In this document: piece by piece, positions 1 through 64,000 of the stretch | Layout: every line of letters starts with the position of its first letter | How positions within the stretch are numbered: the first letter of the stretch is position 1 | Assembly (NCBI RefSeq): GCF_053078305.1 | Contig: NZ_CP166879.1 | Strand: one strand, 5' to 3' | Length of the DNA stretch: 64,000 nucleotides | Notes under the pieces: model-generated | What the model was told of the DNA's origin: nothing | Seen by the model: only the letters and a program-made list of their open reading frames with translations | Databases searched by the model: none | Position numbers and translations under genes: made by a program

Positions 1-389
1 AAATGGGGATCCGTCTTGAGAATGCCCGAGGGAAAGATCTGTATCAATTCTGGGGAGATATCATCACCAACAAGCTGAACGAGGCGCTCGCAGCACAAGG
101 CGATAATGTGGTGATTAATCTGGCGTCAGATGAGTATTTTAAATCGGTGAAGCCGAAGAAATTGAATGCCGAGATTATCAAGCCGGTGTTCCTCGATGAG
201 AAGAACGGCAAATTTAAGATAATCAGCTTCTACGCTAAGAAAGCACGCGGTCTGATGAGTCGTTTCATTATTGAAAATCGGCTGACCAAACCAGAGCAAC
301 TGACTGGTTTTAATAGCGAAGGTTACTTCTTTGATGAAGCTTCCTCCAGCAATGACGAACTGGTGTTTAAACGCTACGAGCAGCGTTAA
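1..389 (+). CDS. yaaA: YaaA peroxide stress resistance protein (DUF328), 3' portion only; 5' end is outside the window
   Basis: ORF 3..389 is open from the window edge and its translation matches the YaaA C-terminus; stop at 387-389. Confidence 0.9.
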
Positions 390-399
390 GTTTGTAGTC

Positions 400-528
400 A
401 ATGCCGGATGCGGCGTGAACGCCTTATCCGGCCTACAAAAGCATGCAGATTCAATATATTGCAGAATTCACGTAGGCCTGATAAGACGCGCCAGCGTCGC
501 ATCAGGCGCTGAATGCCGGATTGTTACC
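400..528. repeat. REP/BIME-type palindromic repeats (GCCGGATGCGGCGTGAACGCCTTATCCGGCCTAC-like units)
   Basis: Imperfect palindromic units typical of enterobacterial REP elements, in the yaaA-yaaX intergenic region. Confidence 0.8.
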
Positions 529-541
529 CGGCATTTGTCAT

Positions 542-838
542 TTAGCGGTGATGTTTGCCTGGACCATGACCGCCGTGATGATCATGATGAGCTTTCTTAT
601 GGTGACGCGGCGGTGGCAGCGGTCCGTGTGGGTGCCAGCGATTGCCTCGCCATTCATAATGTTGTTTCCACCAGCCGTGGTCGCGCCAGTGACCGCCATC
701 CCAGTAATAACCGCGATTATCACGATCGCCTATCTGTAATTTTACTGACGGGACTAACGTAATTTCCGCAGCCTGCGCTGCCATGGGAGCGACCAGAACC
801 AGGGAAAGTGCGAGTACGATAGATTGCATCTTTTTCAC
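542..838 (-). CDS. yaaX: YaaX, DUF2502 family secreted His/Trp-rich protein
   Basis: 98-aa ORF with N-terminal signal peptide and HGW-rich repeats; recognised as YaaX; synteny next to thrC. Confidence 0.85.
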
Positions 839-1051
839 AGGTTACTCCTTTTATCATTGCCCGTTATGGGTCGATATCCGGAGATTACGCGATGAGAACG
901 GCGGTTGTTATTCTCCGCAATCCTAATCTCTAAGTTACCGCATTTATTGAGAATTTCTCCTTTTTCCCTGTCGTTTCTCTCCATATTTTCTTCACAAAAA
1001 AGCCGGGCTGCATAAAAGCAAATCCGGCCTGATTGAGATAATGAATAGATG

Positions 1052-2338
1052 TTACTGATGATTCATCATCAATTTACGCAACGCAGCAAAATCGGCGGGC
1101 AGATTATGCGAAAGCAAGGGTAAATCGGCACGTTCTGCCAGCTCTTTTGGCAGATCCAACGTTTCACCGAGAATCGCTTCCACGCTCTCTTTAAATTTCG
1201 CCGGATGCGCGGTGCCGAGGAACAAGCCATATTCGCCTGGATTCAACTGGTCACGCAGCGCACGATACGCTACGGCAGCGTGCGGCTCCGAGGTGTAGCC
1301 CAGTTCTTTTAACTCACGCATTGTCTGTTGCGTGGTTTCATCATCCACGGCTGCATAACCCAGCTCTTTCAGTTGCCAGATTTTGCGGCGGAACAACTCT
1401 TCCACACGCGGCCAGTTGTTCGGCTGACTCACGTCCATCGCGTTGGATAACGTCGCCTGAGTCGCTTTGGGTGACCACTGACCGTCGTGCAGGAAACGTG
1501 GCACGGTATCGTTCACGTTGGTCGCAGCAATAAAACGTTTCACCGGCAGACCGAGTGACTTCGCCAGCAGACCCGCCGTCAAATCGCCGAAGTTTCCGCT
1601 TGGCACCGAGACAACCAGCTGGTTGCGCGCTTCCTGCGGCAGCTGCGCAACTGCTTCAAAGTAGTAGCAAATCTGCGCCAGCAACCGGCTGATGTTAATC
1701 GAGTTAGCTGAGTTTAACCCCAGCGCCACTTTCAGCTCTTCATCATCAAACGCCTGCTTCACCAGCGCCTGACAGGCATCGAAATCGCCGTCGATGGCAA
1801 CAGTTTCGATATTGCCGCCCAATGTACAGAACAGTTTTTCTTGCAGTGGACTGATTTTGCCTCGTGGATAGAGGATAACCACTTTCACATTCGGTAAACC
1901 GTAGAAAGCATGAGCCACTGCCGCTCCGGTATCACCGGAGGTCGCGGTCAGAATGGTCACTGGCTTATCGCCCGCAATATGGGTCAGCATTTGTGCCATA
2001 AAGCGACCGCCGAAATCTTTAAATGCCAGCGTTGGCCCGTGGAACAATTCCAGACAACCGACATCGCTTTCAACATTGGCGACCGGAGCCGGGAAGGCAA
2101 ACGCCGCGCGCACGCGCTCTTCCAGGATTTCCTGCGGGATTTCATCACCAATAAACGCCGAGAGGATCTTCGCACTGCGGGTGACAAAATCCAGCTTCAG
2201 CATCTCATCAATTTCAGTCAGGCTGAATTCCGGCAGGTCGTGCGGAAAAAACAGCCCCTGATTTTTGCCCAACCCCTGGGTTACGGCTTGCGCAAAGCTG
2301 ACCTGCTCATTGTGATCTTTCAGATTGTAGAGTTTCAT
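1052..2338 (-). CDS. thrC: Threonine synthase
   Basis: 428-aa ORF recognised as ThrC (MKLYNLKDHNEQVSFAQAV...); operon synteny. Confidence 0.97.
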   Translation of the reverse strand: MKLYNLKDHNEQVSFAQAVTQGLGKNQGLFFPHDLPEFSLTEIDEMLKLDFVTRSAKILSAFIGDEIPQEILEERVRAAFAFPAPVANVESDVGCLELFHGPTLAFKDFGGRFMAQMLTHIAGDKPVTILTATSGDTGAAVAHAFYGLPNVKVVILYPRGKISPLQEKLFCTLGGNIETVAIDGDFDACQALVKQAFDDEELKVALGLNSANSINISRLLAQICYYFEAVAQLPQEARNQLVVSVPSGNFGDLTAGLLAKSLGLPVKRFIAATNVNDTVPRFLHDGQWSPKATQATLSNAMDVSQPNNWPRVEELFRRKIWQLKELGYAAVDDETTQQTMRELKELGYTSEPHAAVAYRALRDQLNPGEYGLFLGTAHPAKFKESVEAILGETLDLPKELAERADLPLLSHNLPADFAALRKLMMNHQ

Positions 2339-3271
2339 TTAGTTTTCCAGTACTCGTGCGCCCGCCGTATCCAGCCGGCAAATATGAACAAAACCTTCCT
2401 GATTTTGCAGGTAGTTCTTACCCAACCAGTCGGCAACGCGCTGGGCGGTATCCGGCTTGTCACACAGAGCGAACAAGGTCGGGCCGGAGCCGGAGATACC
2501 GCTCGCTACCGCGCCGATTTCCGCGACCGCCTGCCGCGCCTGCCGGAAGCCAGGCAGTAACCGTTCACGGTAGGGTTCTGCGATAACATCTTTCATCAGC
2601 TTCGCGGCAAGCTCAGGCTGACGGGAATAGCAGGCGTGAATGAAGCCTGCCAGATGTCGCCCGTGCGCAATGCAATCCTGGCGGCGATACTGCGCCGGTA
2701 AAATAGCCCGGGCTTCTGCCGTCGAGACTTTAATCCCCGGATACGCCAGCACCCACAGCCACTCATCAAACCCTGGCACTTGCTGGCTGATGATGTCGTT
2801 TTCTTCGATCATCAACTGCATACCACCAAGAAAACACGGTGCCACGTTGTCGTAATGAATGCTGCCGGAGATTCGTCCTTCCAGCTCGCCCATCAAAGCC
2901 AGCAAACGAGTGTCATTAAGCGGCTTGCCACAGTGTTCATTCATCGCCATCAGCGCCGCGACCACCGAACAGGCGCTGGAGCCTAAGCCCGAACCGATCG
3001 GCATATTCTTTTCCAGAGTCATCGCCACTGGAATTTGCTTCCCAAGCTCCTGGCAAAAACGCTCCCAGCACTGATAAACGATATTTTCCCGTGGTTCTGA
3101 CGGCAGCTTATCGGCAAAGCGTCCGAGGTTGTTGAGACTGAATGTCTCTGCCGCCTCAACCGTTACTACATCTCCGAGCAATGCACCATCAACGGGTGTC
3201 ACCGCCGCCCCGAGCACATCAAACCCGACGCTCATATTGGCACTGGAAGCCGGGGCATAAACTTTAACCAT
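2339..3271 (-). CDS. thrB: Homoserine kinase
   Basis: 310-aa ORF recognised as ThrB ([21 protein letters not shown]...); directly follows thrA. Confidence 0.97.
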
Positions 3272-3272
3272 G

Positions 3273-5735
3273 TCAGACTCCTAACTTCCATGAGAGGGTA
3301 CGCAGCAGATCGGCAAAGACACCGGCAGCTGTAACGTCATTGCCCGCACCATATCCGCGCAGCACCAACGGCAGCGGCTGATAATAGTGGCTATAAAAGG
3401 CCAGGGCGTTTTCGCCATTTTTCACTTTGAACAGCGGATCATTACCATCCACTTCGGCAATCTTCACGCGGCAGACACCATCTTCATCAATATTGCCAAC
3501 ATAGCGCAAAACTTTTCCTTCATCACGGGCCTTCGCCACGCGCGCGGCAAAGAGATCGTCGAGCTGTGACAGATTCGCCATAAAAGCGGCAACATCACCC
3601 TCGGCGTTAAACTCTGCGGGCAGCACAGGTTCAATTTCAATATCCGCCAGCTCCAGTTCACGTCCCGTTTCACGAGCGAGGATCAATAGTTTACGCGCCA
3701 CATCCATACCAGAAAGATCATCTCGCGGGTCCGGTTCGGTATAACCCATTTCCCGCGCCAGCGTAGTCGCCTCGGAGAAACTCATGCCTTCGTCTAACTT
3801 GCCGAAGATATAAGAAAGCGAACCTGAAAGAATGCCGGAGAACTTCATCAATTCATCACCTGCATTGAGCAGATTTTGCAGGTTCTCAATAACCGGTAAT
3901 CCAGCCCCAACGTTGGTGTCATAGAGGAATTTACGTCGCGATTTTTCCGCCGCATAACGCAACTGATGGTAGTAATCCATCGACGAGGTGTTGGCCTTTT
4001 TATTCGGCGTGACAACGTGGAAACCTTCGCGCAGGAAGTCGGCATATTGATCCGCCACTGCCTGGCTGGAGGTGCAGTCAACAATGACCGGGTTCAGCAG
4101 ATGATATTCTTTCACGAGGCGAATTAAGCGCCCGAGATTAAACGGCTCTTTGGCTTGTGCAAGTTCTTCCTGCCAGTTTTCCAGGTTTAGGCCATGCACA
4201 TTGGTGAGCAGAGCCTTCGAGTTGGCAACGCCGCAGACACGTAAGTCGATATGTTTATTCTTCAACCAGCTTTGCTGACGCTTCAGTTGCTCCAGCAGCG
4301 CACCGCCAACGCCACCGACGCCAATCACAAACACTTCGATAACCTGATCGGTATTGAACAGCATCTGATGAGTAACGCGCACGCCAGTGGTCGCATCATC
4401 GTTATTTACCACGACAGAGATTGAGCGTTCAGAAGATCCCTGAGCAATGGCGACAATGTTGATATTGGCGCGGGCCAGCGCGGCAAAGAATTTCGCCGAG
4501 ATCCCACGCAAGGTGCGCATACCATCACCTACCACCGAGATAATGGCCAGCCGTTCCGTCACCGCCAGCGGCTCCAGTAAGCCTTCTTTCAGTTCCAGGT
4601 AGAACTCTTCCTGCATTGCCCGTTCAGCTCGCACACAGTCGCTTTGCGGAACGCAGAAACTGATACTGTATTCGGAAGATGATTGCGTAATCAGCACCAC
4701 GGAAATACGGGCGCGTGACATTGCAGCAAAGACGCGCGCCGCCATGCCGACCATTCCTTTCATCCCCGGGCCGGAAACGCTGAACATTGCCATGTTATTC
4801 AGATTGGAAATGCCCTTGACCGGTAATTCGTCTTCATCACGGCTGGCACCAATGAGCGTACCTGGAGCTTGAGGATTTCCGGTATTTTTAATCAGGCAAG
4901 GGATCTGGAACTGGGCGATGGGGGTAATGGTGCGGGGGTGAAGAACTTTAGCGCCGAAGTAGGAAAGCTCCATCGCTTCCTGGTAGGACATCGACTTCAA
5001 CAACCTCGCATCGGGCACCTGACGCGGGTCGCAGGTATAAACCCCGTCAACGTCCGTCCAAATCTCGCAACAATCGGCGCGTAAACAGGCAGCCAGAACC
5101 GCCGCGGAGTAGTCGGAACCGTTGCGTCCAAGCACCACCAGTTCGCCTTTTTCATTACCGGCGGTGAAACCTGCCATCAGCACCATGTGATCAGCCGGAA
5201 TACGACTTGCCGCAATACGGCGGGTGGACTCAGCAATATCGACGGTAGATTCGAGGTAATGCCCCACTGCCAGTAGTTTTTCGACCGGATCGATAACGGT
5301 AACGTTGTGACCACGCGCTTCTAACACGCCGGCCATAATGGCGATCGACATTTTCTCGCCACGGCAAATCAGCGCAGCGTTAATGCTATCCGGGCACTGC
5401 CCTAACAAACTAATGCCATGCAGGACATGTTTTATTTGGGCAAATTCCTGGTCGACGAAAGTTTTCAATTGCGCCAGCGGGAATCCCGGCTGGGCGGCGG
5501 CGAGTCCCGTCAGAAGTTCGGCAAAAATACGTTCGGCATCGCTGATATTGGGTAAAGCATCCTGGCCGCTAATGGTTTTTTCAATCATCGCCACCAGGTG
5601 GTTGGTTATTTTGGCGGGGGCAGAGAGGACGGTGGCCACCTGCCCCTGCCTGGCATTGCTTTCCAGAATATCGGCAACCCGCAGAAAACGTTCTGCATTT
5701 GCCACTGATGTACCGCCGAACTTCAACACTCGCAT
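3273..5735 (-). CDS. thrA: Bifunctional aspartokinase I / homoserine dehydrogenase I
   Basis: ORF 3273..5777; start placed at the internal Met giving [17 protein letters not shown] (820 aa). Confidence 0.96.
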
Positions 5736-5761
5736 GGTTGTTACCTCGTTACCTTTGGTCG

Positions 5762-5800
5762 AAAAAAAAGCCCGCACTGTCAGGTGCGGGCTTTTTTCTG
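5762..5800 (-). terminator. thr operon attenuator (rho-independent terminator hairpin with U-tract)
   Basis: On the minus strand AAGCCCGCACCTGACAGTGCGGGCTTTTTTTT lies between thrL and thrA. Confidence 0.85.
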
Positions 5801-5815
5801 TGTTTCCTGTACGCG

Positions 5816-5884
<69 letters not shown>

Positions 5885-5919
5885 TGTTGTGTACTCTGTA
5901 ATTTTTATCTGTCTGTGCG

Positions 5920-5962
5920 CTATGCCTATATTGGTTAAAGTATTTAGTGACCTAAGTCAATA
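5920..5962 (-). promoter_or_regulatory. Probable thr operon promoter
   Basis: Minus-strand TTGACT hexamer (complement of 5955-5960) with an AT-rich -10 region upstream of thrL; exact -10 not resolved. Confidence 0.45.
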
Positions 5963-6094
5963 AAATTTTAATTTACTCACGGCAGGTAACCAGTTCAGAA
6001 GCTGCTGTCAGAGACTCTTTTTTTAATCCACACAGAGACATATTGCCCGTTGCAGTCAGAATGAAAAGCTGAAAAATACTTACTAAGGCGTTTT

Positions 6095-6781
6095 TTATTT
6101 GGTGATATTTTTTTCAATATCATGCAGCAAACGGTGCAACATTGCCGTGTCTCGTTGCTCTAAAAGCCCCAGGCGTTGTTGTAACCAGTCGACCAGTTTT
6201 ATGTCATCTGCCACTGCCAGAGTCGTCAGCAATGCCATGGCTCGTTCGCGTAAAGCTTGCAGTTGATGTTGGTCTGCCGTTGTGTCACTTTTCGTCGGTT
6301 GTTGTATTAATGTTGCTAATTGATAGCAATAGACCATCACCGCCTGCCCAAGATTGAGCGAAGGATAATCCGCCACCATCGGCACACCAGTAAGAACGTC
6401 AGCCAACGCTAACTCTTCGTTAGTCAGCCCGGAATCTTCGCGACCAAACACCAGCGCGGCATGGCTCATCCATGAAGATTTTTCCTCTAACAGCGGCACC
6501 AGTTCTACTGGCGTGGCGTAGTAATGATATTTCGCCCGACTGCGTGCAGTGGTGGCGACAGTGAAATCGACATCGTGTAACGATTCAGCCAGCGTCGGGA
6601 AAACTTTAATATTATCAATAATATCACCAGATCCATGTGCGACCCAGCGAGTGGCTGGCTCCAGATGTGCCTGACTATCGACAATCCGCAGTTCGCTAAA
6701 CCCCATCGTTTTCATTGCCCGCGCCGCTGCCCCAATATTTTCTGCTCTGGCGGGTGCGACCAGAATAATCGTTATACGCAT
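6095..6781 (-). CDS. lasT: SpoU-family tRNA/rRNA methyltransferase
   Basis: ORF 6095..6802; start placed at the internal Met giving MRITIILVAPARAENIGAAARAMKTMGF (228 aa). Confidence 0.9.
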   Translation of the reverse strand: MRITIILVAPARAENIGAAARAMKTMGFSELRIVDSQAHLEPATRWVAHGSGDIIDNIKVFPTLAESLHDVDFTVATTARSRAKYHYYATPVELVPLLEEKSSWMSHAALVFGREDSGLTNEELALADVLTGVPMVADYPSLNLGQAVMVYCYQLATLIQQPTKSDTTADQHQLQALRERAMALLTTLAVADDIKLVDWLQQRLGLLEQRDTAMLHRLLHDIEKNITK

Positions 6782-7180
6782 ATTGCCACTCTTCTTGACC
6801 AAATGACCGCGAACAGGGTGATCACTGTCAACTTATTACGCGGTGCGAATTTACAAATCCTTAACGTAAGTCGCAGAAAAAGCCCTTTACTTAGCTTAAA
6901 AAAGGCTAAACTATTTCCTGACTGTACTAACGGTTGAATTGTTAAAAAATGCTACATATCCTTCTGTTTACTTAGGATAATTTTATAAAAAATAAATCTC
7001 GACAATTGGATTCACCACGTTTATTAGTTGTATGATGCAACTAGTTGGATTATTAAAATAATGTGACGAAAGCTAGCATTTAGATACGATGATTTCATCA
7101 AACTGTTAACGTGCTACAATTGAACTTGATATATGTCAACGAAGCGTAGTTTTATTGGGTGTCCGGCCCCTCTTAGCCTG

Positions 7181-7321
7181 TTATGTTGCTGTTAAAATGG
7201 TTAGGATGACAGCCGTTTTTGACACTGTCGGGTCCTGAGGGAAAGTACCCACGACCAAGCTAATGATGTTGTTGACGTTGATGGAAAGTGCATCAAGAAC
7301 GCAATTACGTACTTTAGTCAT
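7181..7321 (-). CDS. yjjY: Small protein YjjY (46 aa)
   Basis: Hand translation of the minus strand: MTKVRNCVLDALSINVNNIISLVVGTFPQDPTVSKTAVILTILTAT; below the 60-aa ORF-track cutoff; sits between arcA and lasT. Confidence 0.7.
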   Translation of the reverse strand: MTKVRNCVLDALSINVNNIISLVVGTFPQDPTVSKTAVILTILTAT

Positions 7322-7416
7322 GTTACGCCGATCATGTTAATTTGCAGCATGCATCAGGCAGGTCAGGGACTTTTGTACTTCCTGTTTCGATTTAGTTGGC
7401 AATTTAGGTAGCAAAC

Positions 7417-8133
7417 ATGCAGACCCCGCACATTCTTATCGTTGAAGACGAGTTGGTAACACGCAACACGTTGAAAAGTATTTTCGAAGCGGAAGGCTAT
7501 GATGTTTTCGAAGCGACAGATGGCGCGGAAATGCATCAGATCCTCTCTGAATATGACATCAACCTGGTGATCATGGATATCAATCTGCCGGGTAAGAACG
7601 GTCTTCTGTTAGCGCGTGAACTGCGCGAGCAGGCGAATGTTGCGTTGATGTTCCTGACTGGCCGTGACAACGAAGTCGATAAAATTCTCGGCCTCGAAAT
7701 CGGTGCAGATGACTACATCACCAAACCGTTCAACCCGCGTGAACTGACGATTCGTGCACGCAACCTGCTGTCCCGTACCATGAATCTGGGTACTGTCAGC
7801 GAAGAACGTCGTAGCGTTGAAAGCTACAAGTTCAATGGTTGGGAACTGGACATCAACAGCCGTTCGTTGATCGGCCCTGATGGCGAGCAGTACAAGCTGC
7901 CGCGCAGCGAGTTCCGCGCCATGCTTCACTTCTGTGAAAACCCAGGCAAAATTCAGTCCCGTGCTGAACTGCTGAAGAAAATGACCGGCCGTGAGCTGAA
8001 ACCACACGACCGTACTGTAGACGTGACGATCCGCCGTATTCGTAAACATTTCGAATCTACGCCGGATACGCCGGAAATCATCGCCACCATTCACGGTGAA
8101 GGTTATCGCTTCTGCGGTGATCTGGAAGATTAA
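7417..8133 (+). CDS. arcA: Aerobic respiration control response regulator ArcA
   Basis: 238-aa ORF recognised as ArcA ([41 protein letters not shown]...). Confidence 0.97.
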
Positions 8134-8149
8134 TCGGCTTTACCACCGT

Positions 8150-8188
8150 CAAAAAAAACGGCGCTTTTTAGCGCCGTTTTTATTTTTC
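8150..8188. terminator. Bidirectional rho-independent terminator between convergent arcA and creD
   Basis: Hairpin AACGGCGC-TTTTTA-GCGCCGTT flanked by an A-tract upstream and a T-tract downstream. Confidence 0.75.
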
Positions 8189-8192
8189 AAAC

Positions 8193-9545
8193 TTATTTCC
8201 AGATACGTAATTCATCGTCCGTTGTAACGTCTTTACTGGCTTTCATTTTCGGCAGTGAAAACGCATACCAGTCGATATTACGAGTCACAAACATCATGCC
8301 GGCCAGCGCCACCACCAGCACACTGGTTCCCAACAACAGCGCGCTATCGGCAGAGTTGAGCAGTCCCCACATCACACCATCCAGCAACAACAGCGCGAGG
8401 GTAAACAACATGCTGTTGCGCCAGCCTTTCAATACCGCCTGCAAATAAATACCGTTCATTAACGCCCCAATCAGACTGGCGATTATCCATGCCACGGTAA
8501 AACCGGTATGTTCAGAAAGCGCCAGCAAGAGCAAATAAAACATCACCAATGAAAGCCCCACCAGCAAATATTGCATTGGGTGTAAACGTTGCGCGGTGAG
8601 CGTTTCAAAAACAAAGAACGCCATAAAAGTCAGCGCAATCAGCAGAATGGCATACTTAGTCGCCCGGTCAGTTAATTGGTATTGATCGGCTGGCGTCGTC
8701 ACTGCGACGCTAAACGCGGGGAAGTTTTCCCAGCCGGTATCATTGCCTGAAGCAAAACGCTCACCGAGATTATTAGCAAACCAGCTGCTTTGCCATTGCG
8801 CCTGAAAACCTGACTCACTAACTTCCCGTTTGGCTGGTAGAAAATCACCTAAAAAACTGGGATGCGACCAGTTGCTGGTTAAGGTCATTTCGCTATTACG
8901 CCCCGCAGGCACCACAGAAAGATCGCCGGTACCGCTTAAATTCAGGGCCATATTCAGCTTCAGGTTCTGCTTGCGCCAGTCCCCTTCGGGTAAAGGGATA
9001 TGCACGCCCTGCCCGCCTTGCTCTAACCCGGTGCCGGGTTCAATGGTCAGCGCCGTTCCGTTAACTTCAGGCGCTTTCACCACACCAATACCACGCGCAT
9101 CCCCGACGCTAATCACAATAAATGGCTTGCCTAAGGTGATATTTGGCGCGTCGAGTTCGCTAAGACGCGAAACATCGAAATCGGCTTTTAGCGTTAAATC
9201 ACTGTGCCAGACCTGACCGGTATAAATCCCTATCTTGCGTTCTTCCACGTTCTGATTGCCATCAACCATCAATGACTCAGGTAACCAAAAATGGATAAAA
9301 CTTCGTTTCCGCTCCACGGTTTTATCCTCTTCCTGCACCGTATAAAGCTCGGTCACAGGAATAGCGATAAGCGGCCCAACGAGTTTTTGCGGCCCGCTGG
9401 TACTTTGGCGAATCGCATCTTCCACATCGCTACGGTAATCGGCACGTTCGACAATCACCTGCCGAATCAGCATTATCGGAATCAACAACAGCAATACTGC
9501 ACCAAACAGGGTGGTCATTTTCCAGAACAGGGGGGATTTCAACAT
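8193..9545 (-). CDS. creD: Inner membrane protein CreD
   Basis: 450-aa ORF; multi-pass membrane protein; synteny creABCD. Confidence 0.93.
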   Translation of the reverse strand: MLKSPLFWKMTTLFGAVLLLLIPIMLIRQVIVERADYRSDVEDAIRQSTSGPQKLVGPLIAIPVTELYTVQEEDKTVERKRSFIHFWLPESLMVDGNQNVEERKIGIYTGQVWHSDLTLKADFDVSRLSELDAPNITLGKPFIVISVGDARGIGVVKAPEVNGTALTIEPGTGLEQGGQGVHIPLPEGDWRKQNLKLNMALNLSGTGDLSVVPAGRNSEMTLTSNWSHPSFLGDFLPAKREVSESGFQAQWQSSWFANNLGERFASGNDTGWENFPAFSVAVTTPADQYQLTDRATKYAILLIALTFMAFFVFETLTAQRLHPMQYLLVGLSLVMFYLLLLALSEHTGFTVAWIIASLIGALMNGIYLQAVLKGWRNSMLFTLALLLLDGVMWGLLNSADSALLLGTSVLVVALAGMMFVTRNIDWYAFSLPKMKASKDVTTDDELRIWK

Positions 9546-9602
9546 AGTCTTCTCCTTTGCAATGGCAGCAGGATACGAAGGCTATGTGGTAAGAATTTGA
9601 AG

Positions 9603-11027
9603 CTATGTGAAGTGACGGTGAAGTCGAAGCGAGGCCAGCACGCCACCTTCCTGCACGTTGCGCAGAGTGACTTCGCCGTTAAACAAACGGGCGACCTCAC
9701 TGACAAACGCCAACCCCAGACCGCTGCTTTTTTGCCCATTAGCACGCGGCAAAGAGTAAAAGCGTTCAAAAATACGTGACAGCGCGTAGTCAGGAATACC
9801 ACTACCGGTATCCAGCACCTTAAGCGTGACGTGTTCATGATCCACTTCGGCGCTTAGCGTTATGCGACCGCTCTCAGGGGTAAAATCGATGGCGTTATCC
9901 AGTAAATTCCCCAGCGCCTGCTCCAGTAACGCCGGTTCAGCAGCAACGTTAACCTCAGTAGGCATAACATGCAAAGTGATGTTTTTTTCTGCCAACTGCA
10001 CGGTGCGCGCTTCGCTGACGCGGCGAAATAATGCCGCCACATCAACAGCAGTCAGAACTACTTCCTGACGATTCTCCAGTCTTGCCTGGCGTAGTAACGT
10101 TTCTACCAATGCCTGCATACGCGCATTTTGGGTCAGAATGTTGTTGGTAAAACGAGCCACCACTTCCGGTGGCGGACCTTCGCGTAAAATTTCCGCCGCG
10201 CCACGAATCGCCGCCAGTGGGCTTTTTAGCTCATGGGTTAACGCATAAACATACTGCTCAATATAGTTTTTCCCTTCCAGCTTCACGCGCATACTTTCCA
10301 GCGCCTGCGCAAGCTTACGCAACTCGCTACTGCCGAGTTCAGGAAGAGGAACGGGCTTATTGTCAGTGACGGAATCGGCATAGCGAGTGAGCCGGGCAAT
10401 GGAGCGGTTGATCCACCAAACCATGCCTGCGCCAATCACCAGTGCAATCCCCAGCAAAATGGCGCTGGCCCATAAAATTCGCCGCTCGCTGCGCTTAATG
10501 ACCGGAGCCATCGCCGCGTTCGGTTTGCCTACGCTCAAAACGCCAATAAGCCGCGAGCCGTCCATAATCGGCGCGGCAACATACATCACCGAACTTTCGG
10601 GATCGGCAGGATTTTGCAACGTGCTGCGCGCACCATACTGACCACGCAACGTTAGCCAGACGTCATTCCAGCGCGAATAATCCTGTCCAACGGCTTTATT
10701 TGCCGAATCGAACAATACTTTGCCCTGCGCATCGGTCATATAGACATGATATTCATTGCGCACTTTGTTAATGCCACCGATATTGGCGCGAAACGGGCGA
10801 TATTGTAGCTGATTAAACGCCTGCGCCAGTTGCCCATGCGTTGGGTCCCCAGAGAGCAAATCGGGACGCGCCAGCTCCGCCAGCAACGTTGCGGTATCGA
10901 TTAACGTCCCCTCCGTTGCTCTTCGCACGCCCGGTTTAACTTCTTTGACAAAAATAGCCAGTACGAACCAGGCCGCCACCGCCACCAGTAAAAAATAGCC
11001 CAGCAGCAACCGCATGCCGATACGCAT
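9603..11027 (-). CDS. creC: Sensor histidine kinase CreC
   Basis: 474-aa ORF with HisKA/HATPase features; overlaps the creB stop. Confidence 0.95.
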   Translation of the reverse strand: MRIGMRLLLGYFLLVAVAAWFVLAIFVKEVKPGVRRATEGTLIDTATLLAELARPDLLSGDPTHGQLAQAFNQLQYRPFRANIGGINKVRNEYHVYMTDAQGKVLFDSANKAVGQDYSRWNDVWLTLRGQYGARSTLQNPADPESSVMYVAAPIMDGSRLIGVLSVGKPNAAMAPVIKRSERRILWASAILLGIALVIGAGMVWWINRSIARLTRYADSVTDNKPVPLPELGSSELRKLAQALESMRVKLEGKNYIEQYVYALTHELKSPLAAIRGAAEILREGPPPEVVARFTNNILTQNARMQALVETLLRQARLENRQEVVLTAVDVAALFRRVSEARTVQLAEKNITLHVMPTEVNVAAEPALLEQALGNLLDNAIDFTPESGRITLSAEVDHEHVTLKVLDTGSGIPDYALSRIFERFYSLPRANGQKSSGLGLAFVSEVARLFNGEVTLRNVQEGGVLASLRLHRHFT

Positions 11028-11716
11028 TACAGGCCCCTCAGGCTATATCCCATGCCGCGATGAGTATTAATCGGAGAAAGATCGGGGTTGATGGCGCGCA
11101 GCTTGGCACGCAACGTTTTAATGTGGGTATCGACGGTGCGATCGTAGGTGTCCTGCGCATCTTCCCACACGCTATCCATTAGTTGCTGGCGGGACCAGAC
11201 GCGGCCTGGCGACTTGAGTAACGTCTTCAGCAATAAAAACTCATACCGCGTCAGCGTTAATGGCGTGTCAAACCAGCTGATCTGCGCCGCGGGTTCATTC
11301 AATTCAAAATGACCAATACGGATGACGGGAGACGGCGACGAGAACTTCTTCACCCGACGCAGTAAGGTGCGCACCCTGGCGCACACTTCGCGGGGTGAAA
11401 ACGGTTTAGCCACATAGTCGTCAGCGCCAATTTCCAGCCCAAGCAGGCGATCGACCTCTTCACTTCGGGCCGTCAGGAACAGTACAGGTAACGCCGGATG
11501 GAGCGCCAGTAACTGGCGGCACAATTCAAAGCCGCTGATATCAGGCAAACCAACATCGAGAATCATGACGTCGGGAACCTGCTGGCGAGCTTTATCCAGC
11601 ACCGGCAAGCCTCGCTCAAAGACCTCGACGGCAAAACCTTCCTGCTGCAACATGTAGACCAGCGTGTCGGCTATCCCTTGCTCATCTTCCACTAACCAGA
11701 CCGTTTCCCGTTGCAT
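11027..11716 (-). CDS. creB: Response regulator CreB
   Basis: 229-aa OmpR-family ORF (MQRETVWLVEDEQGIADTLVYMLQQEGF...). Confidence 0.95.
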   Translation of the reverse strand: MQRETVWLVEDEQGIADTLVYMLQQEGFAVEVFERGLPVLDKARQQVPDVMILDVGLPDISGFELCRQLLALHPALPVLFLTARSEEVDRLLGLEIGADDYVAKPFSPREVCARVRTLLRRVKKFSSPSPVIRIGHFELNEPAAQISWFDTPLTLTRYEFLLLKTLLKSPGRVWSRQQLMDSVWEDAQDTYDRTVDTHIKTLRAKLRAINPDLSPINTHRGMGYSLRGL

Positions 11717-11728
11717 AAATCGCCTCTG

Positions 11729-12202
11729 TTATTGCCGCCACGGCATGACAGGAACCGCGCTAATCGCGTTTTTCGGCGAACCTTCTACAACTTTGTCGGA
11801 GTAAGCCAGATAAGCGAGCGCGTTGCGTTTGGCGTCATAAAAGCGCACGACCTGTAACGACTTAAAGACCAGGGACGTGCGTTTTTTGAATACTACCTCG
11901 CCCTGAGCTTTGCCGTTTTTAATACGATCCGACAGTTCAATCGGCCCGACTTGCTGACAAGAAATAGCCGCATCGGAGGTATCTTCCGCCAGACCCAATC
12001 CCCCTTTAATACCACCTGTTTTCGCCCGGCTCACATAACAGGTGACATTTTTCACATCGGGATCGTCAAAGGCTTCCACAACAATTTTGTGATCCGGGCC
12101 GATCATTTTAAATACGGTGTCGACCGAACCAATCTCTTCTGCATGAGCCAATGGCCCCAGCATTATCAGGCTTAAAGACAGGATCAAATGCTTGTATTTC
12201 AT
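11729..12202 (-). CDS. creA: CreA periplasmic protein
   Basis: 157-aa ORF with signal peptide ([21 protein letters not shown]...). Confidence 0.93.
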
Positions 12203-12412
12203 ATTGTTACCATTTTTATCTATTACACGAGCAATTAGTTCGTCACGGTAAATAACATATTGATTAAGAACAAAATCTCAATACTTTTATTTCCGTCAAG
12301 ACCTAAAACATACTCTACTAAGAAAAAAACACTGAATGCTAAAACAGCAAAAAATGCTATTATCCAATTACCTGATGTCAGGTGCTCGTTGTTGAAAGGA
12401 TGAGGATATTTT

Positions 12413-13282
12413 ATGGATCAGGCCGGCATTATTCGCGACCTTTTAATCTGGCTGGAAGGTCATCTGGATCAGCCCCTGTCGCTCGACAATGTAGCGGCGA
12501 AAGCAGGTTATTCCAAGTGGCACTTACAGAGAATGTTTAAAGATGTCACTGGCCATGCTATTGGCGCGTATATTCGTGCTCGTCGTTTGTCGAAATCGGC
12601 GGTCGCACTACGCCTGACTGCGCGTCCGATTCTGGACATCGCGCTGCAATACCGCTTCGACTCTCAACAGACATTTACCCGCGCATTCAAGAAGCAGTTT
12701 GCCCAGACTCCTGCACTTTACCGCCGTTCTCCTGAATGGAGCGCCTTTGGTATTCGCCCGCCGCTGCGTCTGGGTGAATTCACCATGCCAGAGCATAAAT
12801 TTGTCACCCTGGAAGATACGCCGCTGATTGGTGTTACCCAGAGCTACTCCTGTTCGCTGGAGCAAATCTCTGATTTCCGCCATGAAATGCGTTATCAGTT
12901 CTGGCACGATTTTCTCGGCAACGCGCCGACCATTCCGCCAGTGCTCTACGGCCTGAATGAAACGCGTCCGAGTCAGGATAAAGACGACGAACAAGAGGTA
13001 TTCTATACCACCGCGTTAGCCCAGGATCAGGCAGATGGCTATGTACTGACGGGGCATCCGGTGATGCTGCAGGGCGGCGAATATGTGATGTTTACCTATG
13101 AAGGTCTGGGAACCGGCGTGCAGGAGTTTATCCTGACGGTATACGGAACGTGCATGCCAATGCTCAACCTGACGCGCCGTAAAGGTCAGGATATTGAGCG
13201 ATACTACCCGGCAGAAGACGCCAAAGCGGGAGATCGCCCAATTAATCTGCGCTGTGAACTGCTGATTCCGATCCGTCGTTAA
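12413..13282 (+). CDS. rob: AraC/XylS-family right-origin-binding protein Rob
   Basis: 289-aa ORF recognised as Rob (MDQAGIIRDLLIWLEGHLDQPLSLDNVAAKAGYSKWHLQRMFK...). Confidence 0.96.
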   Translation: MDQAGIIRDLLIWLEGHLDQPLSLDNVAAKAGYSKWHLQRMFKDVTGHAIGAYIRARRLSKSAVALRLTARPILDIALQYRFDSQQTFTRAFKKQFAQTPALYRRSPEWSAFGIRPPLRLGEFTMPEHKFVTLEDTPLIGVTQSYSCSLEQISDFRHEMRYQFWHDFLGNAPTIPPVLYGLNETRPSQDKDDEQEVFYTTALAQDQADGYVLTGHPVMLQGGEYVMFTYEGLGTGVQEFILTVYGTCMPMLNLTRRKGQDIERYYPAEDAKAGDRPINLRCELLIPIRR

Positions 13283-13926
13283 CGCTGCAGCTCATCTAAT
13301 GCAGGGGCGTCCAGATGCGAGATGTCCCCTGCGGTTTCAACGACCCAGCCAGACGCCAGCCACAGGCTTTCCTGATAATCCACGCGCGAAATAGAACAGT
13401 TACGCAGACGTAAGCGGCGCTCTGCCCATGCTGGTAATCCGAGAATCGTACTCACCAGGCATCCCAGTGCAATACCATGGCTCACCAGCAGCGGTCGGCT
13501 TCCCTGCGGTAAGTCCCGGCAAGATTCCAGAGCCGCATTGACGCGATCGCTGAGCTCCTGCATTGACTCGCCTTCAGGAATACGCCCGTCAACGGTGCCA
13601 TTGACCAGCTGCCGACGCCAGTTCTCTTCTTCTTCGGTCAGAGAATCGATATGTCTTTTTTCCAGCACACCCATGTTTAATTCACGCAGGCGAGAATCAA
13701 AGATGATGTCACAGCCGCAGGCCTGGGCGATGATTTCCGCCGTACGCCGGGTGCGTCCTAAATCGCTACTGATGATATGCGTAATGCCAAGCTCTTTGGC
13801 ACGGGTTGCCACCTGCATCGCCTGTTGCTCACCTTTGGCGGTCAGCGGGCTGTCAGACTGGCCCTGAATACGTCGCTCGGCGTTCCACTGCGTTTCACCG
13901 TGGCGGACAAGGTATACCTGTAACAT
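13279..13926 (-). CDS. gpmB: Probable phosphoglycerate mutase GpmB
   Basis: 215-aa ORF (MLQVYLVRHGETQWNAERRIQGQSDSPLT...), histidine phosphatase motif RHGE; its stop overlaps the rob stop on the opposite strand. Confidence 0.95.
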   Translation of the reverse strand: MLQVYLVRHGETQWNAERRIQGQSDSPLTAKGEQQAMQVATRAKELGITHIISSDLGRTRRTAEIIAQACGCDIIFDSRLRELNMGVLEKRHIDSLTEEEENWRRQLVNGTVDGRIPEGESMQELSDRVNAALESCRDLPQGSRPLLVSHGIALGCLVSTILGLPAWAERRLRLRNCSISRVDYQESLWLASGWVVETAGDISHLDAPALDELQR

Positions 13927-13965
13927 GCTTTTTTTCCGTATACTGCTGTAACGTTAATTTTCTGA

Positions 13966-14490
<525 letters not shown>

Positions 14491-14494
14491 GCGC

Positions 14495-14978
<484 letters not shown>

Positions 14979-15052
14979 TTAGCGGGGGAAGCAAAATGCC
15001 TCCCCCGGTTGTACTCGCTAAAGAGTACGATAGCATATCATAAACGTGCGGA

Positions 15053-16990
15053 TCAGTAACGACGTCCCCATTCCGTGGCACTCATCAACGTCGGTTTATC
15101 CCCCATGAAATAGCGGTAGTAAGCGTCATAAGCCAGCACGTTCTTCACATAACCGCGCGTCTCGGAGAATGGAATACTCTCGACAAATGCCACTGCGTCG
15201 ATACGCCCGGCGCTGTTGCCAAGCCAGGTTCGCACCCGCCCTGGTCCGGCGTTATAAGCTGCTGAGGAGAAAATACGATTATTGCCAAACTGCTGATAAA
15301 CATATTGCAGGTAACTGGTGCCAATGTTGATATTCGTTTCCGGATCCAGCAATTGCCCAAGACTGCTATAACCGGGAATAGAGAACATCTTCACCGTATG
15401 GGTCGCTGTACCAGGCATAATCTGCATCAGGCCGCTGGCCCCTACCGGTGATTTCACTTTCGGATTCCAGGCGCTCTCCTGACGAGCAATCGCCATCGCA
15501 TAGCTTTGCGGGATCTCCTTACCGCTGGTGTAGCGTTTGAAAAGATCGTTGTAAGCCAGCGGGAATCGCTCTTCCAGATGATCCCACAGCTTCCCGGCGA
15601 TCGTTGCCTGAACGCTAAGATCCCACCATTGGTTGTTGAAAGCATACCGCGCCAGTTGAGCTTGCTCTGTTTTTGACTTGCTCTTCACCAGATTGGCCCA
15701 CTCGCTACGCGCGGTGTTATCGAGATTCCAGTACATCAACTCGCGCACGCGCGCCATCTCCGGCCCCTCAGTCAGGGCGCTGTCAACATTCTGCGGCGCT
15801 TTATCAATCTTCAGCTCATACTCTTCGCCGATGCGTTGTGCTGCAACCATCGGGTAGAAACCACGCTGTTGCATGAGTTGATGCAAAATCTCTTTCGCTT
15901 CAGCTTCACGTCCGCGTTCCAGCAATAAATCCGCCTGCCAGTAACGCCATTCATCTTTCTCTTTCGCCTCCATCGGCAAACGCGCCAGCCAGGTATTCAG
16001 GCCGCGACGATCACCGGTGCCAAGCGCCATTCGCACACGGCGTTCAATCAACGACGTGGATTGCGAGCGCATAATGGCGTCATCGCGCCATTTCGCCTGC
16101 TCGTCGGTGACATCGTTGCCCATCAAACGCCAGGCGACGATATCGCGCAGCTCCTGAATCTGATCTTCATTAAGCTGCTGCGCCTGGGCAAGCGATGGGA
16201 TCATCAGCCGTGCACTCTCAGCATCCTGCCGCGCCACACTGGCAAACGCCACCGCCGCCATTTGACGGGTAAAATCGGTCGCTCCGGTTGTACGCGCGAA
16301 GGTCAGTACCGTATTAGGGTTGTTCGCCAGTGAAATGATTGCCGAGGCGATAGTCTGGTAATCGGCAGGCATCTGCCCTGCCAGCACTGTTACCAGGCCA
16401 GTGTTACCCGCTTTCATCGCCAGACGGATACGCTCTAAATACGCCAGCGGATCTTGTTTACCTGACGCACGCCAGACACTAAATAACTTGTCACAGGCGT
16501 TAGGCTGGCTCTTGCCGGTTAGCCACAGCTCTTTCGCCCCTTGCCAGGCTTCTTCACTCTGCCCGGTGTTCCATTTCGCATAGTAGTAATTACATTGTGC
16601 TTCGGTAGCTCCGGGCTTTTCCGGGCTAAAGGCTAACAGGCCACGCCAGTCTTCACGCCGCGCCAGTTCATTGACGAAACGAGATTGCAGCGTGCGAGCG
16701 GGAGGAAGCGTGGGGTTAGCGCGAACAAAGTTAGTGACCGTCACCGCCGGTTGATTCATCAGGTCATCGGTGATCTGGCGGTATTCCAGGTAGGGATAAA
16801 GCGGATAATCCTTCAGTCCAGGCATCATTTGTTCGACCACATCCATTTGTCGATTATCCCAGGCCTGCTTGATTTGCGCGTAACGACTACGCTGCTCATC
16901 CAGTGAGTCGGCTCGCGCCACGCTGCTGACCGTCAGCAGACAGACACCGGCAGCCAACAGCCGCCAGGTAACTTGTTTGGCTTTTTCCAC
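15053..16990 (-). CDS. slt: Soluble lytic murein transglycosylase Slt70
   Basis: ORF 15053..17020; start placed at the in-frame GTG giving MEKAKQVTWRLLAAGVCLLTVSSVARA (645 aa). Confidence 0.95.
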   Translation of the reverse strand: MEKAKQVTWRLLAAGVCLLTVSSVARADSLDEQRSRYAQIKQAWDNRQMDVVEQMMPGLKDYPLYPYLEYRQITDDLMNQPAVTVTNFVRANPTLPPARTLQSRFVNELARREDWRGLLAFSPEKPGATEAQCNYYYAKWNTGQSEEAWQGAKELWLTGKSQPNACDKLFSVWRASGKQDPLAYLERIRLAMKAGNTGLVTVLAGQMPADYQTIASAIISLANNPNTVLTFARTTGATDFTRQMAAVAFASVARQDAESARLMIPSLAQAQQLNEDQIQELRDIVAWRLMGNDVTDEQAKWRDDAIMRSQSTSLIERRVRMALGTGDRRGLNTWLARLPMEAKEKDEWRYWQADLLLERGREAEAKEILHQLMQQRGFYPMVAAQRIGEEYELKIDKAPQNVDSALTEGPEMARVRELMYWNLDNTARSEWANLVKSKSKTEQAQLARYAFNNQWWDLSVQATIAGKLWDHLEERFPLAYNDLFKRYTSGKEIPQSYAMAIARQESAWNPKVKSPVGASGLMQIMPGTATHTVKMFSIPGYSSLGQLLDPETNINIGTSYLQYVYQQFGNNRIFSSAAYNAGPGRVRTWLGNSAGRIDAVAFVESIPFSETRGYVKNVLAYDAYYRYFMGDKPTLMSATEWGRRY

Positions 16991-17200
16991 AAGCGCATCC
17001 TCTAAGTGTAAATACATCAATGCAGCGTCATGCCGCGTAATAGATTTATGCTAACCAGTCATTGCCGTTTACGCCACGTTACGGACACTTTTTTACTTTT
17101 ACTGCGAAGGTGATCGACCAACTGGGATTAGGCGGGGAAAAAGGCTACACTTCGCCTTTGAAAACTCATCATCACGATAAACATAGAGGCGAAGTCCAAC

Positions 17201-18868
17201 GTGGCTCAATTCGTTTATACCATGCATCGTGTCGGCAAAGTTGTTCCGCCGAAACGTCATATTTTGAAAAACATCTCTCTGAGTTTCTTCCCTGGGGCAA
17301 AAATTGGTGTCCTGGGTCTGAATGGCGCGGGTAAGTCCACCCTGCTGCGCATTATGGCGGGCATTGATAAAGACATCGAAGGTGAAGCGCGTCCGCAGCC
17401 AGACATCAAGATTGGTTATCTGCCGCAGGAACCGCAGCTGAACCCGGAACACACCGTGCGTGAGTCCATTGAAGAAGCGGTTTCAGAAGTGGTTAACGCC
17501 CTGAAACGCCTGGATGAAGTGTATGCGCTGTACGCCGATCCGGATGCCGATTTTGACAAGCTGGCCGCTGAACAAGGCCGTCTGGAAGAGATCATTCAGG
17601 CTCACGACGGTCATAATCTGAACGTACAGCTGGAGCGTGCGGCGGATGCGCTACGTCTGCCGGACTGGGACGCGAAAATCGCTAACCTCTCCGGTGGTGA
17701 GCGTCGTCGCGTGGCGTTGTGCCGCCTGCTGCTGGAAAAACCAGACATGCTGCTGCTCGACGAACCGACCAACCACCTGGATGCCGAATCCGTGGCCTGG
17801 CTGGAACGCTTCCTGCACGACTTCGAAGGCACCGTGGTGGCGATTACCCACGACCGTTACTTCCTCGATAACGTTGCGGGCTGGATCCTCGAACTTGACC
17901 GCGGTGAAGGTATTCCGTGGGAAGGTAACTACTCCTCCTGGCTGGAGCAGAAAGATCAGCGTCTGGCGCAGGAAGCTTCACAAGAAGCGGCGCGTCGTAA
18001 GTCGATCGAGAAAGAGCTGGAGTGGGTACGTCAGGGAACTAAAGGCCGCCAGTCGAAAGGTAAAGCACGTCTGGCACGCTTTGAAGAGCTGAACAGCACC
18101 GAATACCAGAAACGTAACGAAACCAACGAACTGTTTATTCCACCTGGACCGCGTCTGGGCGATAAAGTGCTGGAAGTCAGCAACCTGCGTAAATCCTACG
18201 GCGATCGCCTGCTGATTGATGACCTGAGCTTCTCGATCCCGAAAGGGGCGATCGTCGGGATCATCGGTCCGAACGGCGCGGGTAAATCGACCCTGTTCCG
18301 TATGATCTCCGGTCAGGAACAGCCGGACAGCGGCACCATCACTTTGGGTGAAACGGTGAAACTGGCATCGGTTGATCAGTTCCGTGACTCAATGGATAAC
18401 AGCAAAACCGTTTGGGAAGAAGTTTCAGGCGGGCTGGATATTATGAAGATCGGCAACACCGAGATGCCAAGCCGCGCCTACGTTGGCCGCTTTAACTTTA
18501 AAGGGGTTGATCAGGGTAAACGCGTTGGTGAACTCTCCGGTGGTGAGCGCGGTCGTCTGCATCTGGCGAAGCTGCTGCAGGTTGGCGGCAACATGCTGCT
18601 GCTAGACGAACCAACCAACGACCTGGATATCGAAACCCTGCGCGCGCTGGAAAACGCCCTGCTGGAGTTCCCGGGCTGTGCGATGGTTATCTCGCACGAC
18701 CGTTGGTTCCTCGACCGTATCGCCACGCACATTCTGGATTACCAGGATGAAGGTAAAGTTGAGTTCTTCGAAGGTAACTTTACCGAGTACGAAGAGTACA
18801 AGAAACGCACGCTGGGCGCAGACGCGCTGGAGCCGAAGCGTATCAAGTACAAGCGTATTGCGAAGTAA
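17201..18868 (+). CDS. ettA: Energy-dependent translational throttle ABC-F ATPase EttA
   Basis: 555-aa ORF with two ABC cassettes (Walker A GLNGAGKST and GPNGAGKST; signature LSGGERRR and LSGGERGR). Confidence 0.97.
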   Translation: MAQFVYTMHRVGKVVPPKRHILKNISLSFFPGAKIGVLGLNGAGKSTLLRIMAGIDKDIEGEARPQPDIKIGYLPQEPQLNPEHTVRESIEEAVSEVVNALKRLDEVYALYADPDADFDKLAAEQGRLEEIIQAHDGHNLNVQLERAADALRLPDWDAKIANLSGGERRRVALCRLLLEKPDMLLLDEPTNHLDAESVAWLERFLHDFEGTVVAITHDRYFLDNVAGWILELDRGEGIPWEGNYSSWLEQKDQRLAQEASQEAARRKSIEKELEWVRQGTKGRQSKGKARLARFEELNSTEYQKRNETNELFIPPGPRLGDKVLEVSNLRKSYGDRLLIDDLSFSIPKGAIVGIIGPNGAGKSTLFRMISGQEQPDSGTITLGETVKLASVDQFRDSMDNSKTVWEEVSGGLDIMKIGNTEMPSRAYVGRFNFKGVDQGKRVGELSGGERGRLHLAKLLQVGGNMLLLDEPTNDLDIETLRALENALLEFPGCAMVISHDRWFLDRIATHILDYQDEGKVEFFEGNFTEYEEYKKRTLGADALEPKRIKYKRIAK

Positions 18869-18877
18869 TGCGTAAAA

Positions 18878-18915
18878 TGCCGGATGCGGCGCGCCAGCAC
18901 CGCATCCGGTATTAG
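18878..18915. repeat. REP-like palindrome, probable ettA terminator
   Basis: GCCGGATGCGGCG...CCGCATCCGGT hairpin 10 bp after the ettA stop. Confidence 0.7.
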
Positions 18916-19023
18916 TTAAATGATTAGTCCCCGGAAAAAGGCAGAATTTTCTTTTAGTGTATTAGCTCAGATGCGGACTGACATCTCAAATCAAGCGGGA
19001 ACTCATGATTCCCGCTTAACGTT

Positions 19024-19911
19024 CTATTCACCGCGCAGAATCTGGCGGAAATGGGAAACCAACGGACGTTGGTTGGCTTTATGCCAGGCTGCCCATAATT
19101 GCGTTGAATAATTCATCCACGGCAATTCACGTAATACCACCCCTTCCGGCGCATTATGACGCAGACTATGTTGAATTAAGGCCAGACCTAATCCCGCAGC
19201 GACCAGACCTAATGCCGTGAGGGGTTCACCCGCTTCCAGGCGAATATCAGGATTAAACCCGGCGTTAACACAGGCGGCGACAAAATGATCGCGAGAATGC
19301 GCATCGTCGTTATGAATCACCGCAATCCACTGCTCATCGCCAAGTTGTGACGCGACAAGGTTTTCCTCCTGCGCCAGAGGATGATTTTGCGGTAAGGCCA
19401 ACAACATTCGATCATCCAGAACCTGAATATATTCCAGATCCTGCTCGCTGTCGGTGGGCGGCGTATCGACCAGAGAAAAATCGAGACTGCGCTGGCGCAG
19501 GCCTTCAATCTGGGTAGCCGGTGGTTGGCTGTAAAGTGCGATATGCACATTCGGACGCGATACACGTAACGTACGTAGCGCCGTAGAAAGCACACCGGAA
19601 TGCATGGCGTTTTCGATATAGCCAATACACAAGCCACCATCTTCCCCCCGTCCCAGGCGTTTGCCTAACGACTCCAGGCGGTTGGCGTGTGTCAGCAACG
19701 AACGTGTTTCGGCAAGGAATGTCTGTCCATCAGCGGTCAGGCGAATGCGCTGCTGATTACGCTCAAACAGCGTCAGCCCCAGTCGTTCTTCCAGTTGTGC
19801 AATCTGGCGGCTCAGCGGCGATTGCGAGATATGTAATCGCTCGGCTGCGCGTCCCACGTGCTCTTCTTCTGCGACCACCACGAAGTACTTCAGTTGGCGT
19901 AAATCAATCAT
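19024..19911 (-). CDS. LysR-family transcriptional regulator (accessory island)
   Basis: ORF 19024..20004; start placed at the Met giving MIDLRQLKYFVVVAEEEHVGRAAERLHISQSPLSRQIAQLEE (LysR HTH); divergent from the AKR-SDR-SRPBCC operon. Confidence 0.85.
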   Translation of the reverse strand: MIDLRQLKYFVVVAEEEHVGRAAERLHISQSPLSRQIAQLEERLGLTLFERNQQRIRLTADGQTFLAETRSLLTHANRLESLGKRLGRGEDGGLCIGYIENAMHSGVLSTALRTLRVSRPNVHIALYSQPPATQIEGLRQRSLDFSLVDTPPTDSEQDLEYIQVLDDRMLLALPQNHPLAQEENLVASQLGDEQWIAVIHNDDAHSRDHFVAACVNAGFNPDIRLEAGEPLTALGLVAAGLGLALIQHSLRHNAPEGVVLRELPWMNYSTQLWAAWHKANQRPLVSHFRQILRGE

Positions 19912-19976
19912 GTTAGACCTCAAAGGACTTAAGTCAGACGAATTATGTCCTATCAAGTCACAACCTCGCAAGGTAT

Positions 19977-19992
19977 TGTGATCCACGTCACA
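19977..19992. promoter_or_regulatory. Perfect TGTGA-N6-TCACA palindrome (CRP-like core or regulator operator) in the divergent promoter region
   Basis: TGTGATCCACGTCACA read directly from the sequence between the LysR start (19911) and the AKR start (20045). Confidence 0.35.
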
Positions 19993-20044
19993 GGGCGATA
20001 GCAAAAAAACGCCCTAACCCAAACCGAATAATTGAGGACATCTT

Positions 20045-21055
20045 ATGAGCATTAAAAATTTACTCCCCGGCAAAATTGGCTTAGGCGGCGCACCACTTGG
20101 CAACATGTTCCGTGCCATTCCGGAAGAAGAGGCCCACGCCACCGTGAGCGAAGCCTGGAACCTGGGTGTGCGTTACTTTGATACCGCGCCGCTGTACGGC
20201 TCTGGCCTTTCTGAAATCCGCATGGGTGAAGCGCTGTCTCAGTATCCACGCGATGAATACGTTCTGAGTAGCAAAGTCGGTCGCATCATGCTGGACGAAA
20301 TGGAAGATCCGGCAAAACGGGATTTCGGTGAAAAAGGTGGCCTGTTCGAACACGGCCTGAAAAACAAAATTCTGAATGACTACTCTGCTGACGCCACTCT
20401 GCGCTCGATTGAAGACAGCCTGAAACGCCTGAAAACAGACCGTCTGGATATTGTCTGGATCCACGACCCGGCGCAGGACTTCTACGGTGACAGCTGGCTG
20501 GAGCAGTTCAACATTGCCCGTACCGGTGCATTTCGTGCGCTGACGCGTTTGCGTGACGAAGGTGTGATTAAAGCCTGGGGACTGGGTGTGAACCGCGTCG
20601 AACCTTGCGAACTGACGCTGGCGCTGGACGAACCGAAGCCGGATGCGTTCCTGCTGGCGGGGCGTTATTCCCTGCTGGATCACGAACGTGCGCTGCAACG
20701 CCTGATGCCAGAAGCACTGGAACAGAACGTGGATATCGTTGTGGGCGGTCCATACAGCTCTGGCGTACTGGCAGGCGGCGAGCACTTTGAATATCAGAAA
20801 GCCTCTGCGGCCATCCAGCAGAAAGTGGCGCAAATTAACGCCATTGCCACACGTTTCAATGTGAACGTTAAAGCGGCTGCGCTGCAGTTCGCGCTGGCAA
20901 ACCCGGCCGTTGCAGCGGTTATTCCTGGCTCCAGCCGTCCTGGTCGTATGGCAGAAGATCTGGCTGCACTGAATGCGCCTGTTCCGGCTGAATTCTGGGC
21001 AGAAATGCGCCGTCAAAATCTGGTTGCGGAAAACGCTCCGCTGCCGACCCGTTAA
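20045..21055 (+). CDS. Aldo-keto reductase family oxidoreductase (accessory island)
   Basis: 336-aa ORF with AKR-like N-terminus (GLGGAPLGNMF...YFDTAPLYGSG...); RBS GAGGA upstream. Confidence 0.85.
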   Translation: MSIKNLLPGKIGLGGAPLGNMFRAIPEEEAHATVSEAWNLGVRYFDTAPLYGSGLSEIRMGEALSQYPRDEYVLSSKVGRIMLDEMEDPAKRDFGEKGGLFEHGLKNKILNDYSADATLRSIEDSLKRLKTDRLDIVWIHDPAQDFYGDSWLEQFNIARTGAFRALTRLRDEGVIKAWGLGVNRVEPCELTLALDEPKPDAFLLAGRYSLLDHERALQRLMPEALEQNVDIVVGGPYSSGVLAGGEHFEYQKASAAIQQKVAQINAIATRFNVNVKAAALQFALANPAVAAVIPGSSRPGRMAEDLAALNAPVPAEFWAEMRRQNLVAENAPLPTR

Positions 21056-21074
21056 TCAACCAGGTGAGAAAACG

Positions 21075-21872
21075 ATGAAACTGGATCTGACAGGTAAAGT
21101 CGCGGTGGTCAGCGGCTCAACCTCCGGCATTGGGCAGGGTATCGCCGCCGGACTGGCAAAAGCAGGCGCAACGGTGGTTGTCGTCGGCCGTAAACAGAGC
21201 GGCGTTGATGACGCCATGGCTGCGATTGCGGCACAAACTCCCACAGCGTCACTGCGCGGCGTGGTGGCCGATCTCAGCACCGAAGACGGCGTGGCTGCGC
21301 TGATCGCTGCAGTCCCAACGGCTGATGTGCTGGTCAATAATCTGGGCATTTTTAACGATAAAGATTTCTTTAGCGTTCCGGATGATGAGTGGATGCACTT
21401 CTATAACGTCAACGTCCTCTCCGGCGTTCGTCTGGCGCGTCACTATGCGCCAGGCATGACGGAACAGGGCTGGGGGCGGATTATCTTTGTCTCGTCCGAA
21501 TCCGGCGTGGCAATCCCTGGCGACATGATCAACTACGGCGTCACCAAAGCCGCGAATCTGGCGGTTTCTCATGGTCTGGCGAAACGACTGGCGGGGACCG
21601 GTGTGACCGTCAACGCCATTCTGCCAGGGCCAACCTTTACCGATGGCCTGAAAGAGATGCTGGCGGATGCCGCTGCACAATCGGGACGCAGTGCGCGTGA
21701 ACAGGCCGATGAATTTGTTAAAACCTCGCGTCCGAGCTCCATCATCCAGCGTGCGGCAGATGTGGAAGAAGTGGCGAATCTGGCGGTTTATCTCGCGTCA
21801 CCGCTTTCCTCGGCAACCACAGGGGCAGCCCTGCGCGTCGATGGCGGCGTCGTCGACACCCTGACAATGTAA
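21075..21872 (+). CDS. Short-chain dehydrogenase/reductase (accessory island)
   Basis: ORF 20973..21872; start at MKLDLTGKVAVVSGSTSGIGQGIA (Rossmann TGxxxGIG) with a YxxxK catalytic motif (YGVTK); 19 bp after the AKR gene. Confidence 0.85.
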   Translation: MKLDLTGKVAVVSGSTSGIGQGIAAGLAKAGATVVVVGRKQSGVDDAMAAIAAQTPTASLRGVVADLSTEDGVAALIAAVPTADVLVNNLGIFNDKDFFSVPDDEWMHFYNVNVLSGVRLARHYAPGMTEQGWGRIIFVSSESGVAIPGDMINYGVTKAANLAVSHGLAKRLAGTGVTVNAILPGPTFTDGLKEMLADAAAQSGRSAREQADEFVKTSRPSSIIQRAADVEEVANLAVYLASPLSSATTGAALRVDGGVVDTLTM

Positions 21873-21897
21873 CCCTATAAATTAAGAGAAAATTATC

Positions 21898-22314
21898 ATG
21901 GCTAAAACAACTGTATCGATCGAAATTCCGGCTTCTGGCGACGCCGTATGGCAATTGATGGGCGGCTTTGATGCGCTGCCAGACTGGCTACCATTCATCC
22001 CGAAAAGCGTGGTGACAGAAGGCGGTCGCGTTCGTTCGCTGACAACCTCTGACGGCGGCACTGTGGTTGAACGTCTGGAAGCGTTTGATAACCGTCAACG
22101 CAGTTATACCTATTCCATTATTCAGGCACCGTTCCCGGTGGTGGATTACCTCTCCACCATTACCGTTCATGAAACCGCCGACAGCCAGGTTTCCCGTGTG
22201 GAATGGTTCGGTGAATTCACCCCGGTGAATGTGACGAACGAAGAGGCCGAGGCGCTGTTTACCGGCATCTATCGGGATGGACTCAAGGCGCTTAAGGACA
22301 ACTTTGTTGCCTGA
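21898..22314 (+). CDS. SRPBCC / Bet v1-like (polyketide cyclase-type) small protein
   Basis: 138-aa ORF 25 bp after the SDR gene; size and composition fit SRPBCC ligand-binding proteins; assignment is by resemblance only. Confidence 0.6.
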   Translation: MAKTTVSIEIPASGDAVWQLMGGFDALPDWLPFIPKSVVTEGGRVRSLTTSDGGTVVERLEAFDNRQRSYTYSIIQAPFPVVDYLSTITVHETADSQVSRVEWFGEFTPVNVTNEEAEALFTGIYRDGLKALKDNFVA

Positions 22315-22471
22315 TGCGATCGACAGGCGTCGGCACGTCCGGCGTCTGATTATTAACAAAAACAGAATAGTCTATTGTCATTTGTATCATTTATGTTATC
22401 AGACAGCAGGCGTATTCTCTCCCCATCGCGTTAATAAACGCCAAACAATTAAGACACTCTGGAATATAAAC

Positions 22472-22684
22472 ATGAAAACGATCATCGCAATTTTTACCGC
22501 TTCTCTTTTCTCTGTCGCGGCGTTTAACGCATCGGCGCAAAGCGTGACAGCAACCGGTACAACACTGGATTCCGCTGAAGCGGTTATTGCGCAGAAAGCG
22601 AAAGAGATGAACGCCTCTGAATACAAAATTACCAGCGCTCGCATGGGCAATACCGTCACCATGAGTGCCGAACTGTATAAATAA
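22472..22684 (+). CDS. DUF1471 (YhcN/YdgH-like) small periplasmic stress protein
   Basis: 70-aa ORF with signal peptide MKTIIAIFTASLFSVAAFNASA and the conserved C-terminal motif of the family (...KITSARMGNTVTMSAELYK). Confidence 0.75.
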   Translation: MKTIIAIFTASLFSVAAFNASAQSVTATGTTLDSAEAVIAQKAKEMNASEYKITSARMGNTVTMSAELYK

Positions 22685-22708
22685 TCGCGCGAGGAACCCA
22701 TTACGTAA

Positions 22709-23039
22709 TTTGCTAAATATGCGCTGAATGCGTTGCCATTAATAAACCGTATTGTACTGCCACCGATGACGCGTTCCCGCGCCGGTGCGGGTGACGTTGC
22801 GATTGGCATGATGGCGGAGTATTACGCGCAGCGCGCCAGTGCTGGACTTATCATCAGCGAAGGTACGCAAATCAGCAGAATCGCTGCGCATAATTTTCCA
22901 CGGCACGCTGATTTACTCCGGTAAATACACCAAAGCGCGCGCCGAACAGGCGCTGGCTAACGGCTGGTCGGATCTGATTGGTTTTGGTCGTCCGTATAGT
23001 GCCAGGAGCGGAAGTTGTCGAAGGGTCATAAAGAGCTAA
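22709..23039 (+). pseudogene. Decayed Old Yellow Enzyme (NemA-like) flavin oxidoreductase: N- and C-terminal fragments with an internal deletion and frameshift
   Basis: Frame A reads ...NRIVLPPMTRSRAGAGDVAIGMMAEYYAQRASAGLIISEGTQIS (like the NemA N-terminus); frame B reads ...HGTLIYSGKYTKARAEQALANGWSDLIGFGRPY (like the NemA C-terminal region); no ATG start; the middle two-thirds of the protein is missing. Confidence 0.7.
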
Positions 23040-23355
23040 ACCCCGGCATTGCTTCTCAGCTGTTTATAGCCGTTCCTGGGTACAAGTGAGCACTAAGGCG
23101 AGCATTGTTATAATCACCAACCAATCACTAGTTGTGTACAAATTCTGACCGCAAAGCGAACTCTCCGGCATGCAGGTTGGAGAAAGCACAGTTGACCTAA
23201 AATGCTCCTCCAGCCAGAAACAAAAGGTGGCCGATAATTCGAAAGCAAAAAAAGATAAAGCAGGGAATGTGCCCGCAAATTCTTAATCATATAGCCAAAC
23301 CGAGCAGCGTATGATATCCAGCCCTGATACGGGCTGGATATTAAATTTTCGCCGG

Positions 23356-23823
23356 TCAGTTATCGCAATGACCTGGCACTGCTAACTTAACTTCAGGTTT
23401 AGAAACGACGCGGATACCTTCGCTTTCGGATACCTGTTCAAGTCCAGCCCCACCAACAAAAACGCCCATTTTGATGTACTGGCGAACAAAGTAGTTTTTC
23501 CCGGACGTGACATTGAGTGTCAGATTATTAGGTGAAAACTCGGATTCAGTTCCCAGCGTATGTGGTTGGCTGGTCGATATTTGCTGATAGAAAAAGACTC
23601 TGTCAGCCGTTTCACCAAGACAACGGCCGTCAAGATAAACATCCTTTTTTAACGCTTTACCAACAAAGCTGTCTCTGTAAACGTATAGACCGGCTTTGCC
23701 ATTTTCCGGGACCGGGAAAGACTTAGCTGTCTCGTTTTCAGCATTACTGCCCAGAGGAACCGACGCACACCCCCCCAGAAGCACTGAGGAAATAATGACT
23801 GCGCCAAATAAAATTTTATTCAT
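23356..23823 (-). CDS. Lipoprotein (DUF2846-like)
   Basis: 155-aa ORF with lipobox (MNKILFGAVIISSVLLGGC-ASVP). Confidence 0.8.
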   Translation of the reverse strand: MNKILFGAVIISSVLLGGCASVPLGSNAENETAKSFPVPENGKAGLYVYRDSFVGKALKKDVYLDGRCLGETADRVFFYQQISTSQPHTLGTESEFSPNNLTLNVTSGKNYFVRQYIKMGVFVGGAGLEQVSESEGIRVVSKPEVKLAVPGHCDN

Positions 23824-23949
23824 TGAATTCTCATGGAGTTAAGAAAATCGCCAAATGAGAATAAACTTATTTTACACTTATGTCATTAAAGGAGGCATTG
23901 CTTCACAACAACATCAATGTTCATCCCGGAACCGTCCACTTCCGCTTCT

Positions 23950-24128
23950 CGCTCAAAACGGACTGTCATATTTGATTGCATTCTGGCTACGCAACCGGTC
24001 GGTTGGAGTATGAAGTTGCTCACGAATAGCCTTAGCATCCGCAATTTCGTAGCGGGTCACCCGTACAGGTTCTTTCTAATCTCGACAGCCTCTTCCAGAG
24101 AGGTTTTCAACTCATCAAAAAAACTCAT
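23950..24128 (-). pseudogene. Remnant of a small XRE-family antitoxin-like gene (N-terminal fragment, frameshifted)
   Basis: Minus-strand ATG at 24128 gives MSFFDELKTSLEEAVEIRKNLYG then a stop; a shifted frame continues RVTRYEIADAKAIREQL...; resembles the N-terminal region of COG2944-type HTH antitoxins; it sits 33 bp from the nadR stop. Confidence 0.4.
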
Positions 24129-24161
24129 TTTATACCTCGCCTTTGAGCAGTTTCATCACGG

Positions 24162-25394
24162 TTATCTCTGCTCCCCCATCATCTCCCGCACCAGCTCCAC
24201 GCAGCGCAGGAAACGGCTGTCGTAATCTTCCTCTTCAACCCGCACAAATTCGATATTGTTCTCTTCCAGCATCTCCACCAGCAGATTCTGGAACTCTTTA
24301 CGATCCACCGAACTGCCGAGGCTGCGTAAACCATCCGCCACCCACGGCGTGTTGTTCTCCAGCAGGATCACCAGATCGAAACGGTATTCATCAATCAGCG
24401 CCTGCACGAACGGATGTTCCCGCCCTTCGTACTTTTTGCAGAACGCCTGAGTGGTGACAAAATCGGTATCGATAAATGCCACTTTATTGGCATATTTCAC
24501 CGCAAAATCAATGTATTGAGCGTGGCCCAGCGCGATTTTATCGTAGTCAGAATACTGCAATGCGATCTCATCACCGCCGAGGTGTGAAAAGACATAATCG
24601 CGGCCATATTCCCACGCACTGGTGGTGTTGAAGATATTGGCAAGTTTGTTTACCAGGGTGGATTTACCGCTCGACTCGCCGCCAAGGATCGCCACGGTAC
24701 GCACAAAAAACGGCTTCACTTCGGTAGGAATATATTCCCAGTAGCGGAACGGGTTTTCGCGGATCTGCGCACCGCTGATACTCATAAAGGTACGTTTCGG
24801 ATCGACCAGCACCGTCTCGATCCCCAGATGTTCCATATACTGTGGCGCATCGGCTTCTTCCGAGGTGTAGATCAGATCCGGCTGGATCCCTTTTTCAGCC
24901 ATAAACTTTTTGATACCGTTGCTCCACACATCCCAGCCGTGCGGATACGGCTCCATGCCCTCTTCGTTGAAAGCATGAATGCGAATATTTTTCTGATATT
25001 TAAAAGTTTGCAATAACCAGCGCAGACGATCCGGCACGGTCGGCTGCTGCGACATGGCACTGTCTTCGAACAACGCGCGGTCACGGGTATCGTCAAAACC
25101 CATAATGATATGCAGCTCGTCAACCTGGCTACAGGCGCGCTGGATAAGGTAGATATGTCCGGTATGCAGTGGGTAGAACTTACCGAATACGACACCGATC
25201 GTTTTCTTCTGCCGGGGAAACTCAAGCCCCAAAAAACGGTGCAACGCCTCCAGCTTTTGCGCGCTGGGGCTTTTAATTTTGGCATTCAGTAACTGGCTTA
25301 AATACCCTTTGGTCATACCGCTGGCATCAGCTACCTGCTGTAGCGTGCAGCCCTGTTGCTTGATGGCAGTTTTCAGGTAATCAAATGACGACAT
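24162..25394 (-). CDS. nadR: Trifunctional NAD biosynthesis regulator NadR (NMN adenylyltransferase / ribosylnicotinamide kinase / repressor)
   Basis: ORF 24162..25415; start placed at MSSFDYLKTAIKQQGCTLQQVADASGMTKGYLSQLLN (410 aa). Confidence 0.96.
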   Translation of the reverse strand: MSSFDYLKTAIKQQGCTLQQVADASGMTKGYLSQLLNAKIKSPSAQKLEALHRFLGLEFPRQKKTIGVVFGKFYPLHTGHIYLIQRACSQVDELHIIMGFDDTRDRALFEDSAMSQQPTVPDRLRWLLQTFKYQKNIRIHAFNEEGMEPYPHGWDVWSNGIKKFMAEKGIQPDLIYTSEEADAPQYMEHLGIETVLVDPKRTFMSISGAQIRENPFRYWEYIPTEVKPFFVRTVAILGGESSGKSTLVNKLANIFNTTSAWEYGRDYVFSHLGGDEIALQYSDYDKIALGHAQYIDFAVKYANKVAFIDTDFVTTQAFCKKYEGREHPFVQALIDEYRFDLVILLENNTPWVADGLRSLGSSVDRKEFQNLLVEMLEENNIEFVRVEEEDYDSRFLRCVELVREMMGEQR

Positions 25395-25414
25395 ATCTCC
25401 CTCCGTATTTCTCA

Positions 25415-26797
25415 TTATAAGTCGTCGAACACGCTAAGCGCGTCGGAGAGTTTTTTAACGCCAAAAATCTGCATCCCTTCCGGCGCTTTTTTCGGTACGT
25501 TAGCCGCCGGAACAATCGCCCGACGAAAACCGTGTTTCGCCGCTTCAGAGATTCGTTCCTGACCGCTGGGCACCGGGCGGATCTCCCCTGCCAGCCCGAC
25601 TTCACCAAACACCACCAGATCCTGCGGTAGCGGTCTGTCACGCAGGCTGGAAACCATCGCCAGCAGTAACGCTAAGTCGGCGCTGGTTTCGGTTACCTTC
25701 ACGCCGCCGACCACGTTCACAAACACATCCTGATCGGCCATTTGCAGACCACCGTGACGGTGCAAGACAGCCAGCAGGATTGCCAGACGGTTTTGTTCCA
25801 GCCCCACTGCCACGCGGCGCGGATTCGCCATCATCGAGTGATCGACCAGCGCCTGGATCTCCACCAGCAGTGGACGCGTTCCTTCCCATACCACCATCAC
25901 TGAACTACCAGAGGTCACTTCATCGCCACGGCTTAAAAAGATTGCCGAAGGATTGCTGACTTCACGCAGCCCCTGTTCGGTCATCGCGAAGACGCCCAGC
26001 TCATTCACCGCGCCGAAGCGGTTTTTATGGCTGCGCAAGGTGCGAAAACGGGAGTCGGCATCGCCATCCAAAAGCACCGAACAGTCGATACAGTGTTCCA
26101 GCACTTTCGGGCCAGCCAGCGAACCATCTTTGGTTACGTGCCCCACCATGACAATCGCCACACCGCGCGTTTTGGCGAAGCGTGTCAAATAAGCCGCCGT
26201 TTCACGCACCTGCGCCACGCTACCAGGCGATGACTGTACATCCGCCATATGCATCACCTGGATCGAGTCAATTACCATCAGCTTCGGTTGCTCTTCTTCG
26301 GCAATCAGGCAGATCTGCTCGATGCTGGTTTCCGACAACATATTGAGATTGTCAGTCGGCAGGCCAAGGCGATGAGCGCGCATTGCCACCTGTTGCAGCG
26401 ACTCTTCGCCGGTGACATACAGCGTTTTCATCTGCTGCGCCAGTTTGCACAGCGTTTGCAGCAACAGCGTGGATTTCCCCGCACCAGGGTTACCGCCAAT
26501 CAGAATGGCACTTCCTGGCACCACGCCGCCGCCTAGTACGCGGTCGAACTCTTTAAATCCGGTGGAAAAACGCGGCAGCTCTTCAAGGCTGATATCGGAG
26601 AGTTTCTGGACTTTTGCCACCCCGGCGCTACCGGCATAGCCGCTGAGACGCTCGTTACGCGCCACCGTTGGCGACGCAGCAAGACGCACCTCGGTGATGG
26701 TGTTCCAGGCATGACAGGCACTGCACTGCCCCTGCCAGCGCGGATAATCGGCCCCGCATTCATTACAAACAAAGGCGCGTTTTGGAGCTTTTGCCAC
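25415..26797 (-). CDS. radA: DNA repair protein RadA/Sms
   Basis: ORF 25415..26845; start placed at the in-frame GTG giving (M)AKAPKRAFVCNECGADYPRWQGQC (zinc finger), with Walker A GNPGAGKST. Confidence 0.95.
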   Translation of the reverse strand: MAKAPKRAFVCNECGADYPRWQGQCSACHAWNTITEVRLAASPTVARNERLSGYAGSAGVAKVQKLSDISLEELPRFSTGFKEFDRVLGGGVVPGSAILIGGNPGAGKSTLLLQTLCKLAQQMKTLYVTGEESLQQVAMRAHRLGLPTDNLNMLSETSIEQICLIAEEEQPKLMVIDSIQVMHMADVQSSPGSVAQVRETAAYLTRFAKTRGVAIVMVGHVTKDGSLAGPKVLEHCIDCSVLLDGDADSRFRTLRSHKNRFGAVNELGVFAMTEQGLREVSNPSAIFLSRGDEVTSGSSVMVVWEGTRPLLVEIQALVDHSMMANPRRVAVGLEQNRLAILLAVLHRHGGLQMADQDVFVNVVGGVKVTETSADLALLLAMVSSLRDRPLPQDLVVFGEVGLAGEIRPVPSGQERISEAAKHGFRRAIVPAANVPKKAPEGMQIFGVKKLSDALSVFDDL

Positions 26798-26845
26798 GGT
26801 GTACCTCGTTAATGCTGTGCCGCCCGCAGGATGGCGGGCGAGCAA

Positions 26846-27814
26846 TTACTTCTGATTCAGGCTGCCTGAGAGGATGCAGAATACCCCCATCAGGTCAGCG
26901 TGACGGATGGTGACTTCCGCCTTTTCATTCACTTTTGGCTTGGCATGGTAGGCAATCCCCAGCCCTGCCGCTTTGATCATCGGCAGGTCATTGGCTCCAT
27001 CGCCAATCGCCACGGTCTGCGCCAGCGGGATTTCATACTCCTGCGCGAGGCGAGTCAGAGTTTTCGCTTTGTACTGCGCGTCTACGATGTCGCCGATCAC
27101 ATTGCCGGTAAATTTACCGTCCATGATCTCCAGTTCATTGGCTACCACGGCTGTCAGGCGCAGCTTCTCGCGCAGGTATTCAGCAAAGAAAGTAAAGCCG
27201 CCGGAGGCAATCGCCACTTTCCAGCCCAGCGTTTCCAGCTTGAGCACCAGTTGCGTTAAGCCTGGCATCAGCGGCAGATTTTCACGCACCTGTTGCAGAA
27301 TATTGGCGTCAGCGCCTTTCAGCGTCGCCACGCGGCTGCGCAGGCTGGCGGTAAAATCGAGTTCGCCGCGCATCGCCCGTTCGGTTACTTCCGCCACCAT
27401 CTCGCCCGTTCCGGCCAGTTTGGCAATTTCATCAATACATTCAATCTGGATGGCGGTGGAATCCATGTCCATCACCAGCAAACCCGGCGTGCGCAGGTGC
27501 GGGATTTTCCCCAGCGGGGCGACATCCAGCTGCGCTTCGTGGGCCAGGCGTGTAGCCCGTGCGGTGAGTGAACCTGCCAGACGAATCACCTGATAATCTT
27601 CCACGCACCAGGCGGCAACAATCACCATCGCCGCACCCAGTTTGCTCTGGTATTGGGTCAGACGTTGTTTATCCAGCCCACGACCATACAGCAGCCAGCC
27701 GCTACGACCTGCGTGGTAATCCAGTGGCATCACTTCATCACCACTTAATGAAAGAGGCAGACCCGGCCATAAAGAGACATCTTCAGGCAGGTCGCACCAG
27801 GTAATGTTAGGCAT
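26846..27814 (-). CDS. serB: Phosphoserine phosphatase
   Basis: ORF 26846..27901; start placed at MPNITWCDLPEDVSLWPGLPLSL (322 aa); HAD motif DMDST. Confidence 0.96.
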   Translation of the reverse strand: MPNITWCDLPEDVSLWPGLPLSLSGDEVMPLDYHAGRSGWLLYGRGLDKQRLTQYQSKLGAAMVIVAAWCVEDYQVIRLAGSLTARATRLAHEAQLDVAPLGKIPHLRTPGLLVMDMDSTAIQIECIDEIAKLAGTGEMVAEVTERAMRGELDFTASLRSRVATLKGADANILQQVRENLPLMPGLTQLVLKLETLGWKVAIASGGFTFFAEYLREKLRLTAVVANELEIMDGKFTGNVIGDIVDAQYKAKTLTRLAQEYEIPLAQTVAIGDGANDLPMIKAAGLGIAYHAKPKVNEKAEVTIRHADLMGVFCILSGSLNQK

Positions 27815-27919
27815 TAAGGCTCCTGTAAAATCGTTCGAAGCAGGGAAAATAACGCATGAGGCTACCTTGTATCCATTGCTTCTGGCAACATTAAGTCTCA
27901 AATTTTCAAAGGGTGGAAG

Positions 27920-28564
27920 ATGGCTCGCACAAAACTGAAATTCCGGCTACATCGGGCAGTGATTGTCCTGTTCTGTCTTGCCTTGTTAGTGGCACTGATG
28001 CAGGGGGCGTCATGGTTTAGTCAAAACCACCAGCGACAGCGTAATCCACAGCTGGAAGAACTGGCCCGCACCCTGGCGCGTCAGGTGACGCTGAACGTTG
28101 CACCGCTGATGCGTACCGACTCACCGGATGAAAAACGCATTCAGGCGATCCTCGATCAGTTAACGGATGAAAGCCGTATCCTCGACGCGGGTGTGTATGA
28201 CGAACAAGGCGATCTTATCGCACGTTCTGGCGAAAGCGTCGAAGTGCGCGATCGGCTGGCGCTCGACGGTAAAAAAGCAGGCGGCTATTTTAACCAGCAG
28301 ATTGTCGAGCCAATTGCGGGTAAAAACGGACCGCTCGGCTATCTGCGCCTGACGCTCGACACCCATACGCTCGCCACCGAAGCCCAACAGGTGGATAACA
28401 CCACTAACATTTTACGCCTGATGTTGCTGCTCTCACTGGCAATCGGCGTAGTGCTGACCCGCACGCTGCTACAGGGTAAACGCACCCGCTGGCAGCAATC
28501 GCCCTTCCTGTTAACCGCCAGCAAACCGGTGCCGGAAGAGGAAGAAAGCGAGAAAAAAGAGTGA
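27920..28564 (+). CDS. ytjB: Inner membrane protein YtjB (Smp)
   Basis: 214-aa ORF; divergent from serB as in K-12. Confidence 0.9.
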   Translation: MARTKLKFRLHRAVIVLFCLALLVALMQGASWFSQNHQRQRNPQLEELARTLARQVTLNVAPLMRTDSPDEKRIQAILDQLTDESRILDAGVYDEQGDLIARSGESVEVRDRLALDGKKAGGYFNQQIVEPIAGKNGPLGYLRLTLDTHTLATEAQQVDNTTNILRLMLLLSLAIGVVLTRTLLQGKRTRWQQSPFLLTASKPVPEEEESEKKE

Positions 28565-28591
28565 CCCATTACTACAAGAAAGGAAATCGTT

Positions 28592-29608
28592 ATGTCCACA
28601 TTACGCCTGCTCATCTCTGACTCTTACGACCCGTGGTTTAACCTGGCGGTGGAAGAGTGTATTTTTCGCCAAATGCCCGCCACGCAGCGCGTTCTGTTTC
28701 TCTGGCGCAATGCCGACACGGTAGTAATTGGTCGCGCGCAGAACCCGTGGAAAGAGTGTAATACCCGGCGGATGGAAGAAGATAACGTCCGCCTGGCGCG
28801 GCGCAGTAGCGGTGGCGGCGCGGTGTTCCACGATCTCGGCAATACCTGCTTTACCTTTATGGCTGGCAAGCCGGAGTACGATAAAACCATCTCCACGTCG
28901 ATTGTGCTCAATGCGCTGAACGCGCTTGGCGTCAGCGCCGAAGCGTCTGGACGTAACGATCTGGTGGTGAAAACCGCCGAAGGCGACCGCAAAGTCTCAG
29001 GCTCAGCCTATCGCGAAACCAAAGATCGCGGCTTCCACCACGGCACCTTGCTGCTCAATGCCGACCTCAGCCGCCTGGCAAACTATCTCAATCCGGATAA
29101 AAAGAAACTGGCGGCGAAAGGCATTACGTCGGTACGTTCCCGCGTGACCAACCTCACCGAGCTGTTGCCGGGGATCACCCATGAGCAGGTTTGCGAGGCC
29201 ATAACCGAGGCCTTTTTCGCCCATTATGGCGAGCGCGTGGAAGCGGAAATCATCTCCCCGGACAAAACGCCAGACTTGCCAAACTTCGCCGAAACCTTTG
29301 CCCGCCAGAGTAGCTGGGAGTGGAACTTCGGTCAGGCTCCGGCATTCTCGCATCTGCTGGATGAACGCTTTAGCTGGGGCGGCGTGGAACTGCATTTCGA
29401 CGTTGAAAAAGGCCATATCACCCGCGCCCAGGTGTTTACCGACAGCCTCAACCCCGCGCCGCTGGAAGCCCTCGCCGGGCGACTGCAAGGCTGCCTGTAC
29501 CGCGCGGATATGCTGCAACAAGAGTGCGAAGCGCTGTTGGTTGACTTCCCGGACCAGGAAAAAGAGCTACGGGAGTTGTCGGCATGGATGGCAGGGGCGG
29601 TACGGTAA
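28592..29608 (+). CDS. lplA: Lipoate-protein ligase A
   Basis: 338-aa ORF recognised as LplA ([57 protein letters not shown]...). Confidence 0.97.
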
Positions 29609-29639
29609 CTCGCTGATTAAAATATCCAGGGAAGGAAAT

Positions 29640-29903
29640 ATGATCGATCTGGAAAACCAGGAACGGGAGATTATCAATTTAATGTTCAGCCAGCGTATTT
29701 CCTGGCTAGCCGCCGTGCGTATCAGGCATAAATTATCGCTTGCTGAAGTAAGTAAAATGTTAGGTATCTCCATTAATTCTCTAAAACAGATCGAAAAGAC
29801 GGAACGGCTTAGCTCAAACATCAAAAGCAAAATGGCAGAAATTTATGGTTGTCCACCAGAGTTGCTGATATGCCCTTCCTGGATGACGGCTGAACATAAA
29901 TGA
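29640..29903 (+). CDS. Small XRE-family helix-turn-helix protein (87 aa), low GC
   Basis: ATG at 29640 with RBS GGAAGGA 5-11 nt upstream; HTH-like segment LSLAEVSKMLGISINSLKQIEKTER; occupies the lplA-deoD gap. Confidence 0.6.
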   Translation: MIDLENQEREIINLMFSQRISWLAAVRIRHKLSLAEVSKMLGISINSLKQIEKTERLSSNIKSKMAEIYGCPPELLICPSWMTAEHK

Positions 29904-29998
29904 ATAGATTCGTGAATAGATACTTGAATGGATTTTATTATCTATCCATATGAAAAATAATAGTAAATCTATAAATCAGTTGCTATTGATGAATAGAT
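29901..29998. repeat. Iterated 9-mer TGAATAGAT (three exact direct copies, one variant TGAATGGAT, one inverted ATCTATCCA) in an AT-rich spacer
   Basis: Copies read directly at 29901-29909, 29913-29921, 29926-29934 (variant), 29940-29948 (inverted) and 29990-29998. Confidence 0.7.
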
Positions 29999-30000
29999 AC

Positions 30001-30030
30001 TAAAAAGCCGGAGCAGTCTCCCGCTCCGGC
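30001..30030 (-). terminator. Rho-independent terminator downstream of deoD
   Basis: Hairpin GCCGGAGC-N8-GCTCCGGC followed on the minus strand by TTTTTA. Confidence 0.8.
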
Positions 30031-30063
30031 TTAACACAACAATCGCCTTTCAGCGAAACGCAA

Positions 30064-30783
30064 TTACTCTTTATCGCCCAGCAGAACGGATTCCAGTGCG
30101 ATTTTAATCATGTCGTTGAAGGTGGTCTGACGTTCAGCGGCAGTGGTCTGCTCGTGAGTGCGGATGTGGTCAGACACGGTGCAGATGGTCAGGGCTTTCG
30201 CGCCAAATTCTGCAGCGACGCCGTAGATACCAGCCGCTTCCATTTCCACGCCGAGGATGCCGTATTTTTCCATCACGTCGAACATTTCGCCGTCTGGAGA
30301 GTAGAACAGGTCAGCGGAGAACAGGTTACCCACGCGAGCATCAACGCCCAGTGCTTTAGCTGCATCTACTGCGTTACGCACCATGTCAAAGTCAGCGATA
30401 GCGGCAAAGTCATGGTCTTTAAAACGGATGCGGTTAACTTTGGAATCGGTGCAGGCACCCATACCGATAACGACGTCGCGCAGTTTTACGTGCGGCAGAA
30501 CTGCGCCACAGGAACCCACGCGGATAATTTTCTTCACGCCGAAATCGGTGATCAGTTCTTTGGTGTAGATGGAGCAGGACGGGATACCCATACCGTGACC
30601 CATTACGGAAATTTTGCGGCCTTTGTAAGTACCGGTGAAGCCCAGCATACCGCGAACGTTGTTCACTTCACGGGCATCTTCAAGGAAAGTTTCAGCAATA
30701 TACTTCGCACGCAGCGGGTCGCCTGGCATCAAAACTACGTCAGCGAAATCGCCCATTTCTGCATTAATGTGTGGGGTAGCCAT
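30064..30783 (-). CDS. deoD: Purine nucleoside phosphorylase DeoD
   Basis: ORF 30064..30840; start placed at [33 protein letters not shown] (239 aa). Confidence 0.97.
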
Positions 30784-30839
30784 TGTTTTATCCTTTTTGT
30801 GACATAACAAAGGCGGAGTCAACGCTCCGCCCAAATCCA

Positions 30840-32084
<1,245 letters not shown>

Positions 32085-32114
32085 TCAAATTTAAATGATC
32101 AGATCAGTATACCG

Positions 32115-33437
32115 TTATTCGCTGATACGGCGATAGACAGTTGGTGTGCTTTCCGGTGCTTTATCGGCAAGTTTAATTGCCGCTTTCACCGCTTTCGCTG
32201 CTTCCTGCCAGCTGTTTTCGTCTTTCGCGTGGATAACCGCCAGCGGACGCTGACCGTCTACCTGGTCGCCCAGACGCGCCATATCAGTAAAGCCGACGCT
32301 GTAATCGATGGTGTCAGATGCCTGACGGCGACCGCCGCCCATTGCAACCACTGCCATCCCCAGCGCGCGGGTATCCATTTCACTGACAAAACCTTCGGTA
32401 TCAGCATAGACTGCTTTCGTCAGCATCGCTGTCGGCAGATACTTCGCGTAGTTCTCAACGAAGTCGGTCGGGCCTTTTTGTGCCGCTACCATACGACCAA
32501 AGACTTCTGCCGCTTTACCGTTGTCCAGCACCGCCTGCAGTTTAGCGCGCGCTTCGGCGTCATCTTGCGCCAGTTTGCCGGAAATCAGCATCTCCACACA
32601 CAGCGCCATCGTGACATCAAACAGACGCGGGTTACGATACTCACCCGTCAGGAACTGCACCGCTTCACGAACTTCAACCGCGTTACCTGCACTGGAGGCC
32701 AGTACCTGATTCATGTCGGTGAGCAGCGCGGTGGTGCGCACGCCAGCGCCGTTAGCCACGCCAACAATCGCTTCGGCAAGGGCTTCAGAGAGTTCGTAGG
32801 TCGGCATAAACGCGCCGCTACCCACTTTCACGTCCATCACCAGCGCATCCAGACCTTCCGCCAGTTTCTTCGCCAGAATAGAGGCGGTGATCAGCGGGAT
32901 GGAGTCCACGGTTGCGGTAATATCGCGGGTCGCGTAGAAACGTTTATCCGCCGGAGCCAGTGAGCTGGTCTGGCCGATAATTGCCACGCCGACGTCTTTA
33001 ATAATTTCGCGGAAACGGTTGTCATCCGGGAAAATGTCGAAGCCAGGGATGGATTCCAGTTTGTCGAGCGTACCGCCAGTATGACCGAGGCCACGACCGG
33101 AGATCATCGGAATATAGCCGCCGCAGGCTGCGACCATCGGCCCCAACATCAGCGAAGTCACATCGCCGACACCGCCGGTGGAGTGTTTATCAACAATCGG
33201 GCCATTCAGATGCAGGCTTTTCCAGTCGAGAACGGTTCCTGAATCTCGCATCGCCATGGTCAGCGAGACACGCTCAGGCATTGTCATATCGTGGAAGAAA
33301 ATGGTCATCGCGAGGGCGGCAATCTGCCCTTCGGAGATAGTGTTGTCGCGAATACCGTTGATAAAGAAACGAATTTCTTCATCGCTCAGCGCATGACCAT
33401 CACGTTTTTTACGAATAATTTCTTGTGCGAGAAACAA
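32115..33437 (-). CDS. deoA: Thymidine phosphorylase DeoA
   Basis: 440-aa ORF recognised as DeoA ([44 protein letters not shown]...). Confidence 0.97.
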
Positions 33438-33471
33438 GGTAACCTCCCGTGGAAAAGAGTATGAGGCGGCT

Positions 33472-33550
33472 TTTGCCGGATGCGTCTACGCCTTATCCGG
33501 CCTACGGGTAGATACGTCTCGTAGGCCTGATAAGCGCAGCGCATCAGGCG
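33472..33550. repeat. REP palindromic repeat pair
   Basis: GCCGGATGCG...CTTATCCGGCCTAC and TAGGCCTGATAAGCG...GCATCAGGCG units between deoC and deoA. Confidence 0.75.
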
Positions 33551-33563
33551 TAAAGCATCTTAC

Positions 33564-34343
33564 TTAGTAGCTGCTGGCGCTCTTACCGTCGCCGTGACCC
33601 AGCGCTTTCAGCAGGCTTGCCAGCAGGCTGGAAGCACCAAAGCGGTAGTGACGCGCATCAGCCCAGTCAGCACCGAACAGTTCATCTGCGATGGCGAGAT
33701 ATTTCTGCGCATCTTCCGCAGTACGCACGCCGCCCGCCGGTTTGAAACCAACGGTTTTTTCTACGCCCATATCACGGATCACTTCCATCATGATGCGCGC
33801 GCTTTCCGGCGTCGCGTTCACAGCCACTTTACCGGTAGAGGTTTTGATGAAGTCCGCACCCGCTTTGATGGAGATTTCAGACGCTTTACGGATCAGCGCT
33901 TCGTCTTTCAGTTCGCCGGTTTCGATGATCACTTTCAGCAGTACATTCGCTGCCGCGCAAGCCTCTTTACAGGCTTTCACAAGGTCAAAACCAACCTGCT
34001 CGTTACCCGCCATCAGCGCGCGGTACGGGAACACAACGTCAACTTCATCAGCACCGTAGGCGATTGCCGCACGGGTTTCTGCCAGCGCGATTTCGATGTC
34101 GTCGTTACCGTGTGGGAAGTTGGTTACCGTAGCAATACGGATTTCCGGGGTGCCCTGCTCTTTCAGTGTTTTGCGAGCAATCGGGATAAAGCGAGGATAG
34201 ATACAGATAGCGGCGGTATTGCCGACCGGGGTTTTGGCCTGATGACACAGAGCAATTACTTTCTCGTCGGTGTCGTCGTCATTCAGGGTGGTCAGGTCCA
34301 TCAATTTCAGTGCACGCAGGCTGCTTGCTTTCAGATCAGTCAT
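33564..34343 (-). CDS. deoC: Deoxyribose-phosphate aldolase DeoC
   Basis: ORF 33564..34367; start placed at [29 protein letters not shown] (259 aa). Confidence 0.97.
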
Positions 34344-34387
34344 TTCATTCTCCTGGCTTGTCGCCAATAAAATTCACCTTGCGAGTT

Positions 34388-34403
34388 TGTTAGTATTCTA
34401 ACA
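34388..34403. promoter_or_regulatory. DeoR operator, promoter-proximal (O2-like, at deoP2)
   Basis: Palindrome TGTTAGTATTCTAACA about 45 bp upstream of the deoC start; one position off the exact TGTTAGAATTCTAACA palindrome. Confidence 0.7.
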
Positions 34404-34600
34404 TCTACTCCGCAACACACTTCGATATACATCACAATTAAGGAAATCTACTTACAAGTTTGCATCACTGTAATGCGATCTGGTTCAAATAATTCACTTT
34501 CAAATGAATGCGTCAGTGGTGGCAAACGCATCAGGATCAAAGTGAACATCACGAAACTTCTTACAATGGCGCATCACCTTCGGCATAAAAGGAAAAGAAG

Positions 34601-36151
34601 ATGCCCACTTCTCATGAAAATGCACTGCAACAACGTTGCCAGCAAATTGTCACCAGCCCAGTGCTTAGCCCGGAGCAGAAGCGCCATTTTCTGGCACTGG
34701 AAGCAGAAAACAATCTGCCTTACCCACAGCTTCCTGCCGAAGCCCGCCGCGCGCTGGATGAAGGTGTAATCTGCGATATGTTTGAAGGTCATGCGCCGTA
34801 CAAACCGCGCTATGTCTTACCCGATTACGCCCGTTTTCTGGCGAACGGTTCCGAATGGCTGGAGCTGGAAGGCGCGAAAGATCTTGATGACGCACTCTCT
34901 CTGCTGACCATTCTTTACCACCACGTACCGTCGGTCACATCGATGCCGGTCTACCTGGGGCAACTGGATGCGTTGTTGCAACCGTATGTTAGAATTCTAA
35001 CACAAGACGAGATCGATGTTCGAATAAAACGTTTCTGGCGTTACCTCGACAGAACCCTGCCAGACGCCTTTATGCACGCCAATATCGGCCCGTCTGATTC
35101 GCCCATTACCCGCGCGATCTTACGTGCAGACGCAGAGTTGAAGCAGGTTTCACCGAACCTGACTTTTATCTACGATCCTGAAATCACCCCTGATGACCTG
35201 CTGCTGGAAGTGGCGAAGAACATCTGTGAATGTAGCAAACCGCACATCGCCAACGGTCCGGTGCATGATAAAATTTTCACAAAAGGGGGCTACGGGATTG
35301 TGAGCTGTTACAACTCACTGCCGCTGGCGGGTGGTGGCAGCACGCTGGTACGCCTTAACCTGAAAGCCATTGTCGAGCGCAGCGAATCGCTGGATGACTT
35401 CTTTACGCGCACTCTACCGCACTACTGCCAGCAGCAGATCGCCATCATCGATGCGCGGTGTGAATTCCTCTATCAACAATCACACTTCTTTGAGAATAGC
35501 TTCCTGGTGAAAGAAGGGCTGATTAACCCTGAACGTTTTGTGCCAATGTTTGGCATGTATGGGCTGGCGGAAGCGGTTAACTTGCTGTGTGAGAAAGAAG
35601 GGATTGCCGCGCGCTACGGTAAAGAAGCCGCCGCAAATGAAGTGGGTTATCGCATCAGCGCGCAACTGGCGGAGTTTGTCGCCAATACCCCCGTGAAATA
35701 TGGCTGGCAAAAACGCGCCATGTTACACGCACAGTCGGGGATCAGTTCCGATATCGGCACCACGCCGGGCGCGCGTTTGCCGTATGGCGATGAGCCAGAT
35801 CCGATCACCCATCTGCAAACTGTCGCCCCGCATCATGCTTATTATTATTCCGGCATCAGCGACATTCTGACGCTCGACGAAACCATCAAACGTAACCCGC
35901 AGGCACTGGTACAGCTTTGCCTCGGTGCCTTTAAAGCCGGAATGCGTGAATTTACCGCCAATGTCAGCGGTAACGATCTGGTTCGCGTTACCGGTTATAT
36001 GGTGCGTTTGTCGGATTTAGAAAAATATCGCGCCGAAGGTTCACGCACCAACACCACCTGGCTGGGCGAAGAAGCCGCACGCAACACTCGTATTCTGGAA
36101 CGCCAGCCGCGCGTGATAAGCCATGAACAGCAGATGCGCTTTAGTCAGTAA
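34601..36151 (+). CDS. yjjI: YjjI, predicted glycyl-radical enzyme-like protein (DUF3029)
   Basis: 516-aa ORF with a C-terminal RVTGY glycyl-radical-type motif; divergent from deoC; followed by an activase gene. Confidence 0.9.
34987..35002. promoter_or_regulatory. DeoR operator, distal (O1-like, at deoP1), lying inside the yjjI coding sequence
   Basis: Exact palindrome TGTTAGAATTCTAACA; centre is 599 bp from the centre of the 34388-34403 site. Confidence 0.75.
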
Positions 36152-36986
36152 GATTATCCCCTTCTCCTGCGTTGACGGGCCAGGCAGTCGTCTGGCTCTG
36201 TTTTTGCAGGGCTGCAATCTGCGCTGCAAAAACTGTCACAATCCGTGGACGATGGGACGTTGCAATGACTGTGGGGAGTGCGTGCCACAGTGTCCGCATC
36301 AGGCGTTGCAGATTGTTGACGGCAAAGTGGTGTGGAACGCTGTGGTCTGCGAGCAATGTGATACCTGCCTGAAGAGGTGTCCGCAACATGCCACGCCAAT
36401 GGCGCAATCCATGAGCGTGGATGAGGTGCTTAGCCATATCCGCAAAGCGGTGCTGTTTATTGAAGGGATAACGGTAAGCGGCGGCGAAGCCACGACCCAA
36501 CTGCCGTTTGTAGTGGCGCTGTTTACTGCCATCAAAAACGATCCGCAACTGTGCCATCTCACCTGCCTCGTGGACAGTAACGGTATGTTGAGCGAAACCG
36601 GCTGGGAAAAATTGCTCCCGGTGTGCGACGGCGCAATGCTCGATCTCAAAGCGTGGGGGAGCGAATGTCATCAACAATTAACCGGACGCGATAATCAGCA
36701 GATTAAGCGCAGCATCTGTTTGCTGGCAGAGCGCGGCAAGCTGGCGGAACTGCGTTTGCTGGTAATCCCTGGCCAGGTGGATTATTTGCAACACATCGAA
36801 GAACTGGCGGTGTTTATCAAGGGACTTGGCGATGTTCCGGTACGCCTGAACGCGTTTCATGCCCACGGCGTGTATGGCGAGGCGCAAAGCTGGGCGAGCG
36901 CCACGCCGGAAGACGTTGAGCCGTTGGCTGATGCGTTACGGGAGCGCGGGGTGAGCCGGTTAATATTTCCGGCGCTGTATTTGTGA
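36123..36986 (+). CDS. yjjW: YjjW, glycyl-radical enzyme activating protein (radical SAM)
   Basis: 287-aa ORF with CNLRCKNC radical-SAM cysteine triad and additional Cys clusters; overlaps the yjjI 3' end by 29 bp. Confidence 0.9.
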
Positions 36987-36989
36987 CAT

Positions 36990-37195
36990 GCCGGATACGG
37001 CCTACGGTTCGGCACAGACTTGTAGGCCTGATAAGACGCGTCAAGCGTCGCATCAGGCATTGTGCGCCAACTGCCGGATGCGGCGTGAACGCCTTATCCG
37101 GCCTACGGTTCGGCACAAACCTGTAGGCATGATAAGACGCGTTAAGCGTCGCATCAGGCATTATGCGCCGACTGCCGGATGCTGCCTACGAAGGG
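36990..37195. repeat. BIME/REP array (two near-identical ~100-bp units each containing paired REPs)
   Basis: GCCGGATACGGCCTACGGTTCGGCAC...TGTAGGCCTGATAAGACGCG...CGCATCAGGC repeated twice between yjjW and yjjV. Confidence 0.85.
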
Positions 37196-37199
37196 CAAA

Positions 37200-37982
37200 C
37201 TACCCACTAACGCTAAACACCGCATACGTATTATTAAGCAACACTTCGGCAATCTCATCTTCTGGTTCCGGGCGCAACTCGCAAAGCACGTCAAACACCC
37301 GCGCAGCCTGTTCCGGGCGGTTAGGCTGCCCCTGAAAGCCGTTGAGCGGCATATCCGGCGCGTCGGTTTCCAGCAACAACGATGCCAGCGGTAATTTTGC
37401 GATGACATCGCGGGTTTTACTGGCGCGTGGATAGGTGATAGTACCGCCTACGCCGATTTTGTAGCCCAGCTGTACAAACCGTTCAGCCTGTTGCTGGCTG
37501 CCAGAAAATCCGTGGACAACACCAGCACGCGGCAAATCGTGGCGTTTAAGATGCATCGCCAGTTTGTCGTGTGTGCGCCGTGAATGCAGGATCACCGGCA
37601 GATCGTAGCGTTTCGCCAGTTTCAGTTGTTCGTCGAGCAACCACTGCTGCCTCTCAAATTGCGGATCGTCGCCGAAGAGATCCAGACCGATCTCCCCCAC
37701 CGCCACCACCTTCGCCGGACGCCTTTCCAGCGCCTGCTGTAGCTGCTCAAGAGACACATCGCTATGTTTTTCCAACATACCAGGATGCAAGCCCAATGCG
37801 GCATACAGCGGCTGAAAATTTTCCGCTAACGCCTGCACGCGGGCAAAATTTGCCGCCTCGGTTGCCGGAACAATGATCTTGCCTACGCCCGCTTGTGCCG
37901 CGCGTTGCAGGCTAGCCTCTTCATCACCGCTAAACGGCGGAAAATCAAAATGGCAGTGGGTGTCGATAAAACGGCAAATCAA
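37200..37982 (-). CDS. yjjV: TatD-family metal-dependent DNase YjjV
   Basis: 260-aa ORF (MICRFIDTHCHFDFPPF...), TatD-type HxH motif; the start codon appears to be TTG. Confidence 0.9.
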   Translation of the reverse strand: MICRFIDTHCHFDFPPFSGDEEASLQRAAQAGVGKIIVPATEAANFARVQALAENFQPLYAALGLHPGMLEKHSDVSLEQLQQALERRPAKVVAVGEIGLDLFGDDPQFERQQWLLDEQLKLAKRYDLPVILHSRRTHDKLAMHLKRHDLPRAGVVHGFSGSQQQAERFVQLGYKIGVGGTITYPRASKTRDVIAKLPLASLLLETDAPDMPLNGFQGQPNRPEQAARVFDVLCELRPEPEDEIAEVLLNNTYAVFSVSG

Positions 37983-39052
37983 GCCAGATCCTCATTGTTA
38001 AATGTCGGGTCGTTCGCCTGCGGAGCGTCGCTCACTTCGGCAACCAGCGTATCGTTGGCGACTGGCGCAGGCGGAATAACGATCGATTCCGGCGTCACCA
38101 CCGGCACCAGATGGCGGGTAAGCGGCGCTTTTTCAGTTAATAGCTTACCAACCGTTGCCAGAAAATAACGACCGCATAAACGTCCAAGTTTATAGTCTTC
38201 ACGCAGCGCCGGAAGCCGACTGCCGAGCGCGATACTATGCAACGGCTTCGGCGGATAAATTTCGAATATCCGCAGCTTGCCCGGTGGTTTCTCAATAAAT
38301 TGCTGAATGTCACGATAGCTGGTTTCATGATGCTGTACCAGATTGACCAGCGGTTGCAGGCTACTGTCGCCCAGCCAGCGTTCCATGCGTTTAAACCACT
38401 GCGGCGTATAGTACATTTGCGACGGCACAGTGCGGATGACGACCAACGTTTTTGCTCCCTGCCTTGCCGCCTCTTTAACCGGAATCGCATCACTGATCCC
38501 ACCATCCAGGTAGTTAATGCCTTCCAGCGACACTCCGCTACGATAAAAACCAGGTATCGCACTGGAGGCGCGAATCACATCCAGCCAGTTTTGTTTGGTC
38601 GGTAAAAAGTAATTCGGCGCGTAGTCATCCTGACGACAGGCGCACATATAAAACGATTTGCCGCTGTCAAACAACCGCGCGGCGGTATCCATTTGCAACG
38701 GCATCTGGCTTGCGGTGGCCTCCACCAGCCAGTCGAGATCGATAAGATTTCCTCCACGGACAAAGCGCAATGGATCGAAAAATTCGCGTTTTGTGGTATA
38801 GCGCATGATGACTTTGCGCGCGTAACCGGGCTGATTGCAGATAAACGCCGAGAGGTTCTGCGCCCCGGCAGATGTGCCGAGATAAAGATCGAAAGGATTA
38901 AACTGCGCGCGCATAAACTCATCCAGCACGCCAGCCGTGAAAATTCCACGCTGCCCGCCGCCTTCGCACACCAGAGCTATTCGTCCAGGCTGGAACGGCC
39001 TTAGCGACAACGGCGCAATATTACCAAGCGTTACAGGTATTCGCTGCCCCAC
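37979..39052 (-). CDS. yjjU: Patatin-like phospholipase YjjU
   Basis: ORF 37979..39088; start placed at the in-frame GTG giving (M)GQRIPVTLGNIAPLSL...GGGQRG...GTSAG (patatin motifs); 357 aa. Confidence 0.9.
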   Translation of the reverse strand: MGQRIPVTLGNIAPLSLRPFQPGRIALVCEGGGQRGIFTAGVLDEFMRAQFNPFDLYLGTSAGAQNLSAFICNQPGYARKVIMRYTTKREFFDPLRFVRGGNLIDLDWLVEATASQMPLQMDTAARLFDSGKSFYMCACRQDDYAPNYFLPTKQNWLDVIRASSAIPGFYRSGVSLEGINYLDGGISDAIPVKEAARQGAKTLVVIRTVPSQMYYTPQWFKRMERWLGDSSLQPLVNLVQHHETSYRDIQQFIEKPPGKLRIFEIYPPKPLHSIALGSRLPALREDYKLGRLCGRYFLATVGKLLTEKAPLTRHLVPVVTPESIVIPPAPVANDTLVAEVSDAPQANDPTFNNEDLA

Positions 39053-39173
39053 CTCTGCCTTCCTGTTTTTGTTGTGAAAGAATGACAAAGTAACGCAATT
39101 TATTATTCGCTAAAACCGCAAAAGCCAGTCCGCTGGACTGGCTTTGGATAAAATTTTCTTAATGGTCTGAAAT

Positions 39174-39335
39174 CTAGGGTCGTTTTCGGCCCATGAACAA
39201 ACTCACCAGGAACAGAATAATCCCGACGACAAAGACAATTTTAGCTGCGCCTGCAGCGGTACCGGCCAGACCACCAAACCCAAGTGCGGCGGCGATTAAC
39301 GCGATAACCAGAAATATGATGCCCCAACGAAACAT
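39174..39335 (-). CDS. ytjA: Small membrane protein YtjA (53 aa)
   Basis: ORF 39174..39365; start placed at [53 protein letters not shown]. Confidence 0.8.
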
Positions 39336-39461
39336 AAGCGTCTCCTTTACCATAGTTAATGTCACCGCTTGATATGAGCGTGAAAATCACTCAATGCGAT
39401 ATTTTTAGTGTGGTGCACATCGCGCCTCCCGACAAAGTTCGGGAGGACGAATTACGACGAA

Positions 39462-40067
39462 TTACTTAGTTTTCAGATCATTTTTAACGCTTTTCACACC
39501 ATCTACCGCTTTGGCGATACTTTCAGCACGGTCACTTTGTGCCTGAGAATCGACGGTACCGGAGAGCTGAACCACGCCGTCGGTGGTTTCAACTTTCACA
39601 TGACGGGAAGGGACGATATCGTCCGCCAGCAGTTTGGCTTTGATTTCACTGGTGGTGGCGGTGTCACCCGCGTAGCCCTTCACCGAGCCTTCTTTAGCGT
39701 CGCGAACGTGCAGTTTGTCGCTGACAGAGGTCACCCCTTCAACGCCTTTCGCCACTTTCACTGCCTCTTCGGCCTGAGCCTGGCTTTCAACGAAACCGCT
39801 CAGGGTCACGACTTTTTGATCGGTTTTGACAGAGATATCGGTGCTCTTGATGTTGTCATGATCCACCAGCGCCGCCTTCACTTTCGCGGTGATGGCGCTG
39901 TCATCCATGAAATTACCGACTTTATTCATAGAGCTATCGACTTTTTGCCCTGCGCTTTCATTGGTAGTTTGTGCGTTGTTTTCCGCGTAGGCAGAGCCGG
40001 TCGCGACGGCAGAGGTCAACATTACAGCCAGCAGAGTTTTCGAAATCTTCAGTCTTGTCATAGTCAT
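39462..40067 (-). CDS. osmY: Osmotically inducible periplasmic protein OsmY (two BON domains)
   Basis: ORF 39462..40145; start placed at [28 protein letters not shown] (201 aa). Confidence 0.95.
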
Positions 40068-40459
40068 CGATTTATTCCTGTATGTTTGCTCGTAATTTGA
40101 GCCTGGCAACACGAGGTTGCATTGCTGAATAGGGAGAGACTTCACCCTCTACAGAAGTCAATGGTCGCCATCACAAAAGCGATGAGTGATGAATAACGAC
40201 CATTACAGCCTCTGAATCAGTTATTAATATCGGTAGAATGACAATCGACGGCTTTAGATACTGATATCTACGCATTGAACGGTATTTAACGCCGTCAGAA
40301 ATGTCATCACTTTGTTAAATATAGATCACAATTTTGAAACCGCTCGGGATATCAGCGAAAACATAAGCAAAAGTGAATGTTTTAAGAACATTCCGTAAGC
40401 GGCTAATAAGGAAGGGAAATTGACAGGGCGCAGCGGCTACCGCGCCCTGGAGGCAAGAA

Positions 40460-42049
40460 TTAATGCTCGCGGGTCTGGTGGAACTGAACGTCCGGATAAC
40501 GTTCCTGTGCCAGGCGCAGGTTGACCATGCTGGTAGCGATGTAAGCGAGGTTATCGCCGCCATCAAGCGCCAGTTGGCTTTCGTTCTTACGCTTGAACTC
40601 TTCGAATTTCTTCGCGTCTGCACATTCTACCCAGCGGGCAGTGGCAACGTTGACTGACTCATACACTGCTTCAACGTTGTATTCGCTCTTCAGGCGCGCT
40701 ACCACCACATCAAACTGCAGCACACCAACTGCACCAACGATCAGATCGTTGTTGGAGATTGGACGGAACACCTGCACCGCGCCCTCTTCGGAAAGCTGTA
40801 CCAGCCCTTTGAGCAGCTGTTTTTGCTTCAGCGGATCTTTCAGGCGGATACGACGGAACAGTTCTGGTGCGAAGTTCGGAATACCGGTGAACTTCATCAT
40901 CTCACCCTGGGTAAAGGTGTCGCCGATCTGAATGGTGCCGTGGTTGTGCAGGCCGAGGATATCGCCCGGATACGCTTCTTCAACGTGCGAACGGTCACCC
41001 GCCATAAAGGTCAGCGCGTCGGAGATCACCACATCTTTCGCAGTGCGCACCTGGCGCAGTTTCATGCCTTTTTCATATTTACCGGACACCACACGCATAA
41101 ACGCCACGCGGTCGCGGTGTTTCGGGTCCATGTTGGCCTGAATTTTAAATACGAAGCCGGTAAATTTATCTTCGCTCGCTTCTACGGTACGGGTATCGGT
41201 CTGACGCGGCATCGGCGCAGGCGCCCACTCCACCAGGCCATCCAGCATATGATCAACGCCGAAGTTACCCAGCGCAGTACCGAAGAATACCGGAGTGATT
41301 TCGCCCGCAAGGAACAGCTCTTTGTCGAACTCGTTAGACGCGCCTTTAACCAGTTCCAGTTCGTCACGCAGCTGCTGTGCCAGATCTTCACCAACCGCAG
41401 CATCGAGATCCGGGTTATTCAGCCCTTTAACAATGCGGACTTCCTGAATGGTGTGCCCTTTACCGCTCTGATAGAGATAGGTTTCATCTTTATAAAGATG
41501 GTAAACGCCTTTAAACAGCTTGCCGCAGCCAATCGGCCAGGTGATCGGCGCACAGCCGATTTTCAGCTCGTTCTCAACTTCATCGAGCAGCTCCATCGGG
41601 TCGCGGATATCACGGTCAAGTTTGTTCATAAAGGTGAGGATCGGCGTGTCGCGCAGACGGGTAACTTCCATCAGCTTGCGGGTACGATCTTCAACACCTT
41701 TTGCGGCGTCGATAACCATCAGGCAGCAGTCCACCGCCGTCAGGGTACGATAGGTATCTTCCGAGAAGTCTTCGTGCCCCGGGGTGTCGAGCAGGTTAAC
41801 CAGGCAATCGTGATACGGAAACTGCATCACAGACGTAGTAATGGAGATCCCACGCTGCTTTTCCATCTCCATCCAGTCCGACTTAGCGTGCTGGTTGGAA
41901 CCACGGCCTTTTACTGTACCGGCGGTCTGAATGGCCTGTCCGAACAGCAGCACCTTCTCGGTGATGGTAGTCTTACCGGCGTCCGGGTGAGAAATAATGG
42001 CAAAAGTGCGGCGCTTCGCCACCTCTTGCAAATAAGGAGACAACGTCAT
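40460..42049 (-). CDS. prfC: Peptide chain release factor 3 (RF3)
   Basis: ORF 40460..42076; start placed at [28 protein letters not shown] (GTPase P-loop); 529 aa. Confidence 0.96.
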
Positions 42050-42139
42050 AATTCTTTCTTCTTGAGTAAGCGGCATCGCGCCGCGCTTGTTGAAAACGAA
42101 AAATTGCGGCTATTTTACCCATCAACGGGGGGGAGGCAA

Positions 42140-42817
42140 TCAGTGTTTACACAGGAGCTGCTCCAGTTCGTGCAACGAAGAAACGGTCCAGGTGGGCGCG
42201 ATGCCTTCTGGTTGCTCGCGATGGTGTGCATTCAGCCAGCAGGTCGCAAGCCCGGCGTTGATGCCACCGAGAATATCGGACTCGGCAGTGTCGCCAACCA
42301 TCAGCACGCGTGAACGGTCAGGATTGCCCGCCTGTTCCAGCGCATAATCGAAAATTTTCTTATTTGGTTTGGCAACGCCAACTTCTTCGGAAATCACCAG
42401 CAAATCGAAGTAATCACGCAGGCCCGTGCGTTCCAGACGCACCTGTTGCAAGGCACTAAAGCCGTTGGTGATGATGCCGATTTTGGCGTTGCCACGAATG
42501 GCGTTAAGCAGAGAAACCGCGCCCGGCAGCGGCGTGCAGATTTCCGCCATCGCATTAATAAAGGCTTCGTTGAGTTTACCCGGCTCGACGTTCAGCCGTT
42601 CGGCCCAGCTCTCAAACCGCCCGTGCTGAAGCTGTAATGAAGTGATCGCGCCGTTTTGATAATCCACCCACAGTGGCTTGTTAACGGCCTGATAGTCCTG
42701 AAAATCTTCAGCGGTAAAGGTGACGCTGTAATCAAGAAACATCCGCTGCAGGCCGGTGAATGAGTCAAAGGTAAACAGCGTTTCATCGGCATCAAAGAAA
42801 ATCCAGTCCCACTTCAT
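42140..42817 (-). CDS. yjjG: Pyrimidine 5'-nucleotidase YjjG (HAD family)
   Basis: 225-aa ORF ([17 protein letters not shown]...) with HAD motif I. Confidence 0.93.
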
Positions 42818-42831
42818 TATTCCACCTTGTC

Positions 42832-43278
42832 TTACATACTGATTGGCAACGCCATGATGATGGCGTCTTCGCGACCGTCCGTGGTGGGGTAGTAATTGCG
42901 GCGAATCGTCGCCTCGTTAAAGCCTAAACTTTCGTACAGGGCAATGGCGGCAGCGTTTGAAGCACGGACTTCCAGCCATAGTGTCGCCACGCCGCGTTTT
43001 TCCAGTTCGTCGATCAGATGTTCCAGCAGCGCCCTTCCCAATCCCTGACGCTGATATTCAGGATCGACCGCAATATTGAACAATGTAGCTTCATCCAGCA
43101 CCACTTGCGTAATCGCAAACGCCGCCATTTTGCCGTTTTGCGTTAACTGAAAGTTGAGATAACGCTCGCCCTGGTTGCTGGCAAAGGTTTTTTCACTCCA
43201 CGGAAAGGCGTGGGCGCGTTGTTCAATGTGGTAAGCCGCTGGTAAATCAGTCGTTTCGAGGGAAGAAATCGTGTTCAT
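42832..43278 (-). CDS. rimI: Ribosomal protein S18 alanine N-acetyltransferase RimI
   Basis: 148-aa GNAT-family ORF; synteny holD-rimI-yjjG. Confidence 0.93.
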
Positions 43279-43660
43279 ATGTGCAAATTTGTTGCCATAA
43301 CGCGGCGCGTGCCGTTGGGTTTGCCCGTAATTCGGTGAGCGCCGGTGATGCCACCTGAGCGCCTTCCAGTGATAGCGGTTCGTCAGTACCCAACCGCCAG
43401 CTGTTGCAGCGACTGCCTTGCGGCAGCATCGCGATTTTTTCTGGCGTCAGTTGCAGCACTTGATCGGGGCTGACGGTTAATGCACGCAGAACATCGCTCA
43501 CTAAAGGATCAGTCAGGGCGGGAAGATCGTTTGCCACCATCACCAGACGGACGTGTGCCGGGATCGCAATGGCAATCTCCCCCTGCAACGCGCCAGGGCG
43601 ACGCAGCGACCACTGGGTAATGCCCAGTTGCTGTAACTGCCAGTCTCGTCGGGATGTCAT
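43247..43660 (-). CDS. holD: DNA polymerase III psi subunit
   Basis: 137-aa ORF (MTSRRDWQLQQLGITQWSLRRPGALQGEIAIAIP...); overlaps the rimI start. Confidence 0.93.
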   Translation of the reverse strand: MTSRRDWQLQQLGITQWSLRRPGALQGEIAIAIPAHVRLVMVANDLPALTDPLVSDVLRALTVSPDQVLQLTPEKIAMLPQGSRCNSWRLGTDEPLSLEGAQVASPALTELRANPTARAALWQQICTYEHDFFPRND

Positions 43661-43762
43661 AGCGAATCGCTCCTGTTGTCAGGGGCGCAAATATAGCAAA
43701 TTCGTCGATACCGCGCCAACATATGGCTATAATCGCCGCCAGTATCAATTGAGGAGCATTCC

Positions 43763-44794
43763 ATGTCTGCATTTACCCCGGCAAGTGAAGTCTTGCTGCG
43801 TCACAGTGATGATTTCGAACAAAGCCGTATTCTGTTTGCCGGAGACTTACAGGATGACCTGCCCGCGCGTTTAGATACCGCGACCAGCCGTGCTCATACC
43901 CAGCAATTCCATCACTGGCAGGTGTTAAGCCGCCAGATGGGTGATAACGCCCGTTTTAGTCTGGTCGCCACGGCGGATGACGTCGCAGATTGCGATACGC
44001 TGATTTACTACTGGCCGAAGAACAAACCGGAAGCCCAGTTCCAGTTGATGAATTTACTTTCTCTGCTGCCGGTGGGCACGGATATTTTTGTCGTTGGCGA
44101 GAACCGCAGCGGCGTGCGCAGCGCAGAGCAGATACTGGCAGATTATGCGCCGTTGAATAAAGTCGACAGCGCCCGTCGCTGTGGCCTCTATTTTGGTCGT
44201 CTGGAAAAGCAGCCGGTGTTTGATGCCGATAAATTCTGGGGCGAATACAGCGTCGATGGCCTGACGGTCAAAACGCTGCCGGGCGTGTTTAGCCGCGACG
44301 GTCTGGATGTCGGTAGCCAGTTGCTGCTCTCGACGTTAACTCCGCACACGAAAGGTAAAGTGCTGGATGTCGGCTGTGGCGCGGGTGTGCTTTCAGTTGC
44401 CTTTGCGCGCCATTCGCCGAAAATTCGTCTCACCTTGTGCGATGTCTCTGCCCCGGCGGTAGAAGCCAGCCGCGCAACACTTGCGGCCAACGGTGTTGAA
44501 GGTGAAGTCTTTGCCAGCAACGTCTTTTCCGAGGTGAAAGGTCGTTTTGATATGATCATCTCCAACCCGCCGTTCCACGATGGGATGCAAACCAGCCTGG
44601 ATGCGGCGCAAACGCTGATTCGCGGCGCGGTGCGTCATCTTAATAGCGGCGGCGAGCTGCGAATTGTAGCGAACGCCTTCCTGCCTTACCCGGACGTGCT
44701 GGATGAGACATTTGGCTTCCATGAAGTTATCGCGCAAACCGGGCGCTTCAAGGTGTATCGCGCCATTATGACCCGCCAGGCGAAGAAAGGTTAA
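43763..44794 (+). CDS. rsmC: 16S rRNA m2G1207 methyltransferase RsmC
   Basis: 343-aa ORF with SAM-binding motif ([11 protein letters not shown]) and NPPFH motif. Confidence 0.95.
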
Positions 44795-44804
44795 TTATCT
44801 CGCC

Positions 44805-44940
<136 letters not shown>

Positions 44941-44992
44941 GTTTCCTGATGGACATTTTTCCAGCAATTACACCTCCGGCGATAATTAACTA

Positions 44993-45020
44993 TTGACGAA
45001 AAGCTGAAAACCACTAGAAT
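44993..45020 (+). promoter_or_regulatory. Probable sigma70 promoter of the leuQPV tRNA operon
   Basis: TTGACG (-35) - 16 bp - TAGAAT (-10), followed by a GC-rich discriminator GCGCCTCC; about 40 bp upstream of the first tRNA. Confidence 0.6.
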
Positions 45021-45061
45021 GCGCCTCCGTGGTAGCAATTCTTTTTAAGAATTGATGGTAT

Positions 45062-45148
45062 GCGAAGGTGGCGGAATTGGTAGACGCGCTAGCTTCAGGT
45101 GTTAGTGTCCTTACGGACGTGGGGGTTCAAGTCCCCCCCCTCGCACCA
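45062..45148 (+). tRNA. leuQ: tRNA-Leu (anticodon CAG)
   Basis: 87-nt sequence GCGAAGGTGGCGGAATTGGTAGACGCGCTAGCTTCAGGTG...CTCGCACCA; anticodon loop CTTCAGGTG; long variable arm; encoded CCA. Confidence 0.95.
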
Positions 45149-45176
45149 AAAACCACGTTGATATTGCTCGCACTGG

Positions 45177-45263
45177 GCGAAGGTGGCGGAATTGGTAGAC
45201 GCGCTAGCTTCAGGTGTTAGTGTTCTTACGGACGTGGGGGTTCAAGTCCCCCCCCTCGCACCA
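45177..45263 (+). tRNA. leuP: tRNA-Leu (anticodon CAG), one-base variant in the variable arm
   Basis: Same 87-nt tRNA except TGTTCTT where the other copies have TGTCCTT. Confidence 0.95.
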
Positions 45264-45297
45264 AACGAGGCGATATCAAAAAAAGTAAGATGACTGT

Positions 45298-45384
45298 GCG
45301 AAGGTGGCGGAATTGGTAGACGCGCTAGCTTCAGGTGTTAGTGTCCTTACGGACGTGGGGGTTCAAGTCCCCCCCCTCGCACCA
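45298..45384 (+). tRNA. leuV: tRNA-Leu (anticodon CAG)
   Basis: Third tandem copy, identical to the first. Confidence 0.95.
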
Positions 45385-45422
45385 ATTATCTTTACTTCCT
45401 TTCTTGTTTCTTCCCTGTTTTA

Positions 45423-45659
45423 TCATCCCTGATTCAAATTCATTATCATCAGCATGATGCCAGCAATAAGCGCCAGGCACGATGGTAGCAAAACGTAATG
45501 CCGCAACTGTTTGTGATACAGCATCATCGGCGTCAATACTAATCCCATCAGAATGATAATCCGCCATTGATCCGGCGATAAATCCGCATACATCAGCCCT
45601 GCAATCAGCAATCCCGGTAGCAACACTCCCCAGCCACTGCCCAGCGTACGTTGCAACAT
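45423..45659 (-). CDS. yjjZ: Small inner membrane protein YjjZ (78 aa)
   Basis: ORF 45423..45770; start placed at MLQRTLGSGWGVLLPGLLIAGLMYADLSPDQWRIIILMGLV...; the upstream in-frame extension is judged non-coding. Confidence 0.7.
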   Translation of the reverse strand: MLQRTLGSGWGVLLPGLLIAGLMYADLSPDQWRIIILMGLVLTPMMLYHKQLRHYVLLPSCLALIAGIMLMIMNLNQG

Positions 45660-45675
45660 GGTTTCATCTCTTTCA

Positions 45676-45716
45676 TTGATAATGATAACCAATATCATAT
45701 GATAATTTTTATCATT
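45676..45716. promoter_or_regulatory. Fur-box-like sequences (GATAATGATAACC... and GATAATTTTTATCATT)
   Basis: Matches to the Fur consensus GATAATGATAATCATTATC in the yjjZ-fhuF divergent region. Confidence 0.55.
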
Positions 45717-45765
45717 TGCAAGCCAGAGAAATCCCTTGCTATCGGGTAAACCTATCGCTAGGATT

Positions 45766-45786
45766 AGCAATCATTATCATTTAGAT
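45766..45786. promoter_or_regulatory. Fur-box-like sequence immediately upstream of fhuF (AATCATTATCATT)
   Basis: Fur-consensus-like 13-mer about 20 bp upstream of the fhuF start; fhuF is a known Fur-regulated gene. Confidence 0.55.
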
Positions 45787-45799
45787 TACTATCCCGATT

Positions 45800-46588
45800 A
45801 TGGCCTATCGTTCCGCACCGCTCTATGAAGATGTTATCTGGCGAACACATCTCCAGCCGCAGGATGCTGGGCTTGCACAAGCCGTACGGGCGATGATCGC
45901 CAAACATCGTGAACATTTGCTGGAGTTTATCCGCCTGGATGAACCCGCTCCGCTTAACGCCATGACGCTGGCGCAATGGTCATCACCGAATGCGCTAAGT
46001 TCTCTACTCGCGGTCTATTCCGATCATATCTACCGCAACCAACCAACGATGATCCGCGAGAACAAACCGCTGATCTCACTGTGGGCGCAGTGGTATATCG
46101 GCCTGATGGTGCCACCATTAATGCTGGCGCTACTGACGCAGGAAAAGGCATTAGATGTGTCGCCGGAACATTTCCATGCTGAGTTTCACGAAACCGGACG
46201 CGTCGCCTGTTTCTGGGTCGATGTGTGTGAAGATAAAAACGCAACACCACATTCGCCGCAGCATCGAATGGAAACGTTAATCAGCCAGGCGCTGGTTCCG
46301 GTTGTGCAAGCACTAGAAGCGACCGGAGAGATCAACGGCAAACTTATCTGGAGTAATACCGGTTATTTGATCAACTGGTATCTCACTGAGATGAAGCAAC
46401 TGCTCGGCGAGGCTACTGTTGAATCGCTGCGTCATGCCCTCTTTTTTGAGAAAACGCTCACGAACGGTGAAGATAATCCACTCTGGCGTACCGTGGTGCT
46501 ACGCGACGGCCTGCTGGTGCGCCGCACTTGCTGCCAGCGTTATCGCTTACCAGATGTGCAGCAATGTGGCGATTGTACGCTGAAATGA
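45800..46588 (+). CDS. fhuF: Ferric-siderophore reductase FhuF (2Fe-2S)
   Basis: 262-aa ORF ending with the C-C-x10-C-x2-C cluster motif (CCQRYRLPDVQQCGDC). Confidence 0.95.
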   Translation: MAYRSAPLYEDVIWRTHLQPQDAGLAQAVRAMIAKHREHLLEFIRLDEPAPLNAMTLAQWSSPNALSSLLAVYSDHIYRNQPTMIRENKPLISLWAQWYIGLMVPPLMLALLTQEKALDVSPEHFHAEFHETGRVACFWVDVCEDKNATPHSPQHRMETLISQALVPVVQALEATGEINGKLIWSNTGYLINWYLTEMKQLLGEATVESLRHALFFEKTLTNGEDNPLWRTVVLRDGLLVRRTCCQRYRLPDVQQCGDCTLK

Positions 46589-46625
46589 AAGCACTGCCGG
46601 GGAAGTAAACCCGGCATCATGCGGA

Positions 46626-47303
46626 TTAATAGGGATGCAACACATTACTTGTTTCGCAATGCCGCATACATAACAGAATATCTGCGGCCTCCAACAACCC
46701 TGCGTCAGAACTGACGCCCAGTTTCGACATCACATTAAATTTATGTGCACGGATCGTTTTGATATTGCGTTTAAGCTGCTCGGCAATTTGTGTCATTGAG
46801 TAGCCACGCGACATAAAGCGCAATATTTCTCTCTCCGTCGGGCTTAACGTCCGGCTTTGGTTAATGTACCACTGATTGTTCAGTCGGTCGGTCGCCTGAC
46901 GTACACCATTTAATGACAAAAAGAGTTCCTGATGAAAAATCTCCAGCGTTGACGCTTTACTTAATACACCGTCCAGCGGTGATGGCGACAATGAACCAAT
47001 CAGCCGAGCTTCAATATCATCATCCGCAATAACTAAACGCCGGGTACGCGGAAACTTAATCGCCAGTTCAGTCAGGCAAGATAATCCCTCTCTGCGCTCA
47101 CTTCTCATGGCAGAAAAAGAAAAAATGACCGCCGCAAACGAGATCCGCGACATGGCATCCTGAAATGACTCCTGACTGGTATAGGTATGGAGCTTATAAG
47201 GGTTGCCCGCAAACTTTCTGAATAAACTCTCAATACCGATACTACTCATGACGCATTTTTCTATGAGTGCGACATTTCTCTTCTTAATTCGGCTGTGTTC
47301 CAT
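46626..47303 (-). CDS. bglJ: LuxR-family transcriptional activator BglJ
   Basis: 225-aa ORF with C-terminal LuxR-type HTH; overlaps the yjjQ 3' end. Confidence 0.93.
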
Positions 47304-47986
47304 TCTGCGGCATCTCCATAAACAGAAGGCAAGTTAAGTTCTCTTGCACCCTGCGCGCTATTTATCCATGCATACATTTCAGCGTTGCTGTGAATTGCCA
47401 GTCGACGCATCGCACTGTTTTTTTGGGCGCTGATAGTTTTATTACTTTTCTTAAGCAATGAAGCTATCTGGTTGATGCCCCATCCTTTACCTAATAGCCG
47501 CAGTACCTTGCGCTCTGAAAGAGTGAGAATGACGGAGCGATAGCTAAAATCATGAGTTTCAGTCATTGCCGGGGAGGTCAGCATGGCGCTGATACGCTCT
47601 GCGTGCGTATTGCCGGAACGTACGGTCTTAACCAGATTCTCAATGGGTTCAACATCAGACAATAACGTCGCCGTAGGGCACATGAGTAATTCTACTGCCT
47701 GGGAATACCAGGAGCGTGACACCATGAAAACCCAGTGAATTTCCCGATATTGTGAGATTAAAGAATAATAATGTTCACAAACAGAACGTGGATCTTCACT
47801 TTCACCGGCTAAATCAGCAATGACTAATCCGGAACGACGTAATTGTAATAAGGTAAGGTCCTCCGCAGAGGCGCTGGATATTATTTCATATTCAGGGAAG
47901 TGAGTCCTCATGACCTCTTTTAACCCTGCTTGCATAACAGGTATTTTACTGATAACAATTCCATTTTTGCAGCATCCTGGCAACAT
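47261..47986 (-). CDS. yjjQ: LuxR-family regulator YjjQ
   Basis: 241-aa ORF ([26 protein letters not shown]...), C-terminal LuxR-type HTH. Confidence 0.92.
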
Positions 47987-48606
47987 ATTTCCTCCACATC
48001 CACTGTCTAAAAATTATGATGGTTTATTCAGGATATTCATTCCTTAAATGTTTCCAGCAAATTAATAGATTAAGCGAATAAATTATCCTTAGCATTCACT
48101 TTCATATCAGCATACTCCTGCTGCACAACAACTCCACTGCATGTGTCAGAAGGTTAGCATCAAATGATAACCTGGTGAAATAGCCTGGAGACATTTAAAA
48201 TATCTACATTAAGTTGTTAGAAATACTTAATGAAAAACAGAAATCTCATTCATTTAATTTATAATTAAATGATATCTCTTCCCGCAGAATGCGGGAATCA
48301 CACAATCAATATTTATTCAATAAAATCTGATGATTTTAACTTGTTAACACTAAAAAACGCGCCCAGCTATCTATTATCCTGACCCGTAAAGGCTAAAACA
48401 ATAAATTCATTATAGTGATAATATTCATGTGATAGTTTGTTTGCGGCGAGAGATAATTCGCTTTTTATCACCGAGCTTGTCCCGATAACCAGGATTAATC
48501 AGCGCAATTTTGATCTTAACCTACCGCAAAACAACCTTGCTTCATGATACAAATGGATTCTCATTATCTGAACAATACGCAGCACGTCTATGACAAAGGG
48601 CGAGTT

Positions 48607-49377
48607 ATGCAAACTGAGCAACAGCGAGCCGTAACACGGCTTTGTATCCAGTGTGGATTATTTCTTTTGCAACATGGTGCGGAAAGCGCGTTGGTTGATG
48701 AGCTTTCCTCACGACTGGGTCGGGCGCTGGGAATGGACAGCGTAGAAAGTTCTATCTCTTCGAACGCCATAGTGCTGACAACTATTAAAGATGGGCAATG
48801 CCTGACATCGACACGTAAAAATCACGATCGCGGCATTAATATGCATGTGGTGACTGAAGTCCAGCACATTGTGATTCTTGCGGAGCATCATCTGCTGGAT
48901 TACAAAGGCGTAGAGAAACGATTTAGCCAAATTCAGCCATTACGTTACCCAAGATGGCTGGTAGCCTTAATGGTTGGCCTTTCTTGCGCCTGTTTCTGTA
49001 AACTCAATAACGGTGGCTGGGATGGTGCCGTCATCACCTTCTTTGCCAGTACGGCCGCGATGTATATCCGCCAGCTGCTGGCACAACGTCATCTTCATCC
49101 ACAAATCAACTTTTGCCTCACCGCTTTCGCCGCCACCACCATTTCCGGATTGCTTTTGCAACTCCCCACTTTCAGCAATACCCCCACCATTGCGATGGCC
49201 GCCAGCGTTCTGCTGCTGGTTCCGGGCTTTCCGTTGATTAATGCCGTCGCCGATATGTTTAAAGGCCACATCAATACCGGACTGGCACGCTGGGCGATCG
49301 CCAGTCTGCTGACACTGGCTACCTGCGTCGGCGTGGTGATGGCACTGACGATTTGGGGGCTACGCGGATGGGTGTGA
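48607..49377 (+). CDS. yjjP: Inner membrane protein YjjP (ThrE-family exporter subunit)
   Basis: ORF 48544..49377; start placed at [30 protein letters not shown] (256 aa). Confidence 0.9.
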
Positions 49378-49841
49378 TCGAATTTCTGTTTGCATTGGCG
49401 CAGGATATGATCCTCGCCGCCATTCCAGCGGTCGGCTTTGCGATGGTGTTCAACGTTCCCGTGCGGGCGTTACGCTGGTGTGCGCTGCTTGGCTCGATAG
49501 GTCATGGTTCCCGAATGATCTTGATGACCAGCGGGTTGAATATTGAGTGGTCAACCTTTATGGCTTCTATGCTGGTCGGCACCATTGGTATTCAATGGTC
49601 GCGCTGGTATCTGGCGCATCCGAAAGTGTTTACCGTGGCGGCCGTTATCCCTATGTTCCCGGGCATATCGGCTTATACCGCAATGATTTCGGCGGTAAAA
49701 ATCAGCCAGCTAGGTTACAGCGAACCGTTGATGATTACCCTGTTAACCAACTTTCTTACAGCTTCATCGATTGTTGGTGCGTTATCTATCGGTCTTTCCA
49801 TTCCTGGATTATGGTTGTACCGCAAGCGCCCTCGCGTATAA
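49368..49841 (+). CDS. yjjB: Inner membrane protein YjjB (partner of YjjP)
   Basis: ORF 49353..49841; start placed at [31 protein letters not shown] (157 aa); overlaps the yjjP stop. Confidence 0.9.
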
Positions 49842-49948
49842 AATTGCCTCGCTTAAAGCACGCGGATGAGAGACAGCCTCCTCTCCTCCGTGTGTTACTA
49901 TAAAAGTTATCTCCCTTCTCGTTCATCGTTCCATATTTGAGAAACAGT

Positions 49949-50488
49949 ATGTCTTCCAGAGTTTTGACCCCGGACGTCGTTGGTATTGACGCCCTGGTAC
50001 ACGATCACCAAACCGTTCTGGCAAAAGCTGAAGGCGGTGTGGTTGCCGTATTTGCTAACAATGCCCCGGCGTTTTATGCCGTCACGCCTGCACGCCTGGC
50101 TGAACTGCTGGCGCTGGAAGAAAAGCTGGCGCGTCCGGGAAGCGATGTCGCTCTGGACGATCAACTCTATCAGGAACCGCAAGCCGCTCCCGTTGCTGTA
50201 CCCATGGGGAAATTCGCCATGTATCCGGACTGGCAACCCGATGCCGATTTTATCCGCCTGGCGGCGCTATGGGGCGTGGCGCTAAGAGAGCCGGTAACCA
50301 CCGAAGAACTGGCCTCATTCATTGCCTACTGGCAGGCGGAAGGTAAAGTCTTTCACCATGTGCAGTGGCAACAAAAACTGGCGCGCAGCCTGCAAATCGG
50401 TCGTGCCAGCAACGGCGGACTGCCGAAACGAGATGTGAATACGGTCAGTGAACCTGACAGCCAAATTCCACCAGGATTCAGAGGGTAA
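49949..50488 (+). CDS. dnaT: Primosomal protein DnaT
   Basis: ORF 49937..50488; start placed at [30 protein letters not shown] (179 aa). Confidence 0.95.
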
Positions 50489-50490
50489 CG

Positions 50491-51228
50491 ATGAAAAACG
50501 TTGGCGACCTGATGCAACGCCTGCAAAAAATGATGCCTGCCCATATCAAACCTGCATTCAAAACGGGTGAAGAGCTACTGGCCTGGCAGAAAGAACAAGG
50601 GGCGATCCGCTCCGCCGCTCTCGAACGTGAAAATCGGGCGATGAAAATGCAGCGCACCTTTAACCGCTCCGGTATTCGTCCACTGCATCAGAACTGCTCC
50701 TTTGAGAACTATCGCGTTGAGTGTGAAGGGCAGATGAATGCGTTAAGCAAAGCGCGCCAGTATGTCGAAGAGTTTGACGGCAACATCGCCAGCTTCATCT
50801 TTTCTGGTAAGCCAGGAACCGGCAAAAACCATCTGGCGGCGGCAATCTGCAACGAGCTGCTGCTACGCGGTAAATCCGTATTGATCATCACCGTGGCCGA
50901 TATTATGTCGGCGATGAAAGATACCTTCAGGAATAGCGGTACCAGCGAAGAACAACTGCTTAACGATCTGAGCAACGTTGATCTGCTGGTGATCGATGAG
51001 ATCGGCGTGCAGACCGAATCGAAATACGAAAAAGTGATCATCAACCAGATCGTCGATCGCCGCTCTTCTTCCAAACGCCCAACCGGGATGCTGACCAACA
51101 GTAATATGGAAGAGATGACCAAGTTGCTGGGCGAACGCGTGATGGACCGTATGCGCCTGGGTAACAGTTTGTGGGTGATCTTCAACTGGGATAGCTACCG
51201 TAGCCGTGTAACAGGTAAAGAGTATTAA
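50491..51228 (+). CDS. dnaC: Helicase loader DnaC
   Basis: 245-aa ORF with Walker A GKPGTGKNHLAAAI; immediately after dnaT. Confidence 0.96.
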   Translation: MKNVGDLMQRLQKMMPAHIKPAFKTGEELLAWQKEQGAIRSAALERENRAMKMQRTFNRSGIRPLHQNCSFENYRVECEGQMNALSKARQYVEEFDGNIASFIFSGKPGTGKNHLAAAICNELLLRGKSVLIITVADIMSAMKDTFRNSGTSEEQLLNDLSNVDLLVIDEIGVQTESKYEKVIINQIVDRRSSSKRPTGMLTNSNMEEMTKLLGERVMDRMRLGNSLWVIFNWDSYRSRVTGKEY

Positions 51229-51273
51229 TCCCCGTTTCTGGCGGTATACTGCGACACAATTCCACCTTGAGTA

Positions 51274-51771
51274 ATGATGATGAAAACTGTTAAACATCTT
51301 CTGTGCTGTGCCATTGCCGCCAGCGCATTAATTTCCACCGGGGTGCATGCTGCGTCCTGGAAAGATGCGCTCTCCAGCGCCGCCAGCGAACTTGGCAACC
51401 AAAACAGCACGACACAGGAAGGCGGTTGGTCGCTCGCGTCATTAACTAACTTGCTTAGCAGCGGGAACCAGGCCTTAAGCGCAGATAACATGAACAATGC
51501 CGCAGGCATTCTGCAATACTGCGCGAAGCAAAAGCTGGCGTCGGTAACCGATGCCGAAAACATCAAGAATCAGGTGCTGGAAAAGCTGGGCCTGAACAGT
51601 GAAGAGCAAAAAGAAGACACCAACTATCTGGACGGTATTCAGGGTTTGCTGAAAACCAAAGATGGTCAGCAACTCAATCTGGATAACATCGGAACGACTC
51701 CGCTGGCAGAAAAGGTTAAAACCAAAGCCTGCGATCTGGTGTTAAAGCAGGGGCTGAACTTCATTTCCTGA
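51274..51771 (+). CDS. yjjA: YjjA, DUF2501 secreted protein
   Basis: 165-aa ORF with signal peptide (MMKTVKHLLCCAIAASALISTGVHA). Confidence 0.88.
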   Translation: MMMKTVKHLLCCAIAASALISTGVHAASWKDALSSAASELGNQNSTTQEGGWSLASLTNLLSSGNQALSADNMNNAAGILQYCAKQKLASVTDAENIKNQVLEKLGLNSEEQKEDTNYLDGIQGLLKTKDGQQLNLDNIGTTPLAEKVKTKACDLVLKQGLNFIS

Positions 51772-52024
51772 ACCGCGAAACGCCGCGTTTTAGCTGTTAC
51801 CCGGCTGACGCGGCTCTCTCCTGCCCTTTTCCCTGCTCCTGGACAGTTTTCCCCCTGTTACACGGGAAGCGACCGCGATCAAAAAAGTCTGTTTATAAAC
51901 TAATTCCTAACAACATCGCATTTTTTTGACACTAGAATTGCAGCAATATGGCGACGCCATTACATTGTGCTTCTCAAAAAGCTTAAACGTTGGCTAAACG
52001 GCCCGGTTTAGTGAGGATCGCCCG

Positions 52025-54316
52025 TTGTCAGAACTACTCTCTTTCGCCCTTTTTCTCGCCTCTGTGCTGATTTACGCATGGAAAGCGGGACGTAACACCT
52101 GGTGGTTTGCAGCCACGTTAACGGTGCTGGGGCTATTTGTCGTTTTAAATATCACCCTGTTTGCCAGCGACTATTTTACTGGCGATGGTATTAACGACGC
52201 GGTTCTCTATACCTTAACCAACAGCCTGACCGGTGCTGGCGTCAGCAAATACATTTTGCCGGGTATCGGCATTGTGCTGGGGCTGACGGCGGTGTTCGGT
52301 GCGCTGGGCTGGATCCTGCGCCGTCGTCGCCATCATCCGCACCATTTTGGTTACAGCCTGCTGGCGCTCTTACTGGCGCTGGGTTCGGTGGACGCCAGCC
52401 CGGCATTTCGTCAGATAACGGAACTGGTGAAATCCCAGTCACGCGATGGCGACCCGGACTTTGCGGCTTATTATAAAGAGCCGTCGAAAACTATCCCTGA
52501 CCCGAAACTCAACCTGGTTTATATCTACGGCGAAAGTCTCGAGCGGACCTATTTTGATAACGAAGCTTTCCCGGATCTCACGCCTGAACTGGGCGCGTTG
52601 AAAAATGAAGGCCTGGATTTCAGCCACACGCAGCAGCTGCCAGGAACGGATTACACGATTGCGGGCATGGTGGCTTCTCAGTGCGGCATACCGCTGTTTG
52701 CCCCCTTTGAAGGCAACGCCTCCGCTTCTGTTTCCAGCTTCTTCCCGCAGAACATCTGTCTGGGCGATATCCTGAAAAACTCGGGTTATCAGAACTATTT
52801 CGTGCAGGGCGCGAATCTGCGTTTTGCCGGTAAAGATGTGTTCCTGAAGTCGCATGGCTTCGACCACTTATACGGCTCAGAAGAGCTGAAAAGCGTGGTA
52901 GCCGACCCGCACTATCGCAACGACTGGGGATTCTACGACGATACCGTTCTCGATGAAGCGTGGAAAAAGTTTGAAGAGCTTTCCCGTTCTGGTCAGCGAT
53001 TCTCACTGTTTACCCTGACAGTCGATACCCATCACCCGGATGGTTTTATCTCGCGCACCTGTAACCGCAAAAAATATGATTTTGACGGTAAGCCGAATCA
53101 GTCATTCAGCGCGGTAAGTTGCAGCCAGGAGAACATCGCGACGTTTATCAACAAAATCAAAGCGTCACCGTGGTTTAAAGATACTGTCATCGTCGTCTCT
53201 TCTGACCATTTAGCGATGAACAACACGGCGTGGAAATACCTCAATAAGCAGGATCGCAATAACCTGTTTTTTGTCATTCGTGGCGACAAGCCGCAGCAAG
53301 AGACGCTGGCAGTGAAGCGTAACACGATGGATAACGGCGCGACGGTGCTGGACATTCTCGGTGGCGATAACTATCTCGGACTTGGTCGTAGCAGTTTATC
53401 CGGGCAGTCGATGTCGGAAATCTTCCTCAATATCAAAGAGAAAACATTGGCGTGGAAGCCAGATATCATCCGCCTGTGGAAATTCCCTAAAGAGATGAAA
53501 GAGTTCACCATCGACCAGCAGAAAAACATGATTGCCTTCTCGGGTAGCCATTTCCGTTTGCCGCTGCTGTTGCGGGTTTCAGACAAACGCGTGGAACCGC
53601 TGCCGGAAAGCGAATACTCAGCACCGCTGCGTTTCCAGCTGGCCGATTTCGCTCCACGCGACAATTTCGTCTGGGTTGACCGTTGCTACAAGATGGCACA
53701 ACTCTGGGCTCCGGAACTGGCACTTTCCACCGACTGGTGTGTCTCGCAGGGGCAACTTGGCGGTCAGCAAATTGTTCAGCATGTTGACAAAACAACATGG
53801 AAGAGCAAGACGGCATTTAAAGATACGGTCATCGACATGGCGCGTTACAAAGGCAATGTCGATACGCTGAAGATTGTTGATAACGATATTCGCTACAAAG
53901 CCGACAGTTTCATCTTTAACGTCGCCGGTGCGCCAGAAGAGGTGAAACAGTTTAGCGGGATTTCCCGTCCGGAGTCGTGGGGCCGCTGGTCCAACGCGCA
54001 GCTGGGCGATGAAGTAAAAATCGAGTACAAGCATCCGCTGCCGAAGAAATTTGACCTGGTGATTACCGCCAAAGCATACGGCAATAACGCCAGCCGTCCT
54101 ATTCCGGTACGCGTAGGCAATGAAGAACAAACTCTTGTGCTGGGCAATGAAGTGACCACCACCACACTGCATTTCGATAACCCAACCGATGCCGACACAC
54201 TGGTAATTGTGCCGCCGGAACCTGTCTCAACCAACGAAGGGAATATCCTCGGACACTCGCCGCGTAAGCTCGGGATCGGCATGGTAGAAATTAAAGTGGT
54301 AGAACGTGAAGGGTAA
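52025..54316 (+). CDS. opgB: Phosphoglycerol transferase I (OPG biosynthesis)
   Basis: 763-aa ORF with N-terminal TM segments and a sulfatase-like domain; the start codon appears to be TTG. Confidence 0.93.
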
Positions 54317-54328
54317 TTCCTGACTGAT

Positions 54329-54357
54329 GTGTAGGTCGCATAAGGTGCGACCTACAC
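54329..54357. terminator. Palindromic hairpin between convergent opgB and lgoD (likely bidirectional terminator)
   Basis: GTAGGTCGCA-TAAGGT-GCGACCTAC perfect stem. Confidence 0.6.
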
Positions 54358-54453
54358 GCCTTCTACGGCTTACAACACATTATTAAGAAACAAAAAAAAC
54401 AGCGCCCAACACTTCCCCGGACGCTGCATGGCAACTTTAATAATCTCGCCTTA

Positions 54454-55476
54454 TCAGAAAGTAATTACGCCTTTAATTAACTCACGATTGTTAATCACAT
54501 CGCGCTCGTAGGTTTCTGCCAGCGTGGCGAACGGGTAGCGATGGGTTAACATCATGTCGGCAGTGATTTTTCCTTCCGCCATCAGTCGACCGACTTTAGC
54601 GAAATCTTCCGGCGTGGCGTTGCGGCTGCCCATCATCGTCGTTTCTTTTTTATGGAATTCAGGATCGGAGAACTGCAACTCTCCTTTAAACAGGCCGACA
54701 AATACCACCGTGCCGCCGTGACGAATCAGATTCACGGTGTTATTCATCGCATGTTGATTGCCTGTCGCGTCGATCACTTTCTGCGCCAGCGAACCACCAA
54801 ACTGCGCCCGCAGCTGCGCGTCAAAATCTTCGGCTGACGGGTCCAGCACGGGCAACTCCAGACGCGTTGCCACATGTTCACGGCGCGCCGGACTGGTATC
54901 CGCCACCACCACCTGTGCGCCATCGGCTTTAGCGATTGCCGCCGCGCCCAGACCGATTGGCCCCGCCCCGACCACCAGCACCTGCTCGCCGGGAGCAATG
55001 GCTGCGCGACGCACCGCATGAGCGCTAATAGCGAAAGGTTCAATCAATGCGGCCGCCTGCGGGTCAATACCGTCTGCGGGCAAAATGTTCGCCACCGGCA
55101 CGCTCAAATACTCACTAAAACCGCCATCCTGATGCACGCCAATGACTGAAATTTTTTCACAGCAATTGGTACGCCCGCTTTTACACGCCGGGCATTGCTG
55201 ACAGGCAACATAAGGGATCACAGCAACTTGCTGACCATTTTTAAGATCAGCAATATTTTTACCCAGCCCAACAATCTCCCCACATATTTCATGGCCTAAA
55301 ACCCGTGGATAACTAAAAAATGGTTGATTACCACCCCAGGCATGAATATCGGTACCGCAAATCCCGACAGACTTAATTTTTATTAATGCTTCATTGTCAC
55401 CCGGAATAGGTATCTCACGTTGTTTCCAGACTAATGCTTTCGGCTGCTGGCAAATTAAAACATTCATCGTAGACAT
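54454..55476 (-). CDS. lgoD: L-galactonate oxidoreductase (Zn-dependent alcohol dehydrogenase family)
   Basis: ORF 54454..55491; start placed at MSTMNVLICQQPK...; GHE and Cys-x2-Cys-x2-Cys zinc motifs. Confidence 0.93.
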   Translation of the reverse strand: MSTMNVLICQQPKALVWKQREIPIPGDNEALIKIKSVGICGTDIHAWGGNQPFFSYPRVLGHEICGEIVGLGKNIADLKNGQQVAVIPYVACQQCPACKSGRTNCCEKISVIGVHQDGGFSEYLSVPVANILPADGIDPQAAALIEPFAISAHAVRRAAIAPGEQVLVVGAGPIGLGAAAIAKADGAQVVVADTSPARREHVATRLELPVLDPSAEDFDAQLRAQFGGSLAQKVIDATGNQHAMNNTVNLIRHGGTVVFVGLFKGELQFSDPEFHKKETTMMGSRNATPEDFAKVGRLMAEGKITADMMLTHRYPFATLAETYERDVINNRELIKGVITF

Positions 55477-55614
55477 GATTCGGCTCTCCATTTTTTGTTG
55501 CCTTAGATATCAATGAAAATGAAAAATGGCAGCGGAACGGAAAATCTGTTTTGTGAAAACACACGCATAAAAATGTTTTAAATCGGGTTTTAATGGACTC
55601 ACAAGGAGGAAAAT

Positions 55615-56529
55615 ATGAGTCGTTCACAAAATTTACGCCACAATGTGATTAACCAGGTCATTGATGATATGGCGCGGGGTCATATCCCTTCCCCACTTCC
55701 ATCGCAAAGTGCGCTGGCGGAAATGTACAACATCAGCCGCACTACAGTGCGTCATATTCTCAGCCACTTACGCGAATGCGGCGTCTTAACGCAGGTTGGA
55801 AACGACTATGTTATTGCGCGTAAACCTGACCATGATGACGGTTTCGCCTGTACTACCGCTTCAATGAGTGAACAAAACAAAGTGTTTGAGCAGGCTTTTT
55901 TCACGATGATAAACCAGCGTCAGTTACGCCCTGGGGAAACTTTTTCTGAACTGCAACTGGCTCGGGCCGCGGGTGTCAGCCCGGTAGTTGTAAGAGAATA
56001 TCTTTTAAAATTCGGCCGTTATAATCTTATTCAAAGCGAAAAGCGCGGCCAGTGGAGCATGAAGCAATTCGATCAATCCTACGCTGAGCAGCTGTTTGAG
56101 CTACGCGAAATGCTCGAAACACATTCACTTCAGCACTTTCTCAACCTGCCTGATCATGATCCCCGCTGGCTGCAGGCGAAAACCATGCTAGAACGTCATC
56201 GGCTACTGCGTGACAACATCGGCAATAGCTTTCGCATGTTCTCGCAACTTGACAGAGATTTTCACTCCTTACTGCTTTCAGCTGCCGACAATATCTTTTT
56301 TGATCAATCGCTTGAGATCATCTCAGTCATCTTTCATTTTCACTATCAATGGGACGAAAGCGATCTTAAACAGCGCAATATCATTGCCGTCGATGAGCAT
56401 ATGACCATTCTCAGCGCTCTGATTTGCCGCAGTGACCTTGATGCCACCCTTGCGCTCCGTAACCATTTGAATTCAGCGAAACAATCAATGATTCGATCCA
56501 TTAATGAGAACACGCGTTATGCTCATTAA
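55615..56529 (+). CDS. lgoR: GntR-family regulator of L-galactonate catabolism
   Basis: 304-aa ORF with N-terminal GntR HTH (LPSQSALAEMYNISRTTVRHIL). Confidence 0.92.
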   Translation: MSRSQNLRHNVINQVIDDMARGHIPSPLPSQSALAEMYNISRTTVRHILSHLRECGVLTQVGNDYVIARKPDHDDGFACTTASMSEQNKVFEQAFFTMINQRQLRPGETFSELQLARAAGVSPVVVREYLLKFGRYNLIQSEKRGQWSMKQFDQSYAEQLFELREMLETHSLQHFLNLPDHDPRWLQAKTMLERHRLLRDNIGNSFRMFSQLDRDFHSLLLSAADNIFFDQSLEIISVIFHFHYQWDESDLKQRNIIAVDEHMTILSALICRSDLDATLALRNHLNSAKQSMIRSINENTRYAH

Positions 56530-56743
56530 GTACGGATTAAAAACAGCAAACTATTAGCGGGTGCACGGTTTTATCAAAAGATAAATACCGGGAAATTCCC
56601 GCTTACCTATGCTCACAATCAGTCGACTAAAAATGTTTTTGTGAGCGGTAGTAAAGTCCTAAAACTTTAACCTGCCGTTAATGTCAACCTTGCGTAATGC
56701 ACAATTACGTAAACAATTAAAATTATAAATACAGGAGTCCGGC

Positions 56744-58105
56744 GTGGAAAAAGAAAATATCACCCTCGATCCGCGTTCTTCATTTACTCCATCTTCGTCG
56801 GCAGATATTCCCGTGCCACCAGATGGATTAGTTCAACGCAGTACCCGAATTAAACGCATTCAAACCACCGCCATGTTGTTATTATTTTTTGCGGCGGTAA
56901 TCAATTATCTCGACCGCAGTTCGCTGTCGGTAGCAAATTTGACGATTCGTGAAGAATTGGGCTTAAGTGCCACCGAAATCGGCGCTTTGCTCTCCGTGTT
57001 TTCACTCGCTTACGGCATTGCGCAACTTCCTTGCGGCCCACTATTGGATCGTAAAGGCCCACGCCTGATGCTGGGACTGGGGATGTTCTTCTGGTCACTG
57101 TTCCAGGCCATGTCTGGCATGGTGCACAGCTTTACGCAGTTCGTGTTGGTGCGTATCGGTATGGGGATTGGTGAAGCGCCGATGAACCCATGCGGTGTAA
57201 AAGTCATTAACGACTGGTTCAACATCAAAGAGCGCGGACGCCCGATGGGCTTCTTCAACGCAGCTTCTACCATTGGCGTTGCCGTAAGCCCACCGATTCT
57301 GGCGGCGATGATGCTGGTGATGGGCTGGCGCGGGATGTTTATTACCATTGGTGTACTGGGGATTTTTCTCGCCATCGGCTGGTATATGCTCTATCGCAAC
57401 CGCGAGCACGTAGAACTGACTGCCGTTGAACAAACTTATCTCAATGCAGGTAGCGTCAATGCCCGCCGAGATCCGCTCAGTTTTGCCGAATGGCGCAGCC
57501 TGTTCCGTAACCGCACAATGTGGGGAATGATGCTCGGATTCAGTGGCATCAACTACACTGCGTGGCTGTATCTGGCCTGGCTTCCTGGTTACCTGCAAAC
57601 AGCCTATAACCTGGATTTAAAAAGCACAGGGTTGATGGCGGCTATCCCTTTCCTGTTTGGGGCTGCCGGGATGCTGGTCAACGGTTACGTTACTGACTGG
57701 CTGGTCAAAGGGGGAATGGCTCCGATTAAAAGCCGTAAGATCTGCATTATTGCCGGGATGTTCTGTTCTGCCGCCTTTACGCTGATAGTACCACAAGCGA
57801 CAACATCCATGATGGCGGTTCTGCTGATTGGCATGGCACTGTTCTGTATTCACTTTGCCGGAACATCCTGCTGGGGCTTGATCCACGTCGCAGTTGCTTC
57901 TCGCATGACTGCGTCGGTGGGCAGTATCCAGAACTTTGCCAGCTTCATCTGCGCCTCTTTCGCGCCGATCATTACTGGTTTTATTGTTGATACAACCCAC
58001 TCATTCCGTCTGGCACTAATCATTTGCGGTTGCGTCACCGCAGCGGGAGCACTGGCGTACATCTTCCTGGTTCGTCAGCCGATCAACGACCCGCGTAAAG
58101 ATTAA
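56744..58105 (+). CDS. lgoT: L-galactonate:H+ symporter (MFS)
   Basis: 453-aa ORF, 12-TM MFS profile. Confidence 0.92.
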   Translation: MEKENITLDPRSSFTPSSSADIPVPPDGLVQRSTRIKRIQTTAMLLLFFAAVINYLDRSSLSVANLTIREELGLSATEIGALLSVFSLAYGIAQLPCGPLLDRKGPRLMLGLGMFFWSLFQAMSGMVHSFTQFVLVRIGMGIGEAPMNPCGVKVINDWFNIKERGRPMGFFNAASTIGVAVSPPILAAMMLVMGWRGMFITIGVLGIFLAIGWYMLYRNREHVELTAVEQTYLNAGSVNARRDPLSFAEWRSLFRNRTMWGMMLGFSGINYTAWLYLAWLPGYLQTAYNLDLKSTGLMAAIPFLFGAAGMLVNGYVTDWLVKGGMAPIKSRKICIIAGMFCSAAFTLIVPQATTSMMAVLLIGMALFCIHFAGTSCWGLIHVAVASRMTASVGSIQNFASFICASFAPIITGFIVDTTHSFRLALIICGCVTAAGALAYIFLVRQPINDPRKD

Positions 58106-58153
58106 ACTCCCTATGCCCGATAACATTTTGCTTATCGGGCATTTTTATGGCGA

Positions 58154-59818
58154 TTAAAACGTTTCCCAGTTCTCCCCGCTATCTGCCACTGCCATTTTAC
58201 GCGGCGTAGCTGGCGTCACGGTTTTTACCACAGCCGATGTTTCACGCTGCTGTTGCTGCTGTTGCTGAATCCGGAACACTGCCACAGCTTCGGTCAGGCG
58301 ACTGGCCTGCTCTTCCAGCGCGGCGGCGGCAGCGGCAGATTCTTCCACCAGCGCGGCGTTCTGTTGAGTTACCCGGTCCATCTCAGCAACCGCTAAGCCA
58401 ACCTGATCGATACCACGGCTCTGCTCATCAGAAGCAGAAGCTATTTCGCCCATAATGTCCGTCACGCGGGTCACAGCACTGACAATCTCCGCCATTGTTT
58501 CCCCGGCGCTTTCGACCAGCGTAGAGCCAACATCCACTTTCCCCACCGAGTCTTCAATCAGGCTTTTAATTTCACGAGCCGCCTGGGCGCTACGCTGGGC
58601 CAGATTACGCACTTCTCCCGCAACCACCGCAAAACCACGTCCTTGCTCACCCGCACGCGCTGCTTCAACCGCCGCGTTCAAAGCCAGAATATTGGTCTGG
58701 AAAGCAATGCCGTCAATTACGCTGATAATATCGGCGATTTTCTGCGAACTGGTGGAGATATCACGCATAGTCTGCACCACGTTATCTACCACTTTGCCGC
58801 CGCGTTGCGCCGTTTCAGAAGCACTTAACGCCAGGTGGCTGGCCTGGCGCGCATTCTCGGCGTTCTGTTTCACCGTTGCGGTCAGTTGCTCCATGCTGGC
58901 TGCCGTCTCTTCCAGCGAAGCGGCCTGTTGCTCGGTGCGCGAAGAGAGATCATTATTGCCGGTAGCGATTTCGCTGGCACCGCTATAGATGGCATTGGCC
59001 CCGTTGCGCACATCACCGACGGTACGCATCAGTTCTCCCTGCATATGGCGCAAACTCTCTGCCAGTTGCCCCATCTCATTAGAGCCATCCACCTCAATCG
59101 GTTTCACCAGATCGCCGCCTGCAATATGACGAATGCTGTCAATCAGGCGATTCATTGGCGCTACCAACGAGGCTTTAATACCGAACCAGACGGCGAAGAT
59201 GACCGCCAGTACGACGATCATCACGCCCAACAGAATCCACATCGCCTGGCTGTAGGAGGCATTGTTATCGCTGACGGCGATATCATAGAGCCGATCGTTT
59301 TGCTCCATGTAAGCCACATACTGCTTCTCGAAACCGTCCTGATATCCCTGGGTCGGCTGATCAAAGAACTCGTTGATTTTGCCTGCACCTAACAGTTGGA
59401 TCAGCTCCGCCAGCGCATTGTGATAAATATCGTAATTACGTTTGATCTCTGCCGCTGCGGCGGTGCTCTGACGCGGGTCACGCGGCAACGCTTCGTAATC
59501 CGCCCAGTTTTTTTCCGCCTGTTTCAGCGAAATACTGGCACTCTGCATCAGCTCAGCAACGGTTGAACCGCTACCAATATTATTCTGATCCATCATGTAG
59601 CGGATACCCGCGCGGTTGAGGGTGTTACGCGTCTGCAACAACGCGACCCAGCTGCCATTCAGCGTGGATTGCTGCTGACGAATGGTTTGTAAAACAGTGA
59701 AATTTTCTTTGTCATTCTTTAAGGCATTAAAGAACAGACCGCCTGATGTCAGTTGTAAAAGGCCAAAAACGGCCAAAACCAGCAGTAAGCTGGTCACGAT
59801 CTTGATACGTTTTAACAT
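58154..59818 (-). CDS. tsr: Methyl-accepting chemotaxis protein I (serine chemoreceptor)
   Basis: 554-aa ORF with two TM segments, HAMP, methylation sites, C-terminal NWETF pentapeptide; contains a 7-Gln tract. Confidence 0.96.
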
Positions 59819-59848
59819 GGTTTCTCTTTCCTGTGGACCGATGCAAGA

Positions 59849-59875
59849 TTTTCGGCCTGAAATGAGAAAACTTTA
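59849..59875 (-). promoter_or_regulatory. Sigma28 (FliA) class III flagellar promoter of tsr
   Basis: Minus strand reads TAAAGTTT - 11 bp - GCCGAAAA (consensus TAAAGTTT-N11-GCCGATAA) about 30-60 bp upstream of the tsr start. Confidence 0.65.
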
Positions 59876-60045
59876 TAGGTAGCGACTTGAAACTGGTTAA
59901 TTTTACCTCACTTTTTTAATTTTTGTTCAAAAATACAATAACCACTTATTGATACATTTTCTGTTCTTATTTTTTTCACACGAATTGTATCTATTTTGAA
60001 CGAAATATTTTATAGAGTGTGGAATTTTAAGAAAGGACATCTGAA

Positions 60046-60588
60046 ATGTTAAACCGTGACTTCGATCATCTCTCAACGCTATTACATCTCTTTTTTGAAC
60101 GTGAGGATATTTGCCAAAAGCTTAATATTATTGACCAAAACAATATCACCGGTTGGGAAGTGTGGTTCCAGGTAGAGTTTGCTAATATGCTCTGCTCAAC
60201 AGACCATGAATGGTGGCGTGAACAAGCACTTTCCTGTGATATGCGCAAAAAACCTGAGCGCCCGACACTACGCACAGATTTCTTACTACGTAAAAAAGGC
60301 TGGGCACAAGATAGCTATATCGCGCTTGAAATAAAACAAAACAGAGACGCGACCAGTTGTGTTAAAAATATGATCGCAGACTTAGAAAAAAGCGCAAAAA
60401 TAAAACGTTCCGAACTCGATTTACGCAGTTTCTGGACCTTGGGTATCACCCCTATGATAGACAGGGAAAGGCTGGACTCTCTCATCGATTGCTATTTAGA
60501 TGAGAAATTTTATCTTACTAAATCTCGTAAAAAACACGTTTTACTTAAAGAAATAAATAACACACCATATTGCTATATTGTTATTTAA
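60046..60588 (+). CDS. Hypothetical protein (180 aa), low GC, with PD-(D/E)xK nuclease-like motif
   Basis: ATG with RBS AAGGA 8 nt upstream; motif ...RTDFLL (D78) ... YIALEIK (E95, K97) with a preceding Glu-rich helix (E38/E44); AT-rich relative to its neighbours. Confidence 0.65.
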   Translation: MLNRDFDHLSTLLHLFFEREDICQKLNIIDQNNITGWEVWFQVEFANMLCSTDHEWWREQALSCDMRKKPERPTLRTDFLLRKKGWAQDSYIALEIKQNRDATSCVKNMIADLEKSAKIKRSELDLRSFWTLGITPMIDRERLDSLIDCYLDEKFYLTKSRKKHVLLKEINNTPYCYIVI

Positions 60589-60685
60589 TATTTATAGCAT
60601 GAATATAATTTTTAAATGAGTTACACAACCGAGGGCTAAAAATCGCTTCGGTTGTGATCATCATCACATAAATAACCTTCATAAA

Positions 60686-60713
60686 CCTTGCTCAAAACCG
60701 CTCAACCGCAAAA
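60686..60713 (+). promoter_or_regulatory. Probable BtsR (YehT) binding site in the btsT promoter
   Basis: Direct repeats ACCGCTCA ... ACCGCTTA (plus ACCGCAAA between them), resembling the ACC(G/A)CT(C/T)A repeat recognised by YehT; about 170-195 bp upstream of btsT. Confidence 0.45.
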
Positions 60714-60880
60714 CTGACCGCTTACGTCCCTAAAATAACCACTCAGTTATTTACCTTACTTTACGCGCGCGTAACTCTGGCAGCATCACTGCAGGATAGC
60801 GGTCAATTTACCTCCTCAAACGCAACGCAAACCTAGAACGGCTTCGGCCAACTATTAATCAATACATGCCAGGTTTTACT

Positions 60881-63031
60881 ATGGATACGAAAAAACTATT
60901 CAAGCACATACCCTGGGTGATTCTCGGAATCATCGGTGCATTCTGCCTCGCGGTAGTTGCATTACGTCGGGGGGAGCACGTCAGTGCCCTGTGGATCGTG
61001 GTCGCCTCTGTGTCGGTGTATCTGGTGGCGTATCGCTACTACAGTCTGTACATCGCCCAGAAGGTGATGAAACTCGACCCTACGCGCGCGACGCCTGCGG
61101 TTATTAACAACGACGGTCTGAACTATGTTCCGACCAACCGTTACGTGTTGTTTGGTCACCACTTCGCCGCTATCGCCGGTGCCGGTCCGCTGGTTGGTCC
61201 GGTGCTCGCCGCGCAGATGGGCTACCTGCCTGGCACGCTGTGGCTGCTGGCGGGGGTAGTGCTGGCCGGTGCGGTACAGGACTTTATGGTGCTGTTTATC
61301 TCCTCTCGCCGTAACGGCGCATCTCTCGGTGAGATGATCAAAGAAGAGATGGGGCCAGTACCGGGGACTATCGCGCTGTTTGGCTGTTTCTTAATCATGA
61401 TCATCATCCTAGCCGTCCTGGCGCTGATTGTGGTTAAAGCCCTGGCCGAAAGTCCGTGGGGTGTCTTCACCGTTTGCTCAACCGTACCGATTGCGCTGTT
61501 TATGGGTATCTACATGCGCTTTATCCGTCCGGGGCGTGTGGGTGAAGTCTCTGTTATTGGTATCGTGCTGCTGGTTGCCTCTATCTACTTCGGTGGCGTG
61601 ATTGCTCACGATCCGTACTGGGGTCCGGCACTGACCTTTAAAGACACCACCATTACCTTCGCGCTGATTGGCTATGCGTTTGTTTCCGCACTGCTGCCGG
61701 TGTGGCTGATCCTCGCACCGCGCGACTATCTGGCAACCTTCCTGAAAATCGGCGTTATCGTCGGCCTGGCGCTGGGTATCGTGGTGCTGAACCCGGAACT
61801 GAAAATGCCTGCGATGACCCAGTACATTGACGGTACTGGCCCGCTGTGGAAAGGCGCTCTGTTCCCGTTCCTGTTCATCACCATCGCCTGTGGTGCGGTA
61901 TCTGGCTTCCACGCGCTGATCTCTTCCGGTACGACGCCGAAACTGCTGGCTAACGAAACCGACGCGCGTTTCATCGGCTACGGCGCAATGCTGATGGAGT
62001 CCTTCGTGGCGATTATGGCGCTGGTTGCAGCGTCCATCATCGAACCGGGTCTTTACTTCGCGATGAACACTCCGCCTGCTGGCCTTGGCATCACCATGCC
62101 TAACCTGCATGAAATGGGTGGCGAGAACGCGCCGATCATCATGGCGCAGCTGAAAGACGTTACCGCACACGCGGCAGCGACCGTCAGCTCCTGGGGCTTC
62201 GTGATTTCGCCAGAGCAGATCCTGCAAACCGCGAAAGACATTGGTGAGCCTTCTGTCCTGAACCGTGCAGGTGGTGCGCCGACGCTGGCGGTAGGTATCG
62301 CTCATGTGTTCCACAAAGTGCTACCGATGGCTGACATGGGCTTCTGGTATCACTTCGGTATTCTGTTCGAAGCCCTGTTCATCCTGACCGCGCTGGATGC
62401 GGGTACCCGTTCTGGCCGCTTTATGCTGCAAGATCTGCTGGGTAACTTCATCCCGTTCCTGAAAAAAACCGACTCTCTGGTTGCCGGTATCATCGGTACT
62501 GCGGGCTGTGTGGGTCTGTGGGGCTACCTGCTGTATCAGGGCGTGGTCGATCCGCTGGGCGGCGTTAAGAGCCTGTGGCCGCTGTTCGGTATCTCCAACC
62601 AGATGCTGGCAGCCGTAGCGCTGGTACTGGGCACCGTTGTGCTGATTAAGATGAAGCGCACCCAATACATCTGGGTAACTGTTGTTCCGGCTGTATGGCT
62701 GCTTATCTGCACCACCTGGGCGCTGGGCCTGAAACTGTTCAGCACCAACCCGCAGATGGAAGGCTTCTTCTACATGGCAAGCCAGTACAAAGAGAAGATT
62801 GCTAACGGTACTGACCTGACGGCGCAGCAGATTGCCAACATGAACCACATCGTTGTGAACAACTACACCAACGCGGGCCTGAGTATTCTGTTCCTGATTG
62901 TGGTGTACAGCATCATCTTCTACGGTTTCAAAACCTGGCTTGCGGTGCGTAACAGCGACAAACGTACTGACAAAGAAACACCGTACGTTCCAATCCCGGA
63001 AGGCGGCGTGAAGATCTCTTCGCACCACTAA
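60881..63031 (+). CDS. btsT: Pyruvate/H+ symporter BtsT (CstA family)
   Basis: ORF 60866..63031; start placed at MDTKKLFKHIPWVILGIIGAFCLAVVALRRGEH (716 aa); polytopic membrane protein. Confidence 0.95.
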   Translation: MDTKKLFKHIPWVILGIIGAFCLAVVALRRGEHVSALWIVVASVSVYLVAYRYYSLYIAQKVMKLDPTRATPAVINNDGLNYVPTNRYVLFGHHFAAIAGAGPLVGPVLAAQMGYLPGTLWLLAGVVLAGAVQDFMVLFISSRRNGASLGEMIKEEMGPVPGTIALFGCFLIMIIILAVLALIVVKALAESPWGVFTVCSTVPIALFMGIYMRFIRPGRVGEVSVIGIVLLVASIYFGGVIAHDPYWGPALTFKDTTITFALIGYAFVSALLPVWLILAPRDYLATFLKIGVIVGLALGIVVLNPELKMPAMTQYIDGTGPLWKGALFPFLFITIACGAVSGFHALISSGTTPKLLANETDARFIGYGAMLMESFVAIMALVAASIIEPGLYFAMNTPPAGLGITMPNLHEMGGENAPIIMAQLKDVTAHAAATVSSWGFVISPEQILQTAKDIGEPSVLNRAGGAPTLAVGIAHVFHKVLPMADMGFWYHFGILFEALFILTALDAGTRSGRFMLQDLLGNFIPFLKKTDSLVAGIIGTAGCVGLWGYLLYQGVVDPLGGVKSLWPLFGISNQMLAAVALVLGTVVLIKMKRTQYIWVTVVPAVWLLICTTWALGLKLFSTNPQMEGFFYMASQYKEKIANGTDLTAQQIANMNHIVVNNYTNAGLSILFLIVVYSIIFYGFKTWLAVRNSDKRTDKETPYVPIPEGGVKISSHH

Positions 63032-63080
63032 CCGTGTTTAGCCCCGCTTCGGCGGGGCTTTGTTCTTATCAGAGTGAACT

Positions 63081-63284
63081 ATGTTTGGTAACTTAGGACA
63101 GGCAAAAAAATATCTCGGCCAGGCGGCGAAGATGTTGATTGGTATTCCAGACTACGACAACTACGTCGAGCATATGAAGACCAACCATCCCGACAAGCCG
63201 TACATGAGCTATGAAGAATTCTTCCGCGAACGCCAGAACGCGCGCTACGGCGGCGATGGTAAAGGCGGTATGCGCTGTTGTTAA
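63081..63284 (+). CDS. yjiX: YjiX, DUF466 small protein
   Basis: 67-aa ORF immediately downstream of btsT ([67 protein letters not shown]). Confidence 0.9.
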
Positions 63285-63294
63285 TGGAGAGAGC

Positions 63295-64000
63295 ATGAAC
63301 CCGATTGCAGTAACCCTACTCACCGGTTTTTTAGGCGCGGGAAAAACCACCCTGCTGCGCCATATTCTTAACGAACAACACGGCTACAAGATTGCCGTGA
63401 TTGAAAACGAATTCGGCGAAGTCTCCGTTGATGATCAATTGATTGGCGACCGCGCCACGCAGATCAAAACGCTGACCAACGGCTGCATCTGCTGTTCGCG
63501 CTCCAACGAGCTGGAGGACGCGCTACTCGACCTGCTGGATAATCTCGACAAGGGCAATATTCAGTTCGATCGTCTGGTCATTGAATGCACCGGCATGGCC
63601 GATCCCGGCCCGATTATTCAGACCTTTTTCTCCCATGAGATTTTATGCCAGCGTTACCTGCTGGACGGCGTGATTGCGCTGGTGGATGCGGTACATGCCG
63701 ATGAGCAGATGAACCAGTTCACCATCGCCCAGTCCCAGGTTGGCTACGCCGACCGTATTCTGCTGACCAAAACCGACGTCGCAGGCGAAGCAGAAAAACT
63801 GCGCGAACGCCTGGCGCGCATCAACGCCCGTGCACCGGTCTACACCGTTACCCACGGCGACATCGACCTGGGCCTGCTGTTCAACACCAACGGTTTTATG
63901 CTGGAAGAAAACGTCGTCAGCACCAAACCGCGTTTCCACTTTATCGCGGATAAACAAAACGATATTTCGTCGATTGTGGTAGAACTGGATTACCCGGTAG
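63295..64000 (+). CDS. yjiA: CobW/YjiA-family P-loop GTPase, 5' portion; continues beyond the window end
   Basis: ATG at 63295; translation MNPIAVTLLTGFLGAGKTTLLRHILNEQHGYKIAVIENEFGEV... with Walker A GFLGAGKTT and GCICCS motif. Confidence 0.9.
   Translation, partial: MNPIAVTLLTGFLGAGKTTLLRHILNEQHGYKIAVIENEFGEVSVDDQLIGDRATQIKTLTNGCICCSRSNELEDALLDLLDNLDKGNIQFDRLVIECTGMADPGPIIQTFFSHEILCQRYLLDGVIALVDAVHADEQMNQFTIAQSQVGYADRILLTKTDVAGEAEKLRERLARINARAPVYTVTHGDIDLGLLFNTNGFMLEENVVSTKPRFHFIADKQNDISSIVVELDYPV

Follow-up and report, generated by a model that had tools for sequence, protein, structure and literature searches.

The window, as the whole 64,000-nt stretch of DNA analysed here is called, carries on its minus strand yjtD (lasT), a spacer of 213 bp, thrL, the Thr leader with its attenuator, and thrA, in this order. 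All of them lie on one strand, with yjtD upstream and thrL and thrA downstream, which is the arrangement by which the locus is recognised. The locus is the same in Escherichia coli K-12 MG1655, as are the gene order arcA, yjjY, yjtD, thrL, thrA, thrB, and thrC and the length of the yjtD–thrL spacer. Coordinates of the features are given in Table 1. The stop codon of yjtD, TAA, is at 6095–6097, and the gene differs from its K-12 counterpart in 13 of 687 nt and in 4 aa. In thrA, 46 nt differences against no aa difference indicate strong purifying selection, and the ThrA protein and the leader peptide are both identical to those of K-12. The hexamers of the putative thr promoter are also the same as in K-12, and we take them to be thrLp of the K-12 literature. 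The terminator hairpin of the attenuator is located at 5764–5797, and its T-run has eight T, one fewer than the nine T of K-12. Between the yjtD stop and the thrA start, the window and K-12 differ at three places only, namely two substitutions and this one missing T.

Table 1. Features of the yjtD–thrA region in the window, with the point at which K-12 numbering begins
Feature	Position	Strand	Basis or remark
yjtD (lasT), SpoU-family tRNA/rRNA methyltransferase CDS	6095..6781	-	Pfam SpoU_methylase, E = 5e-28; K-12 and ET350 annotation
Whole yjtD–thrL intergenic region, 213 bp	5882..6094	-	Two variant bases are its sole differences from K-12
Conventional K-12 numbering origin	6070..6071	none	Direct comparison with NC_000913.3
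70-mer homologous to MG1655 1-70, non-coding spacer, yjtD–thrL intergenic	6001..6070	-	68/70
Variant base, K-12 G58 to C	6013	-	Also in ET350 and in all 469 genomes with the exact 70-mer
Variant base, K-12 T64 to C	6007	-	Also in all 469 genomes with the exact 70-mer
Likely thr promoter, TTGACT-17 bp-TAACCA	5932..5960	-	Read from the sequence; K-12 111-116 and 134-139
thrL leader peptide, 21 aa	5816..5881	-	Identical to K-12; annotation
thr leader and attenuator RNA	5761..5880	-	Rfam RF00506, 121 bits, E = 4.9e-23
thrA	3273..5735	-	46 of 2,463 nt different from K-12, all synonymous; 0 aa

Read on the minus strand, window 6001–6070 is AGCTTTTCATTCTGACTGCAACGGGCAATATGTCTCTGTGTGGATTAAAAAAAGAGTCTCTGACAGCAGC, letter for letter the 70-mer quoted in the initial annotation. 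Its first base is 25 bp past the stop codon of yjtD, and about 40 bp separate its end from the -35 hexamer. The 70-mer had been taken there for the start of the K-12 sequence in reverse complement with about two mismatches. When compared directly with positions 1–70 of the fetched MG1655 record (NC_000913.3), 68 of 70 bases were equal and exactly two were mismatched, which means that the proposed mismatches are real; exact identity to MG1655 was not observed. A match of 68/70 is expected by chance anywhere in the window with a probability of about 2e-33, and it therefore represents homology. Window 6070 is the equivalent of MG1655 bp 1, and window 6071 that of the last MG1655 base, bp 4,641,652, the plus strand of K-12 being the minus strand of the window; the conventional numbering origin is thus inside the window, as had been proposed. 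Window 6071–6075 in reverse complement is TTTTC, the five terminal bases of MG1655. The proposed alignment to the last 100 bp of MG1655 was identical throughout (100/100, reverse complement of window 6071–6170), and over the last 300 bp there were five mismatches, every one within yjtD. The K-12 counterpart of the whole spacer is NC_000913.3 4,641,629–4,641,652 plus 1–189, and the numbering point is situated 24 bp past the stop codon of yjtD; the putative thr promoter follows after about 110 bp.

Window 6001–6075 is almost certainly the stretch of the yjtD(lasT)–thrL spacer in which the arbitrary numbering of K-12 starts, a site already known as such. According to Touchon et al. 2009 (PMC2617782), the first position of their genomes was set to match that of MG1655, in the lasT–thrL intergenic region. 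The MG1655 circle was opened arbitrarily within this spacer for numbering, with no biological event at that point.

The initial annotation had further held that the thr side and the lasT/arcA side are contiguous chromosomal DNA. In local BLAST, window 72–6070 was aligned with K-12 1–6000 (98.33% identity, 99 mismatches in 6 kb) and window 6071–18893 with K-12 4,628,830–4,641,652 (98.61% identity, 178 mismatches in 12.8 kb), and no gap, duplication, or extra base was seen at 6070/6071 relative to circular K-12. Two junction probes, one of 400 bp centred on the junction and the other of 1,100 bp, were searched in 5,426 complete RefSeq E. coli genomes. The 400-bp probe was matched in 5,424 of these; it was unbroken within the record in 4,918 genomes and split between the two record ends in 506, and the split shows that the latter assemblies were opened at the point of the K-12 convention. 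The 1,100-bp probe gave the same picture, with 4,885 genomes holding it unbroken, and among the matches listed it was 100% identical in 17 genomes. As the junction is internal in 4,918 genomes and merely cut in 506, it represents contiguous chromosome and not an assembly join, and the claim of contiguity holds. An artefact of assembly or circularisation, with two record ends stitched together into a non-native sequence, would look alike, and 506 complete genomes do end exactly here. Nevertheless, this explanation is highly improbable, because genomes with records starting elsewhere (the 4,918 above) have it unbroken inside the record at 98–100% identity, and because a join would have to leave 6070/6071 without duplication, gap, or added base. 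When window 1–25000 was used as the query, only 385 genomes covered at least 80% of it; this is due to a rare 5.1-kb island described below and not to the junction.

No signal was found in the spacer that would mark the numbering point. The Rfam scan of the whole window placed no family in the spacer and recognised only the Thr leader, three tRNA-Leu, and REP-derived sRNA families. Within 5650–6250, the hairpin of the thr attenuator was the sole terminator-like site, and no promoter was called there by the consensus scan under a strict rule. Folding of the spacer RNA was worse than that of shuffled controls for both alleles (z = +2.2 for the window and +2.0 for K-12). Neither a structured RNA nor an intrinsic terminator was thus recognised in 6001–6075 by Rfam, by folding against shuffles, or by a hairpin with a T-run.

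The word "origin" could suggest that replication or Hfr transfer begins here, and beyond this word there is nothing in favour of such a reading. To the left and right of 6070 alike the GC skew is negative, and its sign does not change there; it is about 0 inside the island at 18894–24027 and negative elsewhere in the window. Five DnaA-box-like motifs were counted in the window against 4.96 expected, none of them within 5 kb of 6070. The combination of a skew sign change with a cluster of DnaA boxes, by which an oriC-type origin is recognised, was accordingly absent at the numbering point. The E. coli oriC is placed near 84 min, far from thr, and the choice of the numbering start is traced to the placing of thr at 0 min of the genetic map. 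A biological origin at this site has practically no probability at all. The numbering origin is a bookkeeping landmark, not a biological feature.

The window belongs to an E. coli strain other than K-12. Every block alignable to K-12, about 57 kb, is 98.2–98.7% identical, and gene content differs in three respects: an island of 5,134 bp and a segment of 821 bp are present, and hipH is missing. Neither the near-100% identity over tens of kb that marks the K-12 lineage (MG1655, W3110, and derivatives) nor the K-12 gene content (hipH, no nadR–ettA island, and a btsT–tsr spacer of 137 bp) was found. A divergence of about 1.5% is ordinary between E. coli lineages. The strain had been called close to but probably not K-12; the second part stands, on the identities of 98.33% and 98.61% and on gene content, while "close" applies only at the level of the species. 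That the window is K-12 itself, its mismatches arising from errors of sequencing or of the initial annotation, has the 68/70 equality of the 70-mer in its favour. It is nonetheless extremely improbable. Both mismatches stand against the fetched K-12 record, and the same two bases recur in 469 independent genomes. In addition, the flanks differ from K-12 by about 1.5% (the 99 and 178 mismatches given above), and the island and the 821-bp segment are absent from K-12, as is the K-12 hipH from the window. In comparison with MG1655, the differences comprise bases 58 and 64, the attenuator T-run one T shorter, the diverged flanking genes, and the wider gene content.

The most similar complete genomes are 99.2–99.6% identical and are not relatives of K-12. 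Strain ET350 (NZ_CP100966.1) has an identical 359-bp yjtD-to-thrA spacer; it differs from the window by 97 mismatches over 22.9 kb (99.58% identity) and by the absence of the 1,015-bp segment at window 22947–23961. On the far side, Combat11I9 is 99.2% identical. With 99.58% (ET350) and 99.2% as the best values, the source strain is absent from the 5,426 complete RefSeq genomes.

The island at 18894–24027 is 5,134 bp long and separates ettA from nadR; the corresponding interval of K-12 measures about 139 bp. Of the 5,426 complete genomes of E. coli, 482 have the island. It carries genes for a LysR regulator, an aldo/keto reductase, an SDR oxidoreductase, an SRPBCC protein, and a DUF1471 protein. 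Inside it, 22947–23961 is a variable slot, occupied in other genomes by a TauE/SafE or a GNAT gene. Here the slot encodes a DUF2846 lipoprotein of 155 aa (23356–23823, minus strand, Pfam E = 2e-23), adjoined by an N-terminal fragment of an Oxidored_FMN (nemA-like) gene at 22733–22924. The DUF2846 segment of about 940 bp was present in none of the complete E. coli chromosomes searched; the nearest relative, with 71.8% protein identity, is on a non-mobilizable E. coli plasmid of 8.6 kb.

The hipH/yjjJ gene of K-12 (1,332 bp, a HipA-like kinase toxin) is replaced at 29608–29894 by 287 bp encoding, on the opposite strand and beside lplA, an HTH_3 (XRE-type) protein of 83 aa. As this state was found in 4,073 of 5,426 genomes, it is the common one and that of K-12 the unusual one. 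The third difference, at 59877–60697, is a segment of 821 bp that is shared by 365 of 5,426 genomes and occupies the interval from btsT to tsr, which in K-12 measures 137 bp. Its ORF at 60046–60588 on the plus strand codes for 180 aa, annotated as a hypothetical protein. The product has a D...ExK-like motif and a sub-threshold match to the N-terminal domain of TnsA-like endonucleases (E = 0.068), and may have a PD-(D/E)XK nuclease fold.

Mutually related clusters of REP/BIME-type repeats were located at 400–514, 14486–14634, 36995–37185, and 44813–44907. Rfam recognised ES036/CssrF at 437–479 and naRNA4/CssrE at 37025–37103 on both strands. Dozens of short matches per genome in the 25-kb search are due to these repeats; an insertion sequence had been suspected from them, and self-comparison revealed the REP/BIME-type repeats instead. 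Three tandem tRNA genes on the plus strand at 45062–45381 correspond to leuV, leuP, and leuQ of K-12 (tRNA-Leu CAG), and the two outer copies are 100% identical over 89 bp.

The two variant bases are natural. The 70-mer of the window was found exactly in at least 469 complete E. coli genomes, among them O157:H7 strains such as PV15-279, and the 70-mer of K-12 exactly in at least 4,252, including BL21-type genomes, B2 (Nissle), and many other lineages. Both megablast searches with the 70-mers list 4,807 genomes, 617 fewer than were matched by the 400-bp probe, which makes the allele counts lower bounds. Two genomes ranked low in the 400-bp search were inspected by eye; both carry the K-12 70-mer exactly, and the shortfall of 617 thus looks technical. 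The C58/C64 form of the spacer is a minority haplotype that occurs naturally.

Both variants are upstream of the putative thr promoter, at distances of 47 and 53 bp from its -35 hexamer; relative to the thr transcription start reported for K-12, position 148, they are at about -84 and -90. Judged from this position and from the lack of predicted structure, they are most likely neutral. An effect at such a distance, on the upstream promoter DNA or on formation of the yjtD 3' end, is formally conceivable, and the linked pair would then be functional, influencing thr transcription through far-upstream promoter DNA or the yjtD 3' end. Such a role would fit the tight linkage, as two main haplotypes account for 469 and 4,252 of the 4,807 genomes listed. 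It would also fit the observation that the 213-bp spacer is invariant apart from C58 and C64, whereas the flanking genes differ by about 1.9%. Linkage of sites 6 bp apart is, however, expected from common descent. At 47–53 bp upstream of this hexamer, the two sites are past the usual range of UP elements. No structure or terminator is predicted at C58/C64, and in no fold do the two changes compensate each other. A functional role is thus very unlikely, and neutrality is the preferred reading; if the role were real, it would act in roughly 10% of E. coli genomes.

As a landmark, the numbering start serves orientation only: on the minus strand, the window corresponds to K-12 from about 4,588,160 to the end and then from 1 to about 6,070. 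With exactly the K-12 70-mer present in 4,252 or more genomes, a match to the start of the K-12 sequence is not diagnostic of K-12; its first 70 bases are common to most E. coli and should not be used for recognising this strain.

Follow-up and report, generated by a model that had tools for sequence, protein, structure and literature searches.

In the 64,000-nucleotide stretch of DNA that was analysed (the window; contig NZ_CP166879.1), ettA and nadR are separated by an accessory block of about 5.3 kb, first delimited as positions 18869-24161 (Table 1). A gene for a LysR-type regulator diverges from an operon encoding an aldo-keto reductase (AKR), a short-chain dehydrogenase/reductase (SDR) and an SRPBCC-fold protein; these are followed by a gene for a small DUF1471 protein, a decayed gene for an old yellow enzyme (OYE) and a DUF2846 lipoprotein gene, and pieces of the antitoxin gene nadS lie at both edges. 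Every element listed in an earlier note on this DNA is present at or near the position given for it, and we likewise saw no integrase or insertion sequence within the block.

Table 1. Features of the block between ettA and nadR, in window coordinates.
Feature	Position	Strand	Evidence or detail
nadS 3'-terminal fragment (antitoxin gene), left edge of islet	18924..18954	-	blastn to UTI89
Possible degenerate third arm copy, GCTCAGATGCGGACTGACAT (weak)	18965..18984	.	alignment
Module: LysR, AKR, SDR, SRPBCC, DUF1471, decayed NemA-like OYE	18993-22684
Hairpin downstream of lysR, AAGCGGGAAC-N5-GTTCCCGCTT; left end of mobile module	18993..19017	-	homology start
LysR-type transcriptional regulator, 295 aa	19024..19911	-	ORF; divergent from operon
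Conserved operator/divergent promoter block, ~45 bp	19915..19959	.	AGACCT-N5-GGACTyAAGT-N7-ATTATGTCyT....GTC
AKR, 336 aa, aldose-1-dehydrogenase-like branch	20045..21055	+	PF00248
Classical SDR oxidoreductase, 265 aa	21075..21872	+	PDB matches
SRPBCC/Bet v1-fold protein, 138 aa	21898..22314	+	Pfam PF10604, E = 1.2e-29
DUF1471 (YdgH/BhsA/McbA family) small exported protein, 70 aa	22472..22684	+	PF07338
NemA-like OYE flavin reductase pseudogene	22709..23004	+	tblastn and blastn against intact gene
Left (type 2) arm of slot, GTCCGTATAGTGCCAGGAGCGGAAGTT	22990..23016	+	inverted repeat I1
Exchangeable cassette (slot), 959 bp	23005..23963	.	94% identical to L096 5861-6819
11-bp-stem hairpin just downstream of DUF2846 gene	23314..23341	-	inverted repeat I2, 100% complementary
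DUF2846 lipoprotein, 155 aa, cassette cargo	23356..23823	-	Pfam PF11008, E = 2.7e-23
Right (type 1) arm of slot, GTCCGTTTTGAGCGAGAAGCGGAAGTG on minus strand	23937..23963	-	inverted repeat I1 partner, motif scan, DNA fold
nadS 5' part, pseudogene	23964..24128	-	translation MSFFDELKTSLEEAVEI... then stop

Position and edges of the islet

The islet is carried by 482 of 5,426 complete E. coli genomes (~9%), which bears out the earlier description of the block as accessory and missing from K-12. The ettA-nadR gap of K-12 (MG1655p) holds only a 114-bp nadS pseudogene, and that of UTI89, which also lacks the islet, holds an intact RelE/ParE-NadS pair. The start first proposed, 18869, had to be moved: positions 18869-18954 are native sequence downstream of ettA together with the 3' end of nadS, and the foreign DNA begins at 18991-18993. 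In blastn against the UTI89 locus (L004), window positions 18800-18926 correspond to L004 2217-2343 and positions 18926-18954 to L004 2354-2382, which falls within the nadS coding sequence of UTI89 (2341-2625). Because this stretch is native and includes the nadS 3' end, the islet sits inside nadS. At the opposite edge, a remnant begins with an ATG at 24128 and runs for 23 codons to a stop; window positions 24014-24158 are 90% identical to UTI89 nadS, PGAP annotates the corresponding stretch as a NadS pseudogene, and the toxin gene partner is absent. The antitoxin-like remnant reported previously can thus be identified more closely as half of a nadS gene cut in two by the islet, with pieces at both edges.

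These alignments indicate that the islet is a composite accessory element within the antitoxin gene of a long-established RelE/ParE-NadS locus and that it has three layers, namely the module, the slot and the nadS remnants. Such an islet is ordinary in itself; its interest lies in a module found across phyla and in a slot bounded by hairpins.

The module and its conservation across bacteria

Homology among three unrelated Escherichia contexts starts at the same point on the left, window 18991-3 (L007 7096 and L008 7094), and likewise ends at a common point on the right, 5 bp past the OYE stop codon. The main part of the islet therefore appears to be a discrete, horizontally mobile unit of ~4.8 kb.

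The LysR regulator is 100% identical to RefSeq WP_000566334.1, and its orthologue carries the Pfam domains HTH_1 and LysR_substrate. Its best NCBIfam matches, AlsR, BenM and CatM, all score below their cut-offs (223 against 430 for AlsR), and it groups with these organic-acid sensors and not with known electrophile sensors. The operator recurs between the lysR and AKR genes of 65 loci, drawn from Enterobacterales, Pseudomonas, Burkholderiales, Rhizobiales and actinomycetes; in these loci, which span several phyla, regulator, operator and enzymes have been inherited together, and this strengthens the earlier note's description of a LysR regulator divergent from the operon. Scans of the region for consensus promoters and terminators performed no better than chance.

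The operon is as tight as was originally described, with spacers of 19 bp (AKR-SDR) and 25 bp (SDR-SRPBCC). The PF00248 domain is present in all AKR homologues, and residues D46, Y51, K77 and H140 align with L-galactose dehydrogenase, leaving the catalytic Asp, Tyr, Lys and His intact. The nearest solved relatives are plant L-galactose dehydrogenases, which are aldose-1-dehydrogenases (E = 2e-29), with a modest identity that lies mostly in the cofactor-binding and catalytic core. For the SDR, the PDB matches are close (8g9m, E = 9e-138; 3t4x, E = 1e-70) and the NCBIfam matches generic only; the SRPBCC protein matches 3cnw ('XoxI', E = 6e-52) and 3f08 (E = 2e-50), and these solved homologues of both proteins are uncharacterised. 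No operon protein scored high enough for a curated NCBIfam family of characterised function, which leaves the reading of the earlier note uncontradicted by well-characterised, unrelated roles of these genes elsewhere, and a search for a characterised orthologue, expression data or an experiment on the module found none.

Among the 80 GTDB loci recovered for the cross-phylum comparison, the LysR and AKR genes adjoin the SRPBCC gene in all 13 from Enterobacterales, 35 of 43 from Pseudomonas, all seven from Burkholderiales/Neisseriales and both from Rhizobiales; in the 13 actinomycete loci, LysR adjoins it in 9 and the AKR in 11. The SDR gene is adjacent in 13/13 Enterobacterales and 37/43 Pseudomonas loci and absent elsewhere. 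Identities to the window proteins are 60-75% (LysR), 67-78% (AKR) and 58-68% (SRPBCC), soil and rhizosphere genera predominate, and no further neighbour is conserved across genera in the loci compared. In our reading the core, comprising the LysR gene and the AKR-SDR-SRPBCC operon, forms a module complete in its regulation and enzymes that has stayed intact across phyla; its LysR/AKR/SRPBCC part, with the operator, is what Pseudomonas, Burkholderiales, Rhizobiales and actinomycetes have in common.

Two further genes accompany this core. The DUF1471 protein is identical to the RefSeq-annotated WP_000848792.1, and its NCBIfam matches, BhsA, RclB and YhcN, are below cut-off. The OYE remnant joins residues 3-59 to residues ~275-330 of an intact 365-aa orthologue (E. 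coli E69, L007 10806-11903), having suffered a 686-bp internal deletion and a 3' truncation. The intact protein reaches a score of 396, just short of the 403 required for the NEM-reductase subfamily, which makes it nearly a member of the NemA subfamily; the gene is intact in E69 and Yokenella and dead in all ettA-nadR islets. An OYE accompanies the module in 5 of the 80 GTDB loci, all from Enterobacterales, and in one Firmicute locus, found separately, an AKR-SRPBCC pair adjoins a gene for an HxlR-family regulator and another OYE.

The hairpin-bounded slot

The slot arms are 27 nt long and inverted to each other; the motif scan gave 0 matches in shuffled windows, and the consensus type 1 arm forms a hairpin with an 8-bp stem (DNA fold -8.4 kcal/mol, z = -3.8). 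The possible third copy runs in the same direction as the right-hand arm and is convincing only at its core, GCGGACTG.CA. The cassette has a GC content of 0.447 (window 23017-23936), and its 94% identical copy lies at an unrelated locus in a cryptic Escherichia lineage. The cargo protein, in which the lipobox LLGGC is visible, has homologues 90% identical in Raoultella and 95% identical in cryptic Escherichia, and the hairpin beyond its gene is likely to be the terminator. Elsewhere (GF60 and O158:H23) the cargo is a wHTH-TauE pair or a GNAT gene, the latter in O158:H23, with identical boundaries. Neighbouring cassettes are joined by an imperfect palindrome of ~71 bp. Of the islet-bearing genomes, 441 have a junction from which the slot is missing through a 1,009-bp deletion and 41 keep it.

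This variation could also have arisen by independent nested deletions from a larger ancestral island that held the DUF2846, GNAT and wHTH/TauE genes together, and deletions within the islet are indeed frequent and its flanks are common to all variants. We consider such an origin very improbable, as the three variants part ways at the same two positions, immediately inside both arms; the DUF2846 unit with its arms recurs, 959 bp long, at an unrelated locus; a second set of loci (L096, L097 and L098) repeats the pattern of replacement; and prophages carry unrelated cargo between the same pair of arms, a pair present in K-12 Qin and, among the 21 IMG/VR prophage contigs bearing a type 1 arm, in 13. 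Instead, the comparisons indicate that the slot stands apart as an element of its own, a cassette site of the kind found in lambdoid prophages, in which cargo is swapped between conserved 27-nt hairpin arms. The DUF2846-like lipoprotein is therefore present as the earlier note had it, but as cargo of this cassette and not as an ordinary island gene.

Possible function and known systems

We lean, if only slightly, towards a composite islet whose module, switched on by a ligand and dependent on NAD(P)H, would detoxify a reactive carbonyl, a quinone or a comparable electrophile. The LysR regulator would bind the operator, a site that would overlap both the regulator's own promoter and the -35 region of the operon promoter, and would activate the operon on binding a small ligand. 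The AKR and SDR, using NAD(P)(H), would then reduce or interconvert carbonyls of a hydrophobic reactive compound (a quinone, an aldehyde or ketone, or a lactol), which the SRPBCC protein would bind or present; in Enterobacterales, a periplasmic stress-type DUF1471 protein and a NemA-like ene-reductase, the latter dead here, may extend the module. The link to electrophiles is suggested by the closeness of the intact OYE to the NemA subfamily, by the DUF1471 relatives BhsA, RclB and YhcN and by the Firmicute OYE/HxlR locus. The earlier note had grouped three families of reductase under a single LysR regulator, which is only partly supported: the OYE is a dead remnant behind a separate DUF1471 gene and outside the cross-phylum core. 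Its proposal of electrophile detoxification appears reasonable and gains some support from the Firmicute locus, and the dehydrogenase relatives of the AKR would allow the other direction as well.

As those relatives oxidise aldoses to lactones, the AKR may be a lactol dehydrogenase and not a detoxifying reductase. The module would then encode a short route for breaking down or modifying one specific natural product or sugar-like lactol, which we regard as unlikely: the AKR would be an NAD(P)+-dependent 1-dehydrogenase converting a hemiacetal to a lactone, like L-galactose, L-fucose and pyridoxal dehydrogenases; the SDR would carry out another oxidation or reduction step; the SRPBCC protein would be a carrier, isomerase or cyclase; and LysR would sense the substrate or acid product. 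L-galactose dehydrogenases as closest solved relatives, the automated name 'D-threo-aldose 1-dehydrogenase' of the AKR orthologues, the acid-sensing relatives of the regulator and the predominance of soil and rhizosphere genera fit such a pathway. However, in no phylum does the module have a conserved neighbour encoding a transporter, lactonase, dehydratase or further pathway enzyme, the resemblance of the AKR to L-galactose dehydrogenase is modest and chiefly confined to the core, and the OYE and HxlR associations hint at stress chemistry. Within E. coli the module may itself be under weak selection, because the AKR and SDR genes of other E. coli lineages carry deletions, which measure 546 bp and 200 bp in the L091-L095 lineage; the SDR gene of GF60 is frameshifted. 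With the OYE dead in every ettA-nadR islet and the slot so often lost, the islet might even be decaying and without current function, hitch-hiking in a recombination-prone intergenic spot, its intact genes merely not yet broken. We find this quite unlikely, given that LysR, AKR, SDR and SRPBCC are full length in the window and 99-100% identical to proteins of many strains, that 1,268 sequences belong to the AKR cluster formed at 90% identity and that the four genes and the operator show obvious purifying selection across phyla.

Among known systems, integron gene cassettes and Acinetobacter pdif modules also place discrete, alternative cargos at one position between short imperfect palindromic sites, and the palindrome between adjacent cassettes adds to the likeness. 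The resemblance is one of form only, and the slot belongs to neither: the attC core sites of integrons (GTTRRRY/RYYYAAC) are absent, the arms are unlike the dif-type sites of XerC/D, and a gene for IntI or any other recombinase was not seen near the slot. The lambdoid prophage moron hot spots, such as flxA-ydfV-relBE of K-12 Qin, have the same inverted hairpin pair around 1-3.4 kb of variable cargo (GTCCGCTT-TGAGCGAG-AAGCGGAC and GTCCGCTT-TGTGCCAG-AAGCGGAC), made up of small genes often of unknown function and including, in one prophage, an acetyltransferase that shares its PHROG with the O158:H23 GNAT. Unlike these, the slot is set in a chromosomal islet and has no phage genes as neighbours, and only the 27-32-nt arms are common to both.

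For the module, the regulator shares with BenM/CatM and AlsR, its best NCBIfam and PDB matches, the domain architecture, the divergent layout and an operator between the two genes, but scores far below the curated cut-offs and has a module-specific, cross-phylum operator sequence. The AKR has the (alpha/beta)8 domain and aligned catalytic residues of the aldose-1-dehydrogenase branch, with only moderate similarity and no sugar-pathway genes nearby. The SRPBCC protein matches PF10604 over its full length, like Bet v1, PYR/PYL and polyketide-cyclase proteins; it is close to the two solved Bacillus proteins (3cnw and 3f08, structural-genomics entries without an assigned function) and weakly similar to the plant ABA receptors PYL9 and PYL10. 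In contrast to NemR-nemA-gloA and related electrophile-response units of E. coli such as rclR-rclABC, the module has a LysR-type and not a TetR or AraC regulator, a core of AKR, SDR and SRPBCC without a glyoxalase and, here, a dead nemA-like gene. Like these units, of which rclR-rclABC includes the DUF1471 protein RclB, it combines its own regulator with a few cytoplasmic reductases, to which the enterobacterial form adds a NemA-type OYE ene-reductase and a periplasmic DUF1471 protein.

The islet inside nadS and its carriers

The chromosome in the window is E. coli-like, with the gene order slt, ettA, the accessory block, nadR, radA and serB, and the block is 99.9% identical to that of E. coli ETEC6335 across 4,078 bp. 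From the sequence alone, the earlier note had described this block as an accessory island absent from K-12, in which a LysR regulator is divergent from an operon of an aldo-keto reductase (AKR), a short-chain dehydrogenase (SDR) and an SRPBCC protein, with a DUF1471 protein, a decayed old yellow enzyme (OYE) gene, a DUF2846 lipoprotein and an antitoxin remnant beside them. Every one of these genes was found (see the feature table), the spacers of 19 bp and 25 bp are as claimed, and, as the note had also stated, neither an integrase nor an IS element was found within the block. Between ettA and nadR, K-12 has only a 114-bp nadS pseudogene, and UTI89 has an intact RelE/ParE toxin with its NadS antitoxin. 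The observation was correct and the anatomy largely right.

Comparison with UTI89 places the insertion. Window 18800-18926 matches the end of ettA and the sequence downstream of it, 18926-18954 the last codons of nadS, and 24014-24158 the 5' part of nadS; because pieces of nadS match on both sides, the islet must sit inside this gene. Of nadS, the window retains the 3' end (18924-18954) and a 5' part that is cut short by a premature stop, and the RelE toxin gene has been lost, with no match in the window region; the window thus does not have the intact toxin and antitoxin genes of a RelE/ParE-NadS type II system. Foreign DNA starts at 18991-18993, at the hairpin after lysR. The islet is not a genomic island of the classical kind, which would have an integrase, a tRNA target, direct repeats at its flanks and a deviant composition: its target is the protein gene nadS, the direct repeat is weak and only 12 nt long, and the GC content of the module is 0.54, against 0.55 for ettA and 0.51 for nadR. 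It is an ordinary accessory segment of E. coli and is already annotated. The literature searched refers to nadS only as a small gene that is expressed in K-12 (PMC12350097). Directly after ettA, at 18879-18910, there is a REP-like palindrome (GCCGGATGCGGCG...CGCATCCGGT), and in K-12 two such units occupy the gap where nadS sequence is missing. No known RNA element reached the Rfam gathering threshold in the 16.5-26 kb region of the window.

Islet carriers account for 482 of the 5,426 complete E. coli genomes (8.9%), O145:H28 strains among them. By megablast, at least 80% of the block is present in 479 of the 5,426 genomes and the entire block in none. A junction-specific query found that 441 lack 1,009 bp of the window sequence (22947-23955) and that 41 others keep the region, with either a GNAT gene (20 genomes) or a winged-HTH gene and a split TauE/TSUP transporter gene (21 genomes) at the position of the DUF2846 gene. 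The DUF2846 version of the islet occurs in none of the 5,426 genomes. It is present in NCBI assemblies (L091-L095), in which AKR and SDR have additional deletions of 546 bp and 200 bp; therefore, the window is the least decayed representative seen of the DUF2846 lineage. One 2.1-kb contig with the label of a Collinsella sp. MAG matches the E. coli islet at 99-100% identity over SDR, SRPBCC, DUF1471 and the start of nadR; almost certainly, E. coli DNA has contaminated the Collinsella bin.

Features of the islet and of related arm-bounded loci (window positions unless a contig is named)
Feature	Coordinates	Strand	Remarks
LysR regulator	19024-19911	-	
AKR	20045-21055	+	
SDR	21075-21872	+	
SRPBCC	21898-22314	+	
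DUF1471	22472-22684	+	
DUF2846 lipoprotein	23356-23823	-	
OYE remnant and antitoxin remnant			also in block; the antitoxin remnant adjoins nadR
Type 2 arm	22990-23016	+	GTCCGTATAGTGCCAGGAGCGGAAGTT
Type 1 arm	23937-23963	-	consensus GTCCGCTTCGAGCGAGAAGCGGAAGTT, folds as hairpin with 8-bp stem
Arm pair, K-12 Qin	L099 3501-3527 and 4489-4515		
Cassette array, cryptic Escherichia	L096 5861-7849		between yedEF/DUF1398 and fliE
Cassette array, E. coli J31	L097 2906-4729		near ybhB/bio
Cassette array, E. coli A2	L098 3001-4458		adjoining paoD

A conserved regulator, operator and enzymes

The module is a discrete mobile unit. E. coli E69 (L007) and Escherichia whittamii (L008) also carry it, each in a different context that is related neither to the other nor to the ettA-nadR site. 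In both, its left end is as in the window, and at the right it ends 5 bp past the stop codon of a 365-aa OYE gene; the unit comes with no integrase, transposase or clear target duplication. The OYE gene is intact in E69 and Yokenella, the E69 orthologue scoring 396 against a cut-off of 403 for the N-ethylmaleimide-reductase subfamily. In the window, only residues 3-59 and about 275-330 of the Oxidored_FMN barrel (~365 aa) are left. A 686-bp internal deletion and the 3' truncation of this gene are common to all ettA-nadR islets, which therefore descend from a single insertion. On a food-metagenome E. coli contig (L087 5857-6563), an IS200 copy (Y1 transposase, ~705 bp) has inserted precisely at the module's left end, the lysR-terminator hairpin; this insertion is incidental. 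After the intact module, E69 has a stretch resembling a LysR-gene remnant and then a type 1 arm (L007 11900-12400), and in E. coli A2 a LysR pseudogene adjoining paoD is likewise followed by arms (L098 2357-2695); as the two share this pattern, the E69 module may sit in the paoD/yagP (CP4-6) region.

Conservation of the core extends far beyond Escherichia. With the SRPBCC protein as the cross-phylum probe and one genome per species, 80 loci were recovered (see the table of neighbours), and in Mucilaginibacter, at one locus, AKR adjoins SRPBCC. Outside the Enterobacterales, identity to the window proteins is 60-75% for LysR, 67-78% for AKR and 58-68% for SRPBCC, and some of the Pseudomonas loci without AKR have remnants of it. 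In Pseudomonas simiae WCS417 and the P. fluorescens strains, AKR identity is 75%. Clustering of 1,432 neighbouring ORFs gave genus-specific synteny only, and no further neighbour was conserved across genera, so the module is self-contained. The divergent lysR and AKR genes are separated by 133 bp, within which a 45-bp block, a putative operator, is kept in 65 loci (AGACCT-N5-GGACTyAAGT-N7-ATTATGTCyTGGACrGTC; window 19915-19959), with a CAA.CTA element after it. From a scan and a reading of the sequence, this block overlaps a promoter-like site of lysR and the -35 region of the putative operon promoter; promoter and terminator scans of the region were not above chance. Because core genes and intergenic block are conserved together, regulator, operator and enzymes have been inherited and transferred as one piece.

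Genes adjacent to SRPBCC by taxon
Taxon	Loci	LysR	AKR	SDR
Enterobacterales	13	13	13	13
Pseudomonas	43	35	35	37
Burkholderiales/Neisseriales	7	7	7	0
Rhizobiales	2	2	2	0
Actinomycetes	13	9	11	0

None of the module proteins reached a curated NCBIfam cut-off. The regulator is a LysR-type protein (PF00126 and PF03466 on a 295-aa orthologue, 53 matching NCBIfam models, PDB matches over the full length) that is divergent from its putative operon with a conserved intergenic site. Its nearest named relatives are AlsR, BenM and CatM, all far below their cut-offs (AlsR best, 223 against 430; PRK09986, 206 against 290), and assignment to any named equivalog (AlsR, BenM, CatM, HcaR, OxyR and others) was rejected on these scores. 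The AKR belongs to its superfamily (PF00248 on all 120 homologues listed), and identity with YdjG methylglyoxal reductase, DkgA/B or Tas was likewise rejected (YdjG, 71 against 550; the rest lower). A Gly-rich dinucleotide motif (SGSTSGIG), the catalytic Ser (VSSES) and YxxxK (YGVTK) mark the SDR as classical; 230 SDR models of NCBIfam match it, none above cut-off, and it is almost identical to a solved but uncharacterised enzyme (8g9m, E = 9e-138) and similar to 3t4x. The SRPBCC protein is covered almost end to end by PF10604 (Polyketide_cyc2; E = 1.2e-29, residues 1-136 of 138) and has matches to the Bacillus structures 3cnw and 3f08, both uncharacterised. The DUF1471 gene encodes a protein with a signal peptide and one domain of this family (PF07338 on an identical protein, also named DUF1471 by PGAP), for which no named equivalog was reached (BhsA, 31 against 90). 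PADLOC found no defence system among the operon and cargo proteins, and no description of module, islet or arms was found in full-text literature.

As to function, the proposal that three reductases stand under one regulator was overstated: one of the three, OYE, is a remnant and stands at the periphery of the conserved core. OYE genes recur beside the module independently in Enterobacterales and in the Firmicute Gottfriedia, where the AKR-SRPBCC pair comes after an HxlR-family regulator and an OYE gene, and the relatives of DUF1471 include BhsA, RclB and YhcN; because of these associations, our best guess is that the module may act in electrophile or carbonyl stress, which is plausible. Its main rival is a catabolic role in lactol oxidation. 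The nearest solved relatives of the AKR are plant L-galactose dehydrogenases, with which its Asp-Tyr-Lys-His tetrad (D46, Y51, K77 and H140) is aligned and identical, and some sources automatically name its orthologues D-threo-aldose 1-dehydrogenase. Directly downstream of the Gottfriedia pair lies a CAP12/PCTIR TIR-domain gene (L102/L103 6706-7740), probably an unrelated defence gene. The core is one of the rare cases in which a LysR regulator, the operator and the enzymes under its control remain 60-78% identical from E. coli to Streptomyces, which suggests a single ligand and substrate shared by many habitats. Through the conserved operator, the single-ligand idea is directly testable with reporters, and a regulator-operator-enzyme set of such unusual conservation is worth following up.

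Hairpin arms, variable cargo and lambdoid prophages

Downstream of the module, the window and two islets with other cargo (GF60 and O158:H23) have sequence in common up to window 23004-23017 and again from 23938, with unrelated cargo between. The boundaries form an inverted repeat with arms of ~27 nt and 920 nt between them. Its two arms, GTCCGCTT-TGAGCGAG-AAGCGGAC and GTCCGCTT-TGTGCCAG-AAGCGGAC, have the stem GTCCGCTT/AAGCGGAC in common and differ in the loop (TGAGCGAG or TGTGCCAG). A possible but weak degenerate third arm lies at the left edge of the islet (18965-18984). The entire unit 23005-23963 recurs with 94% identity in a cryptic Escherichia (L096), between the yedEF side and fliE, where a second arm-bounded cassette comes next that is also found beside a prophage in E. 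coli J31 (L097). Neighbouring cassettes in L096 are joined by a 71-bp imperfect palindrome in which 17 nt separate a type 2 arm from a type 1 arm. L096, J31 and A2 (L098) have an outer flank of 140-190 bp and the arm in common and carry different cargo. Between the window and L096, homology starts inside the type 2 arm, which would be consistent with crossing-over within the arms. In metagenomes, a scan for the left slot junction found four contigs and no more, all with cargo of the two types already known. The DUF2846 cassette had no match in the phage collection and its protein no exact match on record; its gene matched (71.6%) only one plasmid, of 8.6 kb with Tn3/tet(A). A single large ancestral island with nested deletions was considered as the source of the slot variants and rejected.

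The same arms occur in prophages. A 31-nt type 1 probe matched one to four sites per genome in 1,783 of the 5,426 complete E. coli genomes; in K-12, the site is in the Qin prophage, flanked by ydfW and flxA, and has an inverted type 2 partner inside ydfV. Exact type 1 arms occur on 21 IMG/VR prophage contigs (L104-L124), 13 of which have an inverted type 2 arm 1.0-3.4 kb away. On one contig of these 13, replication and Ren-like genes lie on one side of the pair and mok/hok, DUF968, RusA and Q on the other; within it are an HTH regulator and an acetyltransferase. The arms are the only sequence that these prophages have in common with the islet. Because an arm pair with variable cargo is found in both, the slot is built like an accessory-gene hot spot of lambdoid prophages: like Qin and the 13 prophage contigs, the window has an inverted pair of type 1 and type 2 arms around variable cargo, which is 1-3.4 kb long in the type as described here, a type that is not a named family. 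Relative to the replication genes and hok, the two arm types lie on opposite sides in Qin and in prophage contig L108, the outcome that would be expected from inversion of the whole inter-arm segment.

Several explanations of the arms were weighed. Integron cassettes resemble the slot in their exchangeable cargo, but direct inspection found no attC cores (RYYYAAC/GTTRRRY) in the arms, and no integrase was present at any locus examined; TTATG.TAAA-type half sites were similarly absent, and both the integron and the Xer (dif/pdif) reading were rejected. A coding segment in the frame PLRARSG, in which the differences between type 1 and type 2 are synonymous, was either rejected or kept open, since a TGA interrupts the frame in most copies and the frames differ where arms overlap annotated coding sequences (ydfV and an HTH gene in ECONIH1). 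Searches for a recombinase, an Rfam family or a published account explaining the arms found none, and a permissive Rfam scan of the slot gave chance-level matches only. From established knowledge of lambdoid mosaicism, exchange by phage recombinases on very short homology is plausible.

We consider it unlikely that the hairpin pair is an undescribed cassette-exchange system of Escherichia and that LysR/AKR/SRPBCC is a dedicated sensor and detoxifier of one widespread natural compound. Were this so, short conserved palindromic sites would bracket accessory genes of lambdoid prophages and chromosomal islets as crossover points at which cargo is swapped and possibly also inverted, and exchange would be driven either by a site-specific recombinase or, on very short homology, by phage recombination of the Red/RecET type. 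The two 27-nt hairpins offer a concrete sequence handle for finding and explaining how small 'moron' genes of E. coli are exchanged as modules, and the slot deserves follow-up as a feature that connects a chromosomal islet with the accessory-gene hot spot of lambdoid prophages.

Follow-up and report, generated by a model that had tools for sequence, protein, structure and literature searches.

A perfect TGTGA-N6-TCACA palindrome, TGTGA-TCCACG-TCACA (TGTGATCCACGTCACA), occupies positions 19977–19992 of the 64,000-nucleotide stretch of Escherichia coli chromosome analysed here (the window), within the 133-bp intergenic region (19912–20044) that separates a gene for a LysR-type regulator from an aldo/keto reductase operon. 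Centred at 19984.5 and with a 22-bp footprint at 19974–19995, it is a predicted CRP–cAMP operator. Judged from the DNA, CRP probably binds this palindrome, and we rate binding followed by repression of the reductase operon as about an even bet. The palindrome itself, its rarity, its matrix score, its pattern of conservation and the promoter-like elements around it can be read directly; from these we infer both start points, the LysR operator, CRP binding and the sign of regulation. A first-pass annotation of this DNA had placed the palindrome at the same coordinates in the LysR/reductase gap and had described the gap as a divergent LysR/oxidoreductase control region; the sequence and its coordinates proved correct, and the gene calls (LysR, aldo/keto reductase, SDR and SRPBCC) hold.

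The genes form part of an island between ettA and nadR on the E. coli chromosome, with slt (15053–17020, minus strand) and ettA (17201–18868) preceding it and nadR following. The lysR gene (19024–19911, minus strand; start codon on the complement of 19909–19911), called from its open reading frame and family hits, encodes a 295-aa regulator (RefSeq WP_000566334.1) and diverges from the operon. The operon (20045–22314, plus strand) comprises genes for the aldo/keto reductase (20045–21055, ATG at 20045), an SDR oxidoreductase (21075–21872) and an SRPBCC/polyketide-cyclase-like protein (21898–22314). A Shine–Dalgarno motif of the reductase gene, GAGGA, was read from the sequence at 20034–20038 (plus strand) and is invariant in five palindrome-bearing lineages. 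A DUF1471 gene (22472–22684) and an old-yellow-enzyme fragment (22766–22879) come after the operon. The island is carried by 482 of 5,426 complete E. coli genomes (~9%), at a single chromosomal site throughout.

Both the cassette and its regulator are uncharacterised. Among curated models, AlsR, HcaR and PRK09986 all fell below cut-off for the regulator and no equivalog matched, and a literature search for the combination of LysR, aldo-keto reductase and SRPBCC found nothing. Among solved structures the reductase comes nearest to L-galactose dehydrogenases, a weak match. Gene order is identical in Klebsiella, Serratia, Ewingella, Acinetobacter-type and Providencia-type loci, and orthologues of the regulator with 62–91% identity, from Klebsiella to Streptomyces, diverge from the same reductase in many taxa; these include Klebsiella, Serratia, Ewingella, Providencia/Xenorhabdus and Acinetobacter, and also Pseudomonas, Variovorax, Burkholderia, Cupriavidus, Paraburkholderia, Duganella and five Streptomyces species. 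The old-yellow-enzyme (FMN oxidoreductase) gene of the window retains an N-terminal fragment only and is annotated as incomplete in RefSeq. At the same position, locus L093 (1–210), which is flanked by conjugative-element genes, encodes a 365-aa product with an Oxidored_FMN domain that runs past the end of the locus. The E. coli copy resembles what decay would leave of a larger cassette.

The palindrome is rare and strong by CRP standards. In dinucleotide-preserving shuffles TGTGA-N6-TCACA is expected 0.09 times per 64-kb window, and it was observed twice, at 19977 and 60653. Allowing one mismatch gave three matches in the window against 1.5 expected, an ordinary count, so only the perfect match is notable. 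For scoring we used a symmetric position matrix derived from 107 CRP sites under ChIP-seq peaks in the enterotoxigenic E. coli strain H10407 (PMC4287617, Table 1). The palindrome reached 19.5 bits out of a possible maximum of 22.1, the best score in the 64-kb window and higher than 97% of the 107 ChIP sites (median 13.1 bits). It matches the core half-sites at 10 of 10 positions, in agreement with the first-pass annotation, whose view that a perfect consensus site is unusual is borne out by the ChIP set, where the core is perfect in just 8 of 107. With the same matrix the homologous 16-mer scored −2.7 bits in Serratia and −14 in Pseudomonas. The extended 22-bp CRP consensus is AAATGTGATCTAGATCACATTT, with A/T-rich flanks; here TAT on the 5′ side is tolerable whereas GGG on the 3′ side does not fit, giving 14 of 22 matches (counted by hand). 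Both crp and cyaA are core E. coli genes and lie outside the window.

The second-best site in the window, TGTGATCATCATCACA at 60653–60668, also has a perfect core (19.3 bits) and lies 198 nt upstream of a gene for a 721-aa CstA-family pyruvate transporter (60866–63031), next to a chemoreceptor gene. We take the former to be btsT/yjiY and the latter to be tsr. Regulation of btsT/yjiY by cAMP–CRP has been reported (PMC5431176), and because the site is absent from the training set it serves as an independent positive control. This btsT-upstream site is missing from the H10407 ChIP-seq list. The next-best matrix hits were at 34421–34436 and 34474–34489; the first of them is the reverse complement of the ChIP-listed yjjI/deoC site TGTGATGTATATCGAA, and its recovery is circular since that site is in the training table. 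The H10407 table lists no site corresponding to the palindrome of the cassette, and that strain does not carry the island, with nadR adjoining ettA. A literature search for Klebsiella CRP ChIP-seq yielded nothing usable.

Across lineages, the palindrome was found only in Escherichia/Klebsiella-type copies of the cassette, those with regulators at least 90% identical. Within E. coli, 368 of the 482 genomes are identical over 19968–20000 and the other 114 differ at one base; in three sampled from these 114 the differing base falls in an arm of the downstream hairpin (see below), and every E. coli variant read keeps the palindrome intact. The spacer is TCCACG in E. coli, TTTCCG in L093, TCTCCG in the Klebsiella loci L085 and L100, and TCAGCG in L121 and L125. 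Among five palindrome-bearing sequences with four spacer types, none of the seven half-site positions outside the −10 box varies, compared with three of six spacer positions and 25 of 55 neighbouring intergenic positions (half-site versus neighbouring positions, one-sided Fisher p = 0.02, from only four or five lineages). A variable spacer centre fits a CRP site, because the CRP protein makes no contact there.

The palindrome is absent from the orthologous regions of Serratia, Ewingella, Providencia-type and Acinetobacter-type loci, Pseudomonas, Burkholderiales and Streptomyces, and over 21 lineages the information content at 19980–19992 is about 0.6 bit or lower. About five substitutions lead from the Serratia-type sequence to the palindrome, all of them towards the CRP consensus. 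Serratia, Ewingella and Providencia also possess CRP yet lack the site, which makes the site dispensable for the function of the cassette. Read from the alignments, then, the palindrome is a lineage-specific addition, distinct from a LysR dyad. The stretch just 3′ of the −10 box is also conserved inside the Pseudomonas clade (CTGCTCAACGGTC), so part of the constraint there could be unrelated to CRP. In the plasmid collection we found distant copies only (Ewingella, Burkholderiales and Streptomyces) and no further palindrome-bearing lineage. Two matches from a metagenome pattern search (L105/L106 and L127) lay outside the cassette and were discarded as chance.

The intergenic region of the window can be aligned without internal gaps to its counterparts at 26 orthologous loci, which range from Streptomyces to Klebsiella. 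This ungapped alignment covers the lysR-proximal 70 bp of the 27 regions, two or three rows having a small insertion beside the lysR start codon; the control-region comparison drew on loci L005–L023, L040 and L085–L096, and information content and dyads were analysed in 21 representative lineages from two phyla. Conservation across phyla spans 19915–19979 and then falls to near zero. The conserved blocks are AGACC (19915–19919), GGACTTAAGT (19925–19934), ATTATGTC (19942–19949, containing ATGTC at 19945–19949), GTC (19957–19959), CAA (19969–19971) and TA...T (19974–19979). The boxes are laid out as GAC-N7-GAC-N18-GTC-N7-GTC, symmetric about 19937.5, and GACTTAAGTC forms a palindrome within the conserved-box region. 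From its conservation and position, 19915–19959 is probably the operator of the cassette's own LysR regulator. It would extend over about −71 to −27 relative to the inferred operon promoter, where LysR-type tetramers classically leave their footprint, and it also covers the lysR −10 box. Residues 1–60 of the regulator, its N-terminal PF00126 helix-turn-helix (HTH) region, are almost invariant in 15 aligned proteobacterial orthologues. The gap-free alignment from E. coli to Streptomyces implies horizontal transfer of genes and operator between phyla as a single unit. Of the side results this is the most notable: the regulator gene and its whole operator/promoter block appear to have moved between Actinomycetota and Pseudomonadota with their spacing intact.

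Two back-to-back promoters can be placed on this framework. The predicted lysR promoter (19942–19971, minus strand) has a −35 element TTGCGA (19971–19966), an 18-nt spacer and a −10 element CATAAT (19947–19942), with 9 of 12 matches in the promoter scan and a start point at about 19935; its ATTATG and GCAA are conserved in proteobacterial orthologues. The inferred operon promoter, P_AKR (19951–19979, plus strand), combines a weak −35 element TATCAA (19951–19956), a 17-nt spacer and a −10 element TATTGT (19974–19979), which would put the start point at about 19985–19987 (near 19986). All 36 of 36 sequences have TAnnnT at the identical position without gaps, and its distance from the conserved boxes does not change; at the homologous place in Burkholderia the promoter scan calls TGGACA-17-TAGACT on the reductase strand, and in beta-proteobacteria only ~33 nt lie between the TAnnnT element and the ATG. 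Given the invariance, the Burkholderia call and these short leaders, which leave no room for a promoter elsewhere, we take TAnnnT to be the −10 box of the operon.

The palindrome thus overlaps the last three bases of the operon −10 box and the start point, spanning about −9 to +7; its centre falls near −1.5 when counted from the inferred start of the operon and near −49.5 when counted from that predicted for lysR. Relative to both predicted starts, this centre coincides with none of the activating CRP positions (−41.5, −61.5, −72.5, −82.5 and −92.5), and no conserved −10 element spaced for class I or class II activation was found for either gene; TAACCC at 20015–20020 is a poor −10 and becomes GAACCC in lineages that retain the palindrome. 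Class I/II activation by CRP was therefore rejected. Centres at about −1.5 and −49.5 fit repression by occlusion, and direct repression is an established mode of CRP action. The first-pass annotation had proposed strong catabolite control of the cassette, which is plausible in itself; the position, however, implies repression by cAMP–CRP and not the usual activation.

We propose that the region is a compact pair of back-to-back promoters that would be ruled first by the cassette's own LysR-type regulator. Its operator (~19915–19959) would cover the lysR promoter and so mediate autorepression, the overlap implying autoregulation, and the end of the operator over the weak operon −35 implies inducer-dependent activation of the reductase genes. 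Escherichia/Klebsiella lineages would then have gained a consensus CRP site lying over the −10 box and start point of the operon. At high cAMP, CRP–cAMP bound at the palindrome would exclude RNA polymerase and switch the reductase operon off, so that expression would need both the inducer of the LysR regulator and low cAMP, as in glucose-replete growth.

CRP might instead bind and act positively or architecturally, by freeing the lysR promoter or by bending DNA for the LysR tetramer, or have no effect at all. Many well-bound CRP sites show no measurable regulatory effect, and the matrix score and conservation would serve this reading equally; the operon and lysR promoters overlap, so blocking one could free the other. 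Bound sites in non-canonical places are also common, 34% of ChIP-bound CRP sites being intragenic and many being intragenic or non-canonically placed (PMC4287617). Against a positive role, about −49.5 from the predicted lysR start is no known activating position, and the only other −10 candidate at class I/II distances is the poor and unconserved TAACCC. We regard this reading as quite unlikely. It is also unlikely, to a lesser degree, that drift produced the perfect core in a cassette shared recently by Escherichia and Klebsiella and that the core plays no part in regulation. About seven perfect cores are expected per 5-Mb genome (extrapolated from the window shuffles), the palindrome-bearing lineages are closely related (regulators at least 90% identical), the conservation test does no better than p = 0.02 and the initial transcribed region is conserved in Pseudomonas too. 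Drift would nevertheless have had to supply some five substitutions from the Serratia-type sequence, every one towards the consensus, and to retain the half-sites while three central spacer positions changed in every lineage; the site is also intergenic and exactly on a promoter, and the window's other perfect match lies upstream of a gene for which CRP regulation has been reported.

The first-pass annotation had also considered the palindrome compatible with a LysR-type dyad. Tested for three properties of LysR boxes (a T-N11-A pattern, co-conservation with the regulator and a position between −80 and −20), the palindrome failed on all of them: its symmetry is even, with T/A pairs at N10, N12 and N14 and never T-N11-A; it sits at about −9 to +7; and it is missing from most orthologues despite the near-invariant HTH of the regulator. 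On these three counts it is not a LysR dyad. In a related and more specific version, the cassette's LysR regulator would, when uninduced, contact the palindrome or just the right half of it, CACGTCACA, as an additional downstream subsite, and there would be no CRP site at all. LysR-type tetramers such as BenM and CbnR do use a third, promoter-proximal subsite, which counts for it; CACGTCACA (19984–19992) repeats the box CAAGTCACA (19954–19962) as a 9-nt direct repeat 30 bp away and includes GTC, the core of the conserved boxes. The direct repeat, however, is lost in other palindrome-bearing lineages, with GTCATA upstream against GTCACA in the palindrome (Klebsiella, L093, L121 and one E. coli variant), and was rejected as a LysR subsite. 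The spacing matches neither T-N11-A nor the ~10.5-bp register in which the conserved boxes lie, none of these boxes corresponds to the left half TGTGA, and the HTH region stays near-invariant across the 15 orthologues while most lineages lack the palindrome, which together make a downstream subsite improbable. Separately, a 6-nt inverted repeat, TCACAA (19958–19963)/TTGTGA (19976–19981) with 12 nt between its arms, bridges a conserved box and the left half-site; in Klebsiella-type copies and some E. coli its TCACAA arm has decayed to TCATAA.

The leader downstream of the palindrome contains the short GC hairpin that the first-pass annotation had pointed out, an inverted repeat GGGCG (19993–19997)/CGCCC (20010–20014). 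It extends to a stem-loop AGGGCG (19992–19997)/CGCCCT (20010–20015) on the plus strand (19992–20015), with a 12-nt A-rich loop, covering roughly +7 to +30 of the predicted transcript, and its fold has a centroid energy of −9.2 kcal/mol. The whole E. coli leader folds no better than its dinucleotide-shuffled versions (z = −1.37), 18 of 200 of which were equally stable, and single-sequence z-scores across loci average −1.4. In the MAFFT leader alignment, in which two Acinetobacter-type rows are one column out of register, 69% of cells were paired against 63% after shuffling, and three pairs changed on both sides; the G–C pairs of the hairpin core never vary. Hairpins of different sequence recur at the same place in Klebsiella (GGGCGAC/GTCGCCC), L100 (GGGCAGT/ATTGCCC), L121, Streptomyces, Serratia (GGGGC/GCCCC), Acinetobacter-type loci (GGCAGT/ACTGCC) and Pseudomonas (GGTCA/TGACC, loops of 4–7 nt), and the short beta-proteobacterial leaders have none. 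A scan of 19992–20025 found no intrinsic terminator (the tail reads TAACCCAAACC), and the hairpin is not a terminator since no T-run follows the stem; the covariance models of Rfam 15 gave no match at E ≤ 10 over 19700–20300 on either strand. A stem-loop near the 5′ end of the leader is plausible, though unproven, and its role would most likely be in transcript stability, separate from the CRP site.

That the palindrome and hairpin jointly make up one structured element of RNA or DNA, for example an attenuator, a cruciform or a leader resembling a riboswitch, seems highly improbable. It has in its favour the two adjacent inverted repeats and the recurrence of leader hairpins with differing sequences in several genera; on the other side, the start point inferred inside the palindrome means that only its right arm would be transcribed, the leader folds no better than shuffles and covaries modestly, neither an Rfam match nor a terminator-like T-run was found in the segments scanned, and the hairpin is missing from the short beta-proteobacterial leaders. 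Several further features of these leaders were seen. The A-run of the loop (20003–20009) is A7 or A6 among E. coli genomes, and polymorphisms in the hairpin arms (GGGCA, GGGTG and TGCCC, plus strand) are mostly compatible with wobble pairing. One 7-nt loop, AGCACAA, is common to the leader hairpins of L085 (Klebsiella) and L023 (Streptomyces griseoluteus), whose stems are unrelated; this is probably a coincidence. L040 (Pseudomonas sp. RIT-PI-q) has an extra, highly palindromic insertion of ~100 nt between the −10 box and the reductase ATG (CTGTAGGAGCC...GGCTCCTACA) that resembles a REP-type element, and its promoter-proximal part is otherwise as in other Pseudomonas.

Returning to the predicted CRP operator, its confirmation would add a high-affinity and probably repressive CRP target in ~9% of complete E. 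coli genomes and in Klebsiella pneumoniae, and would give an uncharacterised oxidoreductase cassette a simple logic, namely expression when the LysR inducer is present and cAMP is low. More tentatively, an old mobile cassette may have been rewired in Enterobacteriaceae through gain of a CRP operator on its start point, yielding an 'inducer AND low cAMP' logic. If so, an operon detoxifying carbonyls or electrophiles would be allowed only in glucose-replete growth, when methylglyoxal-like glycolytic by-products form, and the locus would be a clean natural case of a global regulator bolted as a repressor onto a conserved specific switch. A by-product may be of more use than the CRP site: for an unstudied family of LysR regulators that has spread across two phyla, the alignment delimits the likely operator and both promoters. 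The same alignment shows a way to recognise a lineage-specific global input against a conserved background. Current understanding of CRP and of LysR-type regulators is unchanged by the finding.

Compared with known systems, the locus is probably, to judge from its sequence, the standard divergent layout of a LysR regulator and its target with an added CRP operator, a candidate new operator of a known kind. With E. coli CRP operators it shares the symmetric TGTGA-N6-TCACA core and a score within the top 3% of ChIP-bound sites, and, like several bound sites (hemL, aroM, rnk and yedP), it begins its spacer with T and has CGTCACA as its right half. Its overlap with the −10 box and start is what is expected of occluding CRP repressor sites, the site here being a predicted one. 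Unlike those operators, it has an atypical G-rich 3′ flank and sits on a LysR-dependent promoter in an accessory island, in Escherichia/Klebsiella-type copies only.

Like BenM–benA, CbnR–cbnA, CatR–catB and AlsR–alsSD, the locus has a divergent regulator, back-to-back promoters and a multi-box operator, at about −71 to −27 over the −10 box of the regulator, with a target −35 that is weak in enteric bacteria; it differs from them in its GAC-N7-GAC-N18-GTC-N7-GTC boxes, which contain no obvious T-N11-A dyad. In the ompA type of leader, 5′-terminal stem-loops stabilise bacterial mRNAs, and the leader here similarly has a G+C-rich hairpin without terminator features within ~7 nt of the inferred 5′ end, whereas its thermodynamic signal is non-significant. 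Further parallels are tdcABC (TdcA) and dsdXA (DsdC), LysR-regulated operons with an upstream CRP site that activates. As there, a specific LysR-type activator and a cAMP–CRP input would meet at one promoter; the difference is that the position of the CRP site here predicts repression.

What the first reader, a model, noticed from the sequence alone, without database searches (positions are those of the whole stretch)
22709..23039. NemA-like Old Yellow Enzyme gene reduced to two fused fragments
Two reading frames carry clear OYE homology: an N-terminal region resembling residues about 5-63 of NemA, and a C-terminal region resembling residues about 290-335. They are joined over about 330 bp with no start codon. 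About two-thirds of the gene has been lost by internal deletion. This is ongoing gene decay within the island, and suggests the island once held a fourth reductase.
Basis: partly seen in the sequence, partly recalled or inferred. Interest (0 to 1): 0.35.

Follow-up and report, generated by a model that had tools for sequence, protein, structure and literature searches.

The report
Dead remnant of an ene-reductase gene
This is the broken leftover of an Old Yellow Enzyme (flavin ene-reductase) gene inside an E. coli accessory gene cassette: an ordinary pseudogene, already flagged in public annotation, whose intact copy survives in sister Escherichia species.

Summary
Window 22703-23004 is a relic of a 365-codon Old Yellow Enzyme (OYE) gene. 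A tblastn search with an intact orthologue gives E=5.6e-27 for residues 3-59 and E=2.2e-20 for residues 275-337, in two different frames.

An intact copy sits in the same six-gene cassette (LysR-AKR-SDR-SRPBCC-DUF1471-OYE), 97.8% identical in DNA, in cryptic-clade Escherichia (named E. marmotae/E. ruysiae). Comparison with it shows four lesions:
- The start codon changed from ATG to ACG.
- Codon 2 changed from TTA to TAA.
- A 686-bp deletion removed codons 59-287, including the catalytic His/Asn/Tyr residues, and shifted the frame. The junction is at 22876|22877.
- The last ~110 bp are missing.

The first three lesions are also present in the four other E. coli copies I aligned. The deletion junction is spanned in one piece in all 60 carrier genomes sampled, and none of the 482 carriers (of 5,426 complete E. 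coli genomes) holds the deleted middle. About 441 carriers are cut back further.

Substitutions in the relic look neutral (2 synonymous, 13 non-synonymous). The five neighbouring genes are under purifying selection (63 synonymous, 5 non-synonymous; p=1.5e-9).

RefSeq already annotates the relic as "alkene reductase, incomplete". The gene is closer to Shewanella SYE1 than to NemA. By my count it would be the cassette's third reductase, not its fourth. No intact copy was found at the ettA-nadR site. This is an ordinary, non-functional pseudogene of low interest.

The parts
22691..22696 (+). Former ribosome-binding site GAGGAA of the OYE gene, 6 nt upstream of the former start codon
   Evidence: Identical to the sequence upstream of the intact ATG in L019. 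That it functions as an RBS is inferred from sequence.
22703..22705 (+). Mutated start codon, ACG (ATG in the intact orthologue)
   Evidence: Codon-by-codon comparison with L019 8001-8003. The same ACG is present in E. coli loci L001, L002 and L085.
22706..22708 (+). Premature stop at codon 2, TAA (TTA, Leu, in the intact orthologue)
   Evidence: Shared by L001, L002 and L085.
22703..22876 (+). N-terminal fragment: codons 1-58 of the 365-codon OYE gene
   Evidence: 174 nt collinear with L019 8001-8174, with 8 codon differences, 7 of them non-synonymous. Pfam Oxidored_FMN E=1.5e-7. SYE1 residues 9-65, E=2.2e-17.
22876..22877 (+). Junction of the 686-bp internal deletion (L019 8175-8860, codons 59-287). 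It shifts the frame and shows no microhomology.
   Evidence: blastn breakpoints against 20 or more intact orthologues all fall at 22875/22876 on the left and 22877-22887 on the right. The deleted part contains H183/N186/Y188.
22877..23004 (+). C-terminal fragment: third base of codon 287 to codon 329/330, read in the next frame
   Evidence: 128 nt, 94.5% identical to L019 8861-8988. 1 synonymous and 6 non-synonymous codon changes. SYE1 residues 286-329, E=9e-9.
23005..23017 (+). 3' truncation point. OYE homology stops here and about 110 bp (36 codons plus the stop) of the gene are missing. The 13 nt that follow are shared with the E. coli wHTH+TauE-type locus but are not OYE-derived.
   Evidence: Alignment with L019, L001 and L002.
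22733..22924 (+). Chance ORF (63 codons, TTG start) across the N-terminal fragment. Some GenBank records call it as a gene.
   Evidence: L097 lists it, with a PF00724 hit.
22839..23039 (+). Chance ORF (66 codons, GTG start) across the C-terminal fragment and into unrelated DNA. It is annotated 'hypothetical protein' or 'oxidoreductase' in E. coli records.
   Evidence: cluster 2: length variants of 59-66 aa.
22472..22684 (+). Intact DUF1471 (YdgH/BhsA/McbA-family) gene. It is the conserved upstream neighbour and probable operon partner of the OYE gene.
   Evidence: Pfam PF07338, E=2.5e-11. It lies directly upstream of the intact OYE gene in 14 loci (L003-L015 and L019; Pseudocitrobacter, Kluyvera, Citrobacter amalonaticus, Trabulsiella, Yokenella and the cryptic-clade Escherichia locus).
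18993..22702 (.). Rest of the cassette: LysR regulator (19024-19911, minus strand), aldo/keto reductase (20045-21055), SDR (21075-21872) and SRPBCC (21898-22314), all intact
   Evidence: Pfam. RefSeq annotation of the homologous E. coli loci. 97.8% identical to L019. 63 synonymous against 5 non-synonymous changes.

Best explanation
The interval is a non-functional relic (pseudogene) of a class-I Old Yellow Enzyme, an FMN-dependent alkene reductase. That gene was the last gene of a six-gene accessory cassette, LysR / AKR-SDR-SRPBCC-DUF1471-OYE.

In the E. coli version of the cassette, which lies between ettA and nadR, the gene carries four lesions:
1. Start codon ATG changed to ACG.
2. Codon 2 TTA changed to TAA.
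3. A 686-bp frame-shifting deletion of codons 59-287. This removed most of the TIM barrel, including the His-Asn-Tyr catalytic residues.
4. Loss of the last 110 bp or so, at the junction with a variable cargo segment.

These lesions arose once, before the cassette diversified within E. coli. Since then the relic has drifted neutrally and, in most carriers, has been trimmed further by a microhomology-mediated deletion.

It makes no enzyme. The short ORFs across it are chance reading frames. Shown here: the homology, the lesions, that they are shared, and the substitution pattern. Inferred: the single origin, and the absence of any residual function.
For: Homology:
- (E down to 5.6e-27).

Intact reference in the same cassette:
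- L019 8001-9098 is a 365-aa ORF with an ATG start. Its cassette is 97.8% identical to window 18993-22876.
- Eight more loci (L087-L094) carry the identical architecture.
- Yokenella has the full cassette at 82% identity.

Lesions mapped base by base:
-.
- Catalytic H183/N186/Y188 lie within deleted codons 59-287.

Lesions are shared:
- L001, L002 and L085 all have ACG, TAA and the same junction.
- The 60 evenly sampled genomes out of 482 E. coli carriers all span the junction in a single BLAST piece.
- No complete E. coli genome (0 of 5,426) contains the deleted middle. With the intact gene plus its downstream flank as query, no match covers more than 16% of it.

Relaxed constraint (window against L019):
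- The relic shows 2 synonymous and 13 non-synonymous codon changes, and 17 differences in 302 nt.
- The five neighbouring genes show 63 synonymous and 5 non-synonymous changes, and 68 differences in 3,327 nt.
- Fisher tests give p=1.5e-9 and p=5e-4.

Continuing erosion:
- About 441 of the 482 carriers end at window ~22946 and abut nadS/nadR. That junction has CGAA microhomology.
- One of only two differences between the window and its nearest relative over 8.5 kb falls in the relic, at 22806.

Other:
- RefSeq/PGAP already labels it 'alkene reductase, incomplete'.
- No Rfam match and no terminator in the relic.
Against: Nothing contradicts the pseudogene status. Three points remain open:
- The relic has persisted without complete removal in every E. 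coli lineage that carries the cassette. Its ORFs of 59-66 codons recur on hundreds of contigs, so expression of a short peptide or of a 3'-UTR cannot be excluded from sequence alone.
- No copy with only some of the lesions was found, so the order of the events is unknown.
- No intact copy was found at the ettA-nadR site. In-situ decay is therefore not distinguished from arrival of an already damaged gene.
Confidence: 0.93

Rival explanations
1. Same relic, different history. The OYE gene was never functional at the ettA-nadR site. The cassette reached E. coli from another Escherichia or enterobacterial lineage already carrying the lesions, or the event that placed it (or its right-hand cargo) there cut off its 3' end.
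For: All intact copies found lie at a different chromosomal site, yhiN | cassette | ArsP-type permease (L019 flank). At the ettA-nadR site, 0 of 5,426 complete E. coli genomes have the intact gene. The cassette is 97.8% identical between E. coli and L019, while the pitA-uspA chromosomal flank of L019 is only about 94% identical, which suggests lateral transfer of the cassette. The 3' truncation coincides with the left arm of an inverted repeat that brackets the variable cargo, which suggests a rearrangement at that point.
Against: The cassette's left end is clean, 31 bp beyond the LysR stop, and the former RBS and the start position are retained. That fits a complete gene having been present once. 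There is no direct evidence either way, because no intermediates were found.
Confidence: 0.35
2. The relic has been taken over for a new role. It might encode a micro-protein of 59-66 aa, or serve as the 3'-UTR or an sRNA of the upstream DUF1471 gene.
For: ORFs across the relic are called in many E. coli records and occur on hundreds of contigs. No terminator is predicted between the DUF1471 stop and the relic, so read-through transcription is plausible.
Against: - The ORFs differ in length and end point between lineages (59, 60 and 66 aa; truncation points at 22946, 23004 and 23017; a 6-bp deletion in L002; a frame-fusing indel in P0001).
- Substitutions are 13 non-synonymous to 2 synonymous.
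- The ORFs have weak TTG/GTG starts and I see no obvious Shine-Dalgarno sequence upstream of the TTG.
- There is no Rfam family match.
Confidence: 0.03
3. The similarity is due to chance, or the deletion is an assembly artefact.
For: None found.
Against: E-values of 5.6e-27 and 2.2e-20 within the window. The identical junction is present in complete E. coli genomes from many laboratories (all 60 sampled of 482 carriers) and in five further assemblies that are 99.2-99.98% identical to the window over 8.5 kb without gaps.
Confidence: 0.01

Closest known systems
SYE1 of Shewanella oneidensis (PDB 2gou, 4aws), a class-I bacterial Old Yellow Enzyme / alkene reductase
   Same: It is the best solved-structure match to both fragments (E=2.2e-17 and 9e-9) and to the intact orthologue (E=2.8e-138, aligned over residues 2-364). 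The active-site motif and the FMN-binding C-terminal GFGRPFIANPDL motif are conserved in the intact orthologue.
   Different: The window copy keeps only codons 1-58 and 288-329, has no start codon, and lacks every catalytic residue. It cannot fold into the TIM barrel.
NemA (N-ethylmaleimide reductase) of E. coli, NCBIfam NF007899
   Same: Same Pfam family (PF00724) and the same overall length.
   Different: The intact orthologue scores 396.4 bits, under the 403-bit subfamily cut-off. PDB NemA entries rank well below SYE1 (E about 1e-101 against 1e-138). It is a paralogous OYE lineage and not a second nemA.
RefSeq/PGAP pseudogene records: 'alkene reductase; incomplete; partial in the middle of a contig; missing C-terminus' (e.g. 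ACU5TU_RS20805, K7X33_RS23210), and the small CDS 'oxidoreductase' WP_024195856.1
   Same: Same locus and same sequence in other E. coli genomes. The pseudogene status is already recorded.
   Different: The annotations do not describe the internal deletion, the start loss or the nonsense codon. They also split the relic into one pseudogene and one spurious protein-coding ORF.
Generic bacterial pseudogene decay under deletional bias (background knowledge, not tested here)
   Same: Inactivating point mutations plus deletions, neutral substitution pattern, and progressive shortening in descendant lineages.
   Different: Nothing distinctive.

Membership tests
Old Yellow Enzyme family (Pfam PF00724 Oxidored_FMN) | Significant sequence match to the family model | tested here: met
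   The N-terminal fragment scores 31.5 bits (cut-off 27), E=1.5e-7. The C-terminal fragment scores 15.1 bits, below the cut-off, but maps to the expected model positions 282-325. tblastn with the intact orthologue gives E=5.6e-27 and 2.2e-20. The relic is derived from the family.
Old Yellow Enzyme family (functional enzyme) | Complete (beta/alpha)8 barrel of about 340-400 residues in one open reading frame with a start codon | tested here: not met
   Only codons 1-58 and 288-329 of 365 remain, in two frames. The start is ACG and codon 2 is TAA.
Old Yellow Enzyme family (functional enzyme) | Catalytic His-x-x-His/Asn pair and the proton-donor Tyr (HGANGY motif) | tested here: not met
   H183/N186/Y188 of the intact orthologue lie inside deleted codons 59-287.
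NemA subfamily (NCBIfam NF007899) | Score at or above the curated cut-off of 403 bits | tested here: not met
   The intact orthologue scores 396.4 bits. The fragments score 52.8 and 22 bits.
Pseudogene (gene relic) | An intact orthologue exists in the same gene neighbourhood in relatives | tested here: met
   L019, L087-L094 and L010 carry the same LysR-AKR-SDR-SRPBCC-DUF1471-OYE order with an intact 365/366-aa ORF.
Pseudogene (gene relic) | Disabling lesions relative to the intact orthologue | tested here: met
   Start loss, a nonsense codon, a 686-bp frame-shifting deletion and a 110-bp 3' truncation.
Pseudogene (gene relic) | Relaxed selective constraint compared with the neighbours | tested here: met
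   2 synonymous to 13 non-synonymous in the relic, against 63 to 5 in the five neighbours, Fisher p=1.5e-9. Divergence is 5.6% against 2.0%.
Pseudogene (gene relic) | No transcript or protein with a function | not testable with these tools
   This needs RNA-seq, ribosome profiling or proteomics on a carrier strain.

The most novel reading that the evidence does not exclude
The 3' end of the relic may be more than a random break. It could be one arm of a palindrome of about 60 nt that acts as a swap site for small cargo segments carrying no recombinase. Two different cargos are each bracketed by the same 31-34-nt imperfect inverted repeat: the DUF2846 gene in the window, and a wHTH+TauE pair in other E. 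coli. The left arm of that repeat includes the last 15 nt of the OYE relic. A third cargo (GNAT) sits in the same slot. If true, the relic's persistence and its end point would reflect an uncharacterised insertion or replacement mechanism between ettA and nadR.
Probability: 0.1. Interest if true: 0.45.

Novelty: already known. Interest (0 to 1): 0.1.

Why it matters
It matters little in itself. The practical value is in annotation. The short 'oxidoreductase' and 'hypothetical protein' ORFs of 59-66 aa called across this interval in many E. coli records are reading frames through a dead gene and should be merged into a single pseudogene feature.

The reconstruction also documents a tidy small case of stepwise gene decay. 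One set of lesions is shared across the E. coli copies of the cassette examined, and about 90% of carriers have been trimmed further.

It also shows that the same six-gene redox cassette occupies two different chromosomal sites in the genus. It is intact next to yhiN in the cryptic clades and damaged at ettA-nadR in E. coli. Together with the cassette being more similar than that chromosomal flank, this points to lateral movement of the cassette.

Tried and rejected
- **Concatenated-fragment protein search.** Searching the protein database with the two window fragments joined returned only short fragments of 155 aa or less. The high 'coverage' values there are misleading. Inspection showed most hits to be N-terminal pieces from contig ends or frameshifted genes. 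It was still useful, because it led to L003 and L004.
- **L003 and L004 as references.** Both carry the OYE gene after a DUF1471 gene, but both are damaged. L003 has its own deletion of about 167 bp and L004 has two frameshifts. I used them only to build a chimeric full-length query for the genome scan.
- **Intact copy at the ettA-nadR site.** None found in 5,426 complete E. coli genomes, nor among the contigs encoding the nearest full-length protein, which are all at yhiN.
- **Microhomology at the 686-bp deletion junction.** None.
- **RNA family, promoter and terminator signals in the relic.** No Rfam hit and nothing above shuffle expectation.
- **Is the right arm of the cargo-flanking inverted repeat nadS-derived or OYE-derived?** The NadS model matches only positions 1-44, ending near 24007. 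Similarity of the right arm to the OYE gene is limited to an 8-mer. Unresolved.
- **Literature search.** It returned only general OYE papers and nothing on this locus.

Full report
**What is at the coordinates**

The interval lies directly downstream of a 70-codon DUF1471 (YdgH/BhsA/McbA-family) gene at 22472-22684. One frame from 22709 reads FAKYALNALPLINRIVLPPMTRSRAGAGDVAIGMMAEYYAQRASAGLIISEGTQIS. The next frame, from about 22878, reads ESLRIIFHGTLIYSGKYTKARAEQALANGWSDLIGFGRPY.

- The first piece passes the Pfam Oxidored_FMN cut-off (31.5 bits, E=1.5e-7, model positions 12-62).
- The second piece maps to model positions 282-325 but scores below the cut-off (15.1 bits).
- Against solved structures, both pieces hit Shewanella SYE1 best: residues 9-65 at E=2.2e-17 and residues 286-329 at E=9e-9.
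- tblastn with an intact orthologue against the whole window gives E=5.6e-27 and E=2.2e-20 in two different frames. Nothing else scores below E=0.3.

**Genomic setting**

The window is E. coli. The DUF2846 and SRPBCC proteins and the 66-aa ORF have exact matches in NCBI records labelled E. coli. Five E. coli assemblies match the window at 99.2-99.98% over 8.5 kb without gaps.

The relic is the last element of a cassette inserted between ettA and nadR:
- LysR regulator (minus strand)
- aldo/keto reductase, 20045-21055
- SDR, 21075-21872
- SRPBCC, 21898-22314
- DUF1471
- the relic

The cassette is present in 482 of 5,426 complete E. coli genomes. K-12 has only REP elements and a shorter nadS remnant at this site. 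RefSeq already labels the N-terminal piece 'alkene reductase; incomplete'. It calls the C-terminal piece a small 'oxidoreductase' or 'hypothetical protein' CDS.

**Finding the intact gene**

A protein search with the joined fragments gave only short hits. Two of them (L003, L004) showed an OYE gene immediately after a DUF1471 gene. I built a chimeric full-length query from these and scanned one genome per species.

The best syntenic hit is L019 (CP089930.1). It is labelled E. coli E69, but its pitA-uspA flank is only about 94% identical to every complete E. coli genome, so it belongs to a cryptic-clade Escherichia. Its cassette is 97.8% identical to window 18993-22876 and ends in an intact 365-codon ORF with an ATG start, at L019 8001-9098.

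The nearest full-length protein cluster (P0149, 99% identical) is named alkene reductase of E. marmotae/E. ruysiae. All eight contigs shown carry the same six-gene order. In the six with enough flanking sequence, the cassette sits between yhiN and an ArsP-type permease gene. Yokenella regensburgei also has the whole cassette, at 82% identity. The DUF1471-OYE pair alone is conserved in Pseudocitrobacter, Kluyvera, Citrobacter amalonaticus and Trabulsiella.

**Reconstruction of the damage**

Relative to L019, the window shows four lesions:
1. ATG changed to ACG at 22703-22705. The former GAGGAA ribosome-binding site is still in place at 22691-22696.
2. Codon 2 TTA changed to TAA at 22706-22708.
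3. A 686-bp deletion (L019 8175-8860, codons 59-287) with its junction at 22876|22877. It has no microhomology and shifts the frame. It amounts to 62% of the gene and includes the HGANGY motif (H183/N186/Y188).
4. OYE homology ends at about 23004 (codon 329/330), so about 110 bp of the 3' end are missing.

No catalytically competent product is possible.

**Age and fate of the lesions**

E. coli loci L001, L002 and L085 have the same ACG, the same TAA and the same junction. All 60 genomes sampled evenly from the 482 carriers span the junction in one piece. When the intact gene plus its downstream flank is the query, no complete E. coli genome matches more than 16% of it. The lesions therefore predate the diversification of the cassette in E. 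coli.

Erosion has continued since:
- About 441 carriers end at window ~22946 and run straight into the nadS remnant. That junction shows CGAA microhomology.
- L002 has an extra 6-bp deletion.
- The window has a private substitution at 22806, one of only two differences from its closest relative over 8.5 kb.

**Selection**

I compared the window with L019.

| Region | Synonymous codon changes | Non-synonymous codon changes | Nucleotide differences |
|---|---|---|---|
| Five intact cassette genes | 63 | 5 | 68 in 3,327 nt |
| Relic | 2 | 13 | 17 in 302 nt |

Fisher tests give p=1.5e-9 for the codon classes and p=5e-4 for divergence. The neighbours are maintained by selection and the relic is drifting. 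No Rfam family, promoter excess or terminator lies in the relic.

**Family placement**

The intact orthologue is a class-I bacterial OYE.

| Comparison | Score |
|---|---|
| SYE1 (PDB) | E=2.8e-138 |
| NemA and PETN reductase structures (PDB) | E about 1e-100 |
| NCBIfam NemA subfamily model | 396.4 bits (cut-off 403) |

'OYE-family alkene reductase, SYE1-like' is the accurate name. 'NemA-like' is only approximately right.

- The boundaries are 22703-23004.
- There is an additional 3' truncation, and a nonsense codon at codon 2.
- The lesions are old and shared, not recent.
- The gene would be the third oxidoreductase in the cassette, not the fourth.
- It is SYE1-like and not NemA proper.
- No intact copy is known at this exact chromosomal site, so the gene may have arrived already damaged.

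**Unresolved side observation**

The DNA between the relic and the nadS remnant differs between lineages:

| Lineage | Cargo |
|---|---|
| Window lineage | DUF2846 lipoprotein gene |
| L001 | GNAT acetyltransferase |
| L002, L100, L101 | wHTH + TauE pair |

The breakpoints are nearly the same in all three: 23004-23017 on the left and 23938 on the right. In the window and in L100 the cargo is bracketed by the same imperfect inverted repeat of 31-34 nt (77% and 74% complementary). Its left arm includes the last 15 nt of the relic. I could not decide whether this marks an insertion hot spot or a by-product of the rearrangement that truncated the gene.

**Overall**

This is a real, correctly read, but ordinary pseudogene that is already annotated.

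Noticed in passing
window 22990-23020 and 23933-23963; L100 4295-4328 and 5809-5842: An imperfect inverted repeat of 31-34 nt (77% and 74% complementary) brackets the variable cargo next to the relic. It occurs in two lineages with different cargos (DUF2846; wHTH+TauE). The left arm overlaps the last 15 nt of the OYE relic. Without the cargo, the two arms would form a palindrome of about 60 nt.
   Followed up: partly
window 23018-23937 (DUF2846 lipoprotein gene at 23356-23823, minus strand): This cargo segment is absent from the chromosomes of all 5,426 complete E. coli genomes. The only match is a 72%-identical DUF2846 gene on a small pig-isolate plasmid. It does recur, at the same position, in at least 24 E. 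coli contigs of the window's lineage.
   Followed up: partly
L019 4291-9098; L087-L094: The same six-gene cassette, with the OYE gene intact, sits at a different chromosomal site (between yhiN and an ArsP-type permease gene) in cryptic-clade Escherichia. The cassette is 97.8% identical to the E. coli copy, while the flanking pitA-uspA genes are about 94% identical. This suggests lateral movement of the cassette within the genus.
   Followed up: partly
window 22472-22684 plus the relic; L003-L015, L019: A DUF1471 (YdgH/BhsA/McbA-family) gene lies immediately upstream of this OYE gene (intergenic gap 18 to about 95 bp) in 14 enterobacterial loci (L003-L015 and L019, about six genera). This suggests a conserved two-gene operon that links a periplasmic stress protein with a cytoplasmic ene-reductase.
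   Followed up: partly
L003 8001-8934 (GCA_027681865.1); also proteins P0017 and P0025: The same OYE lineage has been damaged independently elsewhere. L003 has its own frame-shifting deletion of about 167 bp that removes the HGANGY active-site motif. P0017 and P0025 are unrelated short ORFs that join N-terminal and C-terminal OYE sequence after internal deletions.
   Followed up: partly
L002 5161-5915 (E. coli E300010); L103 1-866 (E. coli 2012C-4221): Other genes of the cassette are decaying in individual strains. A deletion of about 475 bp (window 21617-22090) fuses the SDR and SRPBCC genes in E300010. The aldo/keto reductase is frameshifted in 2012C-4221.
   Followed up: no
window 23938-24161: The nadS remnant next to nadR matches only NadS model positions 1-44 of 94, split over two frames. 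K-12 retains even less of it (from window ~24025) and has REP elements instead of the cassette.
   Followed up: partly
window 23314-23341: A perfect 11-bp inverted repeat (ATATCCAGCCC/GGGCTGGATAT, 6-nt loop) lies just downstream of the DUF2846 gene. It is a likely transcription-terminator hairpin that the consensus scan did not report.
   Followed up: no

What the first reader, a model, noticed from the sequence alone, without database searches (positions are those of the whole stretch)
23950..24128. Antitoxin-like HTH gene fragment abutting the nadR stop
A minus-strand ATG 33 bp from the nadR stop opens a 23-codon ORF (MSFFDELKTSLEEAVEIRKNLYG) that continues in a shifted frame as RVTRYEIADAKAIREQL.... 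This resembles the conserved N-terminal region of small COG2944-type XRE antitoxins. No toxin partner is present. It is probably a relic of a toxin-antitoxin module at the island edge and may mark the original insertion junction.
Basis: inference. Interest (0 to 1): 0.35.

Follow-up and report, generated by a model that had tools for sequence, protein, structure and literature searches.

The report
Dead nadS antitoxin gene relic
The short reading frame next to nadR is the broken front end of nadS, the antitoxin gene of a HigB2/HigA2-type toxin-antitoxin pair that some E. coli strains still carry intact at this spot. It is an ordinary decayed gene that public annotation already recognises.

Summary
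A 23-codon minus-strand ORF (24057-24128) starts 33 bp after the nadR stop and continues in another frame as RVTRYEIADAKAIREQL.

It is the 5' part (codons 1-42) of nadS, the 'NadS family protein' (NCBIfam NF041265). The repaired fragment matches that model at E 7e-16. NadS is the antitoxin of a toxin-first RelE/ParE module related to Vibrio cholerae HigB2/HigA2.

Of 5426 complete E. coli genomes:
- 673 keep the toxin gene; the examined examples lie in nadR-toxin-nadS-ettA
- about 58 keep a full-length orphan nadS
- K-12-type strains keep a 55-aa stump
- 480 carry the window's junction

In the window:
- the toxin gene is deleted except for a 29-nt 3' stub inside the 33-bp spacer
- a 10-bp deletion shifts the nadS frame at codon 18
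- nadS nt 126-237, which hold most of the helix-turn-helix (HTH), are replaced by a 5,053-bp metabolic islet (18961-24013)
- the nadS 3' end survives on the far side of the islet, next to ettA (18927-18960)

Two corrections apply: 23950-24013 is islet DNA, not nadS, and the fragment holds almost none of the HTH. RefSeq already annotates the equivalent pseudogene. Interest is low.

The parts
24162..25415 (-). nadR (context). Its stop codon is at 24162-24164.
   Evidence: ORF list. RefSeq annotation of orthologous loci.
24130..24158 (-). 3' stub of the deleted HigB2-like RelE/ParE toxin gene (toxin nt 305-333; reads ..KLLKGEV* against intact ..KLLKGEI*).
   Evidence: Alignments A1 and A3 and the pairwise alignment.
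24057..24128 (-). The present 23-codon ORF: NadS residues 1-17, then 6 out-of-frame codons and a stop. A GAGG Shine-Dalgarno-like motif lies upstream.
24077..24128 (-). nadS nt 1-52 (codons 1-17), identical in protein to intact NadS.
24076..24077 (.). Site of the 10-bp deletion (AACAAGGTTT relative to other alleles) that shifts the frame.
   Evidence: Alignment A1. The deletion is absent in strain 1190.
24014..24076 (-). nadS nt ~63-125 (codons ~22-42, RVTRYEIADAKAIREQL), now out of frame with the ATG.
23938..24013 (.). Right end of the islet. It is shared by all islet-bearing strains examined. It is not nadS-derived and no coding assignment was found for it.
   Evidence: No Pfam hit.
18961..24013 (.). 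5,053-bp islet that replaces nadS nt 126-237. Contents: LysR regulator, aldo/keto reductase, SDR, SRPBCC, DUF1471, Oxidored_FMN pseudogene fragments and a DUF2846 lipoprotein gene.
18927..18960 (-). nadS 3' fragment (nt 238-271, codons 80-90, ..KENPAFFRE; 30/34 nt identical). An 11-bp deletion follows, then the nadS stop (18924-18926) and its native downstream flank towards ettA.
17201..18868 (+). ettA (context): the other flank of the original nadR-toxin-nadS-ettA arrangement.

Best explanation
The feature is a non-functional relic of nadS. NadS is the 94-aa antitoxin of a toxin-first type II toxin-antitoxin cassette. The toxin is a RelE/ParE-superfamily protein related to V. cholerae HigB2. 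The antitoxin is HigA2-like.

The cassette once sat between nadR and ettA. The inferred history is:
1. The cassette was present as nadR-toxin-nadS-ettA, as it still is in about 12% of E. coli.
2. A deletion of about 0.39 kb removed the cassette's own upstream region and toxin nt 1-304. It left a 29-nt toxin stub and an orphan nadS 33 bp after nadR.
3. A 5-kb metabolic islet replaced nadS nt 126-237. This split the gene into a 5' piece beside nadR and a 3' piece beside ettA.
4. A 10-bp deletion then shifted the frame of the 5' piece at codon 18, and an 11-bp deletion hit the 3' piece.

Shown: the homologies, the breakpoints, and the order of steps 3 and 4. Step 2 before step 3 is inferred from the toxin-deletion junction that islet-bearing, K-12-type and orphan-nadS strains all share.

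Inferred: the relic has no antitoxin or repressor activity. It lacks the DNA-binding and dimerisation domain and all but 17 residues of the N-terminal segment. In HigA2 that segment neutralises the toxin. There is also no toxin left to neutralise.

Inferred: the 23-codon ORF may still be transcribed by read-through from nadR and translated, without consequence.
For: Family assignment
- Intact E. coli NadS scores 182.6 bits on NF041265. The repaired window fragment scores E 7.4e-16 over profile positions 1-44 of 94.
- HTH_3 maps to residues 35-79 of intact NadS. The toxin matches PF06296 RelE.
- The toxin matches HigB-2 structures at E 1.4e-15, and NadS matches HigA-2 at E 2.2e-6.
- The HigA2 architecture is taken from PMC5416850.

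State of the locus in other strains
- An intact nadR-toxin-nadS-ettA locus exists in strain Z0117EC0036.
- The toxin gene is present in 673 of 5426 genomes.
- An orphan full-length nadS exists in SWHEFF_68, with the same toxin-deletion junction as the window.
- Full-length nadS is present in 731 genomes.
- RefSeq annotates the 95.6%-identical locus of strain ST2747 as 'NadS family protein; frameshifted; incomplete; missing C-terminus'.

Breakpoints and order of events
- The toxin stub, the 10-bp deletion and the truncation point are seen in alignment A1 and the pairwise alignment.
- The nadS 3' end lies beside ettA.
- Strain 1190 has the islet and the codon-42 truncation but not the 10-bp deletion.

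The cassette as a unit
- In 69 of 80 other species, a NadS relative sits directly downstream of a HigB2-like toxin gene. Only one of the 80 is next to nadR.

Not an assembly error
- The same relic is found in independent assemblies L088-L091, with 0-2 mismatches.
Against: Nothing contradicts the pseudogene reading.

Three caveats remain. The repaired fragment scores 58.2 bits, just under the NadS cut-off of 60, which is expected for 44 of 94 positions. Expression was not measured. The truncated 55-aa nadS of K-12 is reported as translated (PMC12350097), so a residual role for N-terminal NadS peptides is not formally excluded.
Confidence: 0.93

Rival explanations
1. The 23-codon ORF, or N-terminal NadS peptides in general, is a retained functional mini-antitoxin or small protein. 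It might, for example, neutralise incoming HigB2-family toxins as an anti-addiction device.
For: In V. cholerae HigA2 the N-terminal disordered segment alone carries the toxin-neutralising function (PMC5416850). The N-terminal motif is highly conserved across 80 species. Three different truncated states (K-12 type, strain 1190 type, window type) all keep the 5' end. K-12 nadS is reported as translated. The ORF keeps its GAGG ribosome-binding motif.
Against: The frameshift leaves only 17 native residues, which is less than the helix-plus-strand segment that binds the toxin in HigA2. No toxin homologue is present in the window. The 5' end could be retained simply because it lies next to nadR. 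The relic's divergence from intact alleles is similar to that of the adjacent nadR DNA.
Confidence: 0.04
2. The sequence is kept as a functional non-coding part of the nadR transcript, such as a 3' UTR or terminator, or as a promoter for the downstream DUF2846 gene.
For: It lies directly 3' of nadR in 92% of E. coli genomes. Promoter-like hexamers occur on the minus strand at 24156-24127, 23886-23858 and 23842-23813.
Against: No terminator-like site was found in 23300-24400. The RNA fold is no better than shuffled sequence, z -0.6. The promoter-like matches are weak (9 of 12; 3 found against 1.3 expected). The conservation is fully explained by descent from nadS.
Confidence: 0.03
3. It is a chance ORF, or the frameshift is a sequencing or assembly error in an otherwise intact gene.
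For: None beyond the ORF being short.
Against: Protein and DNA homology are highly significant. The 10-bp deletion and the truncation recur in independent assemblies. The C-terminal half of the gene is physically absent.
Confidence: 0

Closest known systems
nadS / 'NadS family protein' (NCBIfam NF041265), as annotated by PGAP downstream of nadR in E. coli. This includes the pseudogene CF60_RS29110 of strain ST2747 and the 55-aa nadS of K-12 derivatives.
   Same: Same locus, 33 bp after nadR. The first 17 residues are identical. It shares the 10-bp deletion and the codon-42 truncation with ST2747, which is 95.6% identical at DNA level.
   Different: In the window the neighbouring cassette is a DUF2846 lipoprotein gene, not wHTH+TauE/SafE, GNAT or nothing. 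The K-12 stump is truncated at a different point (about codon 37) by REP-like sequence and is in frame.
TA30 'parE-3/yiaG-2' of AIEC NRG857c/LF82 and UPEC CFT073, described in the nadR-ettA intergenic region (PMC7232551).
   Same: This is the intact form of the same cassette at the same chromosomal site. LF82 is among the 673 genomes that carry the toxin gene.
   Different: The window has lost the toxin apart from 29 nt, and has lost the antitoxin's HTH. That paper states K-12 and HS lack these genes. In fact the K-12 type retains a nadS stump and the toxin stub.
Vibrio cholerae HigB2/HigA2 (PDB 5JAA, 5J9I, 8A0X).
   Same: The closest solved homologues of the intact E. coli pair: toxin E 1.4e-15, antitoxin E 2.2e-6. 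Both have toxin-first gene order and an antitoxin with an N-terminal segment followed by an HTH.
   Different: The relationship is distant. Only the HTH part of NadS aligns significantly. The N-terminal neutralising role of NadS is inferred, not shown. The window holds only a relic.
   Same: Small XRE-HTH protein of about 96 aa. Intact NadS aligns over residues 6-91 at E 1.6e-12.
   Different: The score of 47.7 bits is far below the YiaG cut-off of 110. NadS is a separate family.

Membership tests
NadS (NCBIfam NF041265) | Whole-protein HMM score at or above the curated cut-off (60 bits) | tested here: not met
   The repaired window fragment scores 58.2 bits, E 7.4e-16, covering profile positions 1-44 of 94. 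Intact E. coli NadS scores 182.6 bits. The fragment derives from the family but is not a complete member.
NadS (NCBIfam NF041265) | Conserved N-terminal motif MSFFDELK.SLEEAVEIK | tested here: met
   Residues 1-17 are identical to intact NadS. The motif is conserved across 80 species, with a mean top-residue fraction of 0.85.
NadS (NCBIfam NF041265) | About 94 aa with a C-terminal XRE-type HTH (Pfam HTH_3, residues 35-79) | tested here: not met
   Homology ends at codon 42 and nt 126-237 are absent. 78 of 80 relatives are exactly 94 aa.
HigB2/HigA2-type type II toxin-antitoxin module | RelE/ParE-fold toxin gene immediately upstream of the antitoxin gene | tested here: not met
   Only a 29-nt 3' stub remains at 24130-24158, and no toxin homologue exists elsewhere in the window. 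The feature is met in intact E. coli loci (673 genomes) and in 69 of 80 other species.
HigB2/HigA2-type type II toxin-antitoxin module | Sequence homology of both partners to the solved V. cholerae pair | tested here: met
   Tested on the intact E. coli orthologues, not on the relic. Toxin against HigB-2, E 1.4e-15. NadS against HigA-2, E 2.2e-6.
HigB2/HigA2-type type II toxin-antitoxin module | Toxin inhibits growth or translation and the antitoxin neutralises it | not testable with these tools
YiaG (NF007481, COG2944-type) | HMM score at or above the cut-off (110 bits) | tested here: not met
   Intact NadS scores 47.7 bits. The window fragment gives no hit.

The most novel reading that the evidence does not exclude
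N-terminal NadS stumps may be kept next to nadR across E. coli because the peptide still works as a free-standing neutraliser of incoming HigB2-family toxins, or as a small modulator linked to nadR. On this reading the window's 23-aa version would be a minimal or recently inactivated form. The stumps are the 55-aa form in the K-12 type, the 42 native codons in the strain 1190 type, and the 17 native codons here.
Probability: 0.04. Interest if true: 0.45.

Novelty: already known. Interest (0 to 1): 0.1.

Why it matters
It matters little in itself. It is a textbook case of toxin-antitoxin decay: the toxin goes first, the orphan antitoxin is then truncated, and a frameshift follows. Public annotation already labels the equivalent locus as a NadS pseudogene.

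Its practical uses are these:
- It fixes the exact boundaries of the 5-kb nadR-ettA islet, because both halves of the split gene flank it.
- It gives an ordered series of states that could serve as a lineage marker in E. coli.
- It corrects the published impression that K-12-type strains simply lack this toxin-antitoxin system. They carry its remains.

Tried and rejected
- Structured RNA or terminator in the nadR 3' region. The fold z-score is -0.6 and no terminator-like site was found. Rejected.
- Toxin gene elsewhere in the window. The best tblastn E-value is 1.5. Rejected.
- Target-site duplication or terminal inverted repeats at the islet ends 18961 and 24013. None was found. The only notable inverted repeat flanks the inner variable cassette, not the islet.
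- The idea that the islet's right-end 76 bp is an inverted Oxidored_FMN gene fragment. The right arm has no Pfam hit. The left arm has only a weak hit, E 0.061. Unresolved and not used.
- The idea that nadR linkage is a family trait of NadS. Only 1 of 80 species loci is next to nadR. The name reflects the Escherichia context only.
- Programmed frameshifting. Rejected because the downstream domain is physically missing.

Full report
**Observation**

The minus strand carries an ATG at 24128, 33 bases after the nadR stop (24162-24164). It opens a 23-codon ORF, MSFFDELKTSLEEAVEIRKNLYG* (24057-24128). In another frame the same strand reads KEPVRVTRYEIADAKAIREQLHTPTDRLRSQNAIKYDSPF*. The description is accurate.

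**Identity**

A megablast of 23850-24165 against 5426 complete E. coli genomes found homologous DNA downstream of nadR in 4978 of them. It is annotated as 'nadS: NadS family protein'.

Four reference loci show the range of states:
- Strain Z0117EC0036 has nadR, a 110-aa 'type II toxin-antitoxin system RelE/ParE family toxin', a 94-aa nadS, then ettA.
- Strain SWHEFF_68 has no toxin gene but a full-length 94-aa nadS 33 bp after nadR.
- K-12-type strains have a 55-aa nadS. The K-12 derivative J53 appears.
- Strain ST2747 is the closest match over this stretch (95.6%). It carries a feature annotated 'NadS family protein; frameshifted; incomplete; missing C-terminus'.

The HMM results agree:
- Intact NadS scores 182.6 bits on NCBIfam NF041265.
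- The window's repaired translation scores 58.2 bits, E 7.4e-16, over profile positions 1-44 of 94.
- Intact NadS also hits the YiaG model (E 1.6e-12, below its cut-off) and MqsA/XRE models.
- Pfam places HTH_3 at residues 35-79 of NadS and assigns the toxin to PF06296 RelE.

Against solved structures, the toxin matches V. cholerae HigB-2 (E 1.4e-15) and NadS matches HigA-2 (E 2.2e-6). HigA2 has an N-terminal disordered segment that neutralises the toxin, followed by an HTH domain for dimerisation and DNA binding. The higBA operon has inverted, toxin-first gene order (PMC5416850).

**Anatomy in the window**

- The 33-bp nadR-nadS spacer is CCG plus the last 29 nt of the toxin gene (24130-24158; KLLKGEV* against KLLKGEI*), followed by one further base before the nadS ATG. 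The window has 33 nt between the nadR stop and the nadS ATG, against 425 nt in the intact locus. So about 0.39 kb was deleted, covering the cassette's upstream region and toxin nt 1-304.
- The window, ST2747, SWHEFF_68 and the K-12 type all share this same deletion junction.
- nadS nt 1-52 lie at 24128-24077. A 10-bp deletion follows. nadS nt ~63-125 lie at 24076-24014.
- Homology to nadS stops after codon 42 (…REQL).
- At the far end of the inserted DNA, next to ettA, window 18960-18927 matches nadS nt 238-271 (codons 80-90, 30/34 nt). An 11-bp deletion follows, then the nadS stop and its native downstream flank (56/58 nt).

So a once-contiguous nadS was split. Its nt 126-237, which encode most of the HTH, were replaced by 5,053 bp (18961-24013). 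This islet encodes a LysR regulator, an aldo/keto reductase, an SDR, an SRPBCC protein, a DUF1471 protein, Oxidored_FMN gene fragments and a DUF2846 lipoprotein.

The whole 64-kb window contains no toxin homologue.

**Order of events**

Strain 1190 has the islet and the same codon-42 junction, but its nadS 5' piece lacks the 10-bp deletion and is in frame. The islet therefore came first and the frameshift later. The toxin deletion is placed before both because its junction is shared by orphan-nadS, K-12-type and islet-bearing strains.

Escherichia sp. MOD1-EC7003 has nadR-nadS-ettA with a different toxin deletion that leaves about 95 nt of the toxin's 3' end. The toxin was therefore lost at least twice at this site.

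**Population counts in 5426 complete genomes**

| State | Genomes |
|---|---|
| nadS 5' sequence present | 4978 |
| Toxin gene present | 673 |
| Full-length nadS | 731 (so about 58 orphans) |
| Window-type junction | 480 |

**The cassette is mobile**

NadS relatives of 69-98% identity occur in 80 species of Enterobacterales and other Gammaproteobacteria. In 78 of the 80 they are exactly 94 aa, and the N-terminus is conserved. In 69 of the 80 loci a HigB2-like toxin gene lies directly upstream. Only the Escherichia locus is next to nadR. The name NadS reflects the E. coli context only.

**Literature**

The intact pair was described as TA30 'parE-3/yiaG-2' in the nadR-ettA intergenic region of AIEC and CFT073, and was said to be absent from K-12 and HS (PMC7232551). 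The 55-aa nadS of K-12 was reported as translated in a transposon-reporter screen (PMC12350097).

**Function**

The relic lacks the HTH and all but 17 residues of the N-terminal segment, and its toxin is gone. The best reading is a dead gene, possibly still transcribed by read-through from nadR. No terminator-like site was found and the RNA structure is unremarkable. The same relic occurs, with 0-2 mismatches, in independent assemblies, so it is not an assembly error. The window is E. coli: its core genes are 99.4% identical to RefSeq strains.

**Verdict**

The feature is already recognised by public annotation. Interest is low.

Noticed in passing
window 23018-23937 (DUF2846 gene 23356-23823, minus strand); compare L001, L004, L007, L092: The segment directly abutting the nadS relic is a hypervariable cassette. 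It holds a DUF2846 lipoprotein gene here, wHTH+TauE/SafE in ST2747, GNAT in strain 1190, and nothing in ETEC6335 or MSB1_3B. The breakpoints are 23017|23938, 23004|23938, 22946|23956 and 22949|23961. The 1009-bp stretch 22947-23955 that holds this cassette is absent from all 5426 complete RefSeq E. coli genomes except for its first ~71 bases. It is present in other public assemblies: the index lists the protein in 44 blocks of the collection.
   Followed up: partly
window 22990-23020 and 23933-23963: A 31-nt imperfect inverted repeat (24/31) sits at the two breakpoints of the variable cassette. The left arm lies inside an Oxidored_FMN pseudogene. The right arm has no family hit. It could be chance, a trace of an inversion, or a recombination site.
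   Followed up: partly
window 22733-23039: Fragments of an OYE-type NADH:flavin oxidoreductase gene. The N-terminal piece hits PF00724 at E 1.2e-7. The C-terminal piece lies in other frames. This is a second pseudogene inside the islet.
   Followed up: partly
L008 2896-3000 (Escherichia sp. MOD1-EC7003): An independent deletion of the toxin gene at the same nadR-nadS site. It keeps about 95 nt of the toxin's 3' end and a full-length nadS. Toxin loss has recurred at this locus.
   Followed up: yes
L003 2944-3111 (K-12-type strain CAR): The 55-aa 'nadS' of K-12-type strains is itself a relic. It has NadS codons 1 to about 37, then codons read from REP-like sequence (GCCGCATCCGGC), and the same toxin stub lies upstream. 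A published survey states that K-12 lacks this toxin-antitoxin system.
   Followed up: partly
L005 1-1277 (strain SWHEFF_68): An IS1397 (IS3-family) element is inserted just beyond the full-length orphan nadS, in place of the usual ettA flank. This is further evidence that the nadS-ettA interval is a rearrangement hot spot.
   Followed up: no
window 18876-18913: A REP-like palindrome (17-nt arms, 88% complementary, 4-nt loop) lies between ettA and the nadS 3' fragment. It is also present in strains with the intact toxin-antitoxin pair.
   Followed up: no
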